Assembly (NCBI GenBank): GCA_019751945.1
Contig: JAIEMT010000028.1
Span: 13,705 to 77,704, forward strand
Direction: 5' to 3'
Origin: a bacterium
GTDB taxonomy: Bacteria > Bdellovibrionota > UBA1018
Length of the DNA stretch: 64,000 bases
Part shown: in pieces, positions 1-64,000 of the stretch
Position numbering within the stretch: position 1 is the first letter of the stretch
Layout: every line of letters starts with the position of its first letter
Program-made: the position numbers and the translations under genes
The notes under the pieces: generated by a model
What the model saw: the letters and a program-made list of their open reading frames with translations, nothing else
Databases searched by the model: none
Told to the model about the DNA's origin: nothing

Positions 1-111
1 AGGACTTAGTATAAAATAAATATTTTTCTGGACGCAGTTTTCACTTCGGCCTATACCAGTACACGTTTCTTGCTTTACGGGACCTACCTAACTATCTACT
101 TTGAATGACGT

Positions 112-1098
112 GTGGGAGGCCCTATTTTGTTGACTGTAGAAACTACGACCGAACCACTAAAGCGTTCTGACGATGGTGAACCCGATTATCTCGGTATAGC
201 CATTTATCTTTGGGAGAGAATCGTCTCCGATCGCTCCGATCGCCCAGCCATTTTAAAAAGCGCAGAGTTCTTTTTAGCCGCACAAAAAAAAGGAATCAAC
301 CTGATTGATGTGAACGAGGCTCTTTGGGCTCCGCGTTTCTCAAAAGTGACTCCGAAATCGGTCACTCGCCCGGCGATGATGCGATCCTTTCTTGCCCCGA
401 CCATGCGCAAACTGCGAGGAGAGCGAACTCTCGCCGAAGTTTGTCGACTTCTCAAGATTTCGAACGAATCGCGATTCGGACATTGGGAAAATGGTCGACG
501 CGATATTCCGTTAGAACTTTTCCTAAGAGCAGTCGACGTTTTGGGAAATCGCTTGCCAGCCTGTTGTCAAACTTTAGATTCCGACATTGCTCTGGATCAG
601 TTTGGAGCAGCTACTCTGGCTCCCCGTTTCTTTCACCGATTCTTCGATAATCCCTGGGCACCCACAGTGCACTTGGCTTTCTATCTTCCGAAGTACAAGG
701 ACTTCCTTATTCAACCGGCAATGGAAGCCATTGCCAAAGATCTCAGGATTGATCTGAAGCTGGTTGAAGAAGCCGTCGAACTTCTCATTTCACTGAGACT
801 CTTAACAGTGGAGAACTCGAAGGTCTCTATCGTGAAGGGACAGTTTTACGCTCTCCCTGCTCATAACGCGGAACAGATCAAAAAAATTCATCATCATTGG
901 TTTTCTCTGGGGGCTGAGATGGCGCAGAAGCGACCCGGCTTTTATAAGGTCGAGCAAGCGGTTCTTTCCCGAGAGAGTAAAGAAAAAATCATTGGCTGGA
1001 TGGGTGAACTTCGTGAAAGGATTCGCGAGGAAACTAAGAATACTGAAAGTCTAGAAACTGTAATTCACATCAATTGGCAACTCTCGGAGCTCCTATGA
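112..1098 (+). CDS. HTH (XRE-like) domain protein, possibly a TIGR02147/DUF4423-type regulator
   Basis: 328-aa ORF with a GTG start. Central segment LRGERTLAEVCRLLKISNESRFGHWENGRRDIPLELFLRAV looks like an XRE-type helix-turn-helix. Its stop overlaps the next gene start (ATGA at 1095-1098). Family assignment is from memory of the family layout, not a search. Confidence 0.5.
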   Translation: MGGPILLTVETTTEPLKRSDDGEPDYLGIAIYLWERIVSDRSDRPAILKSAEFFLAAQKKGINLIDVNEALWAPRFSKVTPKSVTRPAMMRSFLAPTMRKLRGERTLAEVCRLLKISNESRFGHWENGRRDIPLELFLRAVDVLGNRLPACCQTLDSDIALDQFGAATLAPRFFHRFFDNPWAPTVHLAFYLPKYKDFLIQPAMEAIAKDLRIDLKLVEEAVELLISLRLLTVENSKVSIVKGQFYALPAHNAEQIKKIHHHWFSLGAEMAQKRPGFYKVEQAVLSRESKEKIIGWMGELRERIREETKNTESLETVIHINWQLSELL

Positions 1099-2447
1099 CA
1101 AAATCGCTTCCAATTCTTTTGGGGGTAGTAATTGGATTCAGCAGTTGGACAGTAAAAGCAGCGGAAATTCAGCTCGAGCATAGCTACTTCGAAGGCGGTG
1201 GCTGGGGTACAGACGGCATGATTCAAAAAAAACTGGATCTGCCGATGACAAAACTCCCCGCGCTCTATCGCACAAAAACCCTGAGACCCAAACCTGTTCC
1301 CTTTAAAATCGAACCCACGGGGGATGGAACAGAATATTTCGTGAACGATACGGCTCTCATCGTACGAGATATTCAGATCTGTTTTGAAAAAGACCTTCTA
1401 CCCACACCCGAGCAGTTCGAAGAAGCCAAAGAATTATTTCTCACCAAGATGTCAGGACCCAAAGGGCCTAATCGCCTTATGTCCATGTCCATCATCGCCC
1501 TCGAACCTAACCACTCGAACATTCAAGAATGTGACGTCGCTGTCGTTCGCGGAAAGTGGGACGCCTATCCTTACAACTTCCTTCCAGACGAAGGGACAGG
1601 GCCCCTTGGCATTCCTTCAAAAGTCTTGGGTCTCTACTTTAAAGCAGATCGAGACAGCATGCCTGTCATCACCGTACATCCGACGGCACAGGTTCACTAC
1701 GATGGCCTTCGGGGTCAATACGTCGACGGTTATTCGAAAGAAGATTTTAGCCTAGATGGCCGAGTATTAATTTTACACGAGGTCGGGCACTTCCTCGGGC
1801 TAGCGCACGTGAAATACTCCGTTCCCCGCCTGTTTCGTGGAGAAGAACTCTCCGTCATGGGTCTCGACTTTGACAATCGTTCCGCGGAAGTCATTGCTGG
1901 CCGCTTCGTAAATGGGGTCGATATCTGGAAGCATTGGGACTTGATTCAAACTTCTCTCTATCGAAGCGCGTTTTGGGCGGTACAAACTAAGGTACCTACG
2001 CGGAAGTCGGTCTCTCTTTCTCCTCGCGCGTGCGTTTTCCCTGAAGAACACTTTGAACTTCCGTTCGATTCTCACTGGCTGAGTCAAGACGCGGGATCTT
2101 CTCCCGCCATTCGCTTTTTAGATGCTGCAAAAGGACTCACACTTTCAGATCTTCAAATCGAACAAGCACCGTGGAAAGATGGCATTCAAACACGACTCCT
2201 CTTTCCAAAGAACTTCGAACTCGTTTTAACCAAGCAAGGGAAAGATGATTTTACATTGACTGGATTTCAAGCGTACCAAGCCGCCGGGCAAGGAAAGCTT
2301 CAACTGAGTTTTCAAGCCGGAAGTACTTTTAGTAACGAAGACACTCGCCTCTCTTTTGCAGCGAGAAATCAGTCGGGAGGATTTTTTTGGTCTAACCGCC
2401 CGGTGGTGGCTCGAATTACGAATAATCCGGCCGACTGTTTACAGTAG
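1095..2447 (+). CDS. Secreted metzincin-type zinc metalloprotease
   Basis: HEVGHFLGLAH matches the extended HExxHxxGxxH zinc motif. N-terminal signal-like MTKSLPILLGVVIGFSSWTVKA. I chose the ATG at 1095 because it gives an ATGA overlap with the upstream stop; the ORF track starts at 1074. Confidence 0.7.
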   Translation: MTKSLPILLGVVIGFSSWTVKAAEIQLEHSYFEGGGWGTDGMIQKKLDLPMTKLPALYRTKTLRPKPVPFKIEPTGDGTEYFVNDTALIVRDIQICFEKDLLPTPEQFEEAKELFLTKMSGPKGPNRLMSMSIIALEPNHSNIQECDVAVVRGKWDAYPYNFLPDEGTGPLGIPSKVLGLYFKADRDSMPVITVHPTAQVHYDGLRGQYVDGYSKEDFSLDGRVLILHEVGHFLGLAHVKYSVPRLFRGEELSVMGLDFDNRSAEVIAGRFVNGVDIWKHWDLIQTSLYRSAFWAVQTKVPTRKSVSLSPRACVFPEEHFELPFDSHWLSQDAGSSPAIRFLDAAKGLTLSDLQIEQAPWKDGIQTRLLFPKNFELVLTKQGKDDFTLTGFQAYQAAGQGKLQLSFQAGSTFSNEDTRLSFAARNQSGGFFWSNRPVVARITNNPADCLQ

Positions 2448-2873
2448 TTATCTTCGACCGTTCGTATCGGGATCAGTACAGGGAACGTCGTCGTAATCTC
2501 GGCAGGGCTTGCGGTCAAAGTCTTTTCCAGATCTGAATTTAAAATTCGTGTAGCCGGCTTCGCCTTTGCAAACGAAGTACGCACGACCCCTGCACTTTTG
2601 AAAAATTCCGGTCTGAGGGCAGCGTTCATAGTCGGTTGTCGGCGTACAATTGGGAGTCGGGGTCACGATTTCAACGGCTCTTTTGATCGCCTGGCACTGA
2701 CTGTCCGCCACTTCACGAAGCTCGCGCACCGTTCTTTGTTCAGCAGATTCCCTCTTGCTACCTTCCGGATAAGTGCAACCTTCGGTGTCCGAAATTGAAA
2801 AATTTCCACCCGACCAGGCAGACGTTGCCGAAAAAGCCAAAGTAAGCGCAGCCACAAATCGATAGGATTTCAT
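2448..2873 (-). CDS. Small secreted cysteine-rich protein (hypothetical)
   Basis: 141 aa with signal peptide MKSYRFVAALTLAFSATSAWS and 8 Cys in the mature part. AGGAG Shine-Dalgarno about 7 nt upstream of the ATG. No family recognised. Confidence 0.6.
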   Translation of the reverse strand: MKSYRFVAALTLAFSATSAWSGGNFSISDTEGCTYPEGSKRESAEQRTVRELREVADSQCQAIKRAVEIVTPTPNCTPTTDYERCPQTGIFQKCRGRAYFVCKGEAGYTNFKFRSGKDFDRKPCRDYDDVPCTDPDTNGRR

Positions 2874-2933
2874 GAGGGACTCCTGTTTGAGGAGCCGATA
2901 TATAGCAGTGCGTCGAATGAGTCAAATCCGGGA

Positions 2934-4262
2934 TTAAAACCCCAGAATCGTGGCGAGATCCTGAAGAGCGGCGCGCGACTCCTTCAGTAAAGCGGGATCT
3001 CCAAGATCCTGAACATGCAACTCGTCTCGGTAATGTCTCTTCGCCCAGGCCTCGAGTTTCTTATAAAGAATGTCATTCATAAATACACCCGGGTGGGCCG
3101 CCTGGAGCTCCTGTTCAGAAAGCACGACTCTTAAACGGAGGCACGCGGGCCCTCCCCCATTCCGCATGCTCTGCTTGAGATCGAAGTAAATTGCTTCTCG
3201 AATGGGTTGACTGGAGTCTGCCAAAAGAGCCTTCAAATATTTAGAAACAGCGGGACTTTCCTGGCACTCGACGGGAAGAATCAAAGCCATACTCTTTCCA
3301 TTCGGAAGGGTAATGAGCTGACCATTAAAGAGATAGGTACTCACGGCTTCTTTCAAACTCACATCCGCCGCCGAGACTTCAACCAGCTTCAATTTCTGAC
3401 CACAGGTTTTTTCAAACTTCTCACTGAGCTCCTTCATGACCTGCTTGGAGTTGTCGTGAGCTTTCTCGTGATAGAAATAAACGTTCTGGTTTCCAACGCC
3501 TACCACATCGTTATGAAACACCCCTGCGTCGATGGCCTCTGGACTCTGTTGAGCAAGGACCACCGCGTCTTCTCTTAGCTTGTGCATCTGCACGATCGCA
3601 CGACTGGCTTCATAACTTTGACGAGCCGGAAATTTCTGAGGCTCCGCTTTGTCCGAACGAAAGGAATATTTTCCAAAAACAAAGAACTCCACCCCCGGAC
3701 CGCCATAGTCTGCGCAGAGGCGAGTGTGATTAGCAGCCCCTTCATCCCCCATCTGAGGAGTGGCAGGTAAGGCATCGTGGTGAACAAAGAATTTTGGATC
3801 CGAAAAAATATTTCTTAAAACCGCTCCGGTCGTCTGCGGCTCGAGCGACCGATGAAATTTCGAAACTAGATTCGCCGGGGTAAAATGAACTTTCCGATCG
3901 GCCGTATCCCCACTAGGACTCACGGTTGAAGAGTTCGCAGTCCACATACAGCTAGCCGAAGAAACTCCTGCCAACAACTCAGGAGCTTTTCTTGAAACCT
4001 TCTCTAAAATCGATTCGTCAGTTCCTTCGAATCCCAGTCGTTTCAACGCAGAAATCAAGGGGCGTTCCTGCGGCGGAAGCAGCGCCTGCTTCAAACCCAG
4101 ATCTGCTAGCTTTTTCATTTTCTCAAGGCCTTGAAGTACCGCCTTGAGCGGACTTGAATTTCCAGCCTTGTTCGAAGTAGAGGCAAGATTGCCTGATGAG
4201 AGCCCTGAATAATTGTGTGTCGGACCGACGAGGCCGTCGAAATTTACTTCAAATGAAGCCAT
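2934..4262 (-). CDS. astB: N-succinylarginine dihydrolase
   Basis: The N-terminus MASFEVNFDGLVGPTHNYSGLSSGNLAS is the typical AstB start. Length is about 443 aa from the internal ATG at 4262. The longer ORF (to 4379) would overlap the upstream gene. Confidence 0.85.
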   Translation of the reverse strand: MASFEVNFDGLVGPTHNYSGLSSGNLASTSNKAGNSSPLKAVLQGLEKMKKLADLGLKQALLPPQERPLISALKRLGFEGTDESILEKVSRKAPELLAGVSSASCMWTANSSTVSPSGDTADRKVHFTPANLVSKFHRSLEPQTTGAVLRNIFSDPKFFVHHDALPATPQMGDEGAANHTRLCADYGGPGVEFFVFGKYSFRSDKAEPQKFPARQSYEASRAIVQMHKLREDAVVLAQQSPEAIDAGVFHNDVVGVGNQNVYFYHEKAHDNSKQVMKELSEKFEKTCGQKLKLVEVSAADVSLKEAVSTYLFNGQLITLPNGKSMALILPVECQESPAVSKYLKALLADSSQPIREAIYFDLKQSMRNGGGPACLRLRVVLSEQELQAAHPGVFMNDILYKKLEAWAKRHYRDELHVQDLGDPALLKESRAALQDLATILGF

Positions 4263-4272
4263 AAGGAAGATC

Positions 4273-5376
4273 TTAGCGCCCGCCGCGCGCCTTCGCCAGC
4301 ACCAAAGCACAGCAAAGTACGCCGATCGATTTAATCGAAGCCAATTCCAAATATTCTCCGACCTGACCCAAGCCTCCATGGCTGAGCGAACTAATTGCGA
4401 TTACCCCGAAGAGAGCTGCCCCCAACCATTGCGCTTGCTGAGTTTTCCAAGCCTTTTGTAAGCTCAAAGCTGCGAGCGGGTAAGCCCAAACGAAGGAAGA
4501 GAACCACGCTAACGGCAGTATGGTCGTACCCAATCCCAGCCACCCTGCCCACTGTTCGGCAGCGGGAAGTTTCCGGCTTTGTTTTTTCCAGAACCACGCC
4601 ACTACTGTAAACGCCGCAAGAGTAGCTAATAAGTCAGCCCAAACATACGCGGTTGGAACGTGAAGAATCCGAAGGACGAGAGCGGGAAAACCTTGATTCT
4701 CGCCTCCGCGCAAAGTTTGATAGGTAAACGCTTGGGCCCCGGCTGAGGTAGAACCCAACCAGCCTCGAATGAATCCAACAAAGCCCTGATCATAAGTTGC
4801 TACCGCTACTACCGGAAAACTCAGCCCTAGAAAAATGTAGGCAAACTTTTGAAATTCTTTCCTTCGCTTTTTCCAATCTGAGATCCCCAGCAGAACAAAC
4901 ACTGAAAAGATCTTGGCCGTCGATGCCCAAATCTTGGCGAAGAGATGATTCGAAAGCAGCAAAGCGAGAGTGAGTAAGCTAATTTGCCCGGCCATGAAAT
5001 GCACGGACCAGATTCCAAAAAAAGCCACCGCTGAGGCGACCGCAAGACCGGGTTTACACCCATTACGAATCACCCATGCGACCGAATAGAAAAGGCAGCC
5101 CACTTCCAGTACGCCCCAAAGCAGTTTAGCCCAGAAAAGAGAAAACAGAGCGAATGGAAAGTAGATCGGCAAAATCCACGGCGGATACTTGAACTGAAAA
5201 ATTCCACCAAAAGAAACGGTATAAGGAGAGCGCCCGTCAAAGACACTCCTCGCGGCCATCCAAACAATTTGAAAGTCTTCACCCTGATTGAGTAAGCGCG
5301 GAACTAAGATGAGACAAGCCACCAGGAAGGCCGCGAACACCCCTGCGTGAACGGGTTGGTATTTGTATTTTCTCAC
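4273..5376 (-). CDS. Polytopic membrane protein, GT-C type glycosyltransferase-like (DUF2029/GT87-like)
   Basis: 367 aa with about 9-10 hydrophobic helices. The first loop GEDFQIVWMAARSVFDGRSPY resembles the D-x-x-x-...-P-Y loop of DUF2029 proteins. Assignment is tentative. Confidence 0.55.
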   Translation of the reverse strand: MRKYKYQPVHAGVFAAFLVACLILVPRLLNQGEDFQIVWMAARSVFDGRSPYTVSFGGIFQFKYPPWILPIYFPFALFSLFWAKLLWGVLEVGCLFYSVAWVIRNGCKPGLAVASAVAFFGIWSVHFMAGQISLLTLALLLSNHLFAKIWASTAKIFSVFVLLGISDWKKRRKEFQKFAYIFLGLSFPVVAVATYDQGFVGFIRGWLGSTSAGAQAFTYQTLRGGENQGFPALVLRILHVPTAYVWADLLATLAAFTVVAWFWKKQSRKLPAAEQWAGWLGLGTTILPLAWFSSFVWAYPLAALSLQKAWKTQQAQWLGAALFGVIAISSLSHGGLGQVGEYLELASIKSIGVLCCALVLAKARGGR

Positions 5377-6677
5377 TCGAAGTTAACGTAGGTTTGTCCG
5401 GGTTGCTGTTCTTTCCCGATCCGATCCCAGAGAAGATCGCTGATTTTAGAACCCACCATCTTGGACATGAAGACGGCGGCATCGACATCATTGGAAGTAG
5501 TTTGGCGACGGGTCTGCATCAAGTTCTCAGGTTTGCCGCCATTGGTATTCTCTTTCACTCGGACGATGAAATGCGCGCCGACGGCTTCCATCACGTTGCG
5601 CGGTCGATCTCGAATTTCTTTTTCCGAGTAGACTAAGGCCAACGCCCGCTCCGCCATGGTAGGCTTATAATTTGGATCTGCAATCACACGAACTTCCCCG
5701 AAGGGTTGGCCAATCTTTGAAACGATGTCCTTTTCATTTCGATAAACAACGGAATTAATTTCTCCGGCGATGTCTTCGTAAATAGGAAGTCCTAATTTTC
5801 TTACCACTTCTTTTCCACCGAAGCCATTCCAACTCGTCACCGCGACTTTGCCGCGACGGCGGTCGATCGAAAGATCGTCTCTAAAAAGTTGAAACTCCGT
5901 CAGATAAGCAGCCGCCTCGGCCAAAGCGCCACCCAAGCTGTGGCCAGTGAACATGACCTTGCCACCTGCTTTGATGTAGTTCACCGCATCTTTCACCATC
6001 TTAAAAAAAGCGGGGCTCCAAGCCTGACTCTTCCCCAACTCCAGGTCCGTGAGAATGTCCGTACCTGCAGGCTGAGTCCCCGCAATCGCAAAAACGCGGT
6101 ACTCGGGATGAGCGGGGTCCTTTACTTGTTTTGCAAGAAAGCCCACACGGTCGTCGCCATAGGCACGAACGTTTTGTGAGGGCGTTTTTGAGTTGTCTCG
6201 CGCAAACCACTTTCGCTGATACGGATCGTAAATCATTTTGAGATCGTAAACCGCGGCAGCTTGATCCAAGGCAAAGGCGTGCATTTCGGCAGATTTTTTT
6301 ACACAGTCACTGAGTGCTGTTTTTGTCGGAACGTCATCGGGTCCCAATCCGAGCATTTGTAACTCTTCACTGAAGCGAATGTTTTTCTGAAGATCGACCA
6401 AGATTTGATAGGTCGTATTCAACATGTAGTCGCCGCGCATGCGCTGAATTTTCGGCGTGTCGAGGAGACAGTCAATGTACGCATGGGCCTTTTCATCACT
6501 GCCTAACTTGGAACGAAATTCATAGCGCTGAAGCGCACGGGCGTAGATTCTTTCACAGTACTGATACGGAGTGGGCGGAGTGAGTCCGGCGAAACTAATA
6601 TCCCCTCTTAGACCTCCGACTAAAAACATCAAACTGACCAGTCCTAAACGTACCCTTTGAGATGCCGTCCCTAGCAT
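5373..6677 (-). CDS. Secreted class-3 lipase-like alpha/beta hydrolase
   Basis: FTGHSLGGALAEAAA contains the GHSLGG nucleophile-elbow motif. The N-terminus is hydrophobic and signal-like. 4-nt overlap with the downstream gene. Confidence 0.7.
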   Translation of the reverse strand: MLGTASQRVRLGLVSLMFLVGGLRGDISFAGLTPPTPYQYCERIYARALQRYEFRSKLGSDEKAHAYIDCLLDTPKIQRMRGDYMLNTTYQILVDLQKNIRFSEELQMLGLGPDDVPTKTALSDCVKKSAEMHAFALDQAAAVYDLKMIYDPYQRKWFARDNSKTPSQNVRAYGDDRVGFLAKQVKDPAHPEYRVFAIAGTQPAGTDILTDLELGKSQAWSPAFFKMVKDAVNYIKAGGKVMFTGHSLGGALAEAAAYLTEFQLFRDDLSIDRRRGKVAVTSWNGFGGKEVVRKLGLPIYEDIAGEINSVVYRNEKDIVSKIGQPFGEVRVIADPNYKPTMAERALALVYSEKEIRDRPRNVMEAVGAHFIVRVKENTNGGKPENLMQTRRQTTSNDVDAAVFMSKMVGSKISDLLWDRIGKEQQPGQTYVNFE

Positions 6678-6783
6678 TAAGTCAGTATAACCATGAACGT
6701 TTTTATATTAAAAATATTTAATCGGACTTTCATGGGAGTTTTATTCCGCCCTGAGAAACTGAGAGCAACAAGAAGGAGGCTTT

Positions 6784-7026
6784 ATGAATAAGCCAATGAT
6801 CACTGCTCTGCTGGTAATGTTTAGTTTCAGTAACTTAGCGCTCGCCAATGACCCCGCTCCGCAAGCAAGCGGTTCGGTGCAAGAACTGCGTCAAGAAGTG
6901 AAGGCTCAAAAACGAGCTGTTCGCAAAGAACGCAAAAAGCTGCACGAGAAGAAAATGGAGCTTCGTAAAGCTGTGAAGAGTCAAAAATCCGACGAAGTCC
7001 AATCGACTCCGGGCGCCCAACAGTAA
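6784..7026 (+). CDS. Small secreted lysine-rich protein (hypothetical)
   Basis: 80 aa with signal peptide MNKPMITALLVMFSFSNLALA followed by a K/E/R-rich helix-like region. Strong AAGGAGG Shine-Dalgarno 5 nt upstream of the ATG. Confidence 0.55.
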   Translation: MNKPMITALLVMFSFSNLALANDPAPQASGSVQELRQEVKAQKRAVRKERKKLHEKKMELRKAVKSQKSDEVQSTPGAQQ

Positions 7027-7027
7027 G

Positions 7028-8302
7028 TTAAGGGTAGGAACTCAAGTCTTGAGGTTGGTCGACTACGGCGTGCTTAATGGAACGAGTCCGTTCTATCACA
7101 TCGTCGTATCTCTTCCCCCTCAAGACGAGAGTTAAATCTGCGTAAGCCTGCTTGAGGTCCTTCAGACGGTCTCTCAACAAAAGCATTTTGCGACGAACCT
7201 GCCGAATCACCGGAGCGAGTTCATCAGAAGCACCAACGGAAGTTCCGTCTGACTTCAAGCGATCTGTTGCGACTTTAAGATTATTTCTAAAACCTAAATC
7301 GACTGTTCCCACCACAGTTCGTACCGGACCTGTTTCAATATTTGCAAACACCACCGACTTCTTATGGTTCTTAAACTGAACGTCATTGCGAAAAAAGAAA
7401 AGTCCTGCTGCTCCGTTGCTAAAGCCCGAACAGTCCACGTCATCGCCTAAGACACTCTCCAGTTTGGAAAGTCCCAACCAGGGATTAGTGGTCTGGCTTG
7501 ACTGCTCCATCACTTCAATTGTGGTGAGAGCTTGAGGAATGCTGACTTCTAAAACATTAAGAAGGGGGGTCACCACATCGATGGCCCACTGAATTTCCTT
7601 GGCTCGGGTGTTCACGAGATCGGAATTTCCGGCCCTTCTCGCTACTTCTAATTCATGACCTAGAAAATGAATCTGTACGGAGTAAGCCGCGATTTCATCA
7701 AAGCTAAACTGCTGGTTGTAGGGAGCCTCACCGATCGTGTGACCGGGCATTGCTTCCACAAAACCAAAAAAAACCGTATCTCGACCGTTCATCAATCGAT
7801 TCTGTAAAAGAGCGTGTCGCAGTTCGTGCTGAAGAAAGCTGCCAATCTCGCCCCGCTGAACATCGTCTGCCGAAATAATCAGTCGACCGCGATCTTCTTC
7901 GAAGAGTGCCGACGCATCACTCCCCAGAAGTTCCTTCGGGTTGTATTCCACTTCTAAACCGCGCATGGTCTTTTGCACTCCATAGGCAGTCTGGTTCATC
8001 GAATGACCACTTCTCAGAGGGGTGATCAAAATAATCTCAGAATTAGCGGGATCTAAGTTCCATCGTACCCCGTGCTGATCCAGGAGCACTTGAGCAGCCT
8101 TGAGCACCTGCTGAAGCTTGGCTTTAAACGCCTTGGAGTAGCGTCCCCCATGCTGATGCTTCTTGGGTTGAAGGGCTTCCAATTCGTCCAGAGTTTTTTG
8201 GAACTTCTCTGCATCCTGCGCAGAAACGGCGTAGGAGGGAGAATAAGTGAGTAACACTACTCCGGCCACGGCTGCTAAGAAGAGGGTTTTTCCGGCATTC
8301 AT
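7028..8302 (-). CDS. Secreted protein with HExxH motif (putative zinc metallopeptidase)
   Basis: 424 aa with signal-like MNAGKTLFLAAVAGVVLLTYSPSYA. Contains HELRH (FLQHELRHALLQ). No further family recognised. Confidence 0.5.
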   Translation of the reverse strand: MNAGKTLFLAAVAGVVLLTYSPSYAVSAQDAEKFQKTLDELEALQPKKHQHGGRYSKAFKAKLQQVLKAAQVLLDQHGVRWNLDPANSEIILITPLRSGHSMNQTAYGVQKTMRGLEVEYNPKELLGSDASALFEEDRGRLIISADDVQRGEIGSFLQHELRHALLQNRLMNGRDTVFFGFVEAMPGHTIGEAPYNQQFSFDEIAAYSVQIHFLGHELEVARRAGNSDLVNTRAKEIQWAIDVVTPLLNVLEVSIPQALTTIEVMEQSSQTTNPWLGLSKLESVLGDDVDCSGFSNGAAGLFFFRNDVQFKNHKKSVVFANIETGPVRTVVGTVDLGFRNNLKVATDRLKSDGTSVGASDELAPVIRQVRRKMLLLRDRLKDLKQAYADLTLVLRGKRYDDVIERTRSIKHAVVDQPQDLSSYP

Positions 8303-8352
8303 GGGCCGGGCTTCTATCTAATAAGTAGAGAATTTTAAACTTAAATAATACA

Positions 8353-9442
8353 ATGCGTGACATGAAACCCAGCAAGGTCACCCTCCTCCTTCTCATCTTC
8401 GGATCCCTTCTCCTTTTAAGCGGTTTTGCAAAAACCTCCGCACAGGGATTAGAAGGACTGATCCGCTTTCCCTCGGGTGCATTCACCAACCGAGTGCAAC
8501 TCGATGCCTATTCCTTAAAAGTCAATTCCGGTCAGCAGATTACGGAATTTCCCCTACCGAAGAAACTCGTTTCTGGTTCAGGAATGAGTAGTGAAACCCT
8601 TCCCTTTCGAACGGTGGTTTTGAAATGGTTTCGACATGCTCAGAGAAAAGATAATTTCTATTCGAAAGTGATTCCGGCCGACCCTAAGGCGACTAAAGCT
8701 CCTGCCCTAGAACTCGAAATCACACAGAAGAATGATGGGGCTTCTCAAAAAGTTTGGCTCTGGCAAGGAGAAGTCAACTATAGCGTGGCGCAAATGGGTC
8801 CTGCCCTCTTTGCTTTGGGAAAAGTGAAGCAGGGAAATCCTGGCCCCTGGGTAGAGTTTCAAAAGGAAGGTGAAAAAATTACGGCTCTCTCGAAATCAGA
8901 GTCGGGAGAAACCCATAAACATTCCTTTGATCTCAAATCCCTTCCTCAGGATTTGGACCCCCGGTGGCAGCTTGGAACGCAGATCCGATTGCTACAATGG
9001 GTACCTCAAGCCACACACCGAACCGAGTACTTAGAAGCAGTCGGAAAAGAATTTGGCCCTGCTATTCAATTAGAACTCGGGGGAGGCAATCAGAACATCT
9101 GGCTAGAATCAGAATCTCTAAAGCAGGTTCAATCCAAGGGGAAGGTTTTCGAGTTTTTACTCACCACGCAGATCCACACGCTTCCATTCTCGCTTCAACT
9201 GGGGCCTTCGCAGGATCAACGGAAAGCCCTCCTGATGATCAAAGACGGAGAGGCTATTAGCCAGGCGGTTCCCGTTTCGCTGACGGAGAGTTTTGAAATA
9301 CGTGAGCATCGATTCAAAAGAATTTCAGATTCGACTTTTCAGGTCTGGACCGATCCGGGAAATTTCCTGAAGACTCTCGGGGCAATCGTATTGTTGCTTG
9401 GAATTCTTCTCTATGTTCAGACGGTCGTCAAAGCTTGGAAGC

Positions 9443-9462
<20 letters not shown>
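8353..9462 (+). CDS. Hypothetical exported protein with C-terminal membrane anchor
   Basis: 369 aa. N-terminal hydrophobic signal (VTLLLLIFGSLLLLSGFA) and C-terminal TM (LGAIVLLLGILLYV). Its 3' end overlaps the guaA 3' end by 20 nt. Confidence 0.45.
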
Positions 9463-13111
<3,649 letters not shown>

Positions 13112-13115
<4 letters not shown>

Positions 13116-14551
13116 GTGAGCTCTCCTTGCAGCGAAAGGCTGGTAGCTCCCGCAATTTTCACGTTGAGAAACTTTCCGAGCAATTCGCGCTGACCGCCAC
13201 TCATGAAGTTCACCACACGATTGCAGGTCGTTCTGCCTGTCCAGACTCTGAGGTCTGTTTTTAATCCAACGGCAAGATTCTGGTTCTTCGCTTCGCCTTC
13301 GACCAAAATTTCCATTTCCTTACCGACGCGCGAAGCATAGCGCGCTTCAGCAATCTTGAGCTGATACTGCAAGAGTTCGTTGAGGCGGCGATTCTTGACG
13401 TCGTTCGAAACATCATCGACCATCTTTGCAGCGCGAGTTCCGGGACGGGGCGAATAAGCAAACGCATAAATATTGTCGAACTGAACACGATCTAAAAGGC
13501 GCAACGTCTGCTGAAAATCTTCTTCGGTTTCGGTTGGGAAGCCCACGATCAAATCGGTAGAGAGACCCACTTCCGGGTTCAGTTCCCTCAAGCGATCCAT
13601 CTGAGCGATATAAGATTCAATCTTATGGTGTCGACCCATTTTCTGAAGAACGGCGTTCGACCCTGACTGCACGGGAAGGTGTAAATGTCCTGCCAGCTTA
13701 GCAACCCCACCTTGGGACGCAGGAGCATAGCATTCAATCAGTTCATCGCTAAAATCCAGCGGATGACTGGAAGTAAAACGAATGCGCTTCAACTCGGCCA
13801 GGCGTGGATCGGAATCCAAAGCGCGTAGGAGTTGCGGAAAATTTTCTTCGCCAGCACGCGGTCCGACTTTTCCAATCACGTTGTGAAGCTCTTGGGGTTC
13901 TCGAAGTTTTGAATTGGGATTGCCCTTGCCGAAAGAGTTCACATTCTGTCCCAGCAAAGTAATTTCGCGGACACCACGGGCCACGAGTCGCGCCACATCT
14001 TCAACCACTTCATCGATGGTTCGCGATTTCTCTTTTCCGCGAGTGTAAGGAACAATGCAATAGGTGCAGTACTTGTCGCATCCCTTCATGATGTTGACGT
14101 AGGCTTGGGCCTTGTAACCAAAAATTTTTGTGTCCGTGGAGTAATCGTTCGCGCGATCAAAGTCGGCGTACATCACGTGGCGCTCGCCATGTTCCACTCG
14201 ATGAACGATTTCGGGCAGGTGATCGATGGCATCGGTTCCAACCACGAAGTCTAAGTAGGGAGCGCGCTTGAAGAGTTTTTCTTTTTCAAGCTGGGCCACA
14301 CAACCCGCCATTCCAATCAGGGGCTTCTGACCATCGGGGCGTTTTTTCAACGGACGAAGAGTGCCGAGCGTGGAAAGAGCCTTGTGGACCGCCTTTTCTC
14401 GAACCGTACAACCATTGAGTATAATGACGTGGGCGTCTTCCACCTGATCGGTGGCTTCAAGACCCTTTTCAGCCAGGAGCGCAGAAATCCGCTCGGAGTC
14501 TGCAACGTTCATCTGACAGCCAAAGGTTTGGACGAAAAACTTCTGATTCAC
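13112..14551 (-). CDS. miaB: tRNA-i6A37 methylthiotransferase
   Basis: 479 aa. N-terminal UPF0004 domain FVQTFGCQMNVADSE, radical-SAM CDKYCTYC (CxxxCxxC) and a C-terminal TRAM-like region. Confidence 0.9.
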
Positions 14552-14583
14552 GGGTGCAGTATGTCATACCTGAAAAGTAGGAT

Positions 14584-15855
14584 TTAGGCCACACCGTTCA
14601 TACGGCCTTGGGCAATCTTAATGAGCTGGTCGGGCTCGGAGCTATCGACGGGGCAGACAGCTACTCCGAATTTAAACTTCTTCTGCATCGAGGTTCCAAG
14701 TCGTTGTAATAGCTCAGGAACATCCTGCGGCTTACAATCGTCTAATACCACTGCCACCTGCCCTTGCTCAGGCAACGCATACACGGCATCGGAGGAGCGA
14801 AACAGGAACTTCCGGATTTCCGACCGAAACACCTCAGCCGTGCTGCTATCCGGAACCTTCAAAAGCCCCACTGCAATCGACCCGAGCCCTCCGTTTTCAG
14901 GAGCCATCTGACTGGATCGGGCCAGGATAACGGCCTTTAATGCTTCGTAGTTCGTGAACTTGGGGAGGATCAAACTCAACGTCACATCCCGCCCAAGCGT
15001 CTTGCACTTGAAGCCGCCCTGATGGAGCTTCATAAATTCGTGAATCAGCAGGAACTCACTTCCCAGCCCTTCTTCGGTGCGAGTGAGAAACGCCTGCTCG
15101 GATTGAATGGTTCCAGCAAACGCGGAACTGGGTGAAGAAACCCCACCTTGGAAACCGGCGAGCGACTGACTCCACGATTGCTCCCAGGCTTTTTCAGCGC
15201 CGGTCTGAAGGTAGAATTGAAAACTGACTTCGCTTGGAAAAATTCGAACCTTCACTGCCGTGCCTTCTTCCGTGCGCGGGAGAAGCGCTGAGAAACAAAG
15301 ATCGACGGCGCGCCCCAGGCGATTGGGATCGGCCAACACGGGAGCTAAATCTTTTTCAGCACTCTCTTCTCGTACTTCGATGGTGAGCTTTCTCGTTTTC
15401 AATAACGAACGATTGGCATCGACCCGATTGTGAACAAGCCGAGAAAAATCCAGCTCGCGAAGGCGCGCGTGAAAGAGTCCGCTCTCAAGCGCTGCTAAAT
15501 CTAAGAGCGACGAAAGCGCGCGATTGAGTTTGTCGGCATTGTCTTTAGCCATGTCCACGAGTTCGTCCCGAGGGATGGGGCTGGATCCCGCGGATTGGAA
15601 ATCTTCTTTCAAAAGCGTGAGCGCATTCAGAACACCCATGAGCGGAGTTTTTAATTCATGAGAAATCAGCGAGAGCAGATTGGATTGAAACGCGCGAAAA
15701 AGTTCCGCATCCTTTGCGCTCAGTGAATGCGAAGGCTCATGACCGATCGCCATGTCGCTCAAGTCAATAGAACTGGAAGCGGGTCGAGACTTAGGCGAAC
15801 TCTTTGAGTTCCGTCGGGTCTTGGATCTCGAGTTTGATGAGCCAACCTTCTTCAA
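14584..15855 (-). CDS. Histidine-kinase-like protein with degenerate ATPase motifs and a degenerate GGDEF-like C-terminus
   Basis: The HisKA H-box ISHELKTPLMGVLNAL is present. The N-box Asn and G1 DxGxG are not recognisable. The C-terminal RSSDAVYALPEQGQVAVVL aligns to RxxDxxxRxGGDEF. The start is ambiguous: 15855 overlaps the gcvH-like gene by 65 nt, and the alternative ATG is at 15753. Confidence 0.6.
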   Translation of the reverse strand: MKKVGSSNSRSKTRRNSKSSPKSRPASSSIDLSDMAIGHEPSHSLSAKDAELFRAFQSNLLSLISHELKTPLMGVLNALTLLKEDFQSAGSSPIPRDELVDMAKDNADKLNRALSSLLDLAALESGLFHARLRELDFSRLVHNRVDANRSLLKTRKLTIEVREESAEKDLAPVLADPNRLGRAVDLCFSALLPRTEEGTAVKVRIFPSEVSFQFYLQTGAEKAWEQSWSQSLAGFQGGVSSPSSAFAGTIQSEQAFLTRTEEGLGSEFLLIHEFMKLHQGGFKCKTLGRDVTLSLILPKFTNYEALKAVILARSSQMAPENGGLGSIAVGLLKVPDSSTAEVFRSEIRKFLFRSSDAVYALPEQGQVAVVLDDCKPQDVPELLQRLGTSMQKKFKFGVAVCPVDSSEPDQLIKIAQGRMNGVA

Positions 15856-16156
15856 GCGGATCCTCCGAGACCATTTCAGGTTCGTCTGTGAGCACTGTAT
15901 TGAGTTCGTTGACGATGCCGGCGATGGGAGCCGTCACTTCAAAACTTCCGCGAACGCCATCGACTGTAATGAGGACTTCACCACGATCGAAGTCAGCGCC
16001 ATCGTCGGGAAAGCTCACACTTTCGACTTCGCCGATTTCTTCAATTGCCACCATGGTTAAACCCAACGTGACAATATGGCCCTTGCGTTCGAACCAAAGT
16101 TTTCCGTCCATCATTTCTCCGTTTTTCGGAGCAGAATCTTGAGCAGCAGGGACCAT
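15791..16156 (-). CDS. Glycine-cleavage H-protein-like (lipoyl-domain fold) protein lacking the lipoyl-lysine
   Basis: 121 aa. Aligns without gaps to GcvH over GEVESVSFPDDGADFDRGEVLITVDGVRGSFEVTAPIAGIVNELN...EGWLIKLE. The ESVK lysine position is Arg (CGC, plus-strand 15950-15952). AAGGAGAG Shine-Dalgarno upstream. Confidence 0.75.
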   Translation of the reverse strand: MVPAAQDSAPKNGEMMDGKLWFERKGHIVTLGLTMVAIEEIGEVESVSFPDDGADFDRGEVLITVDGVRGSFEVTAPIAGIVNELNTVLTDEPEMVSEDPLEEGWLIKLEIQDPTELKEFA

Positions 16157-16479
16157 TGCCGACTCTCCTTATGCGTTCATTTTGAATGATTTTGGTGGGC
16201 TGCGCAAGAGTGGTTCTGAACACCGCCGACATCCCCCTTATTTCCTCTGTTCCCCCAAAAAGAAGCCAGGCGATGTTCAGAACCGTGCTCGCGCATGTTC
16301 AATCTCTATGCCAAAAGCTACAGCCGCAGCCAGGGCGGTTCTTACTGTCTTGAGAAAATCGGACATTCGGAAAATCCGGTGTTTCTTACTCTAACACGGG
16401 AAGCTAGCGATCTGCTTCAACTCATCGCAACATAGTGGGGCCGTTTGAGTTTATTATTCAAATTTAATATACTAAACCG

Positions 16480-17265
16480 ATGTCGCTGGGACGTTTTTCA
16501 AGGCTTTCACCTCCACTCATTCTGAGCTTACTGACATTCATGACGCCCCAGCTCGGTAACGCAGACCTTTCCATTCCGACGCTCAGCTACCCCAGTCCCA
16601 AAATTTCTGACTCGAAACGCCTGCCACGGGACTCGATGGCTTGTCAGTGGGGCGATGAGAGCACGCTTCCTGGTGAAGGAAATGCGCTTCAACTCACTCG
16701 CGACGTAGAAGATGTCGTGACCCCGAGCACCTACGAATGTTTGAAGTACGAAGAGAAAACACAACGCACCATGGATGACGGCGGAAACTGCGTGGGCGTT
16801 GGCGGTTACCAAGCCTGCTGCGGAATCTTGGATGAGTTTTATTCCAAGTCCTACGTCCCGGTGGAAAACAAGCCGATGAAGCCCGCCGAACTTTACACTC
16901 CCTGTCCGCTCGTCACGGACGAACAAATGCGACGCCAGCAAGCGGCTCCGCTCGGCCAACGCAATGACTTTTCCAACACCGAAGCGAAAACCATTCACGC
17001 GTTGCTGTTAAAATGTTCTCAAAAGCGAGGGCCCAACTCCCCCTTCACTCAGACATTGAGCCGAGACATTGAACGGGCCTATTCGGTTCAGCAACTTTCT
17101 CAGGCCGATCCGCCTCTCGCGGAAGAAACCAATCCGATCCCCGTTCGAAGAGCAGGGTGCCCTGGAAATGGGACACCTGAATGTAACGCTCTCGACCAAA
17201 GAGCCCGAAAATCGCCCGCAATGCCACCTGACGAGAAGCGTCTAGCCTACTGCTGCTGGCGCTAA
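16480..17265 (+). CDS. Secreted cysteine-rich protein (hypothetical)
   Basis: 261 aa. Signal-like SPPLILSLLTFMTPQLGNA, many Cys including CC pairs (ACCGILDEF, and the protein ends AYCCWR). No family recognised. Confidence 0.5.
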   Translation: MSLGRFSRLSPPLILSLLTFMTPQLGNADLSIPTLSYPSPKISDSKRLPRDSMACQWGDESTLPGEGNALQLTRDVEDVVTPSTYECLKYEEKTQRTMDDGGNCVGVGGYQACCGILDEFYSKSYVPVENKPMKPAELYTPCPLVTDEQMRRQQAAPLGQRNDFSNTEAKTIHALLLKCSQKRGPNSPFTQTLSRDIERAYSVQQLSQADPPLAEETNPIPVRRAGCPGNGTPECNALDQRARKSPAMPPDEKRLAYCCWR

Positions 17266-17462
17266 AATCTGCTTAGTTTTTAGCGTCTTACGCCAGATTT
17301 GACCTACAAAGCCCTGATTTCCCTCAATAATTGAGTCATTGACTCCGATAAAGAGACAGGTGAAAATGAGTAATAGAGTCGGGTATAGGTGTCGCCTGAC
17401 CCACTCCGGGGTAAGTACTTTAAGATAGGCCATTTTCGCCAGAAATTAAGGGGGAGCTTTCT

Positions 17463-19889
17463 GTGACGAAGAAAGTTTTATTCATTTCTATTTTTCTATC
17501 CATGCCGCTACTGGGCTCCACAGGAGCTAACGCTCTCGGGGCCGAGCCACTTTGTAGCTCTCGCTTTGAGCCCAACAGACAATGTTCGGGTCAGCAGATT
17601 TGTAAACTCACCAAGCAAAAAGATAATCTCTGTTTTCAAGGATACTACTATCAATGTGCCGATAACTGTCCCGGTGGCTCCACCACCTCGATGGGAAAAG
17701 CAAAGGCTCCCGGATCGGCGCAAGCCGGTTGGGGCGGACTTGAAAAGAAACCTGCCGCTGGAGCACCTGCTGCTGCAACGACAGCCGGCATCGGAATGAG
17801 CCCCCAAAACTACGGCGGCGGAAATCCCTATCCTCCAGCTACCACTGCTCCCAGCACAGGCACCGGAAAATACACTGCTTCGAAACCTGCAACGGGCGTG
17901 ACGTGTAGAGGTGAGGGCGGTTGCTACAAATCCGACGCTCTCGGAAATCAAATTCCTGTTTACGCGGACGGAAGTCCCGTGAATCCGCATGGCGGCCGAA
18001 CGGATGTCGCTGCGGGTGGTACTTATTATGACCAACGCGGTTCCGCTCCTCCTGCGAACAACGTTCCTGCTGGAGCGGTCGTGGGTACGAATAGCGACGC
18101 TGCAGTTGGCGGTGGCGCTGGTGCGGGATCGGAAGCTTCGCCTTCTACTGTCGGCACTAGCTCAGGCGGTGGTGCACCTGCGATTCCCGGAGGTCTCAAT
18201 GTCTCCGGAAGCGGCAACACCATCAACATTATTACAGGACAAGTTTCGAATAGCTCCTTGGGTGGCGGACCCGCGACGGGAGGCAAGGAAGGCGGAAATA
18301 ATACCGGCGGCGGCAAAAACGATTTGGCTCGAGACAAAGATGGAAATCCTGATCCTAGCGGCCGCACCCAAAAAGAAATCGACATGGAAAATCGAATGAA
18401 ATCGGAGGCGAATCTCCGTGACGCAGAAAAAGCTACTCCTTATGATAGAAACGGTTCAGCCCTCCTATCTTCGGATTCGAGCGACGCTTGCGATACCTCC
18501 AACGGCCTCACTGCTGGAACAGCTTTCGATACAAAATCCTCTTGCGACACTACCAGCAAACGAGTCAAAACTGCCGCTACCACCCGACAAGCTATCGAAT
18601 TAGGCGGTGCGCTGACTACTGGCGTGATGGGAACTATAGCAACTGCCCGTGCACAGAGCAGCAACGGCATCAGTGATGGTCTCGATGCCACTGCAAAATT
18701 ACAAAAAACGACTTCAATGCTTCAAATTGTTTCAGGCGCAGTGAACGGCTTCTTTGGATTTCAACAAAATGAACGAGCAAGTGGTCACGAAGAAACTGCC
18801 AAGGCTATCAAAACGAATGTGAAGAATGAATCATTCATTATGGATAAAGGCGACAAGAACAACGACGGAACAAATGCAGGCGAAGACGGATTTATCCACG
18901 CCAACGAAAATAACGTCATGGCTAAAAATGCGCGGGCTAGAATGACCTTTGGATCATTAGTTGCCGTTCCCGACTCCCCAGAACACATGGCAGGCGGAGT
19001 CAATTCCACCAACGAGAATGCTCGTCAGGTTCTCCTCGCAAAACGAGAAAAAGGAAAAATAGCGAAGATGGGACAACTCAATGAGTTCACCACGAGTATG
19101 CGCAGCCGAGGTTCTCAGGAACAAAATCAAGCCGCTGAGCAAGCAGCCAACGGTGCGACCGATTCCTTCGTTGCTGCTGCCACACAAACCGTTCAAGGCA
19201 TCTTCAACTACATGGGAGCAAAACAACTCGAGCAAGCTTCCGAGAAATTGAAAAACATTCAACAGCCCGGCTCAAACCTGGCTCCGAGTTATGGTTCCGA
19301 TGCTGTTGGCGACGGTTCGGGCGCACGCTCCGCACAAGTCATTACCGGTTCAGGTAAAACTGCCGAACAATCGGCAGCAATCGATCCCGGTTCAGATACG
19401 AACACCACCGGCATGGGCGACTTAGGCCCACAACAAGCTTACGGCACACCTCCCAACACGACTCCGCAAGGCCCGACACCTGGCAACCCGGTTGCTAAGG
19501 GACCGACGGGTGCACCAGGTGGTGGCGGTGGCGGCGCGCCTGGTGGATCGGTTTCGACTCCGCCAGCACAGGCCAAGGACGACCGGCCTCCGGCGCAACT
19601 TCCGATGGGAAGCAACCCGAACAGTTACGCTGCAGGCGGAACTCCTGGCGGTGGCCAAGCCAACAAAAACGGCGCAGGTCCTGACCTAAGCGGCTTGCTC
19701 GGCAAGCTCTTAAACTTCGGCGGTGAAGAGAAGAAGCCGACGGATAGCATCTTGAGCTACGGCACTGCTTCACGCAATCCCGCTTCCGAAGGCGGTGCCT
19801 TTTTTGGAGCCAATGTAAATCTCTTCCGGCGCGTTCACGACACCCTTCAAAAGAAACAAGGAGAAGGTCGGGTCGGCGTCGGAATCTAA
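17463..19889 (+). CDS. Large secreted Gly/Ala/Pro/Ser/Thr-rich protein (cluster protein A)
   Basis: 808 aa. GTG start preceded by a GGGGGAG Shine-Dalgarno. Signal peptide MTKKVLFISIFLSMPLLGSTGANA and a Cys-rich N-terminal patch. Long low-complexity tracts, a poly-Gly run, and a C-terminal motif shared with the next three genes. Confidence 0.7.
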   Translation: MTKKVLFISIFLSMPLLGSTGANALGAEPLCSSRFEPNRQCSGQQICKLTKQKDNLCFQGYYYQCADNCPGGSTTSMGKAKAPGSAQAGWGGLEKKPAAGAPAAATTAGIGMSPQNYGGGNPYPPATTAPSTGTGKYTASKPATGVTCRGEGGCYKSDALGNQIPVYADGSPVNPHGGRTDVAAGGTYYDQRGSAPPANNVPAGAVVGTNSDAAVGGGAGAGSEASPSTVGTSSGGGAPAIPGGLNVSGSGNTINIITGQVSNSSLGGGPATGGKEGGNNTGGGKNDLARDKDGNPDPSGRTQKEIDMENRMKSEANLRDAEKATPYDRNGSALLSSDSSDACDTSNGLTAGTAFDTKSSCDTTSKRVKTAATTRQAIELGGALTTGVMGTIATARAQSSNGISDGLDATAKLQKTTSMLQIVSGAVNGFFGFQQNERASGHEETAKAIKTNVKNESFIMDKGDKNNDGTNAGEDGFIHANENNVMAKNARARMTFGSLVAVPDSPEHMAGGVNSTNENARQVLLAKREKGKIAKMGQLNEFTTSMRSRGSQEQNQAAEQAANGATDSFVAAATQTVQGIFNYMGAKQLEQASEKLKNIQQPGSNLAPSYGSDAVGDGSGARSAQVITGSGKTAEQSAAIDPGSDTNTTGMGDLGPQQAYGTPPNTTPQGPTPGNPVAKGPTGAPGGGGGGAPGGSVSTPPAQAKDDRPPAQLPMGSNPNSYAAGGTPGGGQANKNGAGPDLSGLLGKLLNFGGEEKKPTDSILSYGTASRNPASEGGAFFGANVNLFRRVHDTLQKKQGEGRVGVGI

Positions 19890-19915
19890 ATCCAAGTCTT
19901 AGGGGGACTTCGATA

Positions 19916-21199
19916 GTGACGGGGGAAAAGCAGCGTACTTTGAAGCAGTCCAGCGGGATGGGTCTATTGGCCATTCTACTGGGACAGCTCGGAGTTTTTT
20001 CCACACCTGTGATTTATGCAGCCGACATCGGCTCCGTTTGCGATGGCCCCTCACAAGCGAATATGGATCAACAGCAGCGCCAGCAATATTGCGACGCTGC
20101 CAAGTCTTCGAAATCTTCTGCCAATGCCAACGGCATCATGTGGAAAGTGTGGGCTGGCGTGGCCACTGTTTGCACCGCTGCCTGCGCAGCCACTTTAATG
20201 GGCCAACCGTGGAACCAATGGGTTTGCACCGGTTCGAGCTTAGCAGGCACGGGCGTCGACGCCGTGGTGACTAAGAATCTTCAGACCGCAATGATGGGCA
20301 TTCTCGGCGCAGGTGGAAGCTACATGATCAACAAGACCATGAATAAAGGGGAAACCCCAAAAGTCGGCGCCGATGGAAAAACAAAGCGCCCGGACGATTA
20401 CGGCTCCTGCTTCACCGCTGCGACTTCTGCCCTTCAAACCATGCAAAAAAAGCAGGCTCAATCTTCTGATGAAGGTTCTGTGAGCAGCAATTTAGAAATG
20501 GCTCAGCAATTGGGAAATAGCCCCGCTGCTGCCTATCGCACCGGTGGCCCTGAGGTCGCCGACACTGCGAAATCAGGCGGTCTGGGAATGAGTGTGAAAT
20601 CTGCAGGCATGTCTCCTGCTCAAGCCACGCTCGGCAATATTGCATCCGCCTGCGGTTCGGGTGCTGCCAATGGGAACAGCAAAGCCCAAGTCGCCTGCGC
20701 GCTAGCCATGGACGGAGGGCTTCCAAGCTTTGTCAGCAGTCCGAAATTCGCGAGCGATTTTCAAAAAGCTTCCGGACAAAGTTTAAGTGACTTCTTGAAC
20801 AGCCCGAACGACAACGCAAAAGCCGCATTAGCTGGAGCCATGGGCGGATCGCTGTCCAATTCTCAAAACGTGCAGCTTGCTTCGGCGCTCAACAAAGCAG
20901 AAAAAGAAATCGCACTCGCTCACCCGGTTGCAGGCACGACTTACGCAGGCGGCGGTGGAGGCGGCTACGGCGGTGGCAAGCACTCAGATCCCACGGCTGG
21001 CTTTGGGAATCTGATGCAGGGCCTGATGGGAAAAATGAACGGCACGGAAGAAGCCCGGCCCGGAACGAATCAACAAAATTTCAGACAAGTCGCTTCTCTT
21101 TCTCCCGATGCGATTGTGGAAGATCGCCGCATCAGTCTTTTCCAACGAATCACGCAGCGCTATTCTCAGCATCAACATGAATTGGGAGGTGTTCCATGA
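19916..21199 (+). CDS. Secreted/membrane-interacting Gly/Ala-rich protein (cluster protein B)
   Basis: 427 aa. GTG start with an AGGGGGA Shine-Dalgarno 8 nt upstream. Signal-like MGLLAILLGQLGVFSTPVIYA. Shares the Cys-framed hydrophobic segment with C and D, plus the poly-Gly and C-terminal motif. Confidence 0.7.
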   Translation: MTGEKQRTLKQSSGMGLLAILLGQLGVFSTPVIYAADIGSVCDGPSQANMDQQQRQQYCDAAKSSKSSANANGIMWKVWAGVATVCTAACAATLMGQPWNQWVCTGSSLAGTGVDAVVTKNLQTAMMGILGAGGSYMINKTMNKGETPKVGADGKTKRPDDYGSCFTAATSALQTMQKKQAQSSDEGSVSSNLEMAQQLGNSPAAAYRTGGPEVADTAKSGGLGMSVKSAGMSPAQATLGNIASACGSGAANGNSKAQVACALAMDGGLPSFVSSPKFASDFQKASGQSLSDFLNSPNDNAKAALAGAMGGSLSNSQNVQLASALNKAEKEIALAHPVAGTTYAGGGGGGYGGGKHSDPTAGFGNLMQGLMGKMNGTEEARPGTNQQNFRQVASLSPDAIVEDRRISLFQRITQRYSQHQHELGGVP

Positions 21200-22848
21200 A
21201 ATCACTCCTCCTGATTTTATTTGCTTCGCTGGCTCAAGCGGCGGATACGCCGATCAAGCTCGATCCACTAAAAACAGATTGCGACAGCGTTTGCGGCGAT
21301 TTACTCAGTCTCAATAAGAAGCAAGCCGGCGGTGACGAAAAGAAAATGATGAATCAGGTTTGGACTGCCTCGGACGACGCTTGGTGCGGAGCTCACGGCG
21401 TTTCCACTTCCTCGAAGACTCTTGAAAAACCAGAATCTGAAGTGGTTTCTGTTCCAGGGTGTCCTTACACGGTCACCAAAGCGGACTTAGATGAGGCCAA
21501 AGGCGATCCCAACGCCGCCTGTAACTCGGTTCATCGCTACGTCCGACGCTGCCAGCTTCACAACAGCCAGGTCGAGCCGCAGTGCCTGGCTTACTCCGCA
21601 TCCAATCAGGGAAAAGACCTTCAGATGATCATGCTGGCTCTCGACATCACCGGCACCGGAATCTGCACGGGTTCATGCATGGCCTGGTGGGAAGGTCCGG
21701 TGGCGGAAGGCGTTTGCAAATACACGAGCATGGCCGCCGCAGTGACAGAACTCCTCGGAGTGATTTCGATGAACCAAAGTCCCGTCGGAAAAGCGATTTC
21801 TGGATTGGCTTCTAGTGCAACTCTCGTCAACGCTGTGAATCCCGAGATCGTCGAATCCGGAGCGAAGAGCGTTGGCGCCATGCTCTCAAAAACGAAGCCG
21901 GTTGATAAAATTCAAGATCAACTCGGTGGCGGCGGAAAACGAGGCTCTGCTTGCTTCACCGCTGCGATGCTCGGTGTAATGACGGGAGTGCGTGCTTACA
22001 ACTTATTGAAAGTCGACAAGACTCGCGATCAAGCTTGCAGCGAAGTGCAACGTCTTCAGAGCCAAGCAGCTCTTAGTGACAACGCCAACACCGGACCCAT
22101 CAGCGGATTATCTCTAGCCCCAAAAGGCGGAATGGCTGCCGGCACCTCTGGAACCGCGGGAGTCAGTGCTGCGAAAGGAAGTTCAGGGACCATCGCTTCG
22201 GGCTCTGGCTACAAATCCACCCTGACAATTCAATCACTGCCCTCACAAGCAGCGGGAACATTGGAAGGCGGATTCTTTTCGCAACCAGGCGCAGCTACAC
22301 TCATGACGGGCCCGGCGAATCAGGTTCTCAACGCGCTGGCAGCAAATGCTCTTCAAACGGAAGGACTTGCTTCACTCATTAAAAAGGCTACCGATCCTCG
22401 CGCCGCTGAAATGGCCACACGAATGGGCAATATCGCGCAGCTCGCGCAGCAAGAAGCGCCGAGTTTAATGGCGGGCCCTCTGGCTCGAAAAGGTCTCATG
22501 ACAAACACCGCCGATACTTACAGCGCCCCTGCGGGTGGCGGACCGGGAGGCGGTACACTCACTTTAGGATTTGCCCCAAATTCAGGTCTCTATGGCTCTC
22601 CATTGGGCTTAGGAGGCGGCACGGTTCAAGAAACTCAGTTTAATAAAGGCCTGAGCGCCAAAAATTCTTCGGTCGCTGGCGACGACATTTATCACGCTGG
22701 ATGGCCGGGTAGCATCTTTGATATCATTACGGTGCGGCTGAAAGAGAGCCGCGATCGCGTCGACAAACTCGAGTGGGCATCGCCCCTCAATCGCGCGCTG
22801 ATGGGGTTACCGAACAAACCGATCTCGGGGGGAAGTGCAAAAAAATGA
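21196..22848 (+). CDS. Secreted Cys-framed Gly/Ala-rich protein (cluster protein C, paralog of D)
   Basis: 550 aa. ATGA overlap with B. Signal MKSLLLILFASLAQA. The conserved blocks CDSVCGDL, DDAWCGAH, PGCPYTVT and QCLAYSAS align with D. Confidence 0.75.
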   Translation: MKSLLLILFASLAQAADTPIKLDPLKTDCDSVCGDLLSLNKKQAGGDEKKMMNQVWTASDDAWCGAHGVSTSSKTLEKPESEVVSVPGCPYTVTKADLDEAKGDPNAACNSVHRYVRRCQLHNSQVEPQCLAYSASNQGKDLQMIMLALDITGTGICTGSCMAWWEGPVAEGVCKYTSMAAAVTELLGVISMNQSPVGKAISGLASSATLVNAVNPEIVESGAKSVGAMLSKTKPVDKIQDQLGGGGKRGSACFTAAMLGVMTGVRAYNLLKVDKTRDQACSEVQRLQSQAALSDNANTGPISGLSLAPKGGMAAGTSGTAGVSAAKGSSGTIASGSGYKSTLTIQSLPSQAAGTLEGGFFSQPGAATLMTGPANQVLNALAANALQTEGLASLIKKATDPRAAEMATRMGNIAQLAQQEAPSLMAGPLARKGLMTNTADTYSAPAGGGPGGGTLTLGFAPNSGLYGSPLGLGGGTVQETQFNKGLSAKNSSVAGDDIYHAGWPGSIFDIITVRLKESRDRVDKLEWASPLNRALMGLPNKPISGGSAKK

Positions 22849-24596
22849 AATCTCAATTCGCACTGATTCTTCTCGTCACCCTTCCCCTCTCGTCACCTGC
22901 GTTTGCAGACGGCTGTGACAATATCTGTAATGATCTCGTCTCCAGTTCTGATGGATCGTGGGACATCGTCACTCGCGGTGGCGGTAAAGGTTCAATCAAA
23001 GGCATTCCGGGCCAAGGTGGGGCCGGATGGGATTCCGCCGACGACAATTGGTGTAGCTTTCACAAAAATGGCAGCTCCGCTGGCTCGGCCTTCGATGGAA
23101 AGGGGCCGAACGATCTCGTTGCAGCGCCAGGCTGTCCTTATCGCGTAACGAACTCGGACGTCGCTGCCGCTGGAAGTGCTGCCAATGCTTGCGAATACGT
23201 GAGCAAGGGCGTGAAGCGCTGCGATCTTCGCGGCGGACAGATTGAAGAACAGTGTTTAGCGTACATGTCGGCCGGTGACGGATCGAAGTGGCAGTACATC
23301 TTACTCGCACTCGACTTAACGGCTGCAGGTTCCTGCGCGATGGCTTGCTTCAGCAGTGTCGCCTCCGGTGGAACGACGGAATCGGTTTGCCAGTACGCCG
23401 GCATCGCTGCTGGTGGTACGGAATTGATTGCAACACTTGCGATGAAGAACAGCACGGTTGGAACTTTGATCAACGGCGTGGCTGCAGGTGCAGGCGCTTA
23501 TTCTGCTAACGCCCTATGGACTCAAAATGGCGGCGGTGTTCAGAACATGGGAATATTTCAAGGTAGCGGCGGAACCGGTACCGCGGCAGTGAATCCCAAC
23601 GTGGCAGATGCGGGCGGAATTCAAAGTCAGATCAATGCGGCCTATGCGCCAAAACCCACTGCTCCAGTGAGTACCGCTGGCAACTACAGCCAACCGCTTT
23701 CTCAATCTCAACAGGCTTACAACCAAGGCACCCAAGGCGTGCACATGGGACAACAAGTGGATCCGGTCACAGGTAATACTCCAGCACAAAACGCTGCAAA
23801 GCCCACTCAAGCTCAAGAAACAAAAACCAAAGCCTCGTGCTATGCAGCCGCCGCATTCGGCGTGCTGACCGGCCTTCGCGGTCACAGCATCCTGGGCATC
23901 AAGAAAACCAAAGACCAAGCGTGCGGACAGATCCAATCGCTGCAAGGAAGTCAGAACGTCGCCATCAACTGGAATGGAGTTCCGGGAATGGCCGTCTCTG
24001 CTAGCCAAGGTGGCATCGGATCAGGCGCCAATCAGGGCGGCCTCGGCACGGGCGGCAGCATTGGAAAACTTCCGCAAGGTATTGCTGGCGTTCCTCCGGT
24101 CGCCCTTCAAGCAGTGGATGGAAATCTTCTCAGCAAAACAGGTCTCGACAGAGCGTTGGGTTCGGAAGCAAGCAAGCTGAACCCCGACGCCATCATGAAC
24201 ACTCTTTCTAGCGGCGGTGCGGGCGGCCTGATGAAAAGCGCCCTTGGCAATGCAGCCAACACTCCCGCTGGAGATTCCCTCACTCGACTCGCTCAGACCT
24301 CGCAAGATTCGGCGACCGTCTTCTTAGGCGCAGTCCCAGGCGCCACGATGATGGGCGGAGGCGGCGGTGGAGCAGGCCCGAGCGGAGGCGGAAAAGAGCC
24401 GGGTTTTGCCGGAGCCCTTGCTTCCCTCTTAGGTGGCGAAGGCGGCGATCGATCCCCCGCAGGCGCTTCGATGACCAATTTCGGAAATCCAGCTGGAAAT
24501 ACCGATATTTGGCATGCCGGTTCGACCGACAACATCTTTCAAATCGTCACTCGTCGAATCGAACGCGTTACCAGTCGCGTGGTTCAAAATCGCTAG
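22845..24596 (+). CDS. Secreted Cys-framed Gly/Ala-rich protein (cluster protein D, paralog of C)
   Basis: 583 aa from the ATG at 22845 (ATGA overlap with C; the ORF track starts at 22773). Signal MKSQFALILLVTLPLSSPAFA. The blocks CDNICNDL, DDNWCSFH, PGCPYRVT and QCLAYMSA align with C. Confidence 0.75.
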   Translation: MKSQFALILLVTLPLSSPAFADGCDNICNDLVSSSDGSWDIVTRGGGKGSIKGIPGQGGAGWDSADDNWCSFHKNGSSAGSAFDGKGPNDLVAAPGCPYRVTNSDVAAAGSAANACEYVSKGVKRCDLRGGQIEEQCLAYMSAGDGSKWQYILLALDLTAAGSCAMACFSSVASGGTTESVCQYAGIAAGGTELIATLAMKNSTVGTLINGVAAGAGAYSANALWTQNGGGVQNMGIFQGSGGTGTAAVNPNVADAGGIQSQINAAYAPKPTAPVSTAGNYSQPLSQSQQAYNQGTQGVHMGQQVDPVTGNTPAQNAAKPTQAQETKTKASCYAAAAFGVLTGLRGHSILGIKKTKDQACGQIQSLQGSQNVAINWNGVPGMAVSASQGGIGSGANQGGLGTGGSIGKLPQGIAGVPPVALQAVDGNLLSKTGLDRALGSEASKLNPDAIMNTLSSGGAGGLMKSALGNAANTPAGDSLTRLAQTSQDSATVFLGAVPGATMMGGGGGGAGPSGGGKEPGFAGALASLLGGEGGDRSPAGASMTNFGNPAGNTDIWHAGSTDNIFQIVTRRIERVTSRVVQNR

Positions 24597-24647
24597 AAAA
24601 TCCTCAGAATTTCGTATACGACTACCCCACATCCCGTTGCAAAAGTT

Positions 24648-24723
24648 GGGGGTATAGCTCAGTTGGTAGAGCGCTTCCATGGCATGGAAGAGGTCCTCGG
24701 TTCGAGTCCGTGTACCTCCACCA
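24648..24723 (+). tRNA. tRNA-Ala (anticodon GGC)
   Basis: 76-nt cloverleaf folded by hand: acceptor GGGGGTA/TACCTCC with the G3:U70 Ala identity pair, anticodon stem CTTCC/GGAAG, loop ATGGCAT (GGC), T-loop TTCGAGT and encoded CCA. There is one U-U mismatch in the T-stem. Confidence 0.9.
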
Positions 24724-24770
24724 ATTTTTTTCCGGGACGGAAAAAAATGGGTACCGCAGCGGCCGTGCTA

Positions 24771-24913
24771 AATGCACGGCAGATTTGCCAGGAGGGCAAA
24801 TCTAGCGAGGAACCCCCTCAGACGTCGCTCCAAAAAAATTCTCTCAATGCACGGCAGATTTGCCAGGAGGGCAAATCTAGCGAGGAACCCCCTCAGACGT
24901 CGCTCCAAAAAAA
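24771..24913. repeat. Perfect 68-bp direct repeat x2 (period 75 bp)
   Basis: Copy 1 (24771-24838) and copy 2 (24846-24913) are identical base for base and separated by TTCTCTC. Each copy contains a 9-bp-stem hairpin AGATTTGCC-AGGAG-GGCAAATCT. Confidence 0.9.
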
Positions 24914-24979
24914 CCTTACTTTGCAGTTTGTTCGCTCAAGAAGCCTTCGCGGCGAAGTCGAGCGCAAGTGCGGGACGAT

Positions 24980-25417
24980 TCATGCGGACTTGCTCCCGCG
25001 ATTTTTCATTTCGGGAAGACTCTCGAGTTCGCTCACCACGACTGTGATCTCAGCCTTAAGTCCTTTGATCAGATCCGCAGCACCGGTGACGCTCCCACCT
25101 CTTCCAATCTGTTCAATGCGGGCACAGAAATCTGCCATCTGAGTGGCTCCTAAATTTGCTGAACTGGATTTCAATCCATGACTCTCTGCACGGAGTAAAT
25201 CGGCGTTTCCCGCTTGAAAGGCTTTCTCAATCTTTGCAAGACGCTCCGGAATGCTCTGGATGAACATATTCAACAAGTTGACAAAAAATCCCGGGTCCGA
25301 ATCCGATTGCAGCTCCCGAATCTCGTTAATGATATCGATATTGATCGGTTTACCCATTTTGGCCAATCCCTCTCCATAGAGAGTCCTATTACTTTTGGAA
25401 TGAATCGGCATATTCAC
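24980..25417 (-). CDS. Stand-alone histidine phosphotransfer (Hpt) protein
   Basis: 145 aa. Hpt signature LRAESHGLKSSSANLGA (HxxKG/S-type phospho-His helix). Divergent from the hybrid kinase genes. Confidence 0.8.
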   Translation of the reverse strand: MNMPIHSKSNRTLYGEGLAKMGKPINIDIINEIRELQSDSDPGFFVNLLNMFIQSIPERLAKIEKAFQAGNADLLRAESHGLKSSSANLGATQMADFCARIEQIGRGGSVTGAADLIKGLKAEITVVVSELESLPEMKNRGSKSA

Positions 25418-25500
25418 GAAAAAAACTTAGCACCATTCTTCATAGTTTTTTGAATCAAATTCGGGAACTTAGATTCCGAAAAGCTCTGTAGGGAAACCAC

Positions 25501-28386
25501 GTGAAAAAAATTCGGGACCTCACCCCAAAAGCAGTCGTCTACCCGCTCGCAGTTTTCGGGTTCCTCTTTTTAGCGACTCTGAATATTTGGCACGGCTTCG
25601 TTCAAACCGAAGCTCGTCGAAACCAGCTTGCATCAGCCGACCAAACCGAAAACATCGCTCAGCAAGTGGAACGCGGACTCGAAGAACGCGTCACTGGATT
25701 GCAACGCATGGTGAGCCGCTGGGAATATCGCGGCGGAACACCCAAGAATGAATGGGTCGCTGACATTTCCAATTACTATCGCGATATGCCGGGCTTCTTG
25801 GCATTTTCTTGGATCGACCAAGATTTTATTATTCGCTGGATCTATCCTGAAAATCTCAATCAACATATTGCTGGGACAAGTGCTCGTCGCAGCGAAGAAC
25901 GGATTCACGCACTCGACTTAGCTAAACTGACTCACAAGCCTGCGTTCACACGATCCGTGGACCTCTTAGTGGGCGGCATTGGATTCGGACTTTACCTCCC
26001 TGTCTACGTCAAAGGAAAATTTCAGGGAATTATTTCTGCTGGATTTCGCCACCATGAACTGCTCGGCAAACTCGTCCACGCGGAGGGGTACCTGGTTCAG
26101 ATTCGCGAGGATAAACAAGTCATTTTCAATTCGGACAACAAGGCACCTACTCCACAAACTTGGGCAGCTACGAAAGTTTTGAAATACCGCACGCTGGAAT
26201 GGACCATCGAAGTGAGTCCTACCACTGCGGTTCCCACCTCTCCCGAAGAAACCGCCTTGACCTGGTTGGTTCTACTAGGTGGAATTCTCTTCGCAATCTT
26301 AGCAGGTGCACTGGTCCGCTACTTCCTGATCTTCAGAGAACAAGAAGCCAAAGCTCAAATAAGTTTACAGTGGCAAAACGCTATCTTTGAAAGCACCCCC
26401 CAACTCATCATTGCAACGGATCCTCGAGGAGTGATCGTCACTTTCAACCCCGCCGCAGAAAAATATCTCGGGTACAAAGCCTCCGAGGTCATTGGAAAAC
26501 TCACACCTCTAGCCTTTAGAGATCCAGCTGAAGTGGAAGCCAAAAACAAGGCCCTTACTGAAGAATTAGGAACACCCATCAAGCCTGGCTTTGACACCTT
26601 AGTTGAAAAAGCAAAACTGGGCGTCGTTGAAGAACAAGAAGTCACCTATGTCAAAAAAGATGGAACCAAGATGGCGGTTTCACTAATCGTCTCCGCCATT
26701 CGGGACTCCAACGGAGAAATCAGCGGTTACCTCGGCGTAGTTTCCGACATCGCTGCAAAAAAACAGGCGATTGCGGCTATAGAGCAGGCTAAAGAATCCG
26801 CTCTTGAAACATCCAAGGCCAAAAGCGCGTTTTTGGCCAACATGAGCCATGAAATACGTACGCCACTCAATGGCATCATAGGCATGACGGATCTCCTCAT
26901 CGAAACCCCACTAGATGAGCAGCAAAAACGCTGGGCCAAAATCATTCAGGACTCCGGAACCGGTCTTCTCAACATCATCAATGACATTCTGGATTTCTCA
27001 AAAATTGAAGCAGGAAAACTCAACCTTGAATTAATTAATTTCCGTCTCGTCAGCGTCATCGAGGGACAGATCGAACTTCTCACCGCGCGCGCGAGAGAAA
27101 AAAATATTTCTCTGATGGCCTATATCGATCCAGCAATTCCGGAGAATATTCAAGGAGACCCGGGCAGAATCGGACAAGTTTTGCTGAACTTGACTGGAAA
27201 CGCAGTAAAATTTACGAACCAAGGATCCGTGGTGGTGAGTGCCTCGCTAAAACAGGAAAGCGCAGACAGCGTGGTAATTGAATTTAGCGTGAAAGACACA
27301 GGAATTGGAATTTCAGAATTACTAAGAAAAGATCTCTTCGCACCCTTTACTCAAGCAGACAGTTCAACCGCACGAAGATTCGGCGGAACCGGCCTGGGTC
27401 TTTCGATTTGTAAAAGACTCGTCGAGCTTATGGATGGGAGCATCGGCGTCGACAGCGAATTAGGAAAAGGTTCCAACTTTTGGTTTACTGTCCGACTCAA
27501 AAAACAAAAAACGGCAGAACTCATTCATCTGGATCGATTCATTGAACTCAAGGGTCTGCGGGCCCTTGTCGTGGATGACGATACTCCTTCCCGCGAAATC
27601 GTCTGTAAATACTTAGAAAGCTGGGGTCTCGAACCCACTGTAACGGACAACGGCCAAGACGGCTTAATGATCCTCAAACGCGAAAAGGTTCAAGGAAAGC
27701 CATTTGATCTAGCCATTGTCGATAAGCGCATGCCGGGAATGGACGGCTTTCTTTTACTAGAAAAGGTTCAACAGACCGACGATATCGCAAATACGCCCGT
27801 TATTCTGATGACGGCATTTGATCGCTCAAATCAATTCGACTCCGCAATTCAAGCGGGCTTCAAGGGGTACATTACGAAGCCCATTAAGCAATCAGAACTT
27901 TACAATAGCATTGTGAATTCGGTCGCACCGGCCTCCCAAATTCCAAAAAAAGAGTCCGTGGTGCCAACAACTTCTCAAGCACAGATGGTCGGCGACAAAC
28001 CATTCCGGATTTTGATAGCCGAGGACAACGGCGTCAATCAGCTTCTGATTCTGACCATATTAAAAAAACTGAAGTATCCGGCTCTTGCCGTTGCAAACGG
28101 AAAGGAAGTTCTCGAAGCCGTAGCCAGTGCCCATTACGACCTCATCCTCATGGACTGTCAAATGCCTGAGATGGATGGATTTCAGGCGACCCAAGAGATT
28201 CGTAAGCGAGAAAAAGAAACCGGAATCCATATTCCCATCATTGCTCTCACCGCCAATGCGATGAAAGAAGACGAAGACCGCTGCTTAGCTGCAGGCATGG
28301 ACGGATACCTCTCTAAACCCATCAAGGTCGACAAACTCACCGCCATGCTGGACCGATGGCTAATAAAAATAAAGAAGGTCGGGTAG
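25501..28386 (+). CDS. Hybrid sensor histidine kinase (extracytoplasmic sensor, PAS, HisKA, HATPase, 2 x REC)
   Basis: 961 aa with a GTG start. Two TM segments flank a periplasmic domain of about 230 aa (CHASE-like, tentative), followed by a PAS region. H-box [11 protein letters not shown] and G2 [11 protein letters not shown]. Receiver domains have DKRMPGMDG and [10 protein letters not shown]. Confidence 0.9.
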
Positions 28387-30144
28387 ATGAAAAAGGACCG
28401 AGAGATCTACCTAAAAATTGCTTCAGAATCCCGATTTGCATCGTTCATCTACTTAGTACTCTTTTGTGCTCTTGGCTTTCTCACTCCGATTTTTAGAGAA
28501 TTTCCAATTCAGTGCCTTCTTTTTGGGATTGGGTTCTTTCTTGCCGGAGTTGCCCGCTACATTCTGTCCTCTAAGTTTTCCAACCAGAGAATTAGCATCC
28601 TCACTTTCAAGAGATTCTACTCCAGCACTGTGCTTCTGAGCGGAGCTCTCTGGGGGTATTTCTGCTTCTTGAACATTTTACGCTACGGAGTCACTCCTAC
28701 CACTTTAATTGTCTTACTTCCTACCGCCGGAATTGCCAGTGGATGCGTGATGAGTCTGGCACTAGTTCCTAGAACACTGATCACGCAACTCTTACTCTTA
28801 CTCGTTCCGGTGATTGTAGGATTCGTCGTTCAAGGAGGAGAAAGCTCAACAGCTTACGCCGTCCTGAGTAGCATCTACACGATTTACCTCATTCTGCTTT
28901 CAAAGAATCTCGCTGAAAGTTCTATGGCGAGCTTGGAGAAGACAGTCATCATCTCTCAACAGAAGGAGGAACTGGAGCTGGCTTGGGAGAAAGCGGAGAT
29001 GGGTGCTAGAACAAAATCAGAATTTCTAGCCATGATGAGCCATGAAATCCGAACCCCTCTCAACGGTGTTCTGGGAATGACAGGTCTTCTTCTCGATCAA
29101 GATTTAAAGGCGGAAGCAAAAGGTTTTGTAGAAACCATCCGAAGCTGCGGTGAAAACTTACTCGTCATCATCAATGACATTTTAGATTTCTCAAAGCTCG
29201 AATCTGGAAAAATCGCACTCGAGAATCACAACTTTGAATTGGTTCATTGCGTGAGTTCTTCAATTCAATTTTTTGAAAGCCTTGCCCAGAAAAAGGGGTT
29301 GTCACTGACTTACTATGTGGATCCGAGCTCTCCAAAAATGTTCATCGGAGACGCGAATCGGGTTCGCCAGATCCTGGTCAATCTCATCAGCAATGCGGTG
29401 AAGTTCACTGAAAAGGGATCTGTGGACATTACGGTGACTTCTTCACAAAAAACCATCAACCTCCACGAACTTCGGTTCGCAGTGGTGGATACTGGAATCG
29501 GAATTCCATCCGAAAATCTCCCAAAGCTCTTTCAATATTTTTCTCAGGTCGATGGCTCTGTCACCCGCAAATACGGCGGAACGGGTTTGGAACTCGCTAT
29601 CTGTAAACGCCTTTGTGAAATGATGAACGGTCAAATCTGGGTTGAAAGCGAACCCAACAAGGGTTCTGCCTTCTATTTTACAATTCAGGTTCAAGTAGCC
29701 GCTGACGATGCTGTCCCATTCACTGAAGAAATCATTCCGAAAAGAAGTGTCCGAAACAAAAAGCGGATTCTTCTTGCAGAAGACAATACAGTGAACCAAC
29801 TTCTGGCAGCAAAACTTTTAGAAAAAGCCGGCTATCACACCGATATAGCCACCAACGGAATTGAAGCAGTTCAGGCCGTTAAGGATTTCAATTACGATCT
29901 CGTTTTGATGGACTGTCAAATGCCTGAACTAGATGGGTACGAGGCAACACGGCAGATCCGACGAATTGAAGAATTCAAAGACCTCCCGATTGTGGCGCTC
30001 ACGGCGAATGCGCTTCAAGGAGACCGGGAGCAATGCCTCGCTGCCGGAATGAGCGACTACATTTCTAAGCCTGTGCAGTACTCTGAACTGGTTAAAATAT
30101 TAGATAAGTGGCTTGGACCTTCTGAACAAAAAAAAACAGGCTAG
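28387..30144 (+). CDS. Hybrid sensor histidine kinase (multi-TM sensor, HisKA, HATPase, REC)
   Basis: 585 aa, starting 1 nt after the previous stop. About 5-6 N-terminal TM helices. H-box [12 protein letters not shown]2-like GGTGLELAICK and a receiver with MDCQMPELDG. Confidence 0.9.
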   Translation: MKKDREIYLKIASESRFASFIYLVLFCALGFLTPIFREFPIQCLLFGIGFFLAGVARYILSSKFSNQRISILTFKRFYSSTVLLSGALWGYFCFLNILRYGVTPTTLIVLLPTAGIASGCVMSLALVPRTLITQLLLLLVPVIVGFVVQGGESSTAYAVLSSIYTIYLILLSKNLAESSMASLEKTVIISQQKEELELAWEKAEMGARTKSEFLAMMSHEIRTPLNGVLGMTGLLLDQDLKAEAKGFVETIRSCGENLLVIINDILDFSKLESGKIALENHNFELVHCVSSSIQFFESLAQKKGLSLTYYVDPSSPKMFIGDANRVRQILVNLISNAVKFTEKGSVDITVTSSQKTINLHELRFAVVDTGIGIPSENLPKLFQYFSQVDGSVTRKYGGTGLELAICKRLCEMMNGQIWVESEPNKGSAFYFTIQVQVAADDAVPFTEEIIPKRSVRNKKRILLAEDNTVNQLLAAKLLEKAGYHTDIATNGIEAVQAVKDFNYDLVLMDCQMPELDGYEATRQIRRIEEFKDLPIVALTANALQGDREQCLAAGMSDYISKPVQYSELVKILDKWLGPSEQKKTG

Positions 30145-30230
30145 AGAACCTCGCACCCACCCTTTGGATGAAATAGTTTCCAGAATATTTCCGGCAAAAA
30201 AATGGCGGGCCAAAATCTCCTCCCGCCTCA

Positions 30231-31655
30231 ATGACTATTGGAATATTCCGTTCTTTAGATAAAATAATGACAGATCATATGGATACCTCACCCGAGCACA
30301 AGCGCGTTTTAGTCGTCGACGATGACGACGAACTCTCATCCTTGGTAGCCGAAATTATGCGAAGCCAGAACTGGGAGGTAACCACCGCCCAGAATGGTCG
30401 CATTGCTCAACAGATTCTAAAAACCACATCTTTTGATCTTGTCATCTCCGATATCCAGATGCCCGAGATGAACGGCATTGAACTCACTCGCCTCATCAAA
30501 AAGGGGAATAAAAAAACTCCTGTGATTTTGATCACGGCTTTTCACGAATTACTCGAAACTCATGAAGCGCATTCCGCAGGGGCCGATGAATTTGTTCCCA
30601 AGCCATTCTCATCCGAAGATATCTTGCTTGCTGTTGCTCGTTGCCAAGGAAAGGCCGCTGAAAAAGAGACTAAGGAATCCGACTATTGCCGAGTGGCCAT
30701 TCACGATTTTGTTTCCGGCCGCCAAATCAACTACAGCATTTACCTCCGCCTCTCCGCGGAAAAATTCGTGAAAATCGCACACCGCGGAGAGGACCTTTCA
30801 ACTGAACGCATTCAGCTTTATAAAACAAAAGGCGTAAAACACCTCTATCTCCATCTCGATGATTTTCGACGCTACGTTGGCTTCCAAATCAATGTATTAA
30901 AAATGACCAAAGATGGGCCGACGATAACGGAGGAAGAAAAGAGGGAGCTCGTCACGCGAACCCACGAACTAGTCCAAGAACAAATTCGTCGCGAAGGCAT
31001 TGATCCAAACAATTTTGACAGTGCATCCGAGTTTGTTGAAACGATGATAAGTCTGATTGCTGACGATGCCGATCTTTACGATATTTTAAAATCGCTCAAT
31101 TCTCACACGGACTATCTCTACGCCCATAGCTTGGGCGTCAGTGTCTACGGAGTACTCATCGCGCAGAATGTCGGATGGCATCTCCCCACCAATAAATTCA
31201 AGGTGGCGTTAGGAGGACTTCTCCACGATGTAGGTCATCGCGAGATTGATGTCGACCTTCTCAGCAAACCTCGGCGCAACTGGAGTTTGGATGAACTCAA
31301 TAAGTATGAGCAGCATCCGCTCCGAGGAATTGATATCGTCAAACAACTTCCCAACATTGCATCTGACGTCAGTCAAATCATCAAAGAGCATCATGAAAGC
31401 TGCACCGGCAAAGGATACCCGAACAGTATTCGTCGCAGTATGATTCATCCTATGGCCAAGCTCATTGCTGTGGTTGACGAGTTTTGTGAGCTCGTCATTT
31501 CTAATCCAGATAGTCCCGGCATGTCGCCTAAAGAAGCCATCGAACGAATGTTCTCCCTAGACACTGAAAAATTCGACGCCCACTTCTTGGAAGCCCTCAT
31601 CAAGGTCTGCAAAGTTCCGATTCCAGAAAAATTGCGCTCGACCCGCATGGTTTAG
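30231..31655 (+). CDS. Response regulator with HD-GYP c-di-GMP phosphodiesterase domain (RpfG-like)
   Basis: REC domain (VLVVDDDD...SDIQMPEMNG) followed by an HD-GYP domain (LLHDVGH, HHESCTGKGYP). The start is uncertain: ATGs at 30231, 30267 and 30279. Confidence 0.85.
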   Translation: MTIGIFRSLDKIMTDHMDTSPEHKRVLVVDDDDELSSLVAEIMRSQNWEVTTAQNGRIAQQILKTTSFDLVISDIQMPEMNGIELTRLIKKGNKKTPVILITAFHELLETHEAHSAGADEFVPKPFSSEDILLAVARCQGKAAEKETKESDYCRVAIHDFVSGRQINYSIYLRLSAEKFVKIAHRGEDLSTERIQLYKTKGVKHLYLHLDDFRRYVGFQINVLKMTKDGPTITEEEKRELVTRTHELVQEQIRREGIDPNNFDSASEFVETMISLIADDADLYDILKSLNSHTDYLYAHSLGVSVYGVLIAQNVGWHLPTNKFKVALGGLLHDVGHREIDVDLLSKPRRNWSLDELNKYEQHPLRGIDIVKQLPNIASDVSQIIKEHHESCTGKGYPNSIRRSMIHPMAKLIAVVDEFCELVISNPDSPGMSPKEAIERMFSLDTEKFDAHFLEALIKVCKVPIPEKLRSTRMV

Positions 31656-31673
31656 TGCTACGCTCGTATCAGA

Positions 31674-32363
31674 ATGAAACCGTTTTCTCCCCGCGCGTTC
31701 GCATTCCTCGGATTTCTGGTACTTTGTTTCGTTGCTTTTAGGTTGGGATCGGACTACCCGCTCACGCTCGGAAATTTAAAATCTCACATCGACACCCTGA
31801 GAAGCTTTTATCGAGCTAATCCCATTCAAACCTACGCCTACTTTACAGCGATCTTTACGATGATCACTGCGCTTTCGGTTCCAGGCCTGGCCATCGTCGG
31901 GCTCGCCGGAGGCGCTCTTTTCGGATTCTGGGGCGGATTTATCGTGCTGAGTTTCGGAGCCACTCTTGGAGCCACACTCGCATTTCTGAGTTCGCGATAC
32001 TTTCTTCGAGAAGGGGTGCAGAAGAAGTTTCAACCTCAGTTGAAGAAAATTAACGCAGGCTTCAAAAAAGAAGGGCGCTACTACCTCTTTAGTCTTCGCC
32101 TAGTGCCCATCATTCCCTTTTTTATGACAAATATTCTGATGGGCCTCACCTCCATTTCGACGCGCGATTTCAGCGCCATTACCTGGGCCGGCATGCTCCC
32201 GGGGATAGCCGTCACCGTAAACGCCGGAATCCAGCTCCAGAACATTCAATCGCCCTTAGATATAGTGACACCCCAACTCCTAGGATCTTTCGCCCTAATA
32301 GCCCTTCTCCCGCTTCTGACAAAGAAGGCTCTGGCCCATTTTTCGAGTAAAAAAACGTCATAA
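31674..32363 (+). CDS. TVP38/TMEM64 (DedA/SNARE-associated) family membrane protein
   Basis: 229 aa with 5-6 TM helices. Family-typical segments FGFWGG..., RLVPIIPFFMTNILMG. Confidence 0.75.
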   Translation: MKPFSPRAFAFLGFLVLCFVAFRLGSDYPLTLGNLKSHIDTLRSFYRANPIQTYAYFTAIFTMITALSVPGLAIVGLAGGALFGFWGGFIVLSFGATLGATLAFLSSRYFLREGVQKKFQPQLKKINAGFKKEGRYYLFSLRLVPIIPFFMTNILMGLTSISTRDFSAITWAGMLPGIAVTVNAGIQLQNIQSPLDIVTPQLLGSFALIALLPLLTKKALAHFSSKKTS

Positions 32364-32420
32364 GTTTGACAACTACTCCGACTCCAGATCGCTGATATTT
32401 CTTCCGATAAGTCCTCTAGC

Positions 32421-33404
32421 GTGAGTGTCACTAAAGTTCGGTATTCAAAACTCGCTCCATACTCAGATCTCTTCGAGAGATTGCTCGACAACGTGTATCT
32501 GATTGATTCGGAGACTTTCGAAGTCCTGGAAGCAAATCCCGCCGGGGAGCGATTGCTCGCGGACTCGCATGAACAGATTCTAGGGAAGTCGATTGTTCAG
32601 TGGATTACCTTTCCTAAAGCGGCCGAGATTCAAAAATCCTTCCGAGTTTCTCGTCGTCGCTACCATCCCCGAATGTTTGAAACCGTTTGGAAAACCTTGG
32701 ATGGAAATCTTCACACGATGGAAGTACTCGCCTGCCCACTCACTCTCTCTAGCGGCAAAGAAGTATTGCAGCTCATTGTGAGAGACATCACCTTCCGTAA
32801 AGAAGCGGAAGCAAAAATGCAGAAAATGTTGGACGAGCTTCAAACCGTCAACGCCAAACTCGAACAGCTCACCATCATGGACGAGATGACGGGACTCTTC
32901 AATTTCAGGCATTTTTCAGCCTGTTTAGAGCGAGAACATCAGAGAGCTCAACGCATTCCTACTCCTTATTCGATCATCTTCATCGACATCGATCACTTCA
33001 AGAAATATAACGATCGCAACGGACATCCCGCGGGCGACAAACTTCTCAAAGAATTTGGACAGATTCTGAAAAAAACGGCTCGTGAAGTCGACGTCGTCTC
33101 TCGCTACGGCGGGGAAGAGTTCGCAGTGATTTGTCCCGGGACAGAATCTCCAGGTGCCGTTCGAGCCGCGGAAAGAATCCGAGACGCGATTGAAAAAAAT
33201 CCATTCGAGTTTGGTGAATTTCAGCCGCTTGGAAAAGTCAGCGCCAGTATCGGTGTTTCTACTTACCCCGGGGATGGAGCAGACTCCAAAACCATTCTCA
33301 AAGCAGCTGACGAAGCTCTTTATGCTGCAAAATCCTTGGGTAGGAATCGGGTCTGTCTCTTCCAGGAGATCACTGGCAAGGTCCAGACCAAAAAAACTGC
33401 GTAA
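32421..33404 (+). CDS. PAS-GGDEF diguanylate cyclase
   Basis: 327 aa with a GTG start. PAS region, then a GGDEF domain with an intact active site RYGGEEFAV and the C-terminal ADEALYAAKSLGRNR. Confidence 0.85.
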   Translation: MSVTKVRYSKLAPYSDLFERLLDNVYLIDSETFEVLEANPAGERLLADSHEQILGKSIVQWITFPKAAEIQKSFRVSRRRYHPRMFETVWKTLDGNLHTMEVLACPLTLSSGKEVLQLIVRDITFRKEAEAKMQKMLDELQTVNAKLEQLTIMDEMTGLFNFRHFSACLEREHQRAQRIPTPYSIIFIDIDHFKKYNDRNGHPAGDKLLKEFGQILKKTAREVDVVSRYGGEEFAVICPGTESPGAVRAAERIRDAIEKNPFEFGEFQPLGKVSASIGVSTYPGDGADSKTILKAADEALYAAKSLGRNRVCLFQEITGKVQTKKTA

Positions 33405-33437
33405 TCCTCATAATCCTCGTATTCCTCGCAATCCCAA
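33402..33437. repeat. Imperfect 9-bp tandem repeat x4 beginning at the stop codon
   Basis: TAATCCTCA / TAATCCTCG / TATTCCTCG / CAATCCCAA. The first TAA is the stop codon of the PAS-GGDEF gene. Confidence 0.6.
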
Positions 33438-33512
33438 GTGGCGCATTGCGTTAAATTACCAATATTTAATTAAACGGATGTCATTGCCGAAAAGAAGGCA
33501 AGAGGTCTGTAT

Positions 33513-34307
33513 ATGCAGGAACCGAATAAAACGAATGTGGAAAGCATCCACTCGTCTCACAAAGGATTCAAGGGAATCTTTGAAACCGCTCTTCGCCGTT
33601 TCAAAGTCGCGATGCACCTGATTTCAACACTCCCTTTGTACGCCTTGGGTTCAGTCTGCATCGGCGTCGCATTTCTTCCGGGAATCGCTGCCTTTCACTG
33701 GATTCAAACAAGCGTCGAAGGCACGCCGACCTTAGTTCAATATTTTGCGACCGGAACCTCCTTGGCTCTTGGGTATTTCATGTACGGCTTCACGATGCTT
33801 TTTTTGATGCCGCTGATTAATCTCATCATGAGAACTTCCTTAAAACCCTGGAGAGGGCCGTATTTTTCGGCTGAGGCTGTGAAGTGGTATATTCACAACG
33901 GCATCACCTATTTGGTTCGTTTTACTTTTCTAGAATTTGTCACTCCGACTCCATTCAACGTTCTCTTCTACAAAATGATGGGAATGAAGATTGGAAAAGG
34001 AACCCAGATTAATTCGACGTATATTTCAGATCCCTGTCTGATCACCCTTGGAAAAAATGTCACGATTGGGGGATCGGCAACGATCACGGGGCATTATGGC
34101 CAAGGGGGATTCTTGGTACTCGCTCCGGTGAAAATTGGAGATGGATGCACGATCGGTCTTCGCGCGACGGTGTTGGGCGGAGTGACGATTGGTGATGGAG
34201 CAAAGATTCTTCCGAACTCCGTAGTTCTACCGAAGACCGTCGTTCCCGCGGGTGAGACCTGGGGTGGGGTGCCGGCGCAGAAGTTTACTTTTCACAAAGC
34301 TGCCTAA
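33513..34307 (+). CDS. Membrane-anchored hexapeptide-repeat (LbH) acyltransferase-like protein
   Basis: 264 aa. The N-terminal half has about 3-4 TM helices. The C-terminal half has LbH repeats (IGKGTQINSTYISDPCLITLGKNVTIGGSATITGH...IGDGCTIGLRATVLGGVTIGDGAKI). Confidence 0.7.
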   Translation: MQEPNKTNVESIHSSHKGFKGIFETALRRFKVAMHLISTLPLYALGSVCIGVAFLPGIAAFHWIQTSVEGTPTLVQYFATGTSLALGYFMYGFTMLFLMPLINLIMRTSLKPWRGPYFSAEAVKWYIHNGITYLVRFTFLEFVTPTPFNVLFYKMMGMKIGKGTQINSTYISDPCLITLGKNVTIGGSATITGHYGQGGFLVLAPVKIGDGCTIGLRATVLGGVTIGDGAKILPNSVVLPKTVVPAGETWGGVPAQKFTFHKAA

Positions 34308-34342
34308 TACTGGCTACTGGCTACTGGCTACTGGCTACAGGT
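34308..34342. repeat. Heptamer tandem repeat TACTGGC x4 plus one degenerate copy
   Basis: TACTGGC at 34308, 34315, 34322 and 34329, then TACAGGT. The array starts immediately after the TAA stop at 34305-34307. Confidence 0.85.
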
Positions 34343-34380
34343 AACGGTCCCGGTAAACAGTTTCAGGAACTGGATCTGGT

Positions 34381-34677
34381 CTACTTGCTGTGGACCAGTT
34401 TGTAGAGCATGGCGCCCAAATCATTGGACACTGTGAATTCCTTTTGTTGCTCTAAGATGGTGAGGATCGCCTGGGTTTCTCTTAGGGAGGCTAGGGCGAT
34501 GGAGTAGTAACGCTTTCGCTCCTTTGGAGTGGGCTTTGCTGAGCCTTCTGCCAAGTTCAGAACCACACTTAAGGTCGCACGCGAGAGTTGATCTTTGATG
34601 TGGGATTGAGCTTTGATTGGTTTGCAGTCTTTGTAGAGCTGAACCGCTAGTTGATAAGATCTGAAGTTTTGTAGCAT
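34381..34677 (-). CDS. Four-helix-bundle protein (23S rRNA intervening-sequence / Avd family)
   Basis: 98 aa. MLQNFRSYQLAVQLYKDC...VLNLAEGSAK...YYSIALASLRETQ matches the family pattern as I remember it (TIGR02436/PF05635). Confidence 0.8.
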   Translation of the reverse strand: MLQNFRSYQLAVQLYKDCKPIKAQSHIKDQLSRATLSVVLNLAEGSAKPTPKERKRYYSIALASLRETQAILTILEQQKEFTVSNDLGAMLYKLVHSK

Positions 34678-34822
34678 TTGAATTCTCCTTTTTTGTTTTT
34701 TGAAAATTTGAAGCCCTCGCAGGGCGTAGGCTTCAAATTTTCAAAACCAAAAAAGGAGAATTCCAATGTTCAGCAATTTTCGTTCTTATCAACTAGCGGT
34801 TCAGCTCTACAAAGACTGCAAA
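34621..34822. repeat. Large imperfect inverted repeat spanning the 5' ends and leaders of two divergent paralogs
   Basis: Arms 34621-34659 and 34784-34822 are perfect 39-nt reverse complements. The leaders CAAAAAAGGAGAATTC(A/C)AATG are mirrored. A central hairpin lies around 34701-34743. The symmetry centre is near 34721.5. Confidence 0.85.
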
Positions 34823-35062
34823 TCCGTTCAATTGCCGGGCTATCTCAAAGATCAGCTGCTCCGAGCAGCCTCCAGTGTGGTTCTGAACTTGGCAGAAGGA
34901 TCGGGCCGAAGTACCCGGAAAGATCGAGTGCGTTTCTACACCATCGCCTTCGGTTCCCTCAGAGAAACCCAAAGCATCATCGATATGGAGGAAGGACTCA
35001 GGCACCTGAACCAACCGGCAGACACCCTAGCAGCGCACATCTACAAACTAGTCCGACAATAG
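34766..35062 (+). CDS. Four-helix-bundle protein (23S rRNA intervening-sequence / Avd family), paralog
   Basis: 98 aa. MFSNFRSYQLAVQLYKDC...VLNLAEGSGR...FYTIAFGSLRETQ. Same length as the divergent neighbour and clearly homologous to it. Confidence 0.8.
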   Translation: MFSNFRSYQLAVQLYKDCKSVQLPGYLKDQLLRAASSVVLNLAEGSGRSTRKDRVRFYTIAFGSLRETQSIIDMEEGLRHLNQPADTLAAHIYKLVRQ

Positions 35063-35132
35063 AAACAGAAACTGGAACAGGCACGGATGCCCGTTTCGGT
35101 TTCAGATGCCTGATGCCCGCTGCCTGGTTAGT

Positions 35133-35555
35133 TCAGCTTTTCTTCTGCCAAGACCCGCACCACCCCTTAGCAGCTACAAGTCCTGCTTGGATCATCGTGC
35201 ATTGTCCCCAACCTTCATTGGCTTTCACGTAGAGCGCGCAGCCGTCGCAGAACTGATTTTTGTTTGCGGGCAGTTTGCGCTGAGGGTACTTCGCAAAATC
35301 TGTTTTCGAAGCGTCGGCGTGGTAACCCAAGGCATTGGCTACCGGATCTGTCTCCGGCACTGCTACTTTTCCAGCGGGAAGTGGAATCACTTTTCCTTTA
35401 CCAGGAGCTGCCGATTTCTTTTCCTTGTTGGCACCCGCCGCATTTGCAAATGCGGCGAGGAAAAGCTGAGGGGTGGAAAGCAACGCAGCAAAGCTGATAA
35501 GTTGGCCCAAAAACCGTCTACGATCCGATGGAGTTTTGTTCATATTCCCTATCAT
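35133..35555 (-). CDS. High-potential iron-sulfur protein (HiPIP) with Tat signal
   Basis: 140 aa. Twin-arginine signal SDRRRFLGQLISFAALL. C-terminal Cys pattern CDGCALY...GQCTMI...GWCGSW is typical of the HiPIP 4Fe-4S ligands. Confidence 0.75.
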   Translation of the reverse strand: MIGNMNKTPSDRRRFLGQLISFAALLSTPQLFLAAFANAAGANKEKKSAAPGKGKVIPLPAGKVAVPETDPVANALGYHADASKTDFAKYPQRKLPANKNQFCDGCALYVKANEGWGQCTMIQAGLVAAKGWCGSWQKKS

Positions 35556-35685
35556 AACTGGATCTTTTCTTTCTTTCAGGTCAAATTCTTAGACGCTTCG
35601 CATCGAAGCACCGAATCATTCCTCGATTGACGCTGAACGCGTTCCCTCCTAAATGTTAGGAATCACCTCATAAGGAATCTTCACC

Positions 35686-38600
35686 ATGGCACTCTCCGAT
35701 CTCTCGATTCGTCGTCCCGTCTTTGCTTGGATGTTAATGGTAGGGCTGATTGGCTTCGGCGCAATGGCATTCACGCGCTTGGGAGTCAGCCAGCTCCCCG
35801 ACGTCGACTTCCCGCTCATCACCGTTTCCATTAAGTGGGATGGTGCTCCTCCCGAGGTCATGGAACAACACGTTGTCGACATCTTAGAAGATAAGGTGAT
35901 GAGCATCGAAGGGGTGAAAACAGTCACCTCCGTTTCTAAAAACAGCTATGCCACTGTCAAAATTGAATTCGACCTGAGCCGAAACATCGATTTAGCTCTG
36001 CAAGACGTTCAATCCCGAATTTCGCAGGCGCAGAAATCATTGCCACCTGAAATCGATCCGCCTTCGATTACCAAAACCAATCCTGACGACATGCCCATCC
36101 TCTTCTTTGCTCTCGAAGGCATTGGCTACAAGAAGCAGGAATTAATGATGTACATCCGTGACATCATCAAGAATAAATTCGCCACTGTTCCGGGAGTTGG
36201 CGACATTCAATTCGGGGGCTACCTCGAGCCCAATATGCGCCTTTGGGTGAAGGATCAAGAACTAAACCGCTACGATCTCGTCGCTGACGACATCATTGCG
36301 AATTTAAAAAATGAACAGGTGGACCCTCCCGTCGGACAGGTAGAAAAGGGCCCGAAAGAATTTAACCTGCGCTTTTACGGCGAAGCCGCCACTCCGGAGC
36401 AATTCGAAGATTTACGCATGAATCTTCGTGGCAAGGCTCCCAACTACAATCCCATTCCACTCGGAAAAGTGGTTCGTGCTGAAGAGGGCACGGAAGATGT
36501 CATCACTATTGCGCGTGCCATGGGTCGCCCGGCCGTGAGTTTGGGGATTGTAAAACAGCGCGGATCCAACGCGGTCGAAGTCGCCCACAACGTAAAAAAG
36601 CGCATGGCCGAAGTTGAAAAAACGCTCCCGAAAGGAATGTCGCTCGGATTGAACTTCGACACCACGAAGTTCGTAGAAGAAGCGGTCGGCGATCTCAACT
36701 TCACCCTCCTCCTCTCCGCGCTACTCACGGGGATCGTGTGCTGGATGTTCTTAGGATCTTGGTCCACCACCCTCAACGTCTTACTGGCCATTCCCACTTC
36801 GATAGTGGGGGCCTTCATTATACTGAATGCCTGCGGATTCACTCTGAACACATTCACCTTGCTCGCACTCAGCTTGGCCATCGGGATCGTGGTCGATGAC
36901 GCCATCATGGTGCTCGAAAATATTTCGCGCCACCGCGAAATGGGCAAAGGCCGCGTTCGCGCAGCCCTCGACGGCGCTCGCGAAATTACCTTTGCCGCAA
37001 TGGCAGCCAGTATTTCCGTCATCGCGATTTTCCTACCCGTCGCCTTCATGAAGGGAATTATCGGAAAATTCTTCTTCCAATTCGGCGTAACCATGACCGT
37101 AGCCGTGATGATCTCGCTCTTAGAGGCATTGACCCTAAGCCCCATGCGCGCAGCCAGTTTCAAAGGAAATCATTCTGAAGAACGCACCACTAAATTTGGA
37201 AAAGCCTTTGAAGCGGGAATGCATTGGATTACGCGAAACTACCAGAGCAGCTTGGGATGGGTTCTCAAAAATCATTGGAAAGTTGTCGGAGTTGCAGTCC
37301 TTCTCACCGTTGGCAGCTTCAAACTCACTAAATTTTTACGACAAGAATTCTTGCCTACAGAAGATCAAGGCCGTTTCTTGATCGTGATTCAAACCCCTGT
37401 GGGATCTTCGATTTCCTTCACCGATTCTAAAATTCAACTGGTCGAAGAATTTGTAAAAACTCGCCCAGAAGTACAACGCTACGTTGGAATTGTAGGCACG
37501 TCCACCTTAGGCGGCGACCTCAATACCGGTCGCGTTCTAGTCACCATGAAAGAAAAAGGTCATCGCGGAGTCGACCCCACCTTGAAGCGCGAAATGACCC
37601 AACAAGATTTGATGGCCGTGGCACGATCCACACTTAGTAAGCTTCCCGACATGAAAGTCGTGATTCAGGATCTCTCGATGCGCGGAATGACGACTTCACG
37701 CGGCTTCCCGGTGGAGTTCACCGTGCAGGGTCCTGAGTGGGACAAATTGGCAGAACACACTTTTAAAATCATGGACGAACTCAAGAAGTCCGGCACGGTC
37801 ACCGATCTCGACACCGACTATCAAGTCGGCATGCCCGAAGTTCAAATTTTTCCTGATCGCGCAAAGGCTGCGGCACGCGGTGTTCCCCTGAGCTCCATTG
37901 GCACGACCATCAACGCCATGCTGGGCGGAATGAAGGTGGGCCAGTATCCAAAAGGAGGCCATCGTTATGATGTACGCATCAAGCTCGAACCCTCGGATCG
38001 AGAAATCGTCGACATCGTTCACGGTCTCTTTGTTCGGAACAACCGCGGCGAATTGGTGAGACTTTCTGACCTCGTCCGCGTCGAAAAGAAGCCCGCCGTT
38101 CAGTCTGTGGCGCGTTTAAACCGAGAGCGTTCGATTACAGTGTTCGCAAACGTGAAGCAGGGGGAATCGCAAAAAAAGGCGCTCGATCTTGTTCAAGAAA
38201 TTTCCAACAGAGTATTGCCTGAAAGTTACCACGTCGTATTCAGCGGGAGTGCAGAGACATTTAAAGAATCGTTCCGAAGCCTCGTCTTCGCTCTTCTCTT
38301 CGGAATTTTTGTGGCCTACATGGTTTTGGCCACTCAGTTCAACAGCTTCATTGATCCCGTCACTGTTTTGGTCGCACTCCCCTTCAGTATCTCCGGGGCG
38401 TTCTTCTCGCTCTTAGTGACAGGCCAGTCGCTGAACATTTACAGTATGATTGGCTTAATTCTCTTGATGGGGATTGCGAAGAAGAATTCCATTCTCTTGG
38501 TAGACTTCACCAATCAAACTCGCGAGGCAGGAGAAAAATCGATCGCCAAGGCACTGGTTCATGCCTGCCCGATTCGCTTGCGTCCGATTTTAATGACTTC

Positions 38601-38838
38601 ATTTGCAACAATTGCAGGCGCCATTCCCGCAGCTCTCTCGATTGGCCCGGGATCCGAAAGCCGAATTCCTATGGCAGTCACAGTCATCGGCGGCGTGTTC
38701 ATCTCCACACTTTTCACGCTCTATCTCGTGCCTTGTGTGTACTTAATCTTGAGCCGCTTTGAAAAACGTCGATCACTCTTAGAAGAAGAAGGAATTACGA
38801 TTCCAAGTAATCCAAGTCTTTCCCATGCGTCTCCTTAA
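35686..38838 (+). CDS. RND-family efflux permease (AcrB/HAE-type)
   Basis: 1050 aa. Canonical N-terminus LSDLSIRRPVFAWMLM, a 12-TM plus two large periplasmic loop layout, and VVDDAIMVLENI in TM4. Confidence 0.9.
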   Translation: MALSDLSIRRPVFAWMLMVGLIGFGAMAFTRLGVSQLPDVDFPLITVSIKWDGAPPEVMEQHVVDILEDKVMSIEGVKTVTSVSKNSYATVKIEFDLSRNIDLALQDVQSRISQAQKSLPPEIDPPSITKTNPDDMPILFFALEGIGYKKQELMMYIRDIIKNKFATVPGVGDIQFGGYLEPNMRLWVKDQELNRYDLVADDIIANLKNEQVDPPVGQVEKGPKEFNLRFYGEAATPEQFEDLRMNLRGKAPNYNPIPLGKVVRAEEGTEDVITIARAMGRPAVSLGIVKQRGSNAVEVAHNVKKRMAEVEKTLPKGMSLGLNFDTTKFVEEAVGDLNFTLLLSALLTGIVCWMFLGSWSTTLNVLLAIPTSIVGAFIILNACGFTLNTFTLLALSLAIGIVVDDAIMVLENISRHREMGKGRVRAALDGAREITFAAMAASISVIAIFLPVAFMKGIIGKFFFQFGVTMTVAVMISLLEALTLSPMRAASFKGNHSEERTTKFGKAFEAGMHWITRNYQSSLGWVLKNHWKVVGVAVLLTVGSFKLTKFLRQEFLPTEDQGRFLIVIQTPVGSSISFTDSKIQLVEEFVKTRPEVQRYVGIVGTSTLGGDLNTGRVLVTMKEKGHRGVDPTLKREMTQQDLMAVARSTLSKLPDMKVVIQDLSMRGMTTSRGFPVEFTVQGPEWDKLAEHTFKIMDELKKSGTVTDLDTDYQVGMPEVQIFPDRAKAAARGVPLSSIGTTINAMLGGMKVGQYPKGGHRYDVRIKLEPSDREIVDIVHGLFVRNNRGELVRLSDLVRVEKKPAVQSVARLNRERSITVFANVKQGESQKKALDLVQEISNRVLPESYHVVFSGSAETFKESFRSLVFALLFGIFVAYMVLATQFNSFIDPVTVLVALPFSISGAFFSLLVTGQSLNIYSMIGLILLMGIAKKNSILLVDFTNQTREAGEKSIAKALVHACPIRLRPILMTSFATIAGAIPAALSIGPGSESRIPMAVTVIGGVFISTLFTLYLVPCVYLILSRFEKRRSLLEEEGITIPSNPSLSHASP

Positions 38839-40027
38839 GGGAAAGAATGGACCAGAACGCGAGTGAGAAACAAATCACACCAACGCCCAGTGCGCTCATG
38901 AGTAGACTTGCGCCAATTTCGCGATGAATCCATTGAAAGAGCAATGTGACGAGGACGAGGGACCCTCGAACAAAGTTCGGCACCGTCGTGGTCACCGTTG
39001 CGCGAAGATTGGTGCCAAAGTTTTCTGCAGCCATCGTCACAAACACGCACCAGTATCCTGAAGCAAACCCAATCAGCGCACAGAGGAAGTAGAAACCTCC
39101 CACACTCCATCCCTTGGTAAAAACATAGACGAGAGTGACCAGCACCGACATCAACAGGAAAAGCATAACGACCTTACGTCGAGTCCTAAAGTATTGGCTC
39201 GCAATTCCACTCGCGAAATCTCCTAAGGACAGTCCCGCATAACAGTACATGATGGCCTTTCCAGCCAACACTACGCCATCCACATTCATCTCTCGGGTCA
39301 GCTCGGGCGAAAAAGTCACCAGAATTCCAATCATGAACCAAACCGGCACTCCGATCAGAATGCTCCAAAGGTAGCGGAAGAATCGATCTCGGCTGGTAAA
39401 GAGCTGAAAGAACTGCCCGCGCTTCACCGACTTCTTCTTGATAGACTCGAACATCCCCGATTCAAAAATGGAAAGACGGGCAATGAGGAGTGCCAATCCT
39501 AAAACACCGCCGACGAGGTAAGCGGTCTGCCAAGAATAGTGCTCCCCCACCCATGCTGCTGCAACGGCTCCAGTAATTCCCACTCCCGCAACAATGGCGG
39601 TTCCGTAACCCCGCGATTCCTTCGGCAACACTTCGCTCACCAAGGTAATGGCGGCGCCCAATTCTCCCGCCAGTCCCACTCCCGCTAAAAAGCGAAGCAC
39701 AGCGTACATTTCCACCGACGTCACATAGGCGTTGGCAAGATTTGCGAGTGAATAGAGAAGAATCGATCCGAAAAGAACGGAGATTCGACCCTTCTTGTCA
39801 CCCAGAACTCCCCAAAGAATTCCGCCCACCAACATCCCGGCCATCTGAAAATTAATGAGCTTCAATCCGACAGAGAGCAGCTGCGCGTCAGGTACGCCGA
39901 GTGCCTTAAGGCTCGGAACTCTTACGATTCCGAAAAGAAGGAGATCGTAGATGTCGACAAAATAACCAAGCGCAGAAACTAGAACTGTTGTGTTCAGAAC
40001 CGATTTGAGAGAAACCCGTTTTGCCAT
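38795..40027 (-). CDS. MFS transporter
   Basis: About 410 aa from the ATG at 40027 (the longer ORF to 40105 would overlap the divergent gene). 12 TM helices, a GDKKGR loop motif and the C-terminus ETHGKDLDYLES. Its 3' end overlaps the RND gene by 44 nt. Confidence 0.8.
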   Translation of the reverse strand: MAKRVSLKSVLNTTVLVSALGYFVDIYDLLLFGIVRVPSLKALGVPDAQLLSVGLKLINFQMAGMLVGGILWGVLGDKKGRISVLFGSILLYSLANLANAYVTSVEMYAVLRFLAGVGLAGELGAAITLVSEVLPKESRGYGTAIVAGVGITGAVAAAWVGEHYSWQTAYLVGGVLGLALLIARLSIFESGMFESIKKKSVKRGQFFQLFTSRDRFFRYLWSILIGVPVWFMIGILVTFSPELTREMNVDGVVLAGKAIMYCYAGLSLGDFASGIASQYFRTRRKVVMLFLLMSVLVTLVYVFTKGWSVGGFYFLCALIGFASGYWCVFVTMAAENFGTNLRATVTTTVPNFVRGSLVLVTLLFQWIHREIGASLLMSALGVGVICFSLAFWSILSLKETHGKDLDYLES

Positions 40028-40095
40028 AGTAGGGAAATTCCTACTGACTTCATAACATTTGTCAATTAGGATCGCGTCTTTCAAGGGGACACTCC

Positions 40096-41145
40096 ATGCA
40101 TTCACACCGAGTCACATTCATTTTAGCTTCTTTTTCCCTATTTTTTTCAACCGCCGTTTTTGCGCAAACCGGAACAAATGTTGGGGCCCCAGCGGCACCA
40201 TCGAAGCCTCTGAACCCCGACATGAGCATTAACTTTCTGGGTGTTGCGCGAATGTACTCGGGCTTTGCTCTTCAAGAAGCCGAGATGCAGTTCATAGCAG
40301 ACGTCGATCCTTACTTCCGCGCCAACGCCCTTTTTGCGGTTTCAAAGAATGCAACAACGGGAGAATACGGAATCGCCCCTGAAGAAATTTTCTTCGAGAC
40401 GATTTCCATTCCTTCCCTCACCGTGAAAGCTGGAAAATTTAAAGCAGCTCTCACGCGTCACAACCTTTTACATTCCCACGCATTCCCATTCATTAGCGCT
40501 CCGATAGTCAACACTGAACTTCTGGGCGACGAAGGATTGAACAATGCGGGTATTTCCGCTGCCGCTTTGGTACCGCTCCCCTGGTTCAGTGAGTTCACCC
40601 TTCAGGGTTTTACAAATAGCTCCACTCCCTTCAATAGCGGCAACTCAGGAGATTGGATAGGCGTTGCCCAATTTAGAAATCTTTGGGATCTAAACGACGA
40701 CCTCACTCTCGAGTTCAACCTTTCTGGAGCACAGGGAAAAAACGCCTATGCTGGAAAAACAAACATCGTCGCATCCGATCTGATTTTTAAATGGCGACCA
40801 GCGGTAGGTGGTAAGTATCAGGCATTGATCTGGCAGTCCGAGTTCCTTAGCGGGACGATGCGGGGAAAACCTTCGGACGACTCCGTGGATGGCTGGGCCA
40901 GCTGGTTACAATATCAATTCGCTCAACGCTGGTGGGCTCAGACTCGCTACGATATGACGGGAATTAGCGCCGCTACGCGAGCAAATCAGAAAAAACGCCT
41001 CAGCTTCTTGGTAGGATTTTTTCCTTCCGAATTTTCAGGATTTCGATTGGAGTATGGCCGCACCGAACAAGTCGCCACCACCGACCATGCCCTAGCATTG
41101 CAGTTTAACATCAGCATCGGGGCCCATCCCGCCCACGCCTACTAG
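40096..41145 (+). CDS. Putative outer-membrane beta-barrel protein (hypothetical)
   Basis: 349 aa. Signal peptide FILASFSLFFSTAVFAQ, alternating amphipathic strands and a terminal aromatic residue (..AHPAHAY). Lies directly upstream of the metal ABC genes. Confidence 0.5.
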   Translation: MHSHRVTFILASFSLFFSTAVFAQTGTNVGAPAAPSKPLNPDMSINFLGVARMYSGFALQEAEMQFIADVDPYFRANALFAVSKNATTGEYGIAPEEIFFETISIPSLTVKAGKFKAALTRHNLLHSHAFPFISAPIVNTELLGDEGLNNAGISAAALVPLPWFSEFTLQGFTNSSTPFNSGNSGDWIGVAQFRNLWDLNDDLTLEFNLSGAQGKNAYAGKTNIVASDLIFKWRPAVGGKYQALIWQSEFLSGTMRGKPSDDSVDGWASWLQYQFAQRWWAQTRYDMTGISAATRANQKKRLSFLVGFFPSEFSGFRLEYGRTEQVATTDHALALQFNISIGAHPAHAY

Positions 41146-41154
41146 AGGACTTCT

Positions 41155-42063
41155 ATGAAACGACATCTTTGGATCGCTCTTTCAGCTATTCTTTTCTTCA
41201 CTCCGACGGCTCAAGCAAAATTAAAAGTGGTGACCACCACTCCCGATCTCCGGGTGTTGGCCTCCGAAATCGGCGGCGACTTCATCGAAGTGGAATCGAT
41301 TGCCAAGGGCACTCAGGACTATCATTACATTGAGGCCAAGCCGTCTTACATGCTGAAGATCAACAAAGCCGACCTCGTTATTTCTGTGGGCTTAGACTTG
41401 GAAGTCGGCTGGCTTCCCAGCATTCTGCAAGGTGCTCGCAATCCAAAAGTGAATCCGGGCTCTCAAGGGTATCTGGAAGCCGGCAGTTTGGTACGTCGAC
41501 TCGAGGTTCCCACCGGGAATATTACTCGAGCCGATGGCGATGTTCACCCCGCAGGCAATCCTCATTATTCCTTGGACCCGATTGCCATGGGATCCGTTGC
41601 TGTGGGAATTGCAGATCGTCTGGCTGAAATGGACCCCAGGCATGGCGCCTACTACCGAGAAAAAGGGCAATCCATCCAAGTACGCTTCACGAAGAAATCT
41701 GCCGCCTGGTTAGAACGCCTGAAGAAGTCCAAAATCACGCAGATCATTACCTACCATAAAACTTTTTCGTACTTCTTCGAGCGCTTTCAAATTGCCAATC
41801 CCGCAATCCTCGAACCCAAGCCCGGAATACCTCCGACGGCTGCTCACGTTCTAGAAGTCATTGGCCTGATGAAGACCCATAAAATTTCTCTCGTCTTAGT
41901 TGAAAACTATTTCGACGCCACGATCGGGAAAAGAATTCAAGACGAAGTGCCAGGAGCTAGAATTGCCTCAGTACCGGTGGCAGTTGAAGGCGCGTCTGAA
42001 GTGAAGAACCTCGACGACCTCTACGAGAAACTTGTTTCGGTGATAGAAGGAAAAAATCCATGA
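41155..42063 (+). CDS. Metal (Zn/Mn) ABC transporter substrate-binding protein, ZnuA/TroA family
   Basis: 302 aa with a signal peptide. Family motifs HYIEAKPS, GNPHYSLDP and a His-containing loop. Confidence 0.85.
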   Translation: MKRHLWIALSAILFFTPTAQAKLKVVTTTPDLRVLASEIGGDFIEVESIAKGTQDYHYIEAKPSYMLKINKADLVISVGLDLEVGWLPSILQGARNPKVNPGSQGYLEAGSLVRRLEVPTGNITRADGDVHPAGNPHYSLDPIAMGSVAVGIADRLAEMDPRHGAYYREKGQSIQVRFTKKSAAWLERLKKSKITQIITYHKTFSYFFERFQIANPAILEPKPGIPPTAAHVLEVIGLMKTHKISLVLVENYFDATIGKRIQDEVPGARIASVPVAVEGASEVKNLDDLYEKLVSVIEGKNP

Positions 42064-42899
42064 CCCACACCACCTGGCAGGCCGCTCAGTTCCTAGCTGC
42101 TCCCTTTGTGATGTGTTTGATCCTGGCCGGAATTCACTGTTACCTAGGTCTGCACGTTCTAGCGCGCGGAGTAATTTTCGTGGACCTGAGCTTAGCCCAG
42201 GTAGCGGCCTTCGGTGCCACGTTCGCCATCGCCATGGGTTTTGATCACCACGCATCCGCTACCTATTTTATTTCCTTGGGAAGTACGTTCTTGGCGGCAG
42301 GACTTTTTGCTATGGCCCGTCGGCACGAAAATCTTTTCTCTCAAGAAGCCATCATCGGAATCGTTTACGCCCTGGCTTCGGCTGCCGTCGTCTTGGTGGT
42401 CGATCGCATTTCTCACGGTGCCGAACATATCAAAGATCTTTTGGTGGGGCAGGTCCTTTGGGTAACCTGGAAAGACGTCGCAAAGGTCACTGCAATCTAC
42501 GGAGCCGTCTCACTCGTTCATTGGATCTTTCGAAAACAGTTTATTCGTGCCTCCTTTTATAAGAGTGAAAACCCCGCAGCAGGACAAAATGCCTTTTGGG
42601 ATTTTCTTTTTTACGCTCTGTTTGGGGTCGTCATCACTTCTTCAGTCAGCATGGCCGGAGTGCTTCAAGTTTTCTCCTACCTGATTGTTCCGTCCGTCCT
42701 GAGCACCCTTTTCTTCAAAACCATTCGAAGCCGCCTACTCTTTGGTTGGGCTCTGGGTTTCGCTCTCAGCTTCTTAGGAATGATTTTGAGCTATGCCTGG
42801 GACTTGCCTGCAGGAGCGTTTATGGTCGTACTTTTCGCCCTAATGCCGGTGGTTTTCCTTCTAGTAACGCCCCTCGTGAAGAGACTAAAATCTAGATAA
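42060..42899 (+). CDS. Metal ABC transporter permease, ZnuB/TroCD family
   Basis: 279 aa, polytopic. 4-nt overlap with the binding-protein gene. Typical ABC-3 permease layout. Confidence 0.85.
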   Translation: MTHTTWQAAQFLAAPFVMCLILAGIHCYLGLHVLARGVIFVDLSLAQVAAFGATFAIAMGFDHHASATYFISLGSTFLAAGLFAMARRHENLFSQEAIIGIVYALASAAVVLVVDRISHGAEHIKDLLVGQVLWVTWKDVAKVTAIYGAVSLVHWIFRKQFIRASFYKSENPAAGQNAFWDFLFYALFGVVITSSVSMAGVLQVFSYLIVPSVLSTLFFKTIRSRLLFGWALGFALSFLGMILSYAWDLPAGAFMVVLFALMPVVFLLVTPLVKRLKSR

Positions 42900-43047
42900 C
42901 TGGCTGTTTTATTAGCCCAAATTTAAATTAGCGTAGCCTGACCAACTGTGTTAATCAGTTTAAGTACTTAGATTCCAGCTTCTTCAGAGTTTGCGGGCGC
43001 AGTGCCCATATGCTTCTGAGTAGCGCCCAAGGCTTGTAGGAGGTCAT

Positions 43048-43431
43048 GTGGGAAAGAAATTATACGTTGGTAACCTTCCGTTCACAGTAACGGATCAATC
43101 CCTTTTAGAAACATTTGCTCAATGTGGAACGGTGGAATCTGCAAAGATCATCACCGATCGCGACACCGGTCGCAGCAAGGGTTTCGGATTTGTCGAAATG
43201 TCGACTGAAGAAGAAGCACAAACGGTAATCAGCAAATTTCACGGCCAGGATTTCGGCGGACGTCCGATGACGGTCAGCGAAGCAAAGCCTATGGTCCCGC
43301 GTGAAGGCGGCGGCGGTGGACGCGGTGGCTTCGGTGGTGGCGGCGGCGGTCGTGGCGGCTTCGGCGGCGGCGGTGGCGGTGGACGCGGCGGTCGTGGCGG
43401 CGGCGGCGGTGGACGCGGCGGTCGTTTCTAA
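43048..43431 (+). CDS. RRM-type RNA-binding protein with Gly/Arg (RGG) tail
   Basis: 127 aa. GTG start 4 nt after an AGGAGG Shine-Dalgarno. RNP2 LYVGNL and RNP1 KGFGFVEM. The C-terminal roughly 45 aa are almost pure G/R. Confidence 0.9.
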   Translation: MGKKLYVGNLPFTVTDQSLLETFAQCGTVESAKIITDRDTGRSKGFGFVEMSTEEEAQTVISKFHGQDFGGRPMTVSEAKPMVPREGGGGGRGGFGGGGGGRGGFGGGGGGGRGGRGGGGGGRGGRF

Positions 43432-43458
43432 ATAGATTTTCTATTCTGAAAAGAGAAA

Positions 43459-43489
43459 GGCGAGCAGCGAAAGCTGTTCGCCTTTTTTT
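43459..43489. terminator. Bidirectional Rho-independent terminator
   Basis: GGCGAGCAGC-GAAA-GCTGTTCGCC: a 10-bp stem with one G-U pair and a GNRA loop. It is followed by TTTTTTT and preceded by an A-rich run. It sits between the convergent RRM gene and lipB. Confidence 0.75.
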
Positions 43490-44201
43490 ATGTCTTCTGG
43501 GTCTTCTGAGTTTGGGGCAAGAAACGAGATTGCGCCGCGCTTAGAATTTCCTGGCCCAGAGTCTCAAACCGTTCAGAAAGTTCCGACATCGAATAGACAA
43601 TTCCACTTTTCAAAGTCATCTCATTCAAAAGATAGTCGACCGGCTCATCCAAGCCACAAGGGCGAAGTCCCATGAAACTTTTTTCGGTGTGAAATCCATT
43701 GATGGCAATTCCATGAAGAAGCACGCCTTTGACAATGCGGACTCCTAACGAAGCAACCTTTCCTTGAGGTGTCCAGACTCCCAGTTCTTTTCCCATCTTG
43801 ATTTCCGAGCGAGGAGCGTACTTTTCACAAACTCCCAAGGCGATTTCTAAAAGACTCTCCACTGCAATTCGAACTCCCCGACGATCTCCTGTCAGGCGTT
43901 CGAGCGAATCGACGACATAGAGCACCCACTGCCCGGGGCCGTGATAAGTCGCCATCCCTCCCCGATCGGTGGAAACTAAATCAATGCCAAGCGCGGCTAG
44001 CGCTTCTTTACTCATCAAAACATCAGTAGGAGCGGTTCGCTTGGCAACTGAAATGACCGGCGCCACTTCAGAAAGCAGAATGGCTCCCGTGCCCCCATTT
44101 TCAACGCGCGCAGCAACCTCCCGCTGGAGGCGATCCAGCATCTGATAGGTCCAAGGATGGTCAGGAAGGTGCCTGTGAATCTTTACTTCTAACATGCGCA
44201 C
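43488..44201 (-). CDS. lipB: Octanoyltransferase (lipoyl(octanoyl) transferase)
   Basis: 237 aa. TDRGGMATYHGPGQWVLY and the catalytic-Cys region GLRPCG are LipB hallmarks. Confidence 0.9.
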   Translation of the reverse strand: MRMLEVKIHRHLPDHPWTYQMLDRLQREVAARVENGGTGAILLSEVAPVISVAKRTAPTDVLMSKEALAALGIDLVSTDRGGMATYHGPGQWVLYVVDSLERLTGDRRGVRIAVESLLEIALGVCEKYAPRSEIKMGKELGVWTPQGKVASLGVRIVKGVLLHGIAINGFHTEKSFMGLRPCGLDEPVDYLLNEMTLKSGIVYSMSELSERFETLGQEILSAAQSRFLPQTQKTQKT

Positions 44202-45170
44202 TCAGTACAATTGAACGACGTCGCCTTCTTGAAAGTTACCGCCGGTGTGAATTTCAGAAACAGCTCCATCGGTGCCGATAAAATCGACCACTTCTAGTGT
44301 GCCCTTGAGCTGACCTTGAGCTCTGCCCAAATAGGCTCCCGTCGATTTATCGTAAACATCATCCCCTGGAGAGAGAATCTTCAGAATATCTCCCGCAACA
44401 AGGCCGGAAGCTTTTCCAGCATTGACGTAGACTTTGGAACCTGAAATCTTCGCGACTCGGCCTTCCCACTGAAGCTTCTCAATCGCGCGAAGCACATCCG
44501 GCAACATATGGGACATCGCTTTTCGAATAGCAAGCTTCGTCATCTCCGCGCGAAACTCGGGGCTTTCAAGATTGGATCCTTCGATCGCTACCATTGCAGT
44601 AGAAGAAGCATCTCCCGATTTTCCGATGGCCATCACTTCCCGACCGCTGCCGACGTCAAAAAGTTTTACTTCCGTATCGACCGCTACCATGGATTGCTTG
44701 TTTCTTAAAAGTCCGACATCATCGCCGCGCTGCCTGAAAACAATCTTACTAATACGTCCCACCATTAAGATGGTTACGCCCATGCGCTTTCCTTCGCGAA
44801 TCAGCTGGGCCACTTTGACTTTGTCACCCTGAAGAAAATCATTGGTCGCCATGTCGGATTTCACATCCGTCGGAACGATGAGGCGCTGACTGAGGTAGAG
44901 GTAGCGACGTAACTCATCCGCTGCAAACATTCCCAAATCCGATTGCTTAATGGGAGTGTCGTTCCAGAAATCGAAAACAAAAACGCGTTTCTTGGGTTGC
45001 CCCACCGTTTCAAGTTTTCCCGTCTTGGAAGGAGGAGCTTGATTACGATCGTAGTAGGAGGGCGCAGAGGGGGGCTCCGGTTTATAGGTCGCTTCATCGT
45101 TTCGAAACTGCGGTGACCGATTGCAAGAGGTCAACCCCACCACCAATGCCATTAATAGAATTCTTTTCAT
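44202..45170 (-). CDS. Lipoprotein (hypothetical; LpoB/CsgG-like N-part, beta-rich C-part)
   Basis: 322 aa. Lipobox LVVGLTSC. The family resemblance is weak and by eye only. Zero-nt spacers to both neighbours. Confidence 0.55.
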   Translation of the reverse strand: MKRILLMALVVGLTSCNRSPQFRNDEATYKPEPPSAPSYYDRNQAPPSKTGKLETVGQPKKRVFVFDFWNDTPIKQSDLGMFAADELRRYLYLSQRLIVPTDVKSDMATNDFLQGDKVKVAQLIREGKRMGVTILMVGRISKIVFRQRGDDVGLLRNKQSMVAVDTEVKLFDVGSGREVMAIGKSGDASSTAMVAIEGSNLESPEFRAEMTKLAIRKAMSHMLPDVLRAIEKLQWEGRVAKISGSKVYVNAGKASGLVAGDILKILSPGDDVYDKSTGAYLGRAQGQLKGTLEVVDFIGTDGAVSEIHTGGNFQEGDVVQLY

Positions 45171-46244
45171 CTATCGAATCTCCAAACGCAACATTCGATC
45201 TGTCATTCCTTCGAAAGAAAGTCTTCCAGCTGCGCCAACAGTCCCAGCTTCCACTGGCACCCCAAGCAACATCGACTTCACCTGCTGAATATTTTTCTTG
45301 AGCCGAAAACCTAATAGAACTTTCCCGCGCGACATTCTCTTCTCTTGCAAAGGAGTTGCATCGCGAAGCACGCGCTGAATCTGATCCTTCATTTTGTTGT
45401 ACTGAGTGAAGTCCTTGAATCCAGAGACCTCGAGCATGAGGTCATCTTCCGATCCGCTCAACCCTGCAGCACCGGCAGCCTTTCCTCCGAAGTCCATGAA
45501 GGTTTCGATCAGGAGTTTTGAAGCTGCCATTTCAAAAGAGTGAGTTTCGATCAGCTCTAGCTCGCCATCGTGTTTCAGCTCTCGCATCACTTCCGAACCC
45601 GTGTCGCTACCCAGACGAATATTCATAAAGACGCGAATTTTGAATTTCTTTTCGTCTGCGTGAACGGAATCCACTTCATCTTGAACTTCCTGTTCCACTT
45701 CCATAATCAAGGCGCCCACATTGTCGCGTATTTTAGCGATTTCGCTCAGCTTGTTATTCAGCGCTTTACCCTTCAGATCGGGGTCGTTCAGATCTTCCAT
45801 GTTCATCTTCCGAACACTGAAGCCTCGACGATCAGCCCAACCCTTCATCATATTGCCGATACTTCCGGAAGCTTGAACGCACTTTTCGCAATTCTGATCT
45901 ACCCGCAAATAAGTGAGAAGCGAAAGATCTTGGCGCTTCAAAACTTTTGAAGCAGAGAAATTAAAGTATTTTCGAATCGAATCGAAATCGATTTCGACCT
46001 GAAGTCCCTTCGGAGTAGGACGATAATCCTTCACAAAACGGTTGGCGTAAGGAATCACTTCGTCTTGAAAAATGGTTCGCTGCCAGGGTTCCAAAGTACC
46101 TAAGGTCTTGGCTTGAGCATTGATGGCTTCCTGAAGCTGAGCGAGAACATTTTGATGCACCTCATCAAGCGGGCCGGAAGCATGTGAAGCCTGGATTATA
46201 CTGAAGAAAAGAAGGCCCAACACCCATGCACGCAGCGATTTCAT
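45171..46244 (-). CDS. Secreted hypothetical protein
   Basis: 357 aa. Signal peptide MKSLRAWVLGLLFFSIIQASHA. No recognised motif. Confidence 0.5.
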   Translation of the reverse strand: MKSLRAWVLGLLFFSIIQASHASGPLDEVHQNVLAQLQEAINAQAKTLGTLEPWQRTIFQDEVIPYANRFVKDYRPTPKGLQVEIDFDSIRKYFNFSASKVLKRQDLSLLTYLRVDQNCEKCVQASGSIGNMMKGWADRRGFSVRKMNMEDLNDPDLKGKALNNKLSEIAKIRDNVGALIMEVEQEVQDEVDSVHADEKKFKIRVFMNIRLGSDTGSEVMRELKHDGELELIETHSFEMAASKLLIETFMDFGGKAAGAAGLSGSEDDLMLEVSGFKDFTQYNKMKDQIQRVLRDATPLQEKRMSRGKVLLGFRLKKNIQQVKSMLLGVPVEAGTVGAAGRLSFEGMTDRMLRLEIR

Positions 46245-46281
46245 GTGTACAGTTTAGCACGCGGAAAGCAGGCGTCCATCC

Positions 46282-49200
46282 TTATTGAAGACGCACCACG
46301 TCAGAGCCAAAGATGGCGTTGAACTGTTCCACCATCTGAGGACTCGGGGTCACACCGATGGTTTTCGGAAGCTGGAGTGAGGTCTTATAACTCGGATCTT
46401 TGAATTCGAGTTTCACCGGAATCTTTCCCCGAAACTGAATTAAACTTCGTTTAAATTCTCGAAGCTGATCCGGATTAATCTGAGAAGGCTGTAAAATCAA
46501 CGTGACCTGACTCACACGACCTTTGTGGGCTTCTGCTAAAGACTCAATGGTACGCGCAAAAATCTTGGGATTGTCTTCTCCGAATTCCAACTCTCCCACT
46601 AAAAGCACGGGTTCGGAATCTGCTAGAGACTTGCGCAAATATTCTTGGCACGCGGCATAGGCCTCTGGAAAAAAGACGACCTCAATTCGACCGCGCAGAT
46701 CTTCAAACTGAGTGAAGGCCATACGCGTTCCCTTCTTCGTCATCACCTCTCGCATTTCGGTGAAGAGTCCGCCCAACTTTCCTTCAGGGCGAGTGGGTCG
46801 GAATTTAAAGGGAACGAACTCAGCCGGCTTATCTCCCTCTTTAGGTTTGGACTTCGCTTTTTGTGCCGCTTTTTCTTCCGCAACACGCTTTACTTTTTCG
46901 ACCGTCCAACCCAGCCATTCTTCGCAAATGCGTTGCCAGGTATCCATGGGATGACCGGAAACGTAAAATCCCAAAACTTGCTTTTCTAGTGAAAGGCGTC
47001 GAGACCGGTTGAAATCTTCTTCATTCTTAAAGAGATTCTCAGTCGGCGTAACGAGCTTAATTTCTTCAGCAGTGAACGAATCAAAAAGTGAAGACTGCCC
47101 AAGAGCGCGCTCTTCCTGATCGTCAGTCGCGTGTTCCAAAATGCCTTCAATTGAAGCAAAAAGGCTGGCTCGATTCACTTCTGCAATCTTGTCAAAGGCT
47201 CCGGCCAGAGTTAGCGACTCCACCACTTTCTTATTCACCTTTCGAGTCGGAACCCTTCGACAAAAATCTAAAACGTTCTTAAAGGGTTCTTGAGTCCGCG
47301 CTTCCAAAATCGTATCGACAGCGATGCCGCCGACTCCCTTAATCGCTTCCAAACCAAAGCGAATTCCCTTCTTTCCGTCCAACTTTTCTACGCTGAATCG
47401 CTTTTGCGAATGGTTCACGTCGGGAGGAAGAATCGGAATATCGTGATCGCGCGCGTCTGCAATGTATTTTGTAATTTTATCGGTGTTGTCCATTTCAGTG
47501 GTCATCAACGCCGCAAGAAACTCGGCAGGATAATAAGTTTTTAAATAAGCAGTTTGGTACGTCAGCACAGCATACGCAGCGGAGTGAGACTTATTAAAAC
47601 CGTACTCTGCAAACTTCGCCATCAAGTCAAAGAGGGCCGAGGCCTTTTCCGATTCCAAGCCCTTCTCAGTGGCACCTTTTACAAAAATGTCTCGATGCTT
47701 CGCCATTTCCTCAGGCTTTTTCTTTCCCATCGCTCGGCGAAGCAGATCGGCTTGACCAAGAGAATATCCCGCGAGTTCACGCGCAATCTGCATGACTTGC
47801 TCCTGGTAAAGAATGACCCCGTAGGTATCGTTCAGAATGGGAGCCAGCGTTTCCACTTCATAAGAGATGGGCTTACGACCATGTTTACAATCGATGAAAT
47901 CGTCAACCATTCCCGATCCGAGCGGACCTGGACGGTAAAGCGCATTGATAGCGGTGAGGTCTTCAATCGAGTTTGGAATAATCCGTGTACAGAGGTCTTT
48001 CATGCCGGAGCTTTCGACTTGAAACACACCGTCTGTATCGCCGGAGCTAATCAGATCAAAAACTTTCTGATCTCGATAATTAATAGTCTGAAGAGAAAGC
48101 TTTGAAGACTCATCCCCCGGTTGCGCATTCTTATGAACGAGCTGCACCGCTTGATCAATCACAGTCAGCGTCTTTAATCCCAGAAAGTCGTACTTCACCA
48201 AGCCAATGGCTTCGGCAGAGTCCTTATCGAATTGGGTGACAATGTCCCCTTCTCGACCCACATAGAGCGGACAGTACTCCACCATCGGTTTTTCCGTGAT
48301 GATCACACCGGCAGCGTGAATGCCGGCGTTTCGATAGAGACCTTCTAACTTGAGCGCATACTCCACGACTTTGGCAATCTTCGGTTCCGCGTCCATTTTT
48401 TCGCGGATTCGAGGTTCCTTGTTGAGCGCGTCTTGAATCGTAATATTGAGTTCTTCGGGCAAAAGCTTAGTGAGCTGATCGGTCTCAGCAAAGGAAAGAC
48501 CTAACACTCGGCCAACATCTTTTAAAACAGCGCGCGCTTGAAGTTTGCCGTAGGTAATAATCTGGCAGACATTGTCTTTTCCGTACTTCTGGGTGACGTA
48601 GTCAATCACCTCTCCTCGACGATCTTGACAGAAGTCGACGTCAAAGTCGGGCATGCTGATACGTTCAGGATTAATAAAACGCTCAAACAGCAGCTTGAAT
48701 TGAATCGGGTCAATGTCGGTAATCTTTAAAACATAAGCAACGAGCGATCCCGCTCCCGATCCACGGCCAGGGCCCACAGGTATAGAATTTCGTTTAGCCC
48801 AGTTAATAAAGTCTGCGACGATTAAGAAGTAATCCGAGAAGCCTGTCTTCTCGATCATCTTTAACTCGCCCTCGAGGCGATCTTCGTAGGACTTCTTAAG
48901 TTCTTCCCAATTCGGCTGCTGACGAACTTCTGCAAACTGATGCTCTTCGAATCGTTCTTTCAACCCGATTCGAGCTTGCTCCCAAAAGTACGCGATGGAA
49001 TCAAAGGTCTTTCGGTCCACTCCATCGGGAGCAAATTTGGGAAGCTGGTAAATCGTACGACCCTTTGCATCCCAAAATTCAAACTCCACATTGCAGAGCT
49101 CAGCAATTTTAAGTGTGTTGTCGCAAGCCTCAGGAAATCGAGAGAAGCGTTCCCGCATTAATGCTGCTGGTTTTAAATAGTATTCAGGTGGCGCTAAACT

Positions 49201-49968
49201 TTTAGGTCGATCAAAATCAAGATTTTTTCCCGTTTCAATACACTGAAGAATTTCGTGTGATTCCGCATCACACGGTTCGAGATAATGGCAATCAGCAGTG
49301 GCAACACACTCCACGCCGAGATTTTTTCCCCATTCATAAAGGGTTTGATTCACCACATCTTGTTCAGGCAGACCGGTGTCTTGAAGTTCGAGGAAAAAAT
49401 CTTTTCCAAATCTTTCTTTAAACCATTTCAGAGATTGCTGCGCGACAGACTCTTCGCCGGTCAGAATTCGATAGGGAATTTCACCCTTGATGCAACCCGA
49501 GAGAACAATCAATCCCTCTCCATATTTATTTAACATCTCTCGATCGACGATGGCCTTACTCGCAGAAGCCGGCTGACCTTTCTGGGGCGGAGGCACATCG
49601 AGGTAGGCTTGAGTAATGAGCTTACAAAGATTCTGATAGCCCCGCAGATTCTTACAAAGCAGAACCAGGTGGAAAAACTTCAGAGCAGGCGTCGCATCCC
49701 GATGCTGAGGACCGCTCGCTGCTGGCTGAAGCGCAGCCCGCCCCTCCGGGAGATACATCACTTCACAACCTAAAATCGGTTTGATTTTGGCGCCCTTCGC
49801 CGACTTATAGAAATCAATCGCACCAAACATATTGTTGGTGTCCGTGATGGCGACGGCGGACATGCCAAGCTCACCTACACGCTGAAGCAGGGACTCCATC
49901 GGAATGGCGCCTTGCAACAAGCTGTATTGAGTATGAACGTGAAGATGGACAAATCCTTCTTGTGACAT
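46282..49968 (-). CDS. dnaE: DNA polymerase III alpha subunit
   Basis: 1228 aa. N-terminal PHP domain FVHLHVHTQYSLLQGA, the palm/fingers segment PDFDVDFC and HhH and OB regions. Confidence 0.95.
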   Translation of the reverse strand: MSQEGFVHLHVHTQYSLLQGAIPMESLLQRVGELGMSAVAITDTNNMFGAIDFYKSAKGAKIKPILGCEVMYLPEGRAALQPAASGPQHRDATPALKFFHLVLLCKNLRGYQNLCKLITQAYLDVPPPQKGQPASASKAIVDREMLNKYGEGLIVLSGCIKGEIPYRILTGEESVAQQSLKWFKERFGKDFFLELQDTGLPEQDVVNQTLYEWGKNLGVECVATADCHYLEPCDAESHEILQCIETGKNLDFDRPKSLAPPEYYLKPAALMRERFSRFPEACDNTLKIAELCNVEFEFWDAKGRTIYQLPKFAPDGVDRKTFDSIAYFWEQARIGLKERFEEHQFAEVRQQPNWEELKKSYEDRLEGELKMIEKTGFSDYFLIVADFINWAKRNSIPVGPGRGSGAGSLVAYVLKITDIDPIQFKLLFERFINPERISMPDFDVDFCQDRRGEVIDYVTQKYGKDNVCQIITYGKLQARAVLKDVGRVLGLSFAETDQLTKLLPEELNITIQDALNKEPRIREKMDAEPKIAKVVEYALKLEGLYRNAGIHAAGVIITEKPMVEYCPLYVGREGDIVTQFDKDSAEAIGLVKYDFLGLKTLTVIDQAVQLVHKNAQPGDESSKLSLQTINYRDQKVFDLISSGDTDGVFQVESSGMKDLCTRIIPNSIEDLTAINALYRPGPLGSGMVDDFIDCKHGRKPISYEVETLAPILNDTYGVILYQEQVMQIARELAGYSLGQADLLRRAMGKKKPEEMAKHRDIFVKGATEKGLESEKASALFDLMAKFAEYGFNKSHSAAYAVLTYQTAYLKTYYPAEFLAALMTTEMDNTDKITKYIADARDHDIPILPPDVNHSQKRFSVEKLDGKKGIRFGLEAIKGVGGIAVDTILEARTQEPFKNVLDFCRRVPTRKVNKKVVESLTLAGAFDKIAEVNRASLFASIEGILEHATDDQEERALGQSSLFDSFTAEEIKLVTPTENLFKNEEDFNRSRRLSLEKQVLGFYVSGHPMDTWQRICEEWLGWTVEKVKRVAEEKAAQKAKSKPKEGDKPAEFVPFKFRPTRPEGKLGGLFTEMREVMTKKGTRMAFTQFEDLRGRIEVVFFPEAYAACQEYLRKSLADSEPVLLVGELEFGEDNPKIFARTIESLAEAHKGRVSQVTLILQPSQINPDQLREFKRSLIQFRGKIPVKLEFKDPSYKTSLQLPKTIGVTPSPQMVEQFNAIFGSDVVRLQ

Positions 49969-50026
49969 CTGGCTCAGTATTAATAGAGGCGGAGAGGAAA
50001 CTCCATACGAAAGGCAAATGCAGACT

Positions 50027-50674
50027 CTAAGTTTTAGAACCCGCGACTACAGCCACATGCGGCGTATAGAGCTGCGCAACATAACGCTCTGATCCGAAGC
50101 GCTTTCCCACAGCGTATACAGCCACCGTCTGACCCGAAGTTGGAAGAACTGCATCGCTAGGAAAGGAAACCACGATCTGTTTTTTATCGGCCAACTCGAC
50201 CGAAACACTTCTCAGGCAAAAGAGCCAACTGTAAAAATCATTTTGAACTCGAGCAGGACGAGTGACCCGAGCTCCCCAAGCCACGCTGCCCGACTGACCG
50301 GAATTGACGACGACCTGAAAGAGTTCGTATTCCTTTCGAAGCCGCGCCATTCCCCAGGCCAGCCAGAGAATCGGTGCCGGAAAGGGGAGCGTGTAAATCA
50401 GCAAATTAAAAAGAACCCATTCATTGTAAGCCTGACATTGCTCTGCCTGAAACGATTGAGCCGGAAGGTCGGATTGACAGAACTCCGGTTTTTCCGTCAT
50501 CAGTCGCTGCACTCTTTTCAGATGTGAAACTTCGCGGATCTTTCCTTGAAAGAACGGAACTTTGGTCACGACTCCCACGGTCGCAACGCCAATATAAAGG
50601 AGAACGCCGGCAAACGGGAGCAGTCGTAAAAAGCATTTTAAGCGCGGTACACGATTAAAAGATGCACTGAGCAT
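50027..50674 (-). CDS. Membrane protein (hypothetical)
   Basis: 215 aa. Two clear TM helices (LLPFAGVLLYIGVATVGVV, LLIYTLPFPAPILWLAW). No family recognised. Confidence 0.45.
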   Translation of the reverse strand: MLSASFNRVPRLKCFLRLLPFAGVLLYIGVATVGVVTKVPFFQGKIREVSHLKRVQRLMTEKPEFCQSDLPAQSFQAEQCQAYNEWVLFNLLIYTLPFPAPILWLAWGMARLRKEYELFQVVVNSGQSGSVAWGARVTRPARVQNDFYSWLFCLRSVSVELADKKQIVVSFPSDAVLPTSGQTVAVYAVGKRFGSERYVAQLYTPHVAVVAGSKT

Positions 50675-50741
50675 AATCCGCTTATCGGCAAGTGGCTGAT
50701 TCGACTTGAGAATGCGAAATGCACGGTGCTAATATCCGGCA

Positions 50742-51683
50742 ATGGCTCAGTATCACGATTCCAATCCCACGCTGGACTTTGAGAAAGAACGACTGACCTT
50801 AGAGGTCCTCGAACAAGAGGACTTCGCATCGATGCTGATCCGCTCCTCCAACGACGGCATTCACGCTTACGATCAGGACTGCCGCTTCACGCTCTGGAAC
50901 CCGGTAATGGAAAGAATCACCGGAGTGCCTGCCAGTCAAGTCATTGGCCGCCGCGCCTTTGACCTGTTTCCATTTCTTGTGAAAGAAGGGGTCGATCAAA
51001 GTTTCTATTCCGCTCTCAGTGGACGCCCCTGTGAGGCGAAGGGATTCAACTACACGATTCCACACACCGGCCGACAGGGCGTTTTCGATCACCAGCACGC
51101 TCCACTCCGTGATGAAACTGGAAAAGTGGTCGGAGGATTTGCCATTGTTTCGGACGTTACGGGGCAAGAGAATACTTTCAAAAGTTTACGCCTACTCTCT
51201 GCTACGATGGATGTTCTATCTTCTTCCATGGATCGAGATGCCACTCTCAGCGCGATTTTGAAACTCTCCAGCCGAGCCTTCAACGGATGGTGCTGTCTCA
51301 GACTCTCTCACCTGGACCTTCCCGAACGAGAGCACGATCACTACATCGAACATAGCGATGAAATGCTGTCGGCACGGCTGAGAAAAATTAACGAGAACTA
51401 TCTGGTTTCCCCGGTAAAAGAGCCGCATACCACCGAGTGGATGCCCTACGTTTCTAAAGACACGATTCGATTCCTTGCTTCAAACCAGGAGCATTTTGAA
51501 ATTCTCCTCTCTCTGAACATCAAGTCCTACATTTGCATGCCGCTTCTCATGCGGGATCGAGTGGTGGGTTACTTTTCGATCGTCAGTTCCGAGCGCTCTC
51601 TTCGACAAAGTGATTTCAGCATGGCGACCGAAATGGGCCGCCTCTTAGCAATTGGATTGGACGGCGGAAAATTCCATAGATGA
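50742..51683 (+). CDS. PAS domain protein with GAF-like C-terminal region, no output domain
   Basis: 313 aa. PAS-like FASMLIRSSNDGIHAYDQDCRFTLWNPVMERITGV. The C-terminal half is GAF-like by eye (tentative). Confidence 0.65.
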   Translation: MAQYHDSNPTLDFEKERLTLEVLEQEDFASMLIRSSNDGIHAYDQDCRFTLWNPVMERITGVPASQVIGRRAFDLFPFLVKEGVDQSFYSALSGRPCEAKGFNYTIPHTGRQGVFDHQHAPLRDETGKVVGGFAIVSDVTGQENTFKSLRLLSATMDVLSSSMDRDATLSAILKLSSRAFNGWCCLRLSHLDLPEREHDHYIEHSDEMLSARLRKINENYLVSPVKEPHTTEWMPYVSKDTIRFLASNQEHFEILLSLNIKSYICMPLLMRDRVVGYFSIVSSERSLRQSDFSMATEMGRLLAIGLDGGKFHR

Positions 51684-52600
51684 AAACGCGCTCCACCTTT
51701 AGCGCGCTTTTAGTCGTACTCTCCCTTGCCGGCTGCGCCCAAGAAGACCGAGAACGCACGGACGAAGACTATCAGCGCCTGCTTCAAAGTCATCCCTCTC
51801 TCTTCAAAGCTCCTGTACCTCTAGGAACAGCCTTCAATAAGGAAGTCAGTTTTCTCAAAAAAACAGGCCAGATTTCGAAGGGGCAGTTCAACAAGATCAG
51901 CACAGCAATCGACAAGTCAACCGTTCGATTTGACGTACCTCCAGCCATTCTCTGGTGCCTACTCTACCAAGAGTCGCGCTTCGATGTTTTCAGGAATGCG
52001 ACCGAACCCAACCTAGCACGGGGAATTGGCCAGTTTCTTCAGCGCGCGTTAGATGAACTGAATGAGGATCCAGACCTTTTTGCAAAGGGAACCAAGGACC
52101 GTCTCAACGAAGTGATTAAGCCCGAACCTTTTCCAATTGCGTTTTCGATTTATCCGGAAAGTGCACTCCGTTCGATTCAGCTAGGAAAAACCACGAAAAT
52201 TCCGATGCAATCCAAGAACAGCTACTACCGAATTGAAACGGGAATTGCGGCATCGGCTGCTTATCTCAACAATCGCTATCGGCAGCTCGCTTCTGCTCTG
52301 AGAAAAAATAAAATCGGGTATCATCCCGACCTGCTCTGGCTCTATGCGGTGGCTGCGTACAACAAAGGGACTCGCGCTGTTTTTGCAGTACTCAACGGGG
52401 AAAGAACGGTGAAAGGGATTGATGGATTGGAAGATCTCCTCACGAATCCCACGAACACCTATAGCTTGCTCACGGACACGAAGCTCTTGGACTATCGATT
52501 ACGCCCGATCTGGGGAATCAATAAGAGAAGACGCTATGCCCAAGAGATGAGTAAGAATTTTGAAATGATTTATTCCTGTGCTTTTGGAGAAGAAAAATGA
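51680..52600 (+). CDS. Lipoprotein with soluble lytic transglycosylase (SLT)-like domain
   Basis: 306 aa. Lipobox LSLAGC. SLT-type motifs LLYQESRF (catalytic Glu), GIGQF and AAYNKG. ATGA overlap with the PAS gene. Confidence 0.7.
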   Translation: MKTRSTFSALLVVLSLAGCAQEDRERTDEDYQRLLQSHPSLFKAPVPLGTAFNKEVSFLKKTGQISKGQFNKISTAIDKSTVRFDVPPAILWCLLYQESRFDVFRNATEPNLARGIGQFLQRALDELNEDPDLFAKGTKDRLNEVIKPEPFPIAFSIYPESALRSIQLGKTTKIPMQSKNSYYRIETGIAASAAYLNNRYRQLASALRKNKIGYHPDLLWLYAVAAYNKGTRAVFAVLNGERTVKGIDGLEDLLTNPTNTYSLLTDTKLLDYRLRPIWGINKRRRYAQEMSKNFEMIYSCAFGEEK

Positions 52601-53166
52601 GCTCCAATTCTTCCCGAAAATTGGAATTCAAGCAGGTCCTCGTGATCGTTCTATTCGTTACTCTTTACATTGTAGCAATCTGGTATGCTGCGAATTATTT
52701 CAAAGCCAGGTATTCCAAGAGCGATTCCGGGTTAAGTAGCCATCCAGACTTCGAAGAATTAAAAGATCGTAACCCCAAGGAAAAAGAAGCAATCACGTCC
52801 CTGGATAAGGCCTCGTGGGAAGGATCTTGGGAAAAGCTGGCCCAGGAAAAAAATCGAATCTCTAAAGATTTTTCAAAAAATCAATTCAAACCGAGCTTGG
52901 GAGCATCGGTTTACTTCTTCCAAGAACATTTGGAATCAGGTTCCCTTGAGAAACAATTCACCGACGGCCACCTTGAGCCCGGCTTAAAAAATCTTCGTCA
53001 AGCCTACGAGTACGGGAACGACAAAGACGCGAAGAGGGCGTACGAGACTTTACAAAATCGCGTAGAAAACTATGAACTCGGAGCAACGACACAAGCAAGT
53101 GAGTTGAGCGAAGATGCTCAGAAATTCCTTGAGATCTATCAGCGTTTCTCAAGCCACAAAAAATAA
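52597..53166 (+). CDS. Membrane-anchored hypothetical protein
   Basis: 189 aa. Single N-terminal TM (VLVIVLFVTLYIVAIWYAA) and a charged helical remainder. 4-nt overlap with the SLT gene. Confidence 0.5.
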   Translation: MSSNSSRKLEFKQVLVIVLFVTLYIVAIWYAANYFKARYSKSDSGLSSHPDFEELKDRNPKEKEAITSLDKASWEGSWEKLAQEKNRISKDFSKNQFKPSLGASVYFFQEHLESGSLEKQFTDGHLEPGLKNLRQAYEYGNDKDAKRAYETLQNRVENYELGATTQASELSEDAQKFLEIYQRFSSHKK

Positions 53167-54438
53167 CTACTCTTTAATGACCACCCGATTTCGTCCGCGG
53201 TCTTTAGCTTTATAAAGTGCGGTGTCTGCTTCTTTGAGAACCTGCTCGGGATCTACATCTCGCAGGGGGTGCCGATCGGAAGCTCCGATACTGACGGTCA
53301 CTCGTGCCGTTTTTCCCTTAGATCCCAAACGACCGCGCTGAACCCAGTTGGTTTGAATTCTTTCTTTATCCCCGCGGCGAACATGAAACTTGCGCGAAGC
53401 CATGGAGTTTCGAATCTGATCCAGAAGTTTGTGAACCTGCTGCACGCTGAAGTTTTCAAAAACGACGCAGAACTCTTCGCCCCCGTAGCGATAAACCGTT
53501 CCGTAATTCCCCACTGACTTTCTAAAAAAACTTCCGACCAATCTTAAGACTTGATCGCCCACGTCATGTCCGTACTTGTCGTTAAAGGATTTGAAGTGGT
53601 CCACATCCACCATGGCCAGAGTGTAGAGATTTCCCAGCTGCTGCATTTTTTCATCGAATGCTCGACGATTCATCACCCCTGTCAGAGTATCCATGTAAAT
53701 CTTCTGCCAAAAAAGCTGAAGCAGCATGTACAAAAAGATCAGGCCGCAACCGATAAACCCCAGTGCAACACCTAAGCGCTCTCCAGCCGGAACTATTGAT
53801 CCGATTTTCCAGTATTCCAAGACACTGAGCACGGAAATCAGGCTCACTAAAAAACCTTCGAAAAACTGCCAGTAGGTGCTGAGCTGAACCAAGGCCTCGG
53901 TTCGAACTACGACCACCAGTACCAATGAAAGTATAATGAGAATCAAACTCAGCTGAGGGAGAAGCCAATGATGAGAGCCCGCACCAATCAACTTCCAAGC
54001 AAAGAGTCGATCCATCACTCCGGGTTTCCAAAGGTAGAGCCAATACCCGAATAGCGTGGGAAACAAAGCAGCCGAAAGCTGAAAAAACATTCGCTTCCCT
54101 AAGGGGCTGGTTTCTTTCATGGCAGAAATTAATAGTCCGGTCAGAGGAAGTGTGATGGCCAGTTCCTTACCCACCCAACCGGAATGTCGAATGGAGAAGA
54201 GCCAGTAGCTCAAGATCATTACCGCAGCGAAGTAAACAATTCGAAACTGATTGATTTTCCAAGCTAGGTACACCGCGACTAAGAAAAGTAAATAGGGCAA
54301 CCCCGAAGCTACCGAAACAACACTATTTCCCGTGAGGGAATTGAATTGAGGGGAACGAATCAGAGCGGTTCCCAAGAACGGTAAGAACGCGAATGCAAAG
54401 ACCAACAGCCATTTCTGAACTTCTCTTCGGTGAATCAA
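53167..54438 (-). CDS. Membrane-bound GGDEF diguanylate cyclase
   Basis: 423 aa. About 6-7 N-terminal TM helices, then a GGDEF domain with RYGGEEFCVV and ADTALYKAKDRGRNR. Confidence 0.85.
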   Translation of the reverse strand: MIHRREVQKWLLVFAFAFLPFLGTALIRSPQFNSLTGNSVVSVASGLPYLLFLVAVYLAWKINQFRIVYFAAVMILSYWLFSIRHSGWVGKELAITLPLTGLLISAMKETSPLGKRMFFQLSAALFPTLFGYWLYLWKPGVMDRLFAWKLIGAGSHHWLLPQLSLILIILSLVLVVVVRTEALVQLSTYWQFFEGFLVSLISVLSVLEYWKIGSIVPAGERLGVALGFIGCGLIFLYMLLQLFWQKIYMDTLTGVMNRRAFDEKMQQLGNLYTLAMVDVDHFKSFNDKYGHDVGDQVLRLVGSFFRKSVGNYGTVYRYGGEEFCVVFENFSVQQVHKLLDQIRNSMASRKFHVRRGDKERIQTNWVQRGRLGSKGKTARVTVSIGASDRHPLRDVDPEQVLKEADTALYKAKDRGRNRVVIKE

Positions 54439-54474
54439 CGGGCCTTAGCATAATGTTTAATTTCTACGACCACA

Positions 54475-55047
54475 ATGTTCTTCAATACAAAGCTGAAAGC
54501 AGTTAGAATCTTTTTTCGAGGAATCACCGTGGCGGCAAAAAGAAACGAAGCGTCCAACCGTTTGAAGTGGATTCTAGTAACCCTAATAGGTTGCGTCATT
54601 TTAGATCAGCTCACCAAATGGATGGCGATTGCTTGGCTCAAGAACCAACCTCCCATTATTTTTCCAGGGAACCTCTTTCGTTTCCAATACGCGGAAAACC
54701 CGGGTGCCTTTCTCAGCCTGGGTTCACAGCTTTCTGATTCCATGCGCTTTTGGGTATTTACCGTTTCAGTCGGAGCAGTGCTTTTGGCCTGCCTCTACTT
54801 CTTAATTAAAGAAAGGCAGGGTGATTTTTTTCAAACCCTCGCCTTTTCCCTGCTCATCGGCGGAGGTTTTAGCAATCTCCTCGATCGTATTTTTAGGAAT
54901 GAAGGACGCGTCGTGGACTTCATGAATATGGGAATTGGAAACCTGCGCACGGGCATTTTCAATATTGCCGACATGGCCATCATGGCTGGAATTGGAATTA
55001 TTTTAGTTCGAATTCCGCTCTCTCAAGAAGACGCTAAGCGGAAGTAA
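54475..55047 (+). CDS. lspA: Lipoprotein signal peptidase (signal peptidase II)
   Basis: Motifs LDQLTKW, NPGAFLS and FNIADMAI. The GTG at 54529, preceded by GAGGA, is a plausible alternative start. Confidence 0.8.
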   Translation: MFFNTKLKAVRIFFRGITVAAKRNEASNRLKWILVTLIGCVILDQLTKWMAIAWLKNQPPIIFPGNLFRFQYAENPGAFLSLGSQLSDSMRFWVFTVSVGAVLLACLYFLIKERQGDFFQTLAFSLLIGGGFSNLLDRIFRNEGRVVDFMNMGIGNLRTGIFNIADMAIMAGIGIILVRIPLSQEDAKRK

Positions 55048-55987
55048 AAGGAACGACTTGTTGCTTCTGAAACTCCGCATGGAGATTCTTAATCAGCTCG
55101 TGTCGAACTGCTCCCGAATCTTCCAATCGTTTTACCCGAAAAGACACCTGCAACTCAATATTCATGAAATTCGCTACCCCCATGGCCGCAAACTGAACTC
55201 CGGGGGTGCTATCGGCCACAATTGCAGAATGACTTTTGCCAATCGACTCAGCCACCTGTCGCGCAATCTTTTCGACTTTCTGAAGATCGTTCGCATAAGA
55301 AATCAAGACTGGAACCATGAGTGCCGCCGTGGAATCTGGCAGATCATAATTAATCAAAATCGCCGCTGAGATTTTGGAATTTGGAACTACAACGATGTTC
55401 TTAGAAGACAGGAGCAGGTGCGTACTTCTCCAGCCAATTCTTTGAACATAGCCCTCCACACCATCTTGCAATTTCACGTAATCGCCCACTCGAACAGGTT
55501 CATCGATGAGAATGTAAATCCCGCTGAAAAAGTTATTCAGAGTGTCTTGTAGAGCCAGAGCGACAGCGAGAGAGCCTACGCCGAGAGACGCTAAGATCGG
55601 TGTAATCGAGATTCCGAGAGTATCTAAACAGATCAACAACGACAGGCAATAGAGCACGAGCCTGAGAATAGTGAACACTAGACTACGAGCATTCTGTGTA
55701 AAAACCTCTGGAAGTTGAGCAGTTCTCAAAACAACTCCCAGGATACGATCCAGAAGAATCACGACCCCCAGAATTAAACCAATCTTCGGCCCATGAATAA
55801 GGAAAGGACTTTGCCGCATGCTCTCTGGAAGCCACTGAATGCCAATACCAAAGGCCACGATCCAAATCAGAAGACGCGTTGCCCGACGAATGGGGCGCAT
55901 GCGATTCTTATCAAAGCGCCGAAAGATCAGCTTACTGAGGAAGCGGAGAACAAAAGCAGTAAGGAGTGCCCCCACGATGGCCAGCAA
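55034..55987 (-). CDS. Small-conductance mechanosensitive channel (MscS family)
   Basis: 317 aa. 3-4 TM helices followed by the MscS beta-domain segment FFSGIYILIDEPVRVGDYVKL. The 3' end overlaps lspA by 14 nt. Confidence 0.85.
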   Translation of the reverse strand: MLAIVGALLTAFVLRFLSKLIFRRFDKNRMRPIRRATRLLIWIVAFGIGIQWLPESMRQSPFLIHGPKIGLILGVVILLDRILGVVLRTAQLPEVFTQNARSLVFTILRLVLYCLSLLICLDTLGISITPILASLGVGSLAVALALQDTLNNFFSGIYILIDEPVRVGDYVKLQDGVEGYVQRIGWRSTHLLLSSKNIVVVPNSKISAAILINYDLPDSTAALMVPVLISYANDLQKVEKIARQVAESIGKSHSAIVADSTPGVQFAAMGVANFMNIELQVSFRVKRLEDSGAVRHELIKNLHAEFQKQQVVPFTSA

Positions 55988-56049
55988 CCAATCATCGAGT
56001 GCAAACTTCTGGAGTTGAGCTTCGAACCAGCTAGTGAGGGTAGACAGTT

Positions 56050-58071
56050 TTAAGCGGCCTCGTCGGTAGAAATGCCTGGATTCGTTCTCTCTTCTTCCAC
56101 AACAGGCTCTTCTTCTTTTTGAGGAGGCAATTCTGCAGCGCCAATCTTGAGAATACGTGCGACTGCGAGAGTAATATCGTCGTCTAATTCTTTTTCGCCG
56201 TTGTGATTCATGAAATCTTGCATCAGCGTGTTTACAACATTTTGGGGACCGCTCTCAATAGCAGATTCGACAACGCTTCGAGTTCTCTTCTTGCCATACA
56301 TCACACCCGAGGAGTCGCGCCCTTCCATCAAGCCGTCAGTATAGAGAAAGAGGGTGTCGTTTTCTTTCAGTGTAACGGTTTTTTCTTCAAATTCCGCGCC
56401 GGAGCGATTTTCACCCAACCGAGTACCGAGAGCCATCAAGCTCTGAATCACCGTGCCATCACCATCTTTTCTGAAGAGCCAAGGTGGATTGTGGCCGGCA
56501 TTAGCGTAGGTCAGAGTGCCATATTCAAAATCAATTACGCCCACAAAAAACGTCATATTGATTTTCCCAAGAGAGGCATCAAAAACCACGCGATTTGCGT
56601 ATGAAAGCATCGCTGAGGGAGAGAATGAAAAATCGGGATCTTCAGCAGCGAGCTTATGCATGCAGCTGAAACAGCTTCGCGCAGATGCCGTAATCAGAGC
56701 GGAAGGAAGGCCGTGGCCAGTGGCATCAGAGATCATGATACAAAGCTTTTTGCCCACTCCAAAGAAACCCCACCAGTCACCACCGCACTGAGAAGCAGAT
56801 TTATAATAGCTACGAATATAAATATTTTCGTTACTAAACACTTCCGGCGGAATCAGTGTTTGTTGAACGGTAGAAGCGATGTTGATTTCGTTTTCTAGGC
56901 GAATGCGAAGAGCGCTCTCTTGGAAGAGTTCGCTGATTTTCTTCGACATCATATTAAATGAATTGGTCAGGGCGCCGATTTCGTCCTTCGATTGAACGCC
57001 CAGATCGAGATCAAAATTCCCTTTCCCGACTTCTTGAGTAGCGCCGTAGAGCCGCGCAATGGGAGCAGTGAGGTTCTTCGAAAAGAGAACGGCAAAGAGA
57101 ATTCCCATGCCGATGGCCATTCCGCCAAGAACCATGAAGCGTTCCATCATGAAGTAAGTAGCGCGCATGGCTTTGGTCCATTCTACCCGTGAAAGAACCA
57201 CTAAATTCAAACCGGGGCGAACGTAAGTACCAAGGTAGCGTTGTTCATCGATGCGGTAGTCAAACGTCCCGCTTGAAACTTTCGAGCCGTAAGCCTTTCT
57301 GAAAAGGGGATCTCTTGCCAGACTGCCCCCACCGAAGACCACGGCTGGGTCGGTATCAAACAAAATCCAACCGTTCAAATCCGTCACCGAAACATTCATT
57401 CCACGTAATTCTTCAACCATGGCCTTCAAAGAAATCACGCCCATGGCAACCGAAATCGGAGGAGCCGCCACCGGATTGGTCGGGTCGACAGGTTTCGCCG
57501 CACCCGCTTCGGCGTAAAAAATTGCTAGGAGCGGGGTTTCCAAGGAAGCTCCGGCCAAGTTCAAAAATGCGTAGCCTTCTTTTTGAAGCGCCGTCATTAC
57601 GACTTCTAATTGTTCGGGAGTGAGTTTCGTCGCAGTCGCCGGAACGTTGAGCTTCTTAGCTTCTGCTTCGCGTAAGACCGTGGTGGTCGGTGCCCAATCT
57701 TTCGTGGCCACATTGATGCGACCTACAGAAACCAAGATCAGATCGGACTGGTTGTTCACGACTGCTTTCAGTAAACTTTCAGCTTTAGCGGCAGGAGGTG
57801 GACTGGCAGGATTGACGTTGGCGAGGGAGAGTCTCAAAGTGTCGAAGGAATACTTCGCCGAATTAATAAAATTCTGTCCCACCAGATTCGCCTCGTTGGA
57901 TTGCGACTGATAGGTGTAGAATTGTTTATCTTCTTGGATCAGTAAAATGGCTGAGATGTTGATGAAGCCAATGACTACTAATAGAAGGACAACGACACTC
58001 ACCAACATTTTGGTGCTGACTGGGAACCGAATTCGAAATGACTTTGAAGCAGCAGTTTGACTCTTATCCAT
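56050..58071 (-). CDS. Membrane sensor PP2C-type (SpoIIE/RsbU-like) serine phosphatase with HAMP domain
   Basis: 673 aa: TM, a periplasmic domain of about 270 aa, TM, HAMP (LTAPIARLYGATQEVGKGNFD), then a SpoIIE/PP2C domain (GGDWWGF, ISDATGHG, TDGLMEGRD). Confidence 0.85.
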   Translation of the reverse strand: MDKSQTAASKSFRIRFPVSTKMLVSVVVLLLVVIGFINISAILLIQEDKQFYTYQSQSNEANLVGQNFINSAKYSFDTLRLSLANVNPASPPPAAKAESLLKAVVNNQSDLILVSVGRINVATKDWAPTTTVLREAEAKKLNVPATATKLTPEQLEVVMTALQKEGYAFLNLAGASLETPLLAIFYAEAGAAKPVDPTNPVAAPPISVAMGVISLKAMVEELRGMNVSVTDLNGWILFDTDPAVVFGGGSLARDPLFRKAYGSKVSSGTFDYRIDEQRYLGTYVRPGLNLVVLSRVEWTKAMRATYFMMERFMVLGGMAIGMGILFAVLFSKNLTAPIARLYGATQEVGKGNFDLDLGVQSKDEIGALTNSFNMMSKKISELFQESALRIRLENEINIASTVQQTLIPPEVFSNENIYIRSYYKSASQCGGDWWGFFGVGKKLCIMISDATGHGLPSALITASARSCFSCMHKLAAEDPDFSFSPSAMLSYANRVVFDASLGKINMTFFVGVIDFEYGTLTYANAGHNPPWLFRKDGDGTVIQSLMALGTRLGENRSGAEFEEKTVTLKENDTLFLYTDGLMEGRDSSGVMYGKKRTRSVVESAIESGPQNVVNTLMQDFMNHNGEKELDDDITLAVARILKIGAAELPPQKEEEPVVEEERTNPGISTDEAA

Positions 58072-58085
58072 TCAGGTCTTTGCCT

Positions 58086-59633
58086 ATGATTCAAATCGTC
58101 AGAATCCCGCGCTTTCTGAAGGGATTTCTCCGATCGTCAAAATCCTGTCTCTGTTTCACTGGGGTTTTCTCCGTTCTCCTATGCTGCGCCGCATCTAATG
58201 CGGACACAACTCTCCCTTACACGCAGCGCAGCGTCGGATACTCGGCTTACAACAACACCGTACAAGGCGATTTGAACACCCTAGGAATGGCCGGCGCCAC
58301 TCTGGGTCTGGTCACCAGTTTTAATTCGTCGGCTTCCAATCCCGCAGGCTTAGCCATGACTTTAAACGGGGTCAGCTTAGAAATTACGGGCAACACCATC
58401 TACGACGGTCGAATGCAATGGTACGACGCGGGCATCGACACCGTTCACTATGGTTTGGCTGCCAACCTCTACCCCTGGGGTTTCAGCTTGGGATATTGGA
58501 CACCGCAAGCAGAAGGACAAAACTACTTAGCCAATCCTTCACTCACCCCCACTCGACTTCGAGTCGACACTCATGAATTACGAGCGTCTATCGCGCGCGT
58601 TTTTCTGGAGGATAAACTGTCTGTCGGAGTCGGTTTGGTACTGGGACACCATTCGCAAGATAGCATTACGAATGGATCTAAATCTTCGCAATCGATCGAT
58701 GCCTTTAGCACCACGTTCGGAGCCATGTACCAGTTTCCGCGTCGCTGGATTCTGGGCGTGTCCTTCAACCCCGCAATTAAATACAAAGTCGGCCACTCTG
58801 TCGGCGCAGATCCGGTCATTCCAAGTTTTTATCAAGAAGCCCAGTCTCCCGATCGACTGGGCATTGGCCTGGGCTGGATTCCCAATCGCTACTTCAGCTT
58901 TGGATTTTCAGTTTATTGGGTAGGCATCTCGCCCAACGCTGCTCTCTTAAGCGATGAAACTCAGCTCGTGGGCTATCGCCAGGTCCTTCAACCTCGCGTG
59001 GGTGCCTCCTACACAGTTGCAGAATTTCGCGAACTCAAGATTCAAGCCATCGCAGGCACATACTATGAATTCTCTCGAACGCAGGGAATTGGCGATCGCC
59101 TCCACGGAACTGCTAGCTTGAAAGTAGACCCCTGGATTTTCCAAGTAGGCTGGGGACTCGACTTCGCCGACAAATATCGTAATTTCATTTATTCCTTCGG
59201 GATCGACTTGATGAAAACCATGCGCAAGCTGGACCTTGTGCCGAAAGAAAAACGCCGGGACTATGCTGGTTTTCTTCCGCGCCACGACCACTATTCAGAT
59301 GAAGGGCTAGCTCGCCCGCTGGTAGAAAACTGGAATCCCAGAGAACGCGACGAAGACCTGCTTCAGGTCGGCTTAGATATTCCTAAGAAGCTAGGAGAAA
59401 AAATCGAAGCTACAAAAGAAGAATTCGAGAAGGCTTTTGAAACCACCGATGGCGACAAACCGGCGAAGGCGAAAAAGAAGTTGAAGAAAAAGAAACCGCC
59501 TGTGGCTGCTAAATCAGCAAAAGGCGTGAAACATTCAGCTCCGAAAAAGAAACTCTCCGCAAACTCTAAGAAAAAGCCTGCTAAAGGCGCAAAATCGCCA
59601 CCTAAGAAAAAGAAACCTCAATCAGAAGACTAG
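58086..59633 (+). CDS. Outer-membrane beta-barrel-like protein with lysine-rich C-terminal tail
   Basis: I chose the start at 58086 (MIQIVRIPRF...) to avoid overlapping the divergent gene. Signal-like region, NPAGLAM motif and beta-strand periodicity. The last roughly 60 aa form a KKKxK/PAK-rich tail. Confidence 0.55.
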   Translation: MIQIVRIPRFLKGFLRSSKSCLCFTGVFSVLLCCAASNADTTLPYTQRSVGYSAYNNTVQGDLNTLGMAGATLGLVTSFNSSASNPAGLAMTLNGVSLEITGNTIYDGRMQWYDAGIDTVHYGLAANLYPWGFSLGYWTPQAEGQNYLANPSLTPTRLRVDTHELRASIARVFLEDKLSVGVGLVLGHHSQDSITNGSKSSQSIDAFSTTFGAMYQFPRRWILGVSFNPAIKYKVGHSVGADPVIPSFYQEAQSPDRLGIGLGWIPNRYFSFGFSVYWVGISPNAALLSDETQLVGYRQVLQPRVGASYTVAEFRELKIQAIAGTYYEFSRTQGIGDRLHGTASLKVDPWIFQVGWGLDFADKYRNFIYSFGIDLMKTMRKLDLVPKEKRRDYAGFLPRHDHYSDEGLARPLVENWNPRERDEDLLQVGLDIPKKLGEKIEATKEEFEKAFETTDGDKPAKAKKKLKKKKPPVAAKSAKGVKHSAPKKKLSANSKKKPAKGAKSPPKKKKPQSED

Positions 59634-60871
59634 TTGAAGTGCGGTAATTTTACAAAAAGCTCCCAGCAAGCCCCTAATCCGCCTTGCAAAGCTTTGAAAA
59701 AAAAGTCCCTGGCGGCAGTCCTCGTCGCAATATCAATCTTTCTAACTTCTGCGGCAGTGGGAGTAAACTGCTGAACTTTCGCGTCAGAGAGAATATCCTT
59801 CCCTCCTCGGGTCACCATACCGCCTGCGCGCTGCTTATCCATGACCGAACGAATGTCGGGTTCGCCCTTTTCGGGAGAAACCTTTCGATGAGTGGATAAA
59901 ATAACGACGCCGCGATCACTCAAATCGGGATCCTGAGGAATCTCGGTGTCCACTCGAAAGCCCGCTCTTTCATACCCCTTCTGCAATCCTCGAATGTTTT
60001 CCGGAGGTCTCACGGTATCCGGAACCGTGTTGTCGGAATCCAAAATGGGCTCAGCAATGGCCAGATTCCGTTCTTGTTCATGAACCGTTTCAATAACAAG
60101 ACGAGAGATCGGTAGAGGTTTTTTTGTCTCCGGATCCTTCATCGGCCCTTCAGAAAGCCAGCCCTTGGCTTCCGCCAAGTGCATCATCACTGTTCCCAAG
60201 TCTCCGCTCACCGCCCCCGACTTCGCAAAGTTCTTAATTTCTGCCGAAGTAAAATCTGCGGCACGACCTGTAATTTCTCGAGTGGGAATCTCTTTCACTA
60301 AATGCCCGCCCACCGTCAAAGGACCTTTTTCGACAATGCGCACCTTCTCGATCTTTTTTGGATCAATCTGGGCCGACTTCTCAATTTCAGAATGCTGTAA
60401 GCCCCTACCCACCAAGCGCAACTCATGAGGAAGGCGCGGAACCTCTCTCGACTGATAAGCGACTCGCAATGTAGCAACAGGCGTCCGCATAGCCACGCGC
60501 TGAGCCACATCCCCCAAGTTTCGAATGGGATAGCCCGAATCTTTTAAAACAAAGACGTAGTTGGAACGCGTATCGAGAATCTTTTCAGAGGTTTTCATTT
60601 GCGCCTGAATAGAAGCCTCGGGTTTAAACACTCCTTCTTTCACATAGTGATCCACAAGAAAGGCTTCCCAACGAACAGCTAGAACTTTTGCAAAATTGGG
60701 GTATCTCTCCAGGTTCTCGGGACTGGAGCCATCCATCATGACGATGAGGTAGTTTTCATTTCCGTCTTGAAGTTGAACGAAGTCAATGCCCCCATCCGCC
60801 TTCGCGGTGAGAGCCATCGACATTCCAACTAGGACAAAGAAAATAGACCTCATCAGTCTGCGTATCGGCAA
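59630..60871 (-). CDS. Secreted hypothetical protein
   Basis: 413 aa. Signal peptide SIFFVLVGMSMALTAKA. No recognised motif. Confidence 0.5.
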   Translation of the reverse strand: MPIRRLMRSIFFVLVGMSMALTAKADGGIDFVQLQDGNENYLIVMMDGSSPENLERYPNFAKVLAVRWEAFLVDHYVKEGVFKPEASIQAQMKTSEKILDTRSNYVFVLKDSGYPIRNLGDVAQRVAMRTPVATLRVAYQSREVPRLPHELRLVGRGLQHSEIEKSAQIDPKKIEKVRIVEKGPLTVGGHLVKEIPTREITGRAADFTSAEIKNFAKSGAVSGDLGTVMMHLAEAKGWLSEGPMKDPETKKPLPISRLVIETVHEQERNLAIAEPILDSDNTVPDTVRPPENIRGLQKGYERAGFRVDTEIPQDPDLSDRGVVILSTHRKVSPEKGEPDIRSVMDKQRAGGMVTRGGKDILSDAKVQQFTPTAAEVRKIDIATRTAARDFFFKALQGGLGACWELFVKLPHFN

Positions 60872-60900
60872 AACTCAGGTTCTGCATGAGGAGCGGCTAC

Positions 60901-61821
60901 TTAGGCCATTGAGCGCAGGCGCTCGATACGATCATCCAGGGGCGGATGCGTCGAGAACAAGCGGAAGATTCCGTGAGGGTGTGAAGAAATCTTCAACGTA
61001 GCAACGGCTGGCTTAGCCTCCGGATCTTGGATCTCAAACGTGCGTTTCAACGCTTCGAGGGCCTGAATCATGTTCTGACGCCCAGCTAAGCGAGCGCCGC
61101 CCTTATCGGCACGATATTCGCGAAAACGTGAAAACGTGGCCACTACGATCGAACCCAAAATCATGAAGAAGATTTCGAGGACGAATTGAACCATGTAGTA
61201 AGCCATACCACCCATGGCCGGACTGCGGTCATCGTCCTTGCTACGAGTCGCTTGCATGATGGCAAATGCAACCACACGCGAAAGGAACATCACAAAGGCG
61301 TTCACCACACCTTGAAGCAAGGTCATGGTAACCATGTCGCCATTCGCAATGTGCGCAACTTCGTGACCGAGCACGCCTTCGACTTCCGCTTGGCGCATGC
61401 GATGGAGCAACCCAGTCGAAACGGCAACGAGCGATCGTGATTTTGTCGGACCCGTTGCAAACGCGTTCACTTCAGGAGAATCGTAAATACCTACTTCGGG
61501 CATCTTCGGAAGACCCGCCGCTTTTGCGAGCTGATGAACCGTTTGAACCAGTTGCTGGAGTTGTGAATCGTGGGTGTTGGGATCAATGACTTGAACGCCC
61601 ATCATCCACTTGGCCATGATTCGAGACAGCCCAAGCGATATAAATGCTCCGCCCATCCCCCAGACCAAACAGAAATACATGAGCTGTTCGTAATCTAATC
61701 CGTAAGCCGTCAGGTACGGCTTCACCCCGAGGACATTCAAGAGGATGGTAATAGTCGCCATCACTAAAATGTTCAGTGCCAAGAACAGGAAGAGTCGCTT
61801 ACCGATTTGAAAGAATTTCAT
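60901..61821 (-). CDS. htpX: Membrane zinc protease HtpX
   Basis: HEVAHIANGD (HExxH) flanked by TM helices, with the C-terminus STHPPLDDRIERL. The start at 61821 (MKFFQIGKR) is preferred over the ORF-track start at 61857. Confidence 0.9.
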   Translation of the reverse strand: MKFFQIGKRLFLFLALNILVMATITILLNVLGVKPYLTAYGLDYEQLMYFCLVWGMGGAFISLGLSRIMAKWMMGVQVIDPNTHDSQLQQLVQTVHQLAKAAGLPKMPEVGIYDSPEVNAFATGPTKSRSLVAVSTGLLHRMRQAEVEGVLGHEVAHIANGDMVTMTLLQGVVNAFVMFLSRVVAFAIMQATRSKDDDRSPAMGGMAYYMVQFVLEIFFMILGSIVVATFSRFREYRADKGGARLAGRQNMIQALEALKRTFEIQDPEAKPAVATLKISSHPHGIFRLFSTHPPLDDRIERLRSMA

Positions 61822-61892
61822 AGAGCTAAAGATGGACACTATTCGCCCTACTGTCAAGAGTATGTGGAATTACTAACAAATATGAGGAAAAG

Positions 61893-61919
61893 GCTCACAT
61901 TTTTGTAAGAAATGTGAGC
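61893..61919 (-). terminator. Probable Rho-independent terminator of hppA
   Basis: GCTCACATTT-TTGTAAG-AAATGTGAGC, a 10-bp perfect stem. On the minus strand it is followed by CCTTTTCC. It lies about 110 nt downstream of the hppA stop. Confidence 0.6.
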
Positions 61920-62027
61920 TCAAACGTGAACTTGAAGGTGCACAGAACCTGAAACTGAAACGGGAGCCGATACCGTTCCCGATACCGACTCCCGTTCACT
62001 AATAACCGTTTATTTCAGCCGACCTAT

Positions 62028-64000
62028 TTAAGCGCCGGCATGGCTAGGGACGCCTTTTTTCGAGGCTCCGTGCGAAGTCACCTTCTCCTTCGTGATGCGC
62101 ATTCCATAGAAGGAACGAGCGACGAAGAACAAGCCAACGATGAAGAGCGCCACACCGATGTAAAGCGCGGTCTCTTTTGCCGAAGCTGCGATTTCCACAG
62201 CCAACAGACCAAAGAGAGTCGTGAACTTAATGATCGGGTTGAGAGCCACCGACGAAGTGTCCTTGAACGGATCGCCGACGGTATCGCCGACAACGGTCGC
62301 TGCATGGAGAGGTGTGCCCTTCTCACGCAGGTCCACTTCGACGAACTTCTTAGCGTTATCCCAAGCACCACCCGCATTCGCCATGAACATCGCTTGGAAC
62401 AAACCAAACGCTGCGATGGAGATCAAGTAGCTGGCGAAGAAAGTCGCATCGAAACAAGCAAACGCCAAGGTGAACGAGAAGATCACACCAAAGATGTTGA
62501 CCATCCCTGCTTGTGCGTACTGAGTACAGATCTTCACGACTTCCTTAGAATCCTTCACCGATGCTTTCGCGGAAGAATCCAAGCGGATGTGTTTCTTAAT
62601 GTATTCCACTGCGCGATAAGCACCCGTGGTCACTGCTTGCATCGAAGCACCCGTGAACCAGTAGATGACAGCGCCACCGGTGATGAGACCGAGCAATACG
62701 CGCGGATCCATCAAGTCCAGCTTGAGCTGCATCAACAGGATGATCGAGAAGATCATCGTCGTTGCGCCGATCACGGCAGTACCGATCAACACCGGCTTAG
62801 CAGTCGCCTTAAAGGTGTTACCAGCAGAGTCGTTTTCTTCCAGATAGAGTTTGCCTTGGTTGAAGTCCGGAGTAATGCCGAAATCCTTTTGGAGTTCAGC
62901 CTTAATTCCAGGCAACGACTCGATTTGAGAAAGTTCGAACACCGACTGTGCGTTGTCGGTGACGGGGCCGTAGCTGTCGACCGCGATGGTGACAGGACCC
63001 ATTCCCAAGAAGCCGAACGCCACAAGACCGAAAGCAAACACAGCCGGATACACCATGTAATGATCCAAGCCGGTTTTGCTGGTCCAGTAGGCGATAGCCA
63101 TCAAGCCCACCATGACCATGCCCTTCCAGAAGGCGCTGAAGTTACCCGCGACTAATCCGGAGAGAATTGTCAGTGATGCCCCACCTTCGCGTGAAGCAGC
63201 GACGATTTCAGCCACGTGCTTCGACTTTGCAGAGGTGAAGACCTTGGTCAATTCCGGAATCACAGCAGCTGCCACAGTACCGCAGCTGATGATGAGGCTG
63301 AGCTGCCACCAAAGGCTTTCGCCCATATCGCCGATCAACATCTTCGAAACCACGAAGGTTACGATGATGGAAACCACCGAGGTGATCCAAACTAAGCTGG
63401 TGAGCGGAGCTTCGAAATCAAAGTGTGCCTTTTGAGCATACAGAGCTTTCGAAATAATTCCGTTGATCCAGTACGATAGAATCGACGTGATGATCATCAA
63501 CACGCGCATCGTGAAGATCCAGATGATCAGCTTCGATTGAATTTCTGTGCCGCCCGGAGCGAGGGTCAGCTTGCCGGTTTGATCGAAGCCCATGCCGGTC
63601 GCAAGCACGATGAAGCTGATGAGAGCCACACCGGTCACGCCGTAGGTTTCGAAGCCGTCAGCCGTCGGACCGACGGAGTCGCCGGCGTTGTCACCGGTAC
63701 AGTCCGCGATCACGCCCGGGTTACGAGCGTCGTCTTCTTTAATGTTGAAGACGATTTTCATTAAGTCCGATCCGATGTCGGCAATCTTGGTGAAGATACC
63801 GCCGCAGATACGAAGTGCCGAAGCGCCCAACGATTCCCCGATTGCGAAACCGACGAAGCAAGCGCCTGCGCTTTCACGCGGAACGAACAAGAGGATGTAA
63901 ATCATCATCAACAGTTCTACGCAGATCAACAACACGCCCAAGGACATGCCGGAACGAAGCGGAATATCCATGACCGAGTACGGCTTGCCGCTCAGAGAAG
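62028..64000 (-). CDS. hppA: Membrane H+-translocating pyrophosphatase (5' end outside window)
   Basis: Motifs GGIFTKIADIGSDL, DCTGDNAGD, GGAWDNAKK and DTVGDPFKDT. GNTFKATAK has Lys at the A/K switch position, which indicates the K+-independent type. The reading frame stays open to the window edge. Confidence 0.9.
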   Translation of the reverse strand, partial: SLSGKPYSVMDIPLRSGMSLGVLLICVELLMMIYILLFVPRESAGACFVGFAIGESLGASALRICGGIFTKIADIGSDLMKIVFNIKEDDARNPGVIADCTGDNAGDSVGPTADGFETYGVTGVALISFIVLATGMGFDQTGKLTLAPGGTEIQSKLIIWIFTMRVLMIITSILSYWINGIISKALYAQKAHFDFEAPLTSLVWITSVVSIIVTFVVSKMLIGDMGESLWWQLSLIISCGTVAAAVIPELTKVFTSAKSKHVAEIVAASREGGASLTILSGLVAGNFSAFWKGMVMVGLMAIAYWTSKTGLDHYMVYPAVFAFGLVAFGFLGMGPVTIAVDSYGPVTDNAQSVFELSQIESLPGIKAELQKDFGITPDFNQGKLYLEENDSAGNTFKATAKPVLIGTAVIGATTMIFSIILLMQLKLDLMDPRVLLGLITGGAVIYWFTGASMQAVTTGAYRAVEYIKKHIRLDSSAKASVKDSKEVVKICTQYAQAGMVNIFGVIFSFTLAFACFDATFFASYLISIAAFGLFQAMFMANAGGAWDNAKKFVEVDLREKGTPLHAATVVGDTVGDPFKDTSSVALNPIIKFTTLFGLLAVEIAASAKETALYIGVALFIVGLFFVARSFYGMRITKEKVTSHGASKKGVPSHAGA

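Follow-up and report, generated by a model that had tools for sequence, protein, structure and literature searches.

Four consecutive genes, designated A, B, C, and D, lie in the 64,000-nucleotide stretch of bacterial DNA analyzed here (the window). Each encodes a different subunit type in a protein family that has not been described before and that belongs to Bdellovibrionota wherever a taxon label exists. The family's constant gene order, together with the tRNA gene that usually follows it, suggests a new cell-envelope complex. We tentatively favor a model in which A–D form a stoichiometric, disulfide-stabilized, membrane-associated envelope hetero-complex that is joined through a C-terminal module.

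A previously undescribed protein family

All four plus-strand open reading frames (ORFs) of the preliminary description are present where it had placed them (Table 1), and the Shine-Dalgarno sequences that it assigned to A and B can be read directly. The start codon of B lies 26 nt past the stop codon of A, and the ATGA overlaps of B with C (21196–21199) and of C with D (22845–22848) were both seen. The four genes are tightly coupled, as had been proposed, and other lineages retain them as an ordered array. Mechanical ORF calling begins gene D upstream, at GTG 22773. We place its start at ATG 22845 because of the upstream GGGGGGAAG, the leader MKSQFALILLVTLPLSSPAFA that precedes DG, and near-identical orthologues that begin with MKSQFALILL. 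The promoter listed in the gap before gene A is a candidate only, since such sites are no commoner in the region than expected from shuffling.

Table 1. Array genes, flanking genes, and sequence elements; positions are counted from the first nucleotide of the window.
Feature	Position	Strand	Description
gcvH	15791..16156	-	Pfam GCV_H, E = 7.5e-23; divergent from array
ORF U	16480..17265	+	261 aa, 11 Cys, leader-like N-terminus; between gcvH and gene A
Candidate sigma-70-like promoter	17339..17367	+	TTGACT-17-GAAAAT; 197-nt gap before gene A; 9/12 consensus matches
Shine-Dalgarno of gene A	17450..17456	+	GGGGGAG; 6 nt to GTG 17463; direct read
Gene A	17463..19889	+	808 aa; A-type subunit
C-terminal module of A	19611..19886	+	residues ~717–808: Y-x-GG..., GPDLSGLLGKLL, SILSYG, NVNLFRRVHDTLQKK
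Shine-Dalgarno of gene B	19901..19907	+	AGGGGGA; 8 nt to GTG 19916; direct read
Gene B	19916..21199	+	427 aa; B-type subunit
Hydrophobic segment of B	20135..20203		residues 74–96, IMWKVWAGVATVCTAACAATLMG
Gene C	21196..22848	+	550 aa; C-type subunit
Hydrophobic CxxxC helix of C	21622..21681		residues 143–162
C-terminal module of C	from 22507		from ~residue 438
Gene D	22845..24596	+	583 aa from ATG 22845; D-type subunit
C-terminal module of D	from ~24336		
tRNA-Ala(GGC)	24648..24723	+	ARAGORN; Rfam 63.8 bits; 51 nt past D stop
Perfect A/T-rich hairpin	24725..24747	+	TTTTTTTCCG-GGA-CGGAAAAAAA; directly 3' of tRNA; direct read

The array genes are genuine, and purifying selection acts on them. Against variant contig L001, pN/pS is 0.029 for C and 0.079 for D, and GGG accounts for 3.7% of glycine codons in the array genes versus 15.2% in the window's other genes. 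At E <= 1e-3, an exhaustive profile search retrieved 333 clusters of homologues, of which 197 also pass E <= 1e-10; most of the alignments are full-length, and all of the clusters are unnamed or "hypothetical". The few relatives that carry a taxon label are, without exception, Bdellovibrionota, Oligoflexia, or Bacteriovoracaceae metagenome-assembled genomes (MAGs), which fits the earlier guess of a Bdellovibrio-like host. Three C-terminal signatures sort the top hits into 60 D-type, 20 C-type, and 60 B-type proteins. Searches of A–D against Pfam, NCBIfam, PHROGs, PADLOC, and PDB sequences returned no characterized family, and Foldseek with AlphaFold models of B and C gave no significant match. 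The statement that these proteins resemble no recognizable family thus holds, since profile, PDB sequence, and Foldseek searches place none of the four. Among 50 family members, one has a weak NCBIfam match to the type III secretion system (T3SS) translocon protein SctB (E = 0.0096).

The four proteins had been described as mutually related. This is correct for B, C, and D, which are full-length paralogues, whereas A is related to them solely through a C-terminal module of about 80 residues. C and D align over their full length with 34% identity (BLASTP E = 3e-32), and a D-type HMM detects B at 95 bits; with the HMMs of their own types, B, C, and D reach 422, 447, and 404 bits, respectively. 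No similarity of A to the B/C/D profile was detected. For the C-terminal module, hhalign matched the A-type alignment to the B-type alignment (98.5%, E = 2.9e-15, 80 columns) and to a mixed B/C/D alignment (97%, E = 7.8e-11). These profile comparisons indicate that the module is homologous in all four types and is the sole part common to them. The tails are type-specific (DIWH...IFQIVS; SIFDRVTYRY; NIFERIHETYQ).

Gene order and chromosomal setting

The order A-B-C-D recurs in three further lineages (L005, L015, and L023). Shorter arrays comprise A-B-C (L019 and L021), A-B (L016), or C-D (L006, L010, L011, and L012), and solitary D-type genes occur in L003, L004, L007, and L017; the full set of four is therefore not obligatory. 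An A-type orthologue stands first in the array in L005, L013, L015, L016, L019, L021, L022, and L023. In the window, L005, L015, L019, L021, and L023, intra-array spacers measure −4 to 61 nt at protein identities of 21–40%. Comparison of these loci shows conservation both of the subunit types and of the order in which they stand.

Conserved synteny places the array between guaA-guaB-miaB-HisKA-gcvH and tRNA-Ala, with motAB further on in several lineages, and on this basis the array is chromosomal and not mobile. Upstream of the array, gcvH is also found in L015, L016, L019, L021, and L022; we regard it as a conserved partner in the sense of shared synteny only. ORF U has no family match, was found only in near-identical contigs, and has no counterpart before the arrays at other loci, which leaves its membership in the system unsupported. 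Among neighbors of known function, none recurs so tightly that it would point to a process.

In nine lineages, the tRNA-Ala(GGC) gene comes after the final gene of the array, among them L011, L015, L016, L017, L019, and L021; in L005 and L023 it is encoded on the opposite strand. No terminator-like site was found between the stop codon of D and this tRNA gene. The hairpin directly beyond the tRNA is plausibly a shared bidirectional terminator, a role that stays putative because the hairpin escaped the terminator scan.

Predicted architecture of the subunits

Each protein carries the Sec-type leader ascribed to it, with a basic n-region, a hydrophobic core, and an AXA-type site as judged by eye and hydropathy. 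Cleavage is predicted at ANA↓LG in A, IYA↓AD in B, AQA↓AD in C, and AFA↓DG in D, and on the reading of these leaders A–D are predicted to be exported. In A, the leader (~1–24) gives way to an N-terminal stretch rich in Cys; a long disordered region rich in Gly, a helical core (~340–600), and the C-terminal module come after it. In B, a leader (~1–35) precedes a long helix that terminates in the hydrophobic segment; a second long helix (162–201), a small helical domain (235–335), a G6 hinge, and the tail SLFQRITQRYSQ follow. C is D-like but has an additional tail, VDKLEWASPLNRALMGLP, and the tail of D is DIWHAGSTDNIFQIVTRRIERVTSRV.

Gly, Ala, Ser, Thr, Pro, Gln, and Asn together make up 62.9% of residues in A, 59.5% in B, 54.2% in C, and 62.2% in D. 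This confirms the compositional bias noted earlier; the claim that low-complexity tracts dominate the proteins was overstated, as α-helix is confidently predicted over roughly half of B and C. Similarly, poly-Gly runs had been reported in all four, and G6 is present in A, B, and D, but C is limited to G4 and GGGPGGG. RTX nonapeptide arrays are lacking in A, B, and C, and D contains two isolated pattern matches.

AlphaFold predicts B to be all-α (pLDDT 72.7); the model of C (pLDDT 65) contains confident helices at 25–195, 250–300, 365–435, and 507–524. In both models, which are all-α, long helices exceed pLDDT 90 and are separated by disordered linkers; the modeled cores are α-helical and split by Gly/Ser-rich disorder. 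C157, C161, C174, and C253 are invariant in 50 members. Cys counts are mostly even: B has eight, like most B-type members, C and D have 12 in the same alignment columns, and D-type proteins most often have 12, 14, or 16. The hydrophobic core helix (median KD19 1.64–1.75) meets the usual transmembrane threshold in only ~60–70% of members and holds a conserved Asp (LALD) in the C and D types. It may be buried at the center of a soluble bundle instead of associating with a membrane. Leader cleavage, disulfide formation, and localization are likewise predictions from sequence features.

A possible envelope complex and its alternatives

In the model that we tentatively favor, Sec would carry each of A–D over the inner membrane, and the leader would then be cut off. 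Conserved cysteines would lock an elongated, all-α stalk in the oxidizing periplasm, with the borderline-hydrophobic helix and its invariant CxxxC forming the turn region. Disordered linkers rich in Gly, Ser, Asn, and Gln would join the stalk to the small helical domain, followed by the poly-Gly hinge and the ~80-residue module, which would end in an amphipathic helix. Fixed gene order and translational coupling would supply the four types in matched amounts, and A–D would assemble, probably via the common module, into a membrane-associated, hetero-oligomeric envelope complex. Export and envelope location are both inferred here, as are the disulfides, the association with a membrane, and hetero-assembly.

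Tripartite α-pore-forming toxins (α-PFTs) of the ClyA superfamily (AhlABC, SmhABC, NheABC, and Hbl) also comprise several paralogous, elongated, all-α components encoded in one operon, with a hydrophobic helical hairpin at one end of a long stalk. The array could similarly encode a Sec-dependent, α-helical, multi-component weapon that is released by an unlinked route and whose hydrophobic helical hairpins would insert into a foreign (prey) membrane to form a pore or translocon. Such a function would suit the fixed order of paralogous components in one operon, the predicted stalks with their hydrophobic turn region, and, at the level of phylum, the richness of the labeled relatives' phylum in bacterial predators. 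AhlB and SmhB rank first in Foldseek for the C model, but these non-significant matches are at noise level (E = 0.84, probability 0.04, TM about 0.1) and absent with the B model, and no toxin family was matched by sequence. The array has four subunit types, not three, and its 8–16 conserved Cys, long disordered Gly/Ser linkers, and C-terminal module are features that α-PFTs lack. Moreover, the invariant Cys within the hydrophobic hairpin would impede the large refolding of α-PFTs, and the array is not linked to any outer-membrane secretion system. The SctB match could also be read in favor of a translocon, as SctE/SctB and chlamydial Inc proteins are α-helical with a central hydrophobic hairpin; these proteins, however, use T3SS for export and lack Sec leaders, the match is confined to that one member, and the array neighborhood lacks T3SS genes. 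We consider a weapon rather unlikely.

The C-terminal module might instead be a sorting or anchoring tag for unlinked machinery, comparable to T9SS-CTD, PEP-CTERM, or T1SS signals, with A–D as cargo proteins independent of one another, for example adhesins or matrix proteins. Its position as the very last part of the protein, set off by a flexible poly-Gly hinge, its status as the only shared element, and the solitary D-type genes would agree with this, and P0149 in L022, which joins a B-like core to an A-like tail, suggests that the module is exchangeable. T1SS RTX exoproteins resemble the array proteins in having a Gly-rich stretch before a conserved, uncleaved C-terminal region of ~60–80 residues with an amphipathic helix last. 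Unlike them, the array proteins already bear Sec-type leaders, have homopolymeric Gly tracts in place of GGxGxD nonapeptide arrays, match no RTX profile, and lack adjacent ABC or MFP genes. The module matched no known sorting-signal model and, among the top 150 hits of the exhaustive search, is confined to its own family, although module-only proteins may have been missed because the search used a whole-length profile. Systematic tail differences between types fit specialized partners better than one common receptor, and we judge a tag to be distinctly unlikely. About as doubtful is the idea that A–D are ordinary lineage-specific periplasmic or secreted proteins without joint function, held in order by slow rearrangement of a core chromosomal region. 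Conservation of order is indeed not unique to the array, since the entire neighborhood is syntenic in several lineages. Yet stop and start codons that overlap or nearly abut are kept despite the divergence of the proteins, each array position keeps its own subtype signature, and C-D remain adjacent on contigs whose flanks differ.

Minor (pseudo)pilin sets of type IV pili and T2SS (FimU-PilVWX and GspHIJK) differ from A–D wholly in fold and size; the array proteins have neither a class III (prepilin) leader nor the conserved N-terminal hydrophobic α1 helix, and match no pilin family in Pfam or NCBIfam. Like the array, these sets consist of four related, specialized paralogues in fixed order, and their products assemble into one hetero-oligomeric tip complex.

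Subunit anatomy and a shared C-terminal module

The preliminary description proposed four consecutive plus-strand ORFs of 808, 427, 550 and 583 amino acids, and these are present when gene D is read from the in-frame ATG at 22845. Near-identical database copies of D begin at the same codon, which gives the N-terminus MKSQFALILLVTLPLSSPAFA↓DG. The proposed translation signals were also recovered. The GTG of gene A is preceded at 6 nt by GGGGGAG, whereas that of gene B, 26 nt past the A stop, is preceded at 8 nt by AGGGGGA; the ATG of gene C follows GGGAGG, and the B/C and C/D pairs overlap as ATGA. All four N-termini contain a basic n-region, a hydrophobic core, and an AXA-type site, and are predicted to be the Sec-type leaders originally assigned to them. 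On sequence grounds, the four are real genes. Comparison of C and D with the strain-variant metagenome contig L001 yielded pN/pS values of 0.029 and 0.079, respectively, with mostly synonymous differences and no internal stops. GGG is strongly avoided in the four genes, at 3.7% of their Gly codons versus 15.2% in 39 other window ORFs despite the same GC3 (0.52 versus 0.53 in the rest of the window), a pattern consistent with selection acting on the Gly tracts as translated sequence.

The reported compositional bias stands: G, A, S, T, P, Q, and N make up 54–63% of residues across A–D, with G6 runs in A, B, and D (gene C has only G4 and GGGPGGG). The proteins are not low complexity throughout, however, since the AlphaFold models of B and C contain folded helical modules set apart by disordered, low-pLDDT linkers. 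Both models are all-alpha, with a mean pLDDT of 72.7 for B and 65 for C. Confident long helices (block means mostly above 85–90) span residues 51–94 and 162–201 of B and residues 126–162, 168–194, and 247–298 of C. These are followed by a small helical domain (235–335 in B, 365–435 in C) and a short C-terminal helix, and the segments between helical parts with pLDDT below 50 correspond to Gly/Ser-rich tracts. Of the core helices, the most hydrophobic has a median Kyte-Doolittle value of 1.64–1.75 over 19 residues, at the usual transmembrane threshold, and contains a conserved Asp in the C and D types.

The mutual relatedness suggested for the four proteins holds over the full length for B, C, and D. 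C and D align from end to end as paralogues at 34% identity, and the 12 cysteines of each fall in matching columns of the alignment. Four cysteines are invariant across 50 family members: a single helix carries C157 and C161 as a CxxxC, and the others are C174 and C253. All four are found in B. Even cysteine numbers predominate (8 for the majority of the B-type; 12, 14 or 16 commonest in the D-type). B, C, and D all possess the core of the family, which comprises the invariant CxxxC helix, a third Cys, an 'AC..AA' helix, and a poly-Gly hinge followed by the tail (N/S)(I/L)F.(I/R)(V/I)(S/T).R, and they score 404–447 bits against their own subtype HMMs. The C-terminal signature is DIWHxGTxxNLFEIVSxKIxKVxxRV in the D-type, the D-type tail plus LDWSTPLNRALxGLP in the C-type, and RSPAxxxEDRxLSIFDRVTYRYxxV in the B-type; the best 149 sequences split 60 : 20 : 60 into D, C, and B by this signature.

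Gene A is related to the others only through its last ~80 residues and is ruled out as a full-length paralogue, as the B/C/D profile does not detect it. The module in A contains poly-Gly, GPDLSGLLxxFLPK, SILxFG, and NVNIFxRIHETYQ, and hhalign matched the A-type module to that of the B-type (98.5%, E = 2.9e-15) and to a mixed B/C/D set (97%, E = 7.8e-11). A-type proteins form a separate group with its own orthologues and are always encoded first in the array. P0149, a family member encoded between A-type and B-type genes at locus L022, joins a B-like core to the A-like tail LFERIHKAYESKHRAGLVG; its sequence suggests exchange of the C-terminal module or intermediates that link the A and B types. 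ORF U, between gcvH and gene A, has a leader-like N-terminus and 11 Cys, and certain gene callers place its start 20 codons further in, giving 241 aa. We rejected it as a fifth member, as its homologues occur in near-identical contigs only and it has none in any other locus.

Array order and the adjacent tRNA-Ala(GGC)

Fetched loci (genome and metagenome contigs, numbered L001–L023) were scanned with the subtype HMMs for array composition. The order A-B-C-D is found in the window, L005 (an Oligoflexia MAG), L015, and L023; A-B-C in L019 and L021; A-B in L016 and, on a cut contig, L013; A-B′-B in L022 (contig also cut); and C-D in L006, L010, L011, and L012. L003, L004, L007, and L017 contain a solitary D-type gene. 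Orthologues are 21–40% identical to the window proteins, and spacers within the array measure −4 to 61 nt in the window, L005, L015, L019, L021, and L023. A divergent gcvH lies 5′ of the array in the window, L015, L016, L019, L021, and L022. Behind gcvH, on the same strand, are HisKA and miaB genes and then, where the contig is long enough, a hexapeptide-transferase gene, guaB, and guaA. This conserved housekeeping synteny indicates that the array is core chromosomal DNA rather than an island, and the locus is vertically inherited. A mobile island at the tRNA is ruled out by the same synteny upstream and by the position of the window array 5′ of the tRNA.

The last array gene is followed by tRNA-Ala(GGC) in nine independent lineages, in arrays of one, two, three or four genes, at 31–203 nt in eight of the nine. 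This near-universal placement directly behind the array constitutes an unusual linkage of mRNA and tRNA. In the window, the interval from D to the tRNA was free of terminator-like sites in a terminator scan, and a perfect hairpin lies 3′ of the tRNA, an arrangement that would make read-through into the tRNA plausible. Several of the array-tRNA spacers contain TTGCAA or TTGCCA −35-like boxes, which may reflect a separate promoter for the tRNA. Operon-specific codon demand for this tRNA is unsupported, the combined GCC and GCU share of Ala codons being 60.6% within the operon and 56.4% elsewhere.

Just past the tRNA and hairpin, a 75-bp unit of the window is perfectly duplicated in tandem (1.9 copies, 100% match); the duplication has no Rfam match, and each unit holds the inverted repeat GGCAGATTTGCC...GGCAAATCT. 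In L016, where the array consists of A and B only, a Resolvase (serine-recombinase) gene starts at 10450, within the 3′ end of the tRNA, and numerous small genes of HTH, DUF3799, and CopG-like types come after it. The region resembles an integrated element that used the tRNA as its attachment site.

Coordinates of array genes, tRNA-Ala genes, and neighboring features
Locus	Feature	Position	Strand	Remark
Window	DUF4423 protein	112–1098		
Window	HisKA protein	14584–15855	−	423 aa
Window	gcvH	15791–16156	−	
Window	ORF U	16480–17265	+	261 aa
Window	Gene A	17463–19889	+	808 aa
Window	Gene B	19916–21199	+	427 aa
Window	Gene C	21196–22848	+	550 aa
Window	Gene D	22845–24596	+	583 aa; mechanical ORF 22773–24596
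Window	B/C overlap	21196–21199	+	ATGA
Window	C/D overlap	22845–22848	+	ATGA
Window	tRNA-Ala	24648–24723	same as array	51 nt after D stop
Window	75-bp tandem duplication	24771–24913		
Window	Signaling cluster	24980–33404		
Window	Hpt protein	within 24980–33404		
Window	CHASE-PAS hybrid histidine kinase	25501–28386		two receiver domains
Window	Second hybrid kinase	28387–30144		starts at base after first kinase's stop
Window	Receiver + HD-GYP-type protein	30231–31655		
Window	PAS-GGDEF protein	32421–33404		
L005	tRNA-Ala	6902–6977	−, opposite to array	31 nt after last array gene
L005	motB + motA	12027–13593	opposite to array	
L011	tRNA-Ala	2261–2334	same as array	97 nt after last array gene
L015	tRNA-Ala	13844–13919	same as array	62 nt after last array gene
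L016	tRNA-Ala	10404–10479	same as array	59 nt after last array gene
L016	Recombinase and putative element	10450–19344		
L017	tRNA-Ala	10432–10505	same as array	60 nt after last array gene
L019	tRNA-Ala	10654–10729	same as array	66 nt after last array gene
L019	DUF4423 protein	12103–12900		near array
L021	tRNA-Ala	11049–11124	same as array	203 nt after last array gene
L021	motB + motA	16553–17359	opposite to array	
L022	P0149	8001–9296		
L023	tRNA-Ala	11694–11769	−, opposite to array	832 nt after last array gene
L023	motB + motA	11849–13679 (with flbD)	opposite to array	

Relation to known systems and possible function

An exhaustive HMMER search queried 1.84 billion cluster representatives with a profile built from A–D and returned 333 matches at E ≤ 1e-3, of which 197 reach E ≤ 1e-10 and 25 reach E ≤ 1e-30; the majority of these homologues are 400–600 aa in length and align end to end. 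The family was recovered by this search only. Word-index searches with C alone, 50 full-length members, or 25 low-complexity-trimmed sequences returned essentially the query, probably because Gly/Ala-rich words swamp candidate selection; the sole additional match, P0120, was already in the exhaustive-search set. Pattern-based scans with C/D-type motifs found five loci in genomes, three in metagenomes, and none in viral contigs. Relatives in the genome scan belong to Bacteriovoracaceae, Oligoflexia, and Bdellovibrionota MAGs, and cluster entries are unnamed or 'hypothetical protein' from metagenomes and MAGs, one labeled Bdellovibrionota bacterium. All homologues found are of metagenome or MAG origin, with no cultured host among them. 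Shared synteny between the window and these MAG contigs makes it likely that the window, too, derives from a member of Bdellovibrionota.

The absence of a recognizable family, asserted in the preliminary description, survived every library searched. Pfam, NCBIfam, PHROGs, and PADLOC contain no match to A–D or ORF U, 50 family members scanned singly have no Pfam or NCBIfam domains, and searches of PDB sequences with the family profiles gave no match of meaningful E-value. Foldseek found nothing significant in the PDB for the C model (best E = 0.84, to AhlB/SmhB with TM 0.07–0.12) or the B model (best E = 1.7), nor in BFVD for the C model (best E = 0.23). Literature searches returned nothing relevant. 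Judged from these sequence and model comparisons, the family, its fold, and the four-type array appear undescribed as far as the searched libraries reach.

We compared A–D with tripartite alpha-pore-forming toxins, RTX/T1SS substrates, pilin sets, C-terminal sorting signals, lipoproteins, and phage or defense proteins. The only defining feature shared with any of them is the generic one of paralogues in one operon, as in the tripartite toxins, which the A-B-C-D arrays of four lineages display. A–D do not belong to the ClyA superfamily by sequence profile, and the B and C models lack the ClyA fold (five-helix bundle tail and hydrophobic head); likeness to these toxins is rejected, since the AhlB/SmhB match was not significant for C and was absent from the B-model matches. 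Unlike RTX substrates, which have tandem GGxGxD nonapeptides, no N-terminal signal peptide, and adjacent ABC transporter and MFP genes, A–D all have Sec-type leaders, a regex search found no such nonapeptide in A, B, or C and two isolated ones in D, and neither gene type is among the array's flanking genes. Type IV pilins and T2SS pseudopilins combine a class III leader, G↓F(T/S)LIE, with a hydrophobic alpha-1 helix; the motif occurs in none of the four proteins, and Pfam and NCBIfam pilin profiles do not match them. Bacterial lipoproteins carry a lipobox at the leader end, whereas A–D have predicted AXA-type cleavage sites and no [LVI][ASTVI][GAS]C there by regex. A phage or defense origin is ruled out by the absence of PHROGs or PADLOC matches, IMG/VR relatives, and significant BFVD structural matches.

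The array encodes four specialized paralogues that lack detectable sequence or fold relatives and whose translational coupling is kept at 21–40% protein identity. Such an ordered, coupled pattern is typical of a stoichiometric machine. Our tentative interpretation, to which we assign somewhat less than an even chance, is that the subunits would be co-produced stoichiometrically and then assemble in the envelope. We base it on the four specialized types, their fixed order, and coupling kept across deep divergence; on the Sec-type leaders and conserved, mostly even-numbered cysteines; and on the elongated helical stalk with its hydrophobic turn and the module common to all four types. That module would most likely serve as the assembly handle. 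It could also be a common sorting tag on independent cargo, a reading that we regard as improbable; T9SS CTD, PEP-CTERM, LPXTG, GlyGly-CTERM, and autotransporter models in NCBIfam and Pfam had no match, and a motif scan was negative. About equally improbable is that these are unrelated, lineage-specific exported proteins held together through synteny only.

Bdellovibrionota include the best-studied bacterial predators, yet to our knowledge the components of their envelope and invasion machinery are mostly unassigned. A prey-directed, membrane-inserting multi-component system is unlikely. The hydrophobic core helix is consistent with insertion; Pfam and NCBIfam toxin models gave no match to A–D at E ≤ 1, nor to 50 family members and nine A-type members at E ≤ 0.01. 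We consider quite improbable a more far-reaching proposal, a new Bdellovibrionota-specific class of Sec-exported, four-component, alpha-helical membrane-inserting machine with a fold unrelated to known pore-formers, which would act where the cell meets another cell (either by forming a pore or translocon in prey membranes or as an envelope device required for invasion) and whose expression would be tied to tRNA-Ala(GGC) by co-transcription. Should the stoichiometric assembly be correct, the array would define both a new complex, of the envelope or for cell-cell interaction, and a new family of protein folds.

Neighboring genes and strain variation

The array in the window is flanked by gcvH, HisKA, miaB, Hpt, and hybrid kinase genes, with a dense signaling cluster downstream in which the Hpt protein is encoded on the minus strand. 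The HisKA protein, encoded directly downstream of the solitary gcvH, contains the HisKA domain only, with no recognizable ATPase domain. Its true start is probably later than that of the mechanical ORF, which overlaps gcvH; JGI calls the gene at 389 aa. The gcvH-HisKA-miaB group recurs beside the arrays of L019, L021, and L022; L016 shows the same arrangement, with no Pfam match recorded there for the gene that takes the place of HisKA. In L005, L021, and L023, motB and motA lie 1–6 kb downstream of the array, accompanied by flbD in L023; the corresponding position in the window lacks motA/motB. Their proximity probably reflects synteny rather than a functional link. DUF4423 proteins are encoded in the window and, in L019, close to the array. 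Bdellovibrio and Fibrobacter have expanded complements of this family (TIGR02147), whose presence would fit a Bdellovibrionota host.

The window and L001 are nucleotide-identical over long stretches that include genes U, A, and B, and diverge in discrete patches (window 11750–12500, 15000–15250, and 22000–24500). This patchiness points to recombination between strains or a chimeric strain assembly. The most extensive patch spans the 3′ part of C plus the whole of D, and pS is 0.34 in D.

Follow-up and report, generated by a model that had tools for sequence, protein, structure and literature searches.

In the flagellar axial proteins (rod, hook and hook-associated proteins and flagellin), homologous terminal helices provide the assembly interface, and the middle regions of the proteins diverge; these proteins carry neither Sec signals nor cysteines, are conserved at both termini and match the Flg_bb_rod, Flg_bbr_C and Flagellin_N/C models. 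The ClyA-family toxins (AhlABC/SmhABC, Hbl/Nhe and YaxAB) are paralogous, secreted, all-α operon products that possess long hairpins with a hydrophobic tip and undergo ordered assembly. In the anchors of the PBP5/PBP6 type, a short amphipathic helix is found at the C terminus of a periplasmic protein, and the PEP-CTERM/exosortase, GlyGly-CTERM/rhombosortase, LPXTG/sortase, MYXO-CTERM and T9SS CTD systems share with the proteins analyzed here an extreme C-terminal element that is carried by Sec-exported proteins behind a flexible or low-complexity linker and occurs several times per genome. The A-B-C-D cluster reported here lies in a 64 kb window, by which we mean the whole stretch of DNA analyzed. 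Like the flagellar axial proteins, its products are co-encoded, partly paralogous, exported α-helical proteins that keep a terminal helix, a likeness to be understood as an analogy in manner of working, and like the ClyA-family toxins they stem from an operon, in part paralogous, for exported all-α proteins with hydrophobic-tipped hairpins.

The A-B-C-D cluster and its C-terminal tails

Gene A (17463-19889, + strand) is an open reading frame translated into a protein of 808 aa, in which a Sec signal peptide is followed by a variable, Cys-rich, low-complexity N-terminal half, a helical core and the tail. The core is conserved, rich in Gln, Ala and Gly, and contains two invariant Cys residues; orthologues are present in loci L001, L003, L004, L005, L007, L009, L011, L012 and L014-L019. 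Gene B (19916-21199, + strand, 427 aa, also from its open reading frame and translation) combines a signal peptide, eight conserved Cys residues and a long α-helical hairpin with a hydrophobic tip, its helical domain (aa 235-335) preceding the tail. The start of gene C (21196-22848, + strand, 550 aa) overlaps the stop of gene B (ATGA), and the stop and start codons overlap likewise between C and D. Gene D (22845-24596, + strand) encodes 583 aa if translation begins at the ATG sharing bases with the C stop, as it does in the gene call of L001; the list of open reading frames instead places the start at an upstream GTG (22773). All four proteins have predicted N-terminal Sec-type signal peptides and, across the wider family, a hydrophobic signal-like region is found at the N terminus of 117 of 130 full-length matches, among which the commonest Cys count is eight.

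The preliminary description claimed that the sequences upstream of the tails diverge strongly, and this is borne out for A against B, the cores of which show no detectable similarity by profile comparison (P=0.21), but not within the rest of the cluster. Proteins C and D match each other with E=1e-32 in BLASTP, and the full-length comparison of B with C/D yields an hhalign Prob of 97.4 and a score of 93.6 over 369 columns (null 14.7±2.6), so that B, C and D are full-length paralogues and the tail common to them is a matter of simple inheritance. On these comparisons, the notion of one module placed on unrelated cores holds only for A versus B, C and D.

The elements of the tail follow a fixed order. 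A conserved Tyr and a poly-Gly hinge precede a short helix 1, which has the pattern (D)LSGLLxQFL or MxGLMxQL; after a linker of charged residues come two turns, first ΦFAN or ΦDFG and then R-S-P-A, and the tail closes with a helix of the form Φ-F-x-R-Φ-x-x-x-Y, the hydrophobic face of which is conserved and flanked by arginines. The A tail (19623-19886, + strand, aa 721-808) comprises a SYAAGG..GGG hinge, GPDLSGLLGKLLNF as helix 1, an EEKK linker, ILSYG, SRNPAS and NVNLFRRVHDTLQKK as helix 2. In the B tail (20939-21196, + strand, aa 342-427), a TYAGGGGGG hinge leads to GFGNLMQGLMGKMN (helix 1), NFRQVASLSPDA and ISLFQRITQRYSQH (helix 2), and 100 homologues all retain F409, R411, R415 and Y416. 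The C tail (22534-22845, + strand, aa 447-550) shows GGGPGGG, a degenerate helix 1, DDIYHAG, SIFDIITVRLKESRDRV as helix 2 and a C-specific extension, LEWASPLNRALMGLP; the corresponding 'L..W(A/S)..N(R)' extension is also present on some B-like proteins (P0142, P0048, P0098 and P0152), which thus bridge the two tail types. The D tail (24348-24593, + strand, aa 502-583) is made up of a MMGGGGGG hinge, GFAGALASLLGGEGG (helix 1), MTNFGNPAG, TDIWHAG and NIFQIVTRRIERVTSRV (helix 2). The motif strings first read for A, B, C and D are all found in the translations at the places given for them. Where B tails invariably have Arg and Tyr, C and D have lost these residues, which means that the four tails cannot be regarded as equivalent to one another.

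Homology and constraint of the tail

Profile comparisons against shuffled controls substantiate the initial claim that the four proteins share a C-terminal module and show it to be homologous in all four. Between family profiles, the A and B tails reach an hhalign score of 56.5, whereas 100 column shuffles give 10.2±1.9, and with deeper alignments they match in register over 79 columns (Prob 98.3, P=1.4e-14). The B and C/D tails also align in register over 78 columns (Prob 88, P=3e-6), a score equalled by 1 of 100 shuffles, as do the A and C/D tails over 90 columns (P=0.0035). A hidden Markov model that drew on A and B tails alone recovered D, which lay outside the model, at E=7e-5 among the six-frame open reading frames of the window and loci. 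Extended to all four proteins, the claim has its firmest footing in the last helix and is weakened by the poly-Gly run and helix 1, which are faint or missing in some C/D members.

Because the region is rich in Gly, Ala and Ser, and because composition-corrected BLASTP between individual tails of the four window proteins gives only E=0.03-0.6, a compositional or low-complexity artefact, or a recent gene conversion in this genome, might be invoked to explain the similarity. The controls refute this explanation, and we give it very little credence. Reversed and column-shuffled controls score far below the real tail comparisons, and the element order described for the cluster proves to be conserved (Y-x-GGGG, helix 1, charged linker, ΦFAN/ΦDFG, RSPA, ΦF-x-R/I-Φ) in 13 distant, independent loci, with residues other than Gly among the invariant ones. 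Moreover, conservation of both the A-tail and the B-tail type reaches across orders, and their similarity is therefore ancient rather than recent.

The tail is also the most constrained segment of these proteins. In B it is the best-conserved part, with a mean top-residue frequency of 0.66 versus at most 0.44 elsewhere, and within it conservation peaks in the last helix. With respect to the close relative L001, the A tail is 95% identical and the rest of A 78%, and the D tail is 100% identical and the rest of D 83%. Within a genome, the A and B tails co-vary only weakly (permutation p=0.004 overall, p=0.04 and 0.67 within clades), and the overall signal comes mostly from clade structure.

An AlphaFold2 model of B, computed from a 100-sequence alignment, is all-α (pLDDT 72.9); it predicts the tail as helices only, with a confident terminal helix (pLDDT about 80) following a hinge of low confidence (below 50). 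The fairly high pLDDT of this helix in a monomer, the inheritance of the tail by B, C and D as paralogues and the divergence of C and D at residues invariant in B would all suit a tail that is simply a piece of each protein's own fold, its terminal helix packing on the core, shared by descent, acquired by A through an old domain fusion and devoid of any role between proteins. We regard this as rather unlikely, since a module retained on the unrelated cores of both A and B would need a different packing surface on each; in addition, the long, low-confidence Gly hinge separates tail from core, and the strength of the constraint on the tail is hard to square with such a role.

Comparison with membrane-active proteins and known C-terminal signals

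A second explanation would have the tail act as an in-plane membrane anchor, with amphipathic basic helices set on a Gly hinge at the periplasmic face in the manner of PBP5, or drive the assembly of a membrane-active α-helical A-D complex. Helix 2 is indeed amphipathic, aromatic-rich and net positive in A, B and D (muH 0.5-0.66, charge +2 to +3), and the hairpin of B, C and D carries a hydrophobic, Gly/Ala-rich tip. Against this, the tail helices have negative mean hydrophobicity and a moderate hydrophobic moment; the muH values of helix 2 are unexceptional relative to shuffles, of which a fraction of 0.02-0.11 reaches the observed value, and this combination would fall below the Eisenberg surface-seeking boundary. 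The consensus A helix 2, furthermore, has a net charge of -1. In its hydrophobicity the tail looks more like a protein interface than like a membrane anchor, and it differs from PBP5/PBP6-type anchors in spanning about 85 residues with several conserved elements and in having a helix of hydrophilic average character that shows no clear membrane-seeking tendency.

Neither a fold match nor a sequence match to B was found in the PDB by Foldseek with the model or by profile search. The best overall Foldseek E-value was 1.3, and the ClyA entries among the hits (E about 3, TM 0.17-0.24) are not significant. Likewise, the 100 B-family members gave no Pfam match, be it to HlyE, HBL or RTX (HemolysinCabind), and a sequence or fold relationship to the ClyA family (HlyE/ClyA, Hbl/Nhe, YaxA/B) was discarded on these grounds (Foldseek E>1, TM<0.25). 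That family also differs in having neither a poly-Gly hinge nor a conserved C-terminal module, and the phylum-wide, conserved, housekeeping-like synteny of the A-B cluster is not typical of toxins. Taken with the helix properties above, these results leave a membrane-anchoring or membrane-active tail a distinctly doubtful proposition.

The tail was initially described as resembling none of the known C-terminal tags, and the databases agree with this view: neither the full-length A-D proteins at E<=1 nor the isolated tails at E<=10 match any NCBIfam or Pfam model. The silence of the NCBIfam collection, which is TIGRFAM-derived, eliminated PEP-CTERM, GlyGly-CTERM, LPXTG and MYXO-CTERM, from which the tail also differs in lacking a transmembrane helix followed by a basic cluster; no segment of the last 100 residues of A-D reaches 1.5 on the Kyte-Doolittle scale (19-aa window). 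The T9SS CTD, a β-sandwich of about 80-100 aa (PF18962 or TIGR04183), was dismissed for want of a Pfam or NCBIfam match and in view of the helical tail of the AlphaFold2 model. Substrates of the T1SS/RTX type, which have GGxGxD nonapeptide repeats, an uncleaved C-terminal signal and no Sec signal, were set aside given the Sec signals of A-D, the homopolymeric nature of the Gly run and the lack of an RTX Pfam match, and flagellar axial proteins given the same Sec signals and the absence of Flg_bb_rod, Flg_bbr_C and Flagellin Pfam matches.

Distribution, neighborhood and putative function

An exhaustive profile search seeded with the B tail identified the module in 290 representative proteins, so that it extends well beyond the four genes in which it was first seen. 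Among the best 150 of these 290 matches, which were inspected, the module is always C-terminal (at most 37 residues from the end, median 3) and all assignable full-length proteins have an A-type or a B-type architecture. Genes A and B adjoin in 13 loci from several Bdellovibrionota lineages, including Bdellovibrionales MAGs, UBA1018 (FG-1 and FG-2) and one Bacteriovoracaceae MAG, and the sole constant companions of tail-bearing proteins are therefore other tail-bearing proteins. We define a new A/B-tail family by a tail-profile match that lies no more than about 40 residues from the C terminus of a Sec-exported protein encoded in an A-B(-C-D) cluster; the four proteins of the window, the 290 database representatives and the proteins of the 13 loci with adjacent A and B are assigned to it. 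No further open reading frame of the 64 kb window matched the A and B tail model in six frames, and in the fetched loci the tail was found on no open reading frames other than those of A and B type.

This distribution bears on the possibility that the tail is a sorting, secretion or processing signal, read by a dedicated machine, for instance for passage across the outer membrane or attachment to it, and perhaps then removed at the poly-Gly hinge by a neighboring S8 subtilase or a Gly-Gly endopeptidase. The strictly C-terminal position behind a flexible hinge and the predicted export of the carriers are in keeping with such a signal, for which the conserved R-S-P-A and Y-x-GGGG could serve as cleavage sites. 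In L007, L014 and L015 the gene immediately upstream of A codes for an S8 subtilase orthologue, and L014 and L011 have a second S8 gene downstream. Still, we consider such a signal unlikely. No S8 gene occurs in the window, L001, L004 or L005, nor is any other partner gene conserved across these loci, so that the suggested test for a co-occurring processing or secretion gene brought up nothing consistent beyond the adjacency of S8 in some loci. In contrast to C-terminal sorting signals, the tail is found, among the best 150 of the 290 matches, on two co-encoded architectures rather than on varied cargo, and no dedicated sortase or transporter is linked to it; a promiscuous tag of the sortase or secretion type seems improbable on that basis. 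The absence of a transmembrane helix with a basic end, the unmatched PEP-CTERM, GlyGly-CTERM, LPXTG and T9SS models and the predicted α-helical structure, unlike the T9SS β-sandwich, point the same way. Of the roles first proposed for the tail (sorting, anchoring or assembly), sorting thus loses ground, and the alternative suggestion of a common interaction helix is the best remaining reading.

In light of these results, the tail is a true C-terminal domain of ancient origin, some 85-100 residues long and new to domain databases, and it belongs to a Bdellovibrionota-specific protein system. Its function may well be that of a docking or assembly element common to co-produced exported proteins, although we infer this tentatively and would not put it quite at an even chance. 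The core of the system is the adjacent pair, A followed by B, to which some lineages, that of the window included, add the B paralogues C and D, putatively coupled to B in translation. All four proteins are predicted to be Sec-exported, disulfide-bonded and α-helical, and the tail, on its flexible hinge, might either bring these co-produced subunits together tail-to-tail or fasten them individually to a single envelope partner common to all. It is also conceivable, if improbable, that the tail acts as a combined targeting and assembly signal that guides the exported A-D set to a common envelope or prey-contact structure, perhaps being cleaved at the poly-Gly or RSPA sites by the linked subtilase or a Gly-Gly endopeptidase.

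Members of the Bdellovibrionota are predators or resemble predators, and a large part of the machinery of their envelope and of their contact with prey is uncharacterized. The present work defines a phylum-wide, syntenic A-B pair or A-B-C-D quartet of proteins, predicted to be exported, disulfide-bonded and α-helical, that have no relatives in Pfam, NCBIfam or the PDB and hold one highly constrained C-terminal domain in common. The tail model, a short one with the invariant F-x-R-x3-R-Y of the B family, provides a clean handle for finding this system in genomes. Should the tail be only a structural domain, it would still represent a new domain family worthy of a database entry. If it serves instead in targeting or assembly, the few kinds of C-terminal tag described from bacteria would be joined by a new one, and this class of sorting or assembly tag would come together with a new, phylum-wide cell-surface apparatus.

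The gene cluster and the anatomy of its common tail

Four neighbouring genes, termed A to D, are arranged head to tail on the + strand of the window and encode exported proteins that end in a common C-terminal tail of about 85 residues. As defined by their open reading frames and translations, these are A (17463-19889, 808 aa), B (19916-21199, 427 aa), C (21196-22848, 550 aa) and D (22845-24596, 583 aa), the latter being taken to start at the ATG that overlaps the stop of C, while the mechanical ORF list opens it earlier, at a GTG in 22773. Stop and start codons overlap at both the B/C and the C/D junctions, B, C and D are translationally coupled, and Sec-type signal peptides are predicted at the N-terminus of all four proteins. 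A scan for promoters and terminators around the cluster yielded matches at chance level only. The region spanning 18001-24000 has a GC content of 0.54-0.555, versus 0.46-0.52 in the flanks, and a strongly positive AT skew (up to 0.18), which fits a Gly/Ala/Gln/Asn-rich coding bias rather than a foreign origin.

The order of the elements in the tail was read by aligning 26 tails of types A and B, drawn from 13 loci. In both types a conserved tyrosine precedes a glycine run (Y-A/E-GGGG) and is followed by a short helix (GPDLSGLLAQFLPKK in A, DxxMxGLMxQLNP in B), a charged linker, a fourth element (NGILDFG in A, GVxAVIFAN in B), the string R-S-P-A-S and a final helix (SLLDxNxNIFERIHxTYQDK in A, VAEDxxLSIFDRVTYRY in B). 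The C and D tails retain the glycine run, weakly in some members, present a degenerate first helix and carry DDIWHxG in place of VAED, followed by SIFxIVSxKL. The C tail bears an extra extension (LEWxTPLNRALxGLP) of the form L..W(A/S)..N(R), which is also present on some B-like proteins from the profile search (P0142, P0048, P0098 and P0152), thus connecting the two tail types. The A and B tail endings are more alike in three long Bdellovibrionales-type contigs (L017, L018 and L019), where A ends in NIFEEISKRYQKK and B in SLFARIAFRYRKN, and the A proteins of these contigs contain long Lys/Glu/Ala/Gln-rich stretches that are putative coiled coils.

Homology and constraint

The preliminary description had reported a C-terminal module common to the four proteins, and all the motif strings it quoted were found in the translations where it had placed them. 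Single-tail BLASTP comparisons within the window are weak (E=0.03-0.6), and orthologues were therefore gathered for profile comparison, which confirms the module in A-D with scores far above those of shuffled and reversed controls. In the shuffling control that the same description had proposed, the family profiles of the A and B tails score 56.5 against each other, well above the 10.2±1.9 of 100 column shuffles and the 19.3 of a reversed alignment, ruling out a compositional origin; with deeper alignments the match extends over 79 columns (Prob 98.3, P=1.4e-14). No hidden homology was detected between the A and B cores with deep profiles (P=0.21). B and C/D, on the other hand, align end to end (369 columns, score 93.6 versus a null of 14.7±2.6), and B, C and D are full-length paralogues. 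The deep B tail profile matches the C/D tail over 78 columns (P=3e-6, Prob 88), with everything between Y-x-GGGG and the IF helix in register, and the A tail also matches the C/D tail in register (P=0.0035). Furthermore, when all six-frame ORFs of the window and the compared loci are searched with an HMM built from A and B tails alone, D is recovered (E=7e-5), and nothing in the 64 kb window is matched besides the cluster tails. The profile evidence thus indicates a similarity that is old and not due to composition, and the tail is established as a real, ancient domain.

The domain is also under strong constraint. Between the window and its close relative L001, which repeats the cluster in the same gene order at 80-99% identity, identity over the last 95 residues reaches 95% in A (78% in the remainder) and 100% in D (83% in the remainder). 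The final-helix segment is the best-conserved part of B (0.66 versus at most 0.44 elsewhere), and the residues invariant across 100 B-family sequences are three core cysteines together with F409, R411, R415 and Y416 of that helix. Conserved cysteines number eight in B and 12 in each of C and D, and two are invariant in the A core.

Distribution and genomic neighbourhood

Word-indexed searches with D, the B alignment or the A alignment badly under-report the family, returning 2-4 proteins each, because their candidate lists are saturated by low-complexity words. The distribution was consequently taken from an exhaustive HMMER run with an A/B-tail profile of 74 positions, in which 290 representative proteins reach E<=1e-3 and 62 of them E<=1e-10. 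The best 150 of these 290 and some related proteins make up a set of 158, in which the distance from the end of the module to the C-terminus has a median of 3 residues and a maximum of 37. The hits comprise 115 B-like, 16 A-like and 4 C/D-like proteins, plus 24 unassigned ones, of which ten are fragments and 14 full-length. A deeper core profile finds 8 of these 14 strongly B-like (P0152 just marginally), and the remaining full-length proteins have a B-type tail and no core match. No third architecture appears among the best 150 of the 290 matches, and within that scope the restriction of the tail to two always co-encoded architectures is established.

Beyond L001, the cluster is also present in distant contigs, gathered in part by a metagenome locus scan with a 10-sequence alignment: L003, L004 (a Bacteriovoracaceae MAG), L005 and L006 (FG-1 and FG-2 of the Bdellovibrionota), L007, L009, L011, L012, L014, L015 and L016. 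L017 (annotated 'Bdellovibrionales bacterium'), L018 and L019 carry the A-B pair alone. Its neighbours there are dnaE and two genes, one hexapeptide-repeat and one miaB-like, that L001 likewise has upstream of its cluster. A-B is thus the ancestral core, with C and D as B paralogues particular to certain lineages. FG-1 and FG-2 being members of class UBA1018 (PMC13200544), the A-B(-C-D) system spans several classes or orders of the phylum. In L005, B has neither a C nor a D gene after it, a 429-nt tandem repeat (5390-6685, 3 copies, 83% matches) separates gcvH from A, and A is separated from B by two small inserted ORFs (8700-9433; 98 and 146 aa), a putative toxin-antitoxin pair. In L017-L019 the surroundings of the A-B pair are dotted with genes of toxin-antitoxin type (Fic, HTH and nucleotidyltransferase).

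The preliminary description had suggested looking for co-occurrence with a specific processing or secretion gene, and here the comparison was negative: secretion, sortase-like and chaperone genes show no consistent linkage to the cluster across the loci compared, and S8 subtilases occur in some loci only. An orthologous S8 subtilase sits between gcvH and A in L007 (3053-4582), L014 (5933-7477) and L015 (6333-7946), and a second, larger set lies downstream of the cluster in L014 (17296-19746) and L011 (10478-12730). As a universal partner the S8 subtilase was discarded, for BLAST of five S8 proteins against six-frame ORFs revealed none in the window, L001, L004 or L005; the flanking genes could be a processing partner or reflect synteny alone. 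The tail may be a cleaved targeting signal, given this linkage in some loci and the presence of candidate cleavage sites, set against the absence of a consistent processing gene. In the window, the gcvH/A slot is filled by a gene (16480-17265, +) for a Cys-rich protein of 261 aa with 11 cysteines, a signal-like N-terminus and a CCWR ending, which has no Pfam or NCBIfam match and was found in the window and L001 only. A tRNA-Ala(GGC) gene (24648-24723) begins 52 nt past the D stop and is followed by a 75-nt tandem repeat (24771-24913, 1.9 copies, 100% identical) and by a dense block of signalling genes (24980-35000). By annotation from the syntenic L001, these encode an Hpt protein (- strand), two hybrid kinases, of which the first is a CHASE/PAS histidine kinase, an HD-domain response regulator and a PAS-GGDEF protein.

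Predicted structure and possible role of the tail

With a 100-sequence alignment, AF2 predicts B to be all-α (pLDDT 72.9, pTM 0.65); a run with 5 sequences was unusable (pLDDT 36.6). The model consists of a long hairpin formed by helices 51-94 and 163-201, with a low-confidence, hydrophobic, Gly/Ala-rich tip, a confident helical domain (235-335), a glycine hinge (pLDDT <50) and a terminal helix (408-423, pLDDT ~80). B, C and D (19916-24596) have in common the long hairpin, with invariant cysteines within the hydrophobic helix KVWAGVAxVCxxAC, its tip, which is hydrophobic and rich in Gly/Ala, and another helical domain (CAxAxDxxLPxFVxxPxFxxxFxKxxG), an architecture loosely reminiscent of multi-component α-helical membrane-active proteins. 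Foldseek of the B model against the PDB gave nothing significant (best E 1.3, TM <0.25), its noise-level matches including ClyA and bestrophin, and PDB profile searches with the A and B families were empty. Pfam and NCBIfam hold no meaningful match to the full proteins A-D and nothing relevant to the isolated tails at E<=10, while 100 B-family members gave just five single-member chance matches in Pfam. No relevant account of such a Bdellovibrio system turned up in a literature search. The tail domain and the A-B(-C-D) system are hence new in being absent from Pfam, NCBIfam and PDB and from any paper found; homologous C-terminal modules common to co-encoded exported proteins are known as a general kind.

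The proposal that the module defines a new C-terminal tag holds as far as its distinctness from known tags is concerned, but not for behaviour as a sorting tag. The tail lacks the transmembrane helix plus basic end that marks known C-terminal sorting signals, no NCBIfam model of them matches it and, in contrast to the β-sandwich type, it is predicted to be α-helical. Moreover, such signals sit on varied cargo, while among the best 150 of the 290 matches the tail is confined to two architectures. The tail may also act as an amphipathic membrane anchor, for which hydrophobic-moment analysis gave moderate support at most and was not convincing, or its role may be purely intramolecular and structural. 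A tail-bearing protein has no constant companions except other proteins with the tail, which, together with the coupling of B, C and D, makes a common docking or assembly element the most economical reading. The A and B tails of the same genome co-vary weakly, in a signal confounded by clade structure, and this co-variation is not counted as evidence. Such an element would be borne on a flexible hinge and would dock either tail to tail or through one shared envelope partner. The tail system would be of interest for research on the Bdellovibrionota envelope and on protein-sorting signals.
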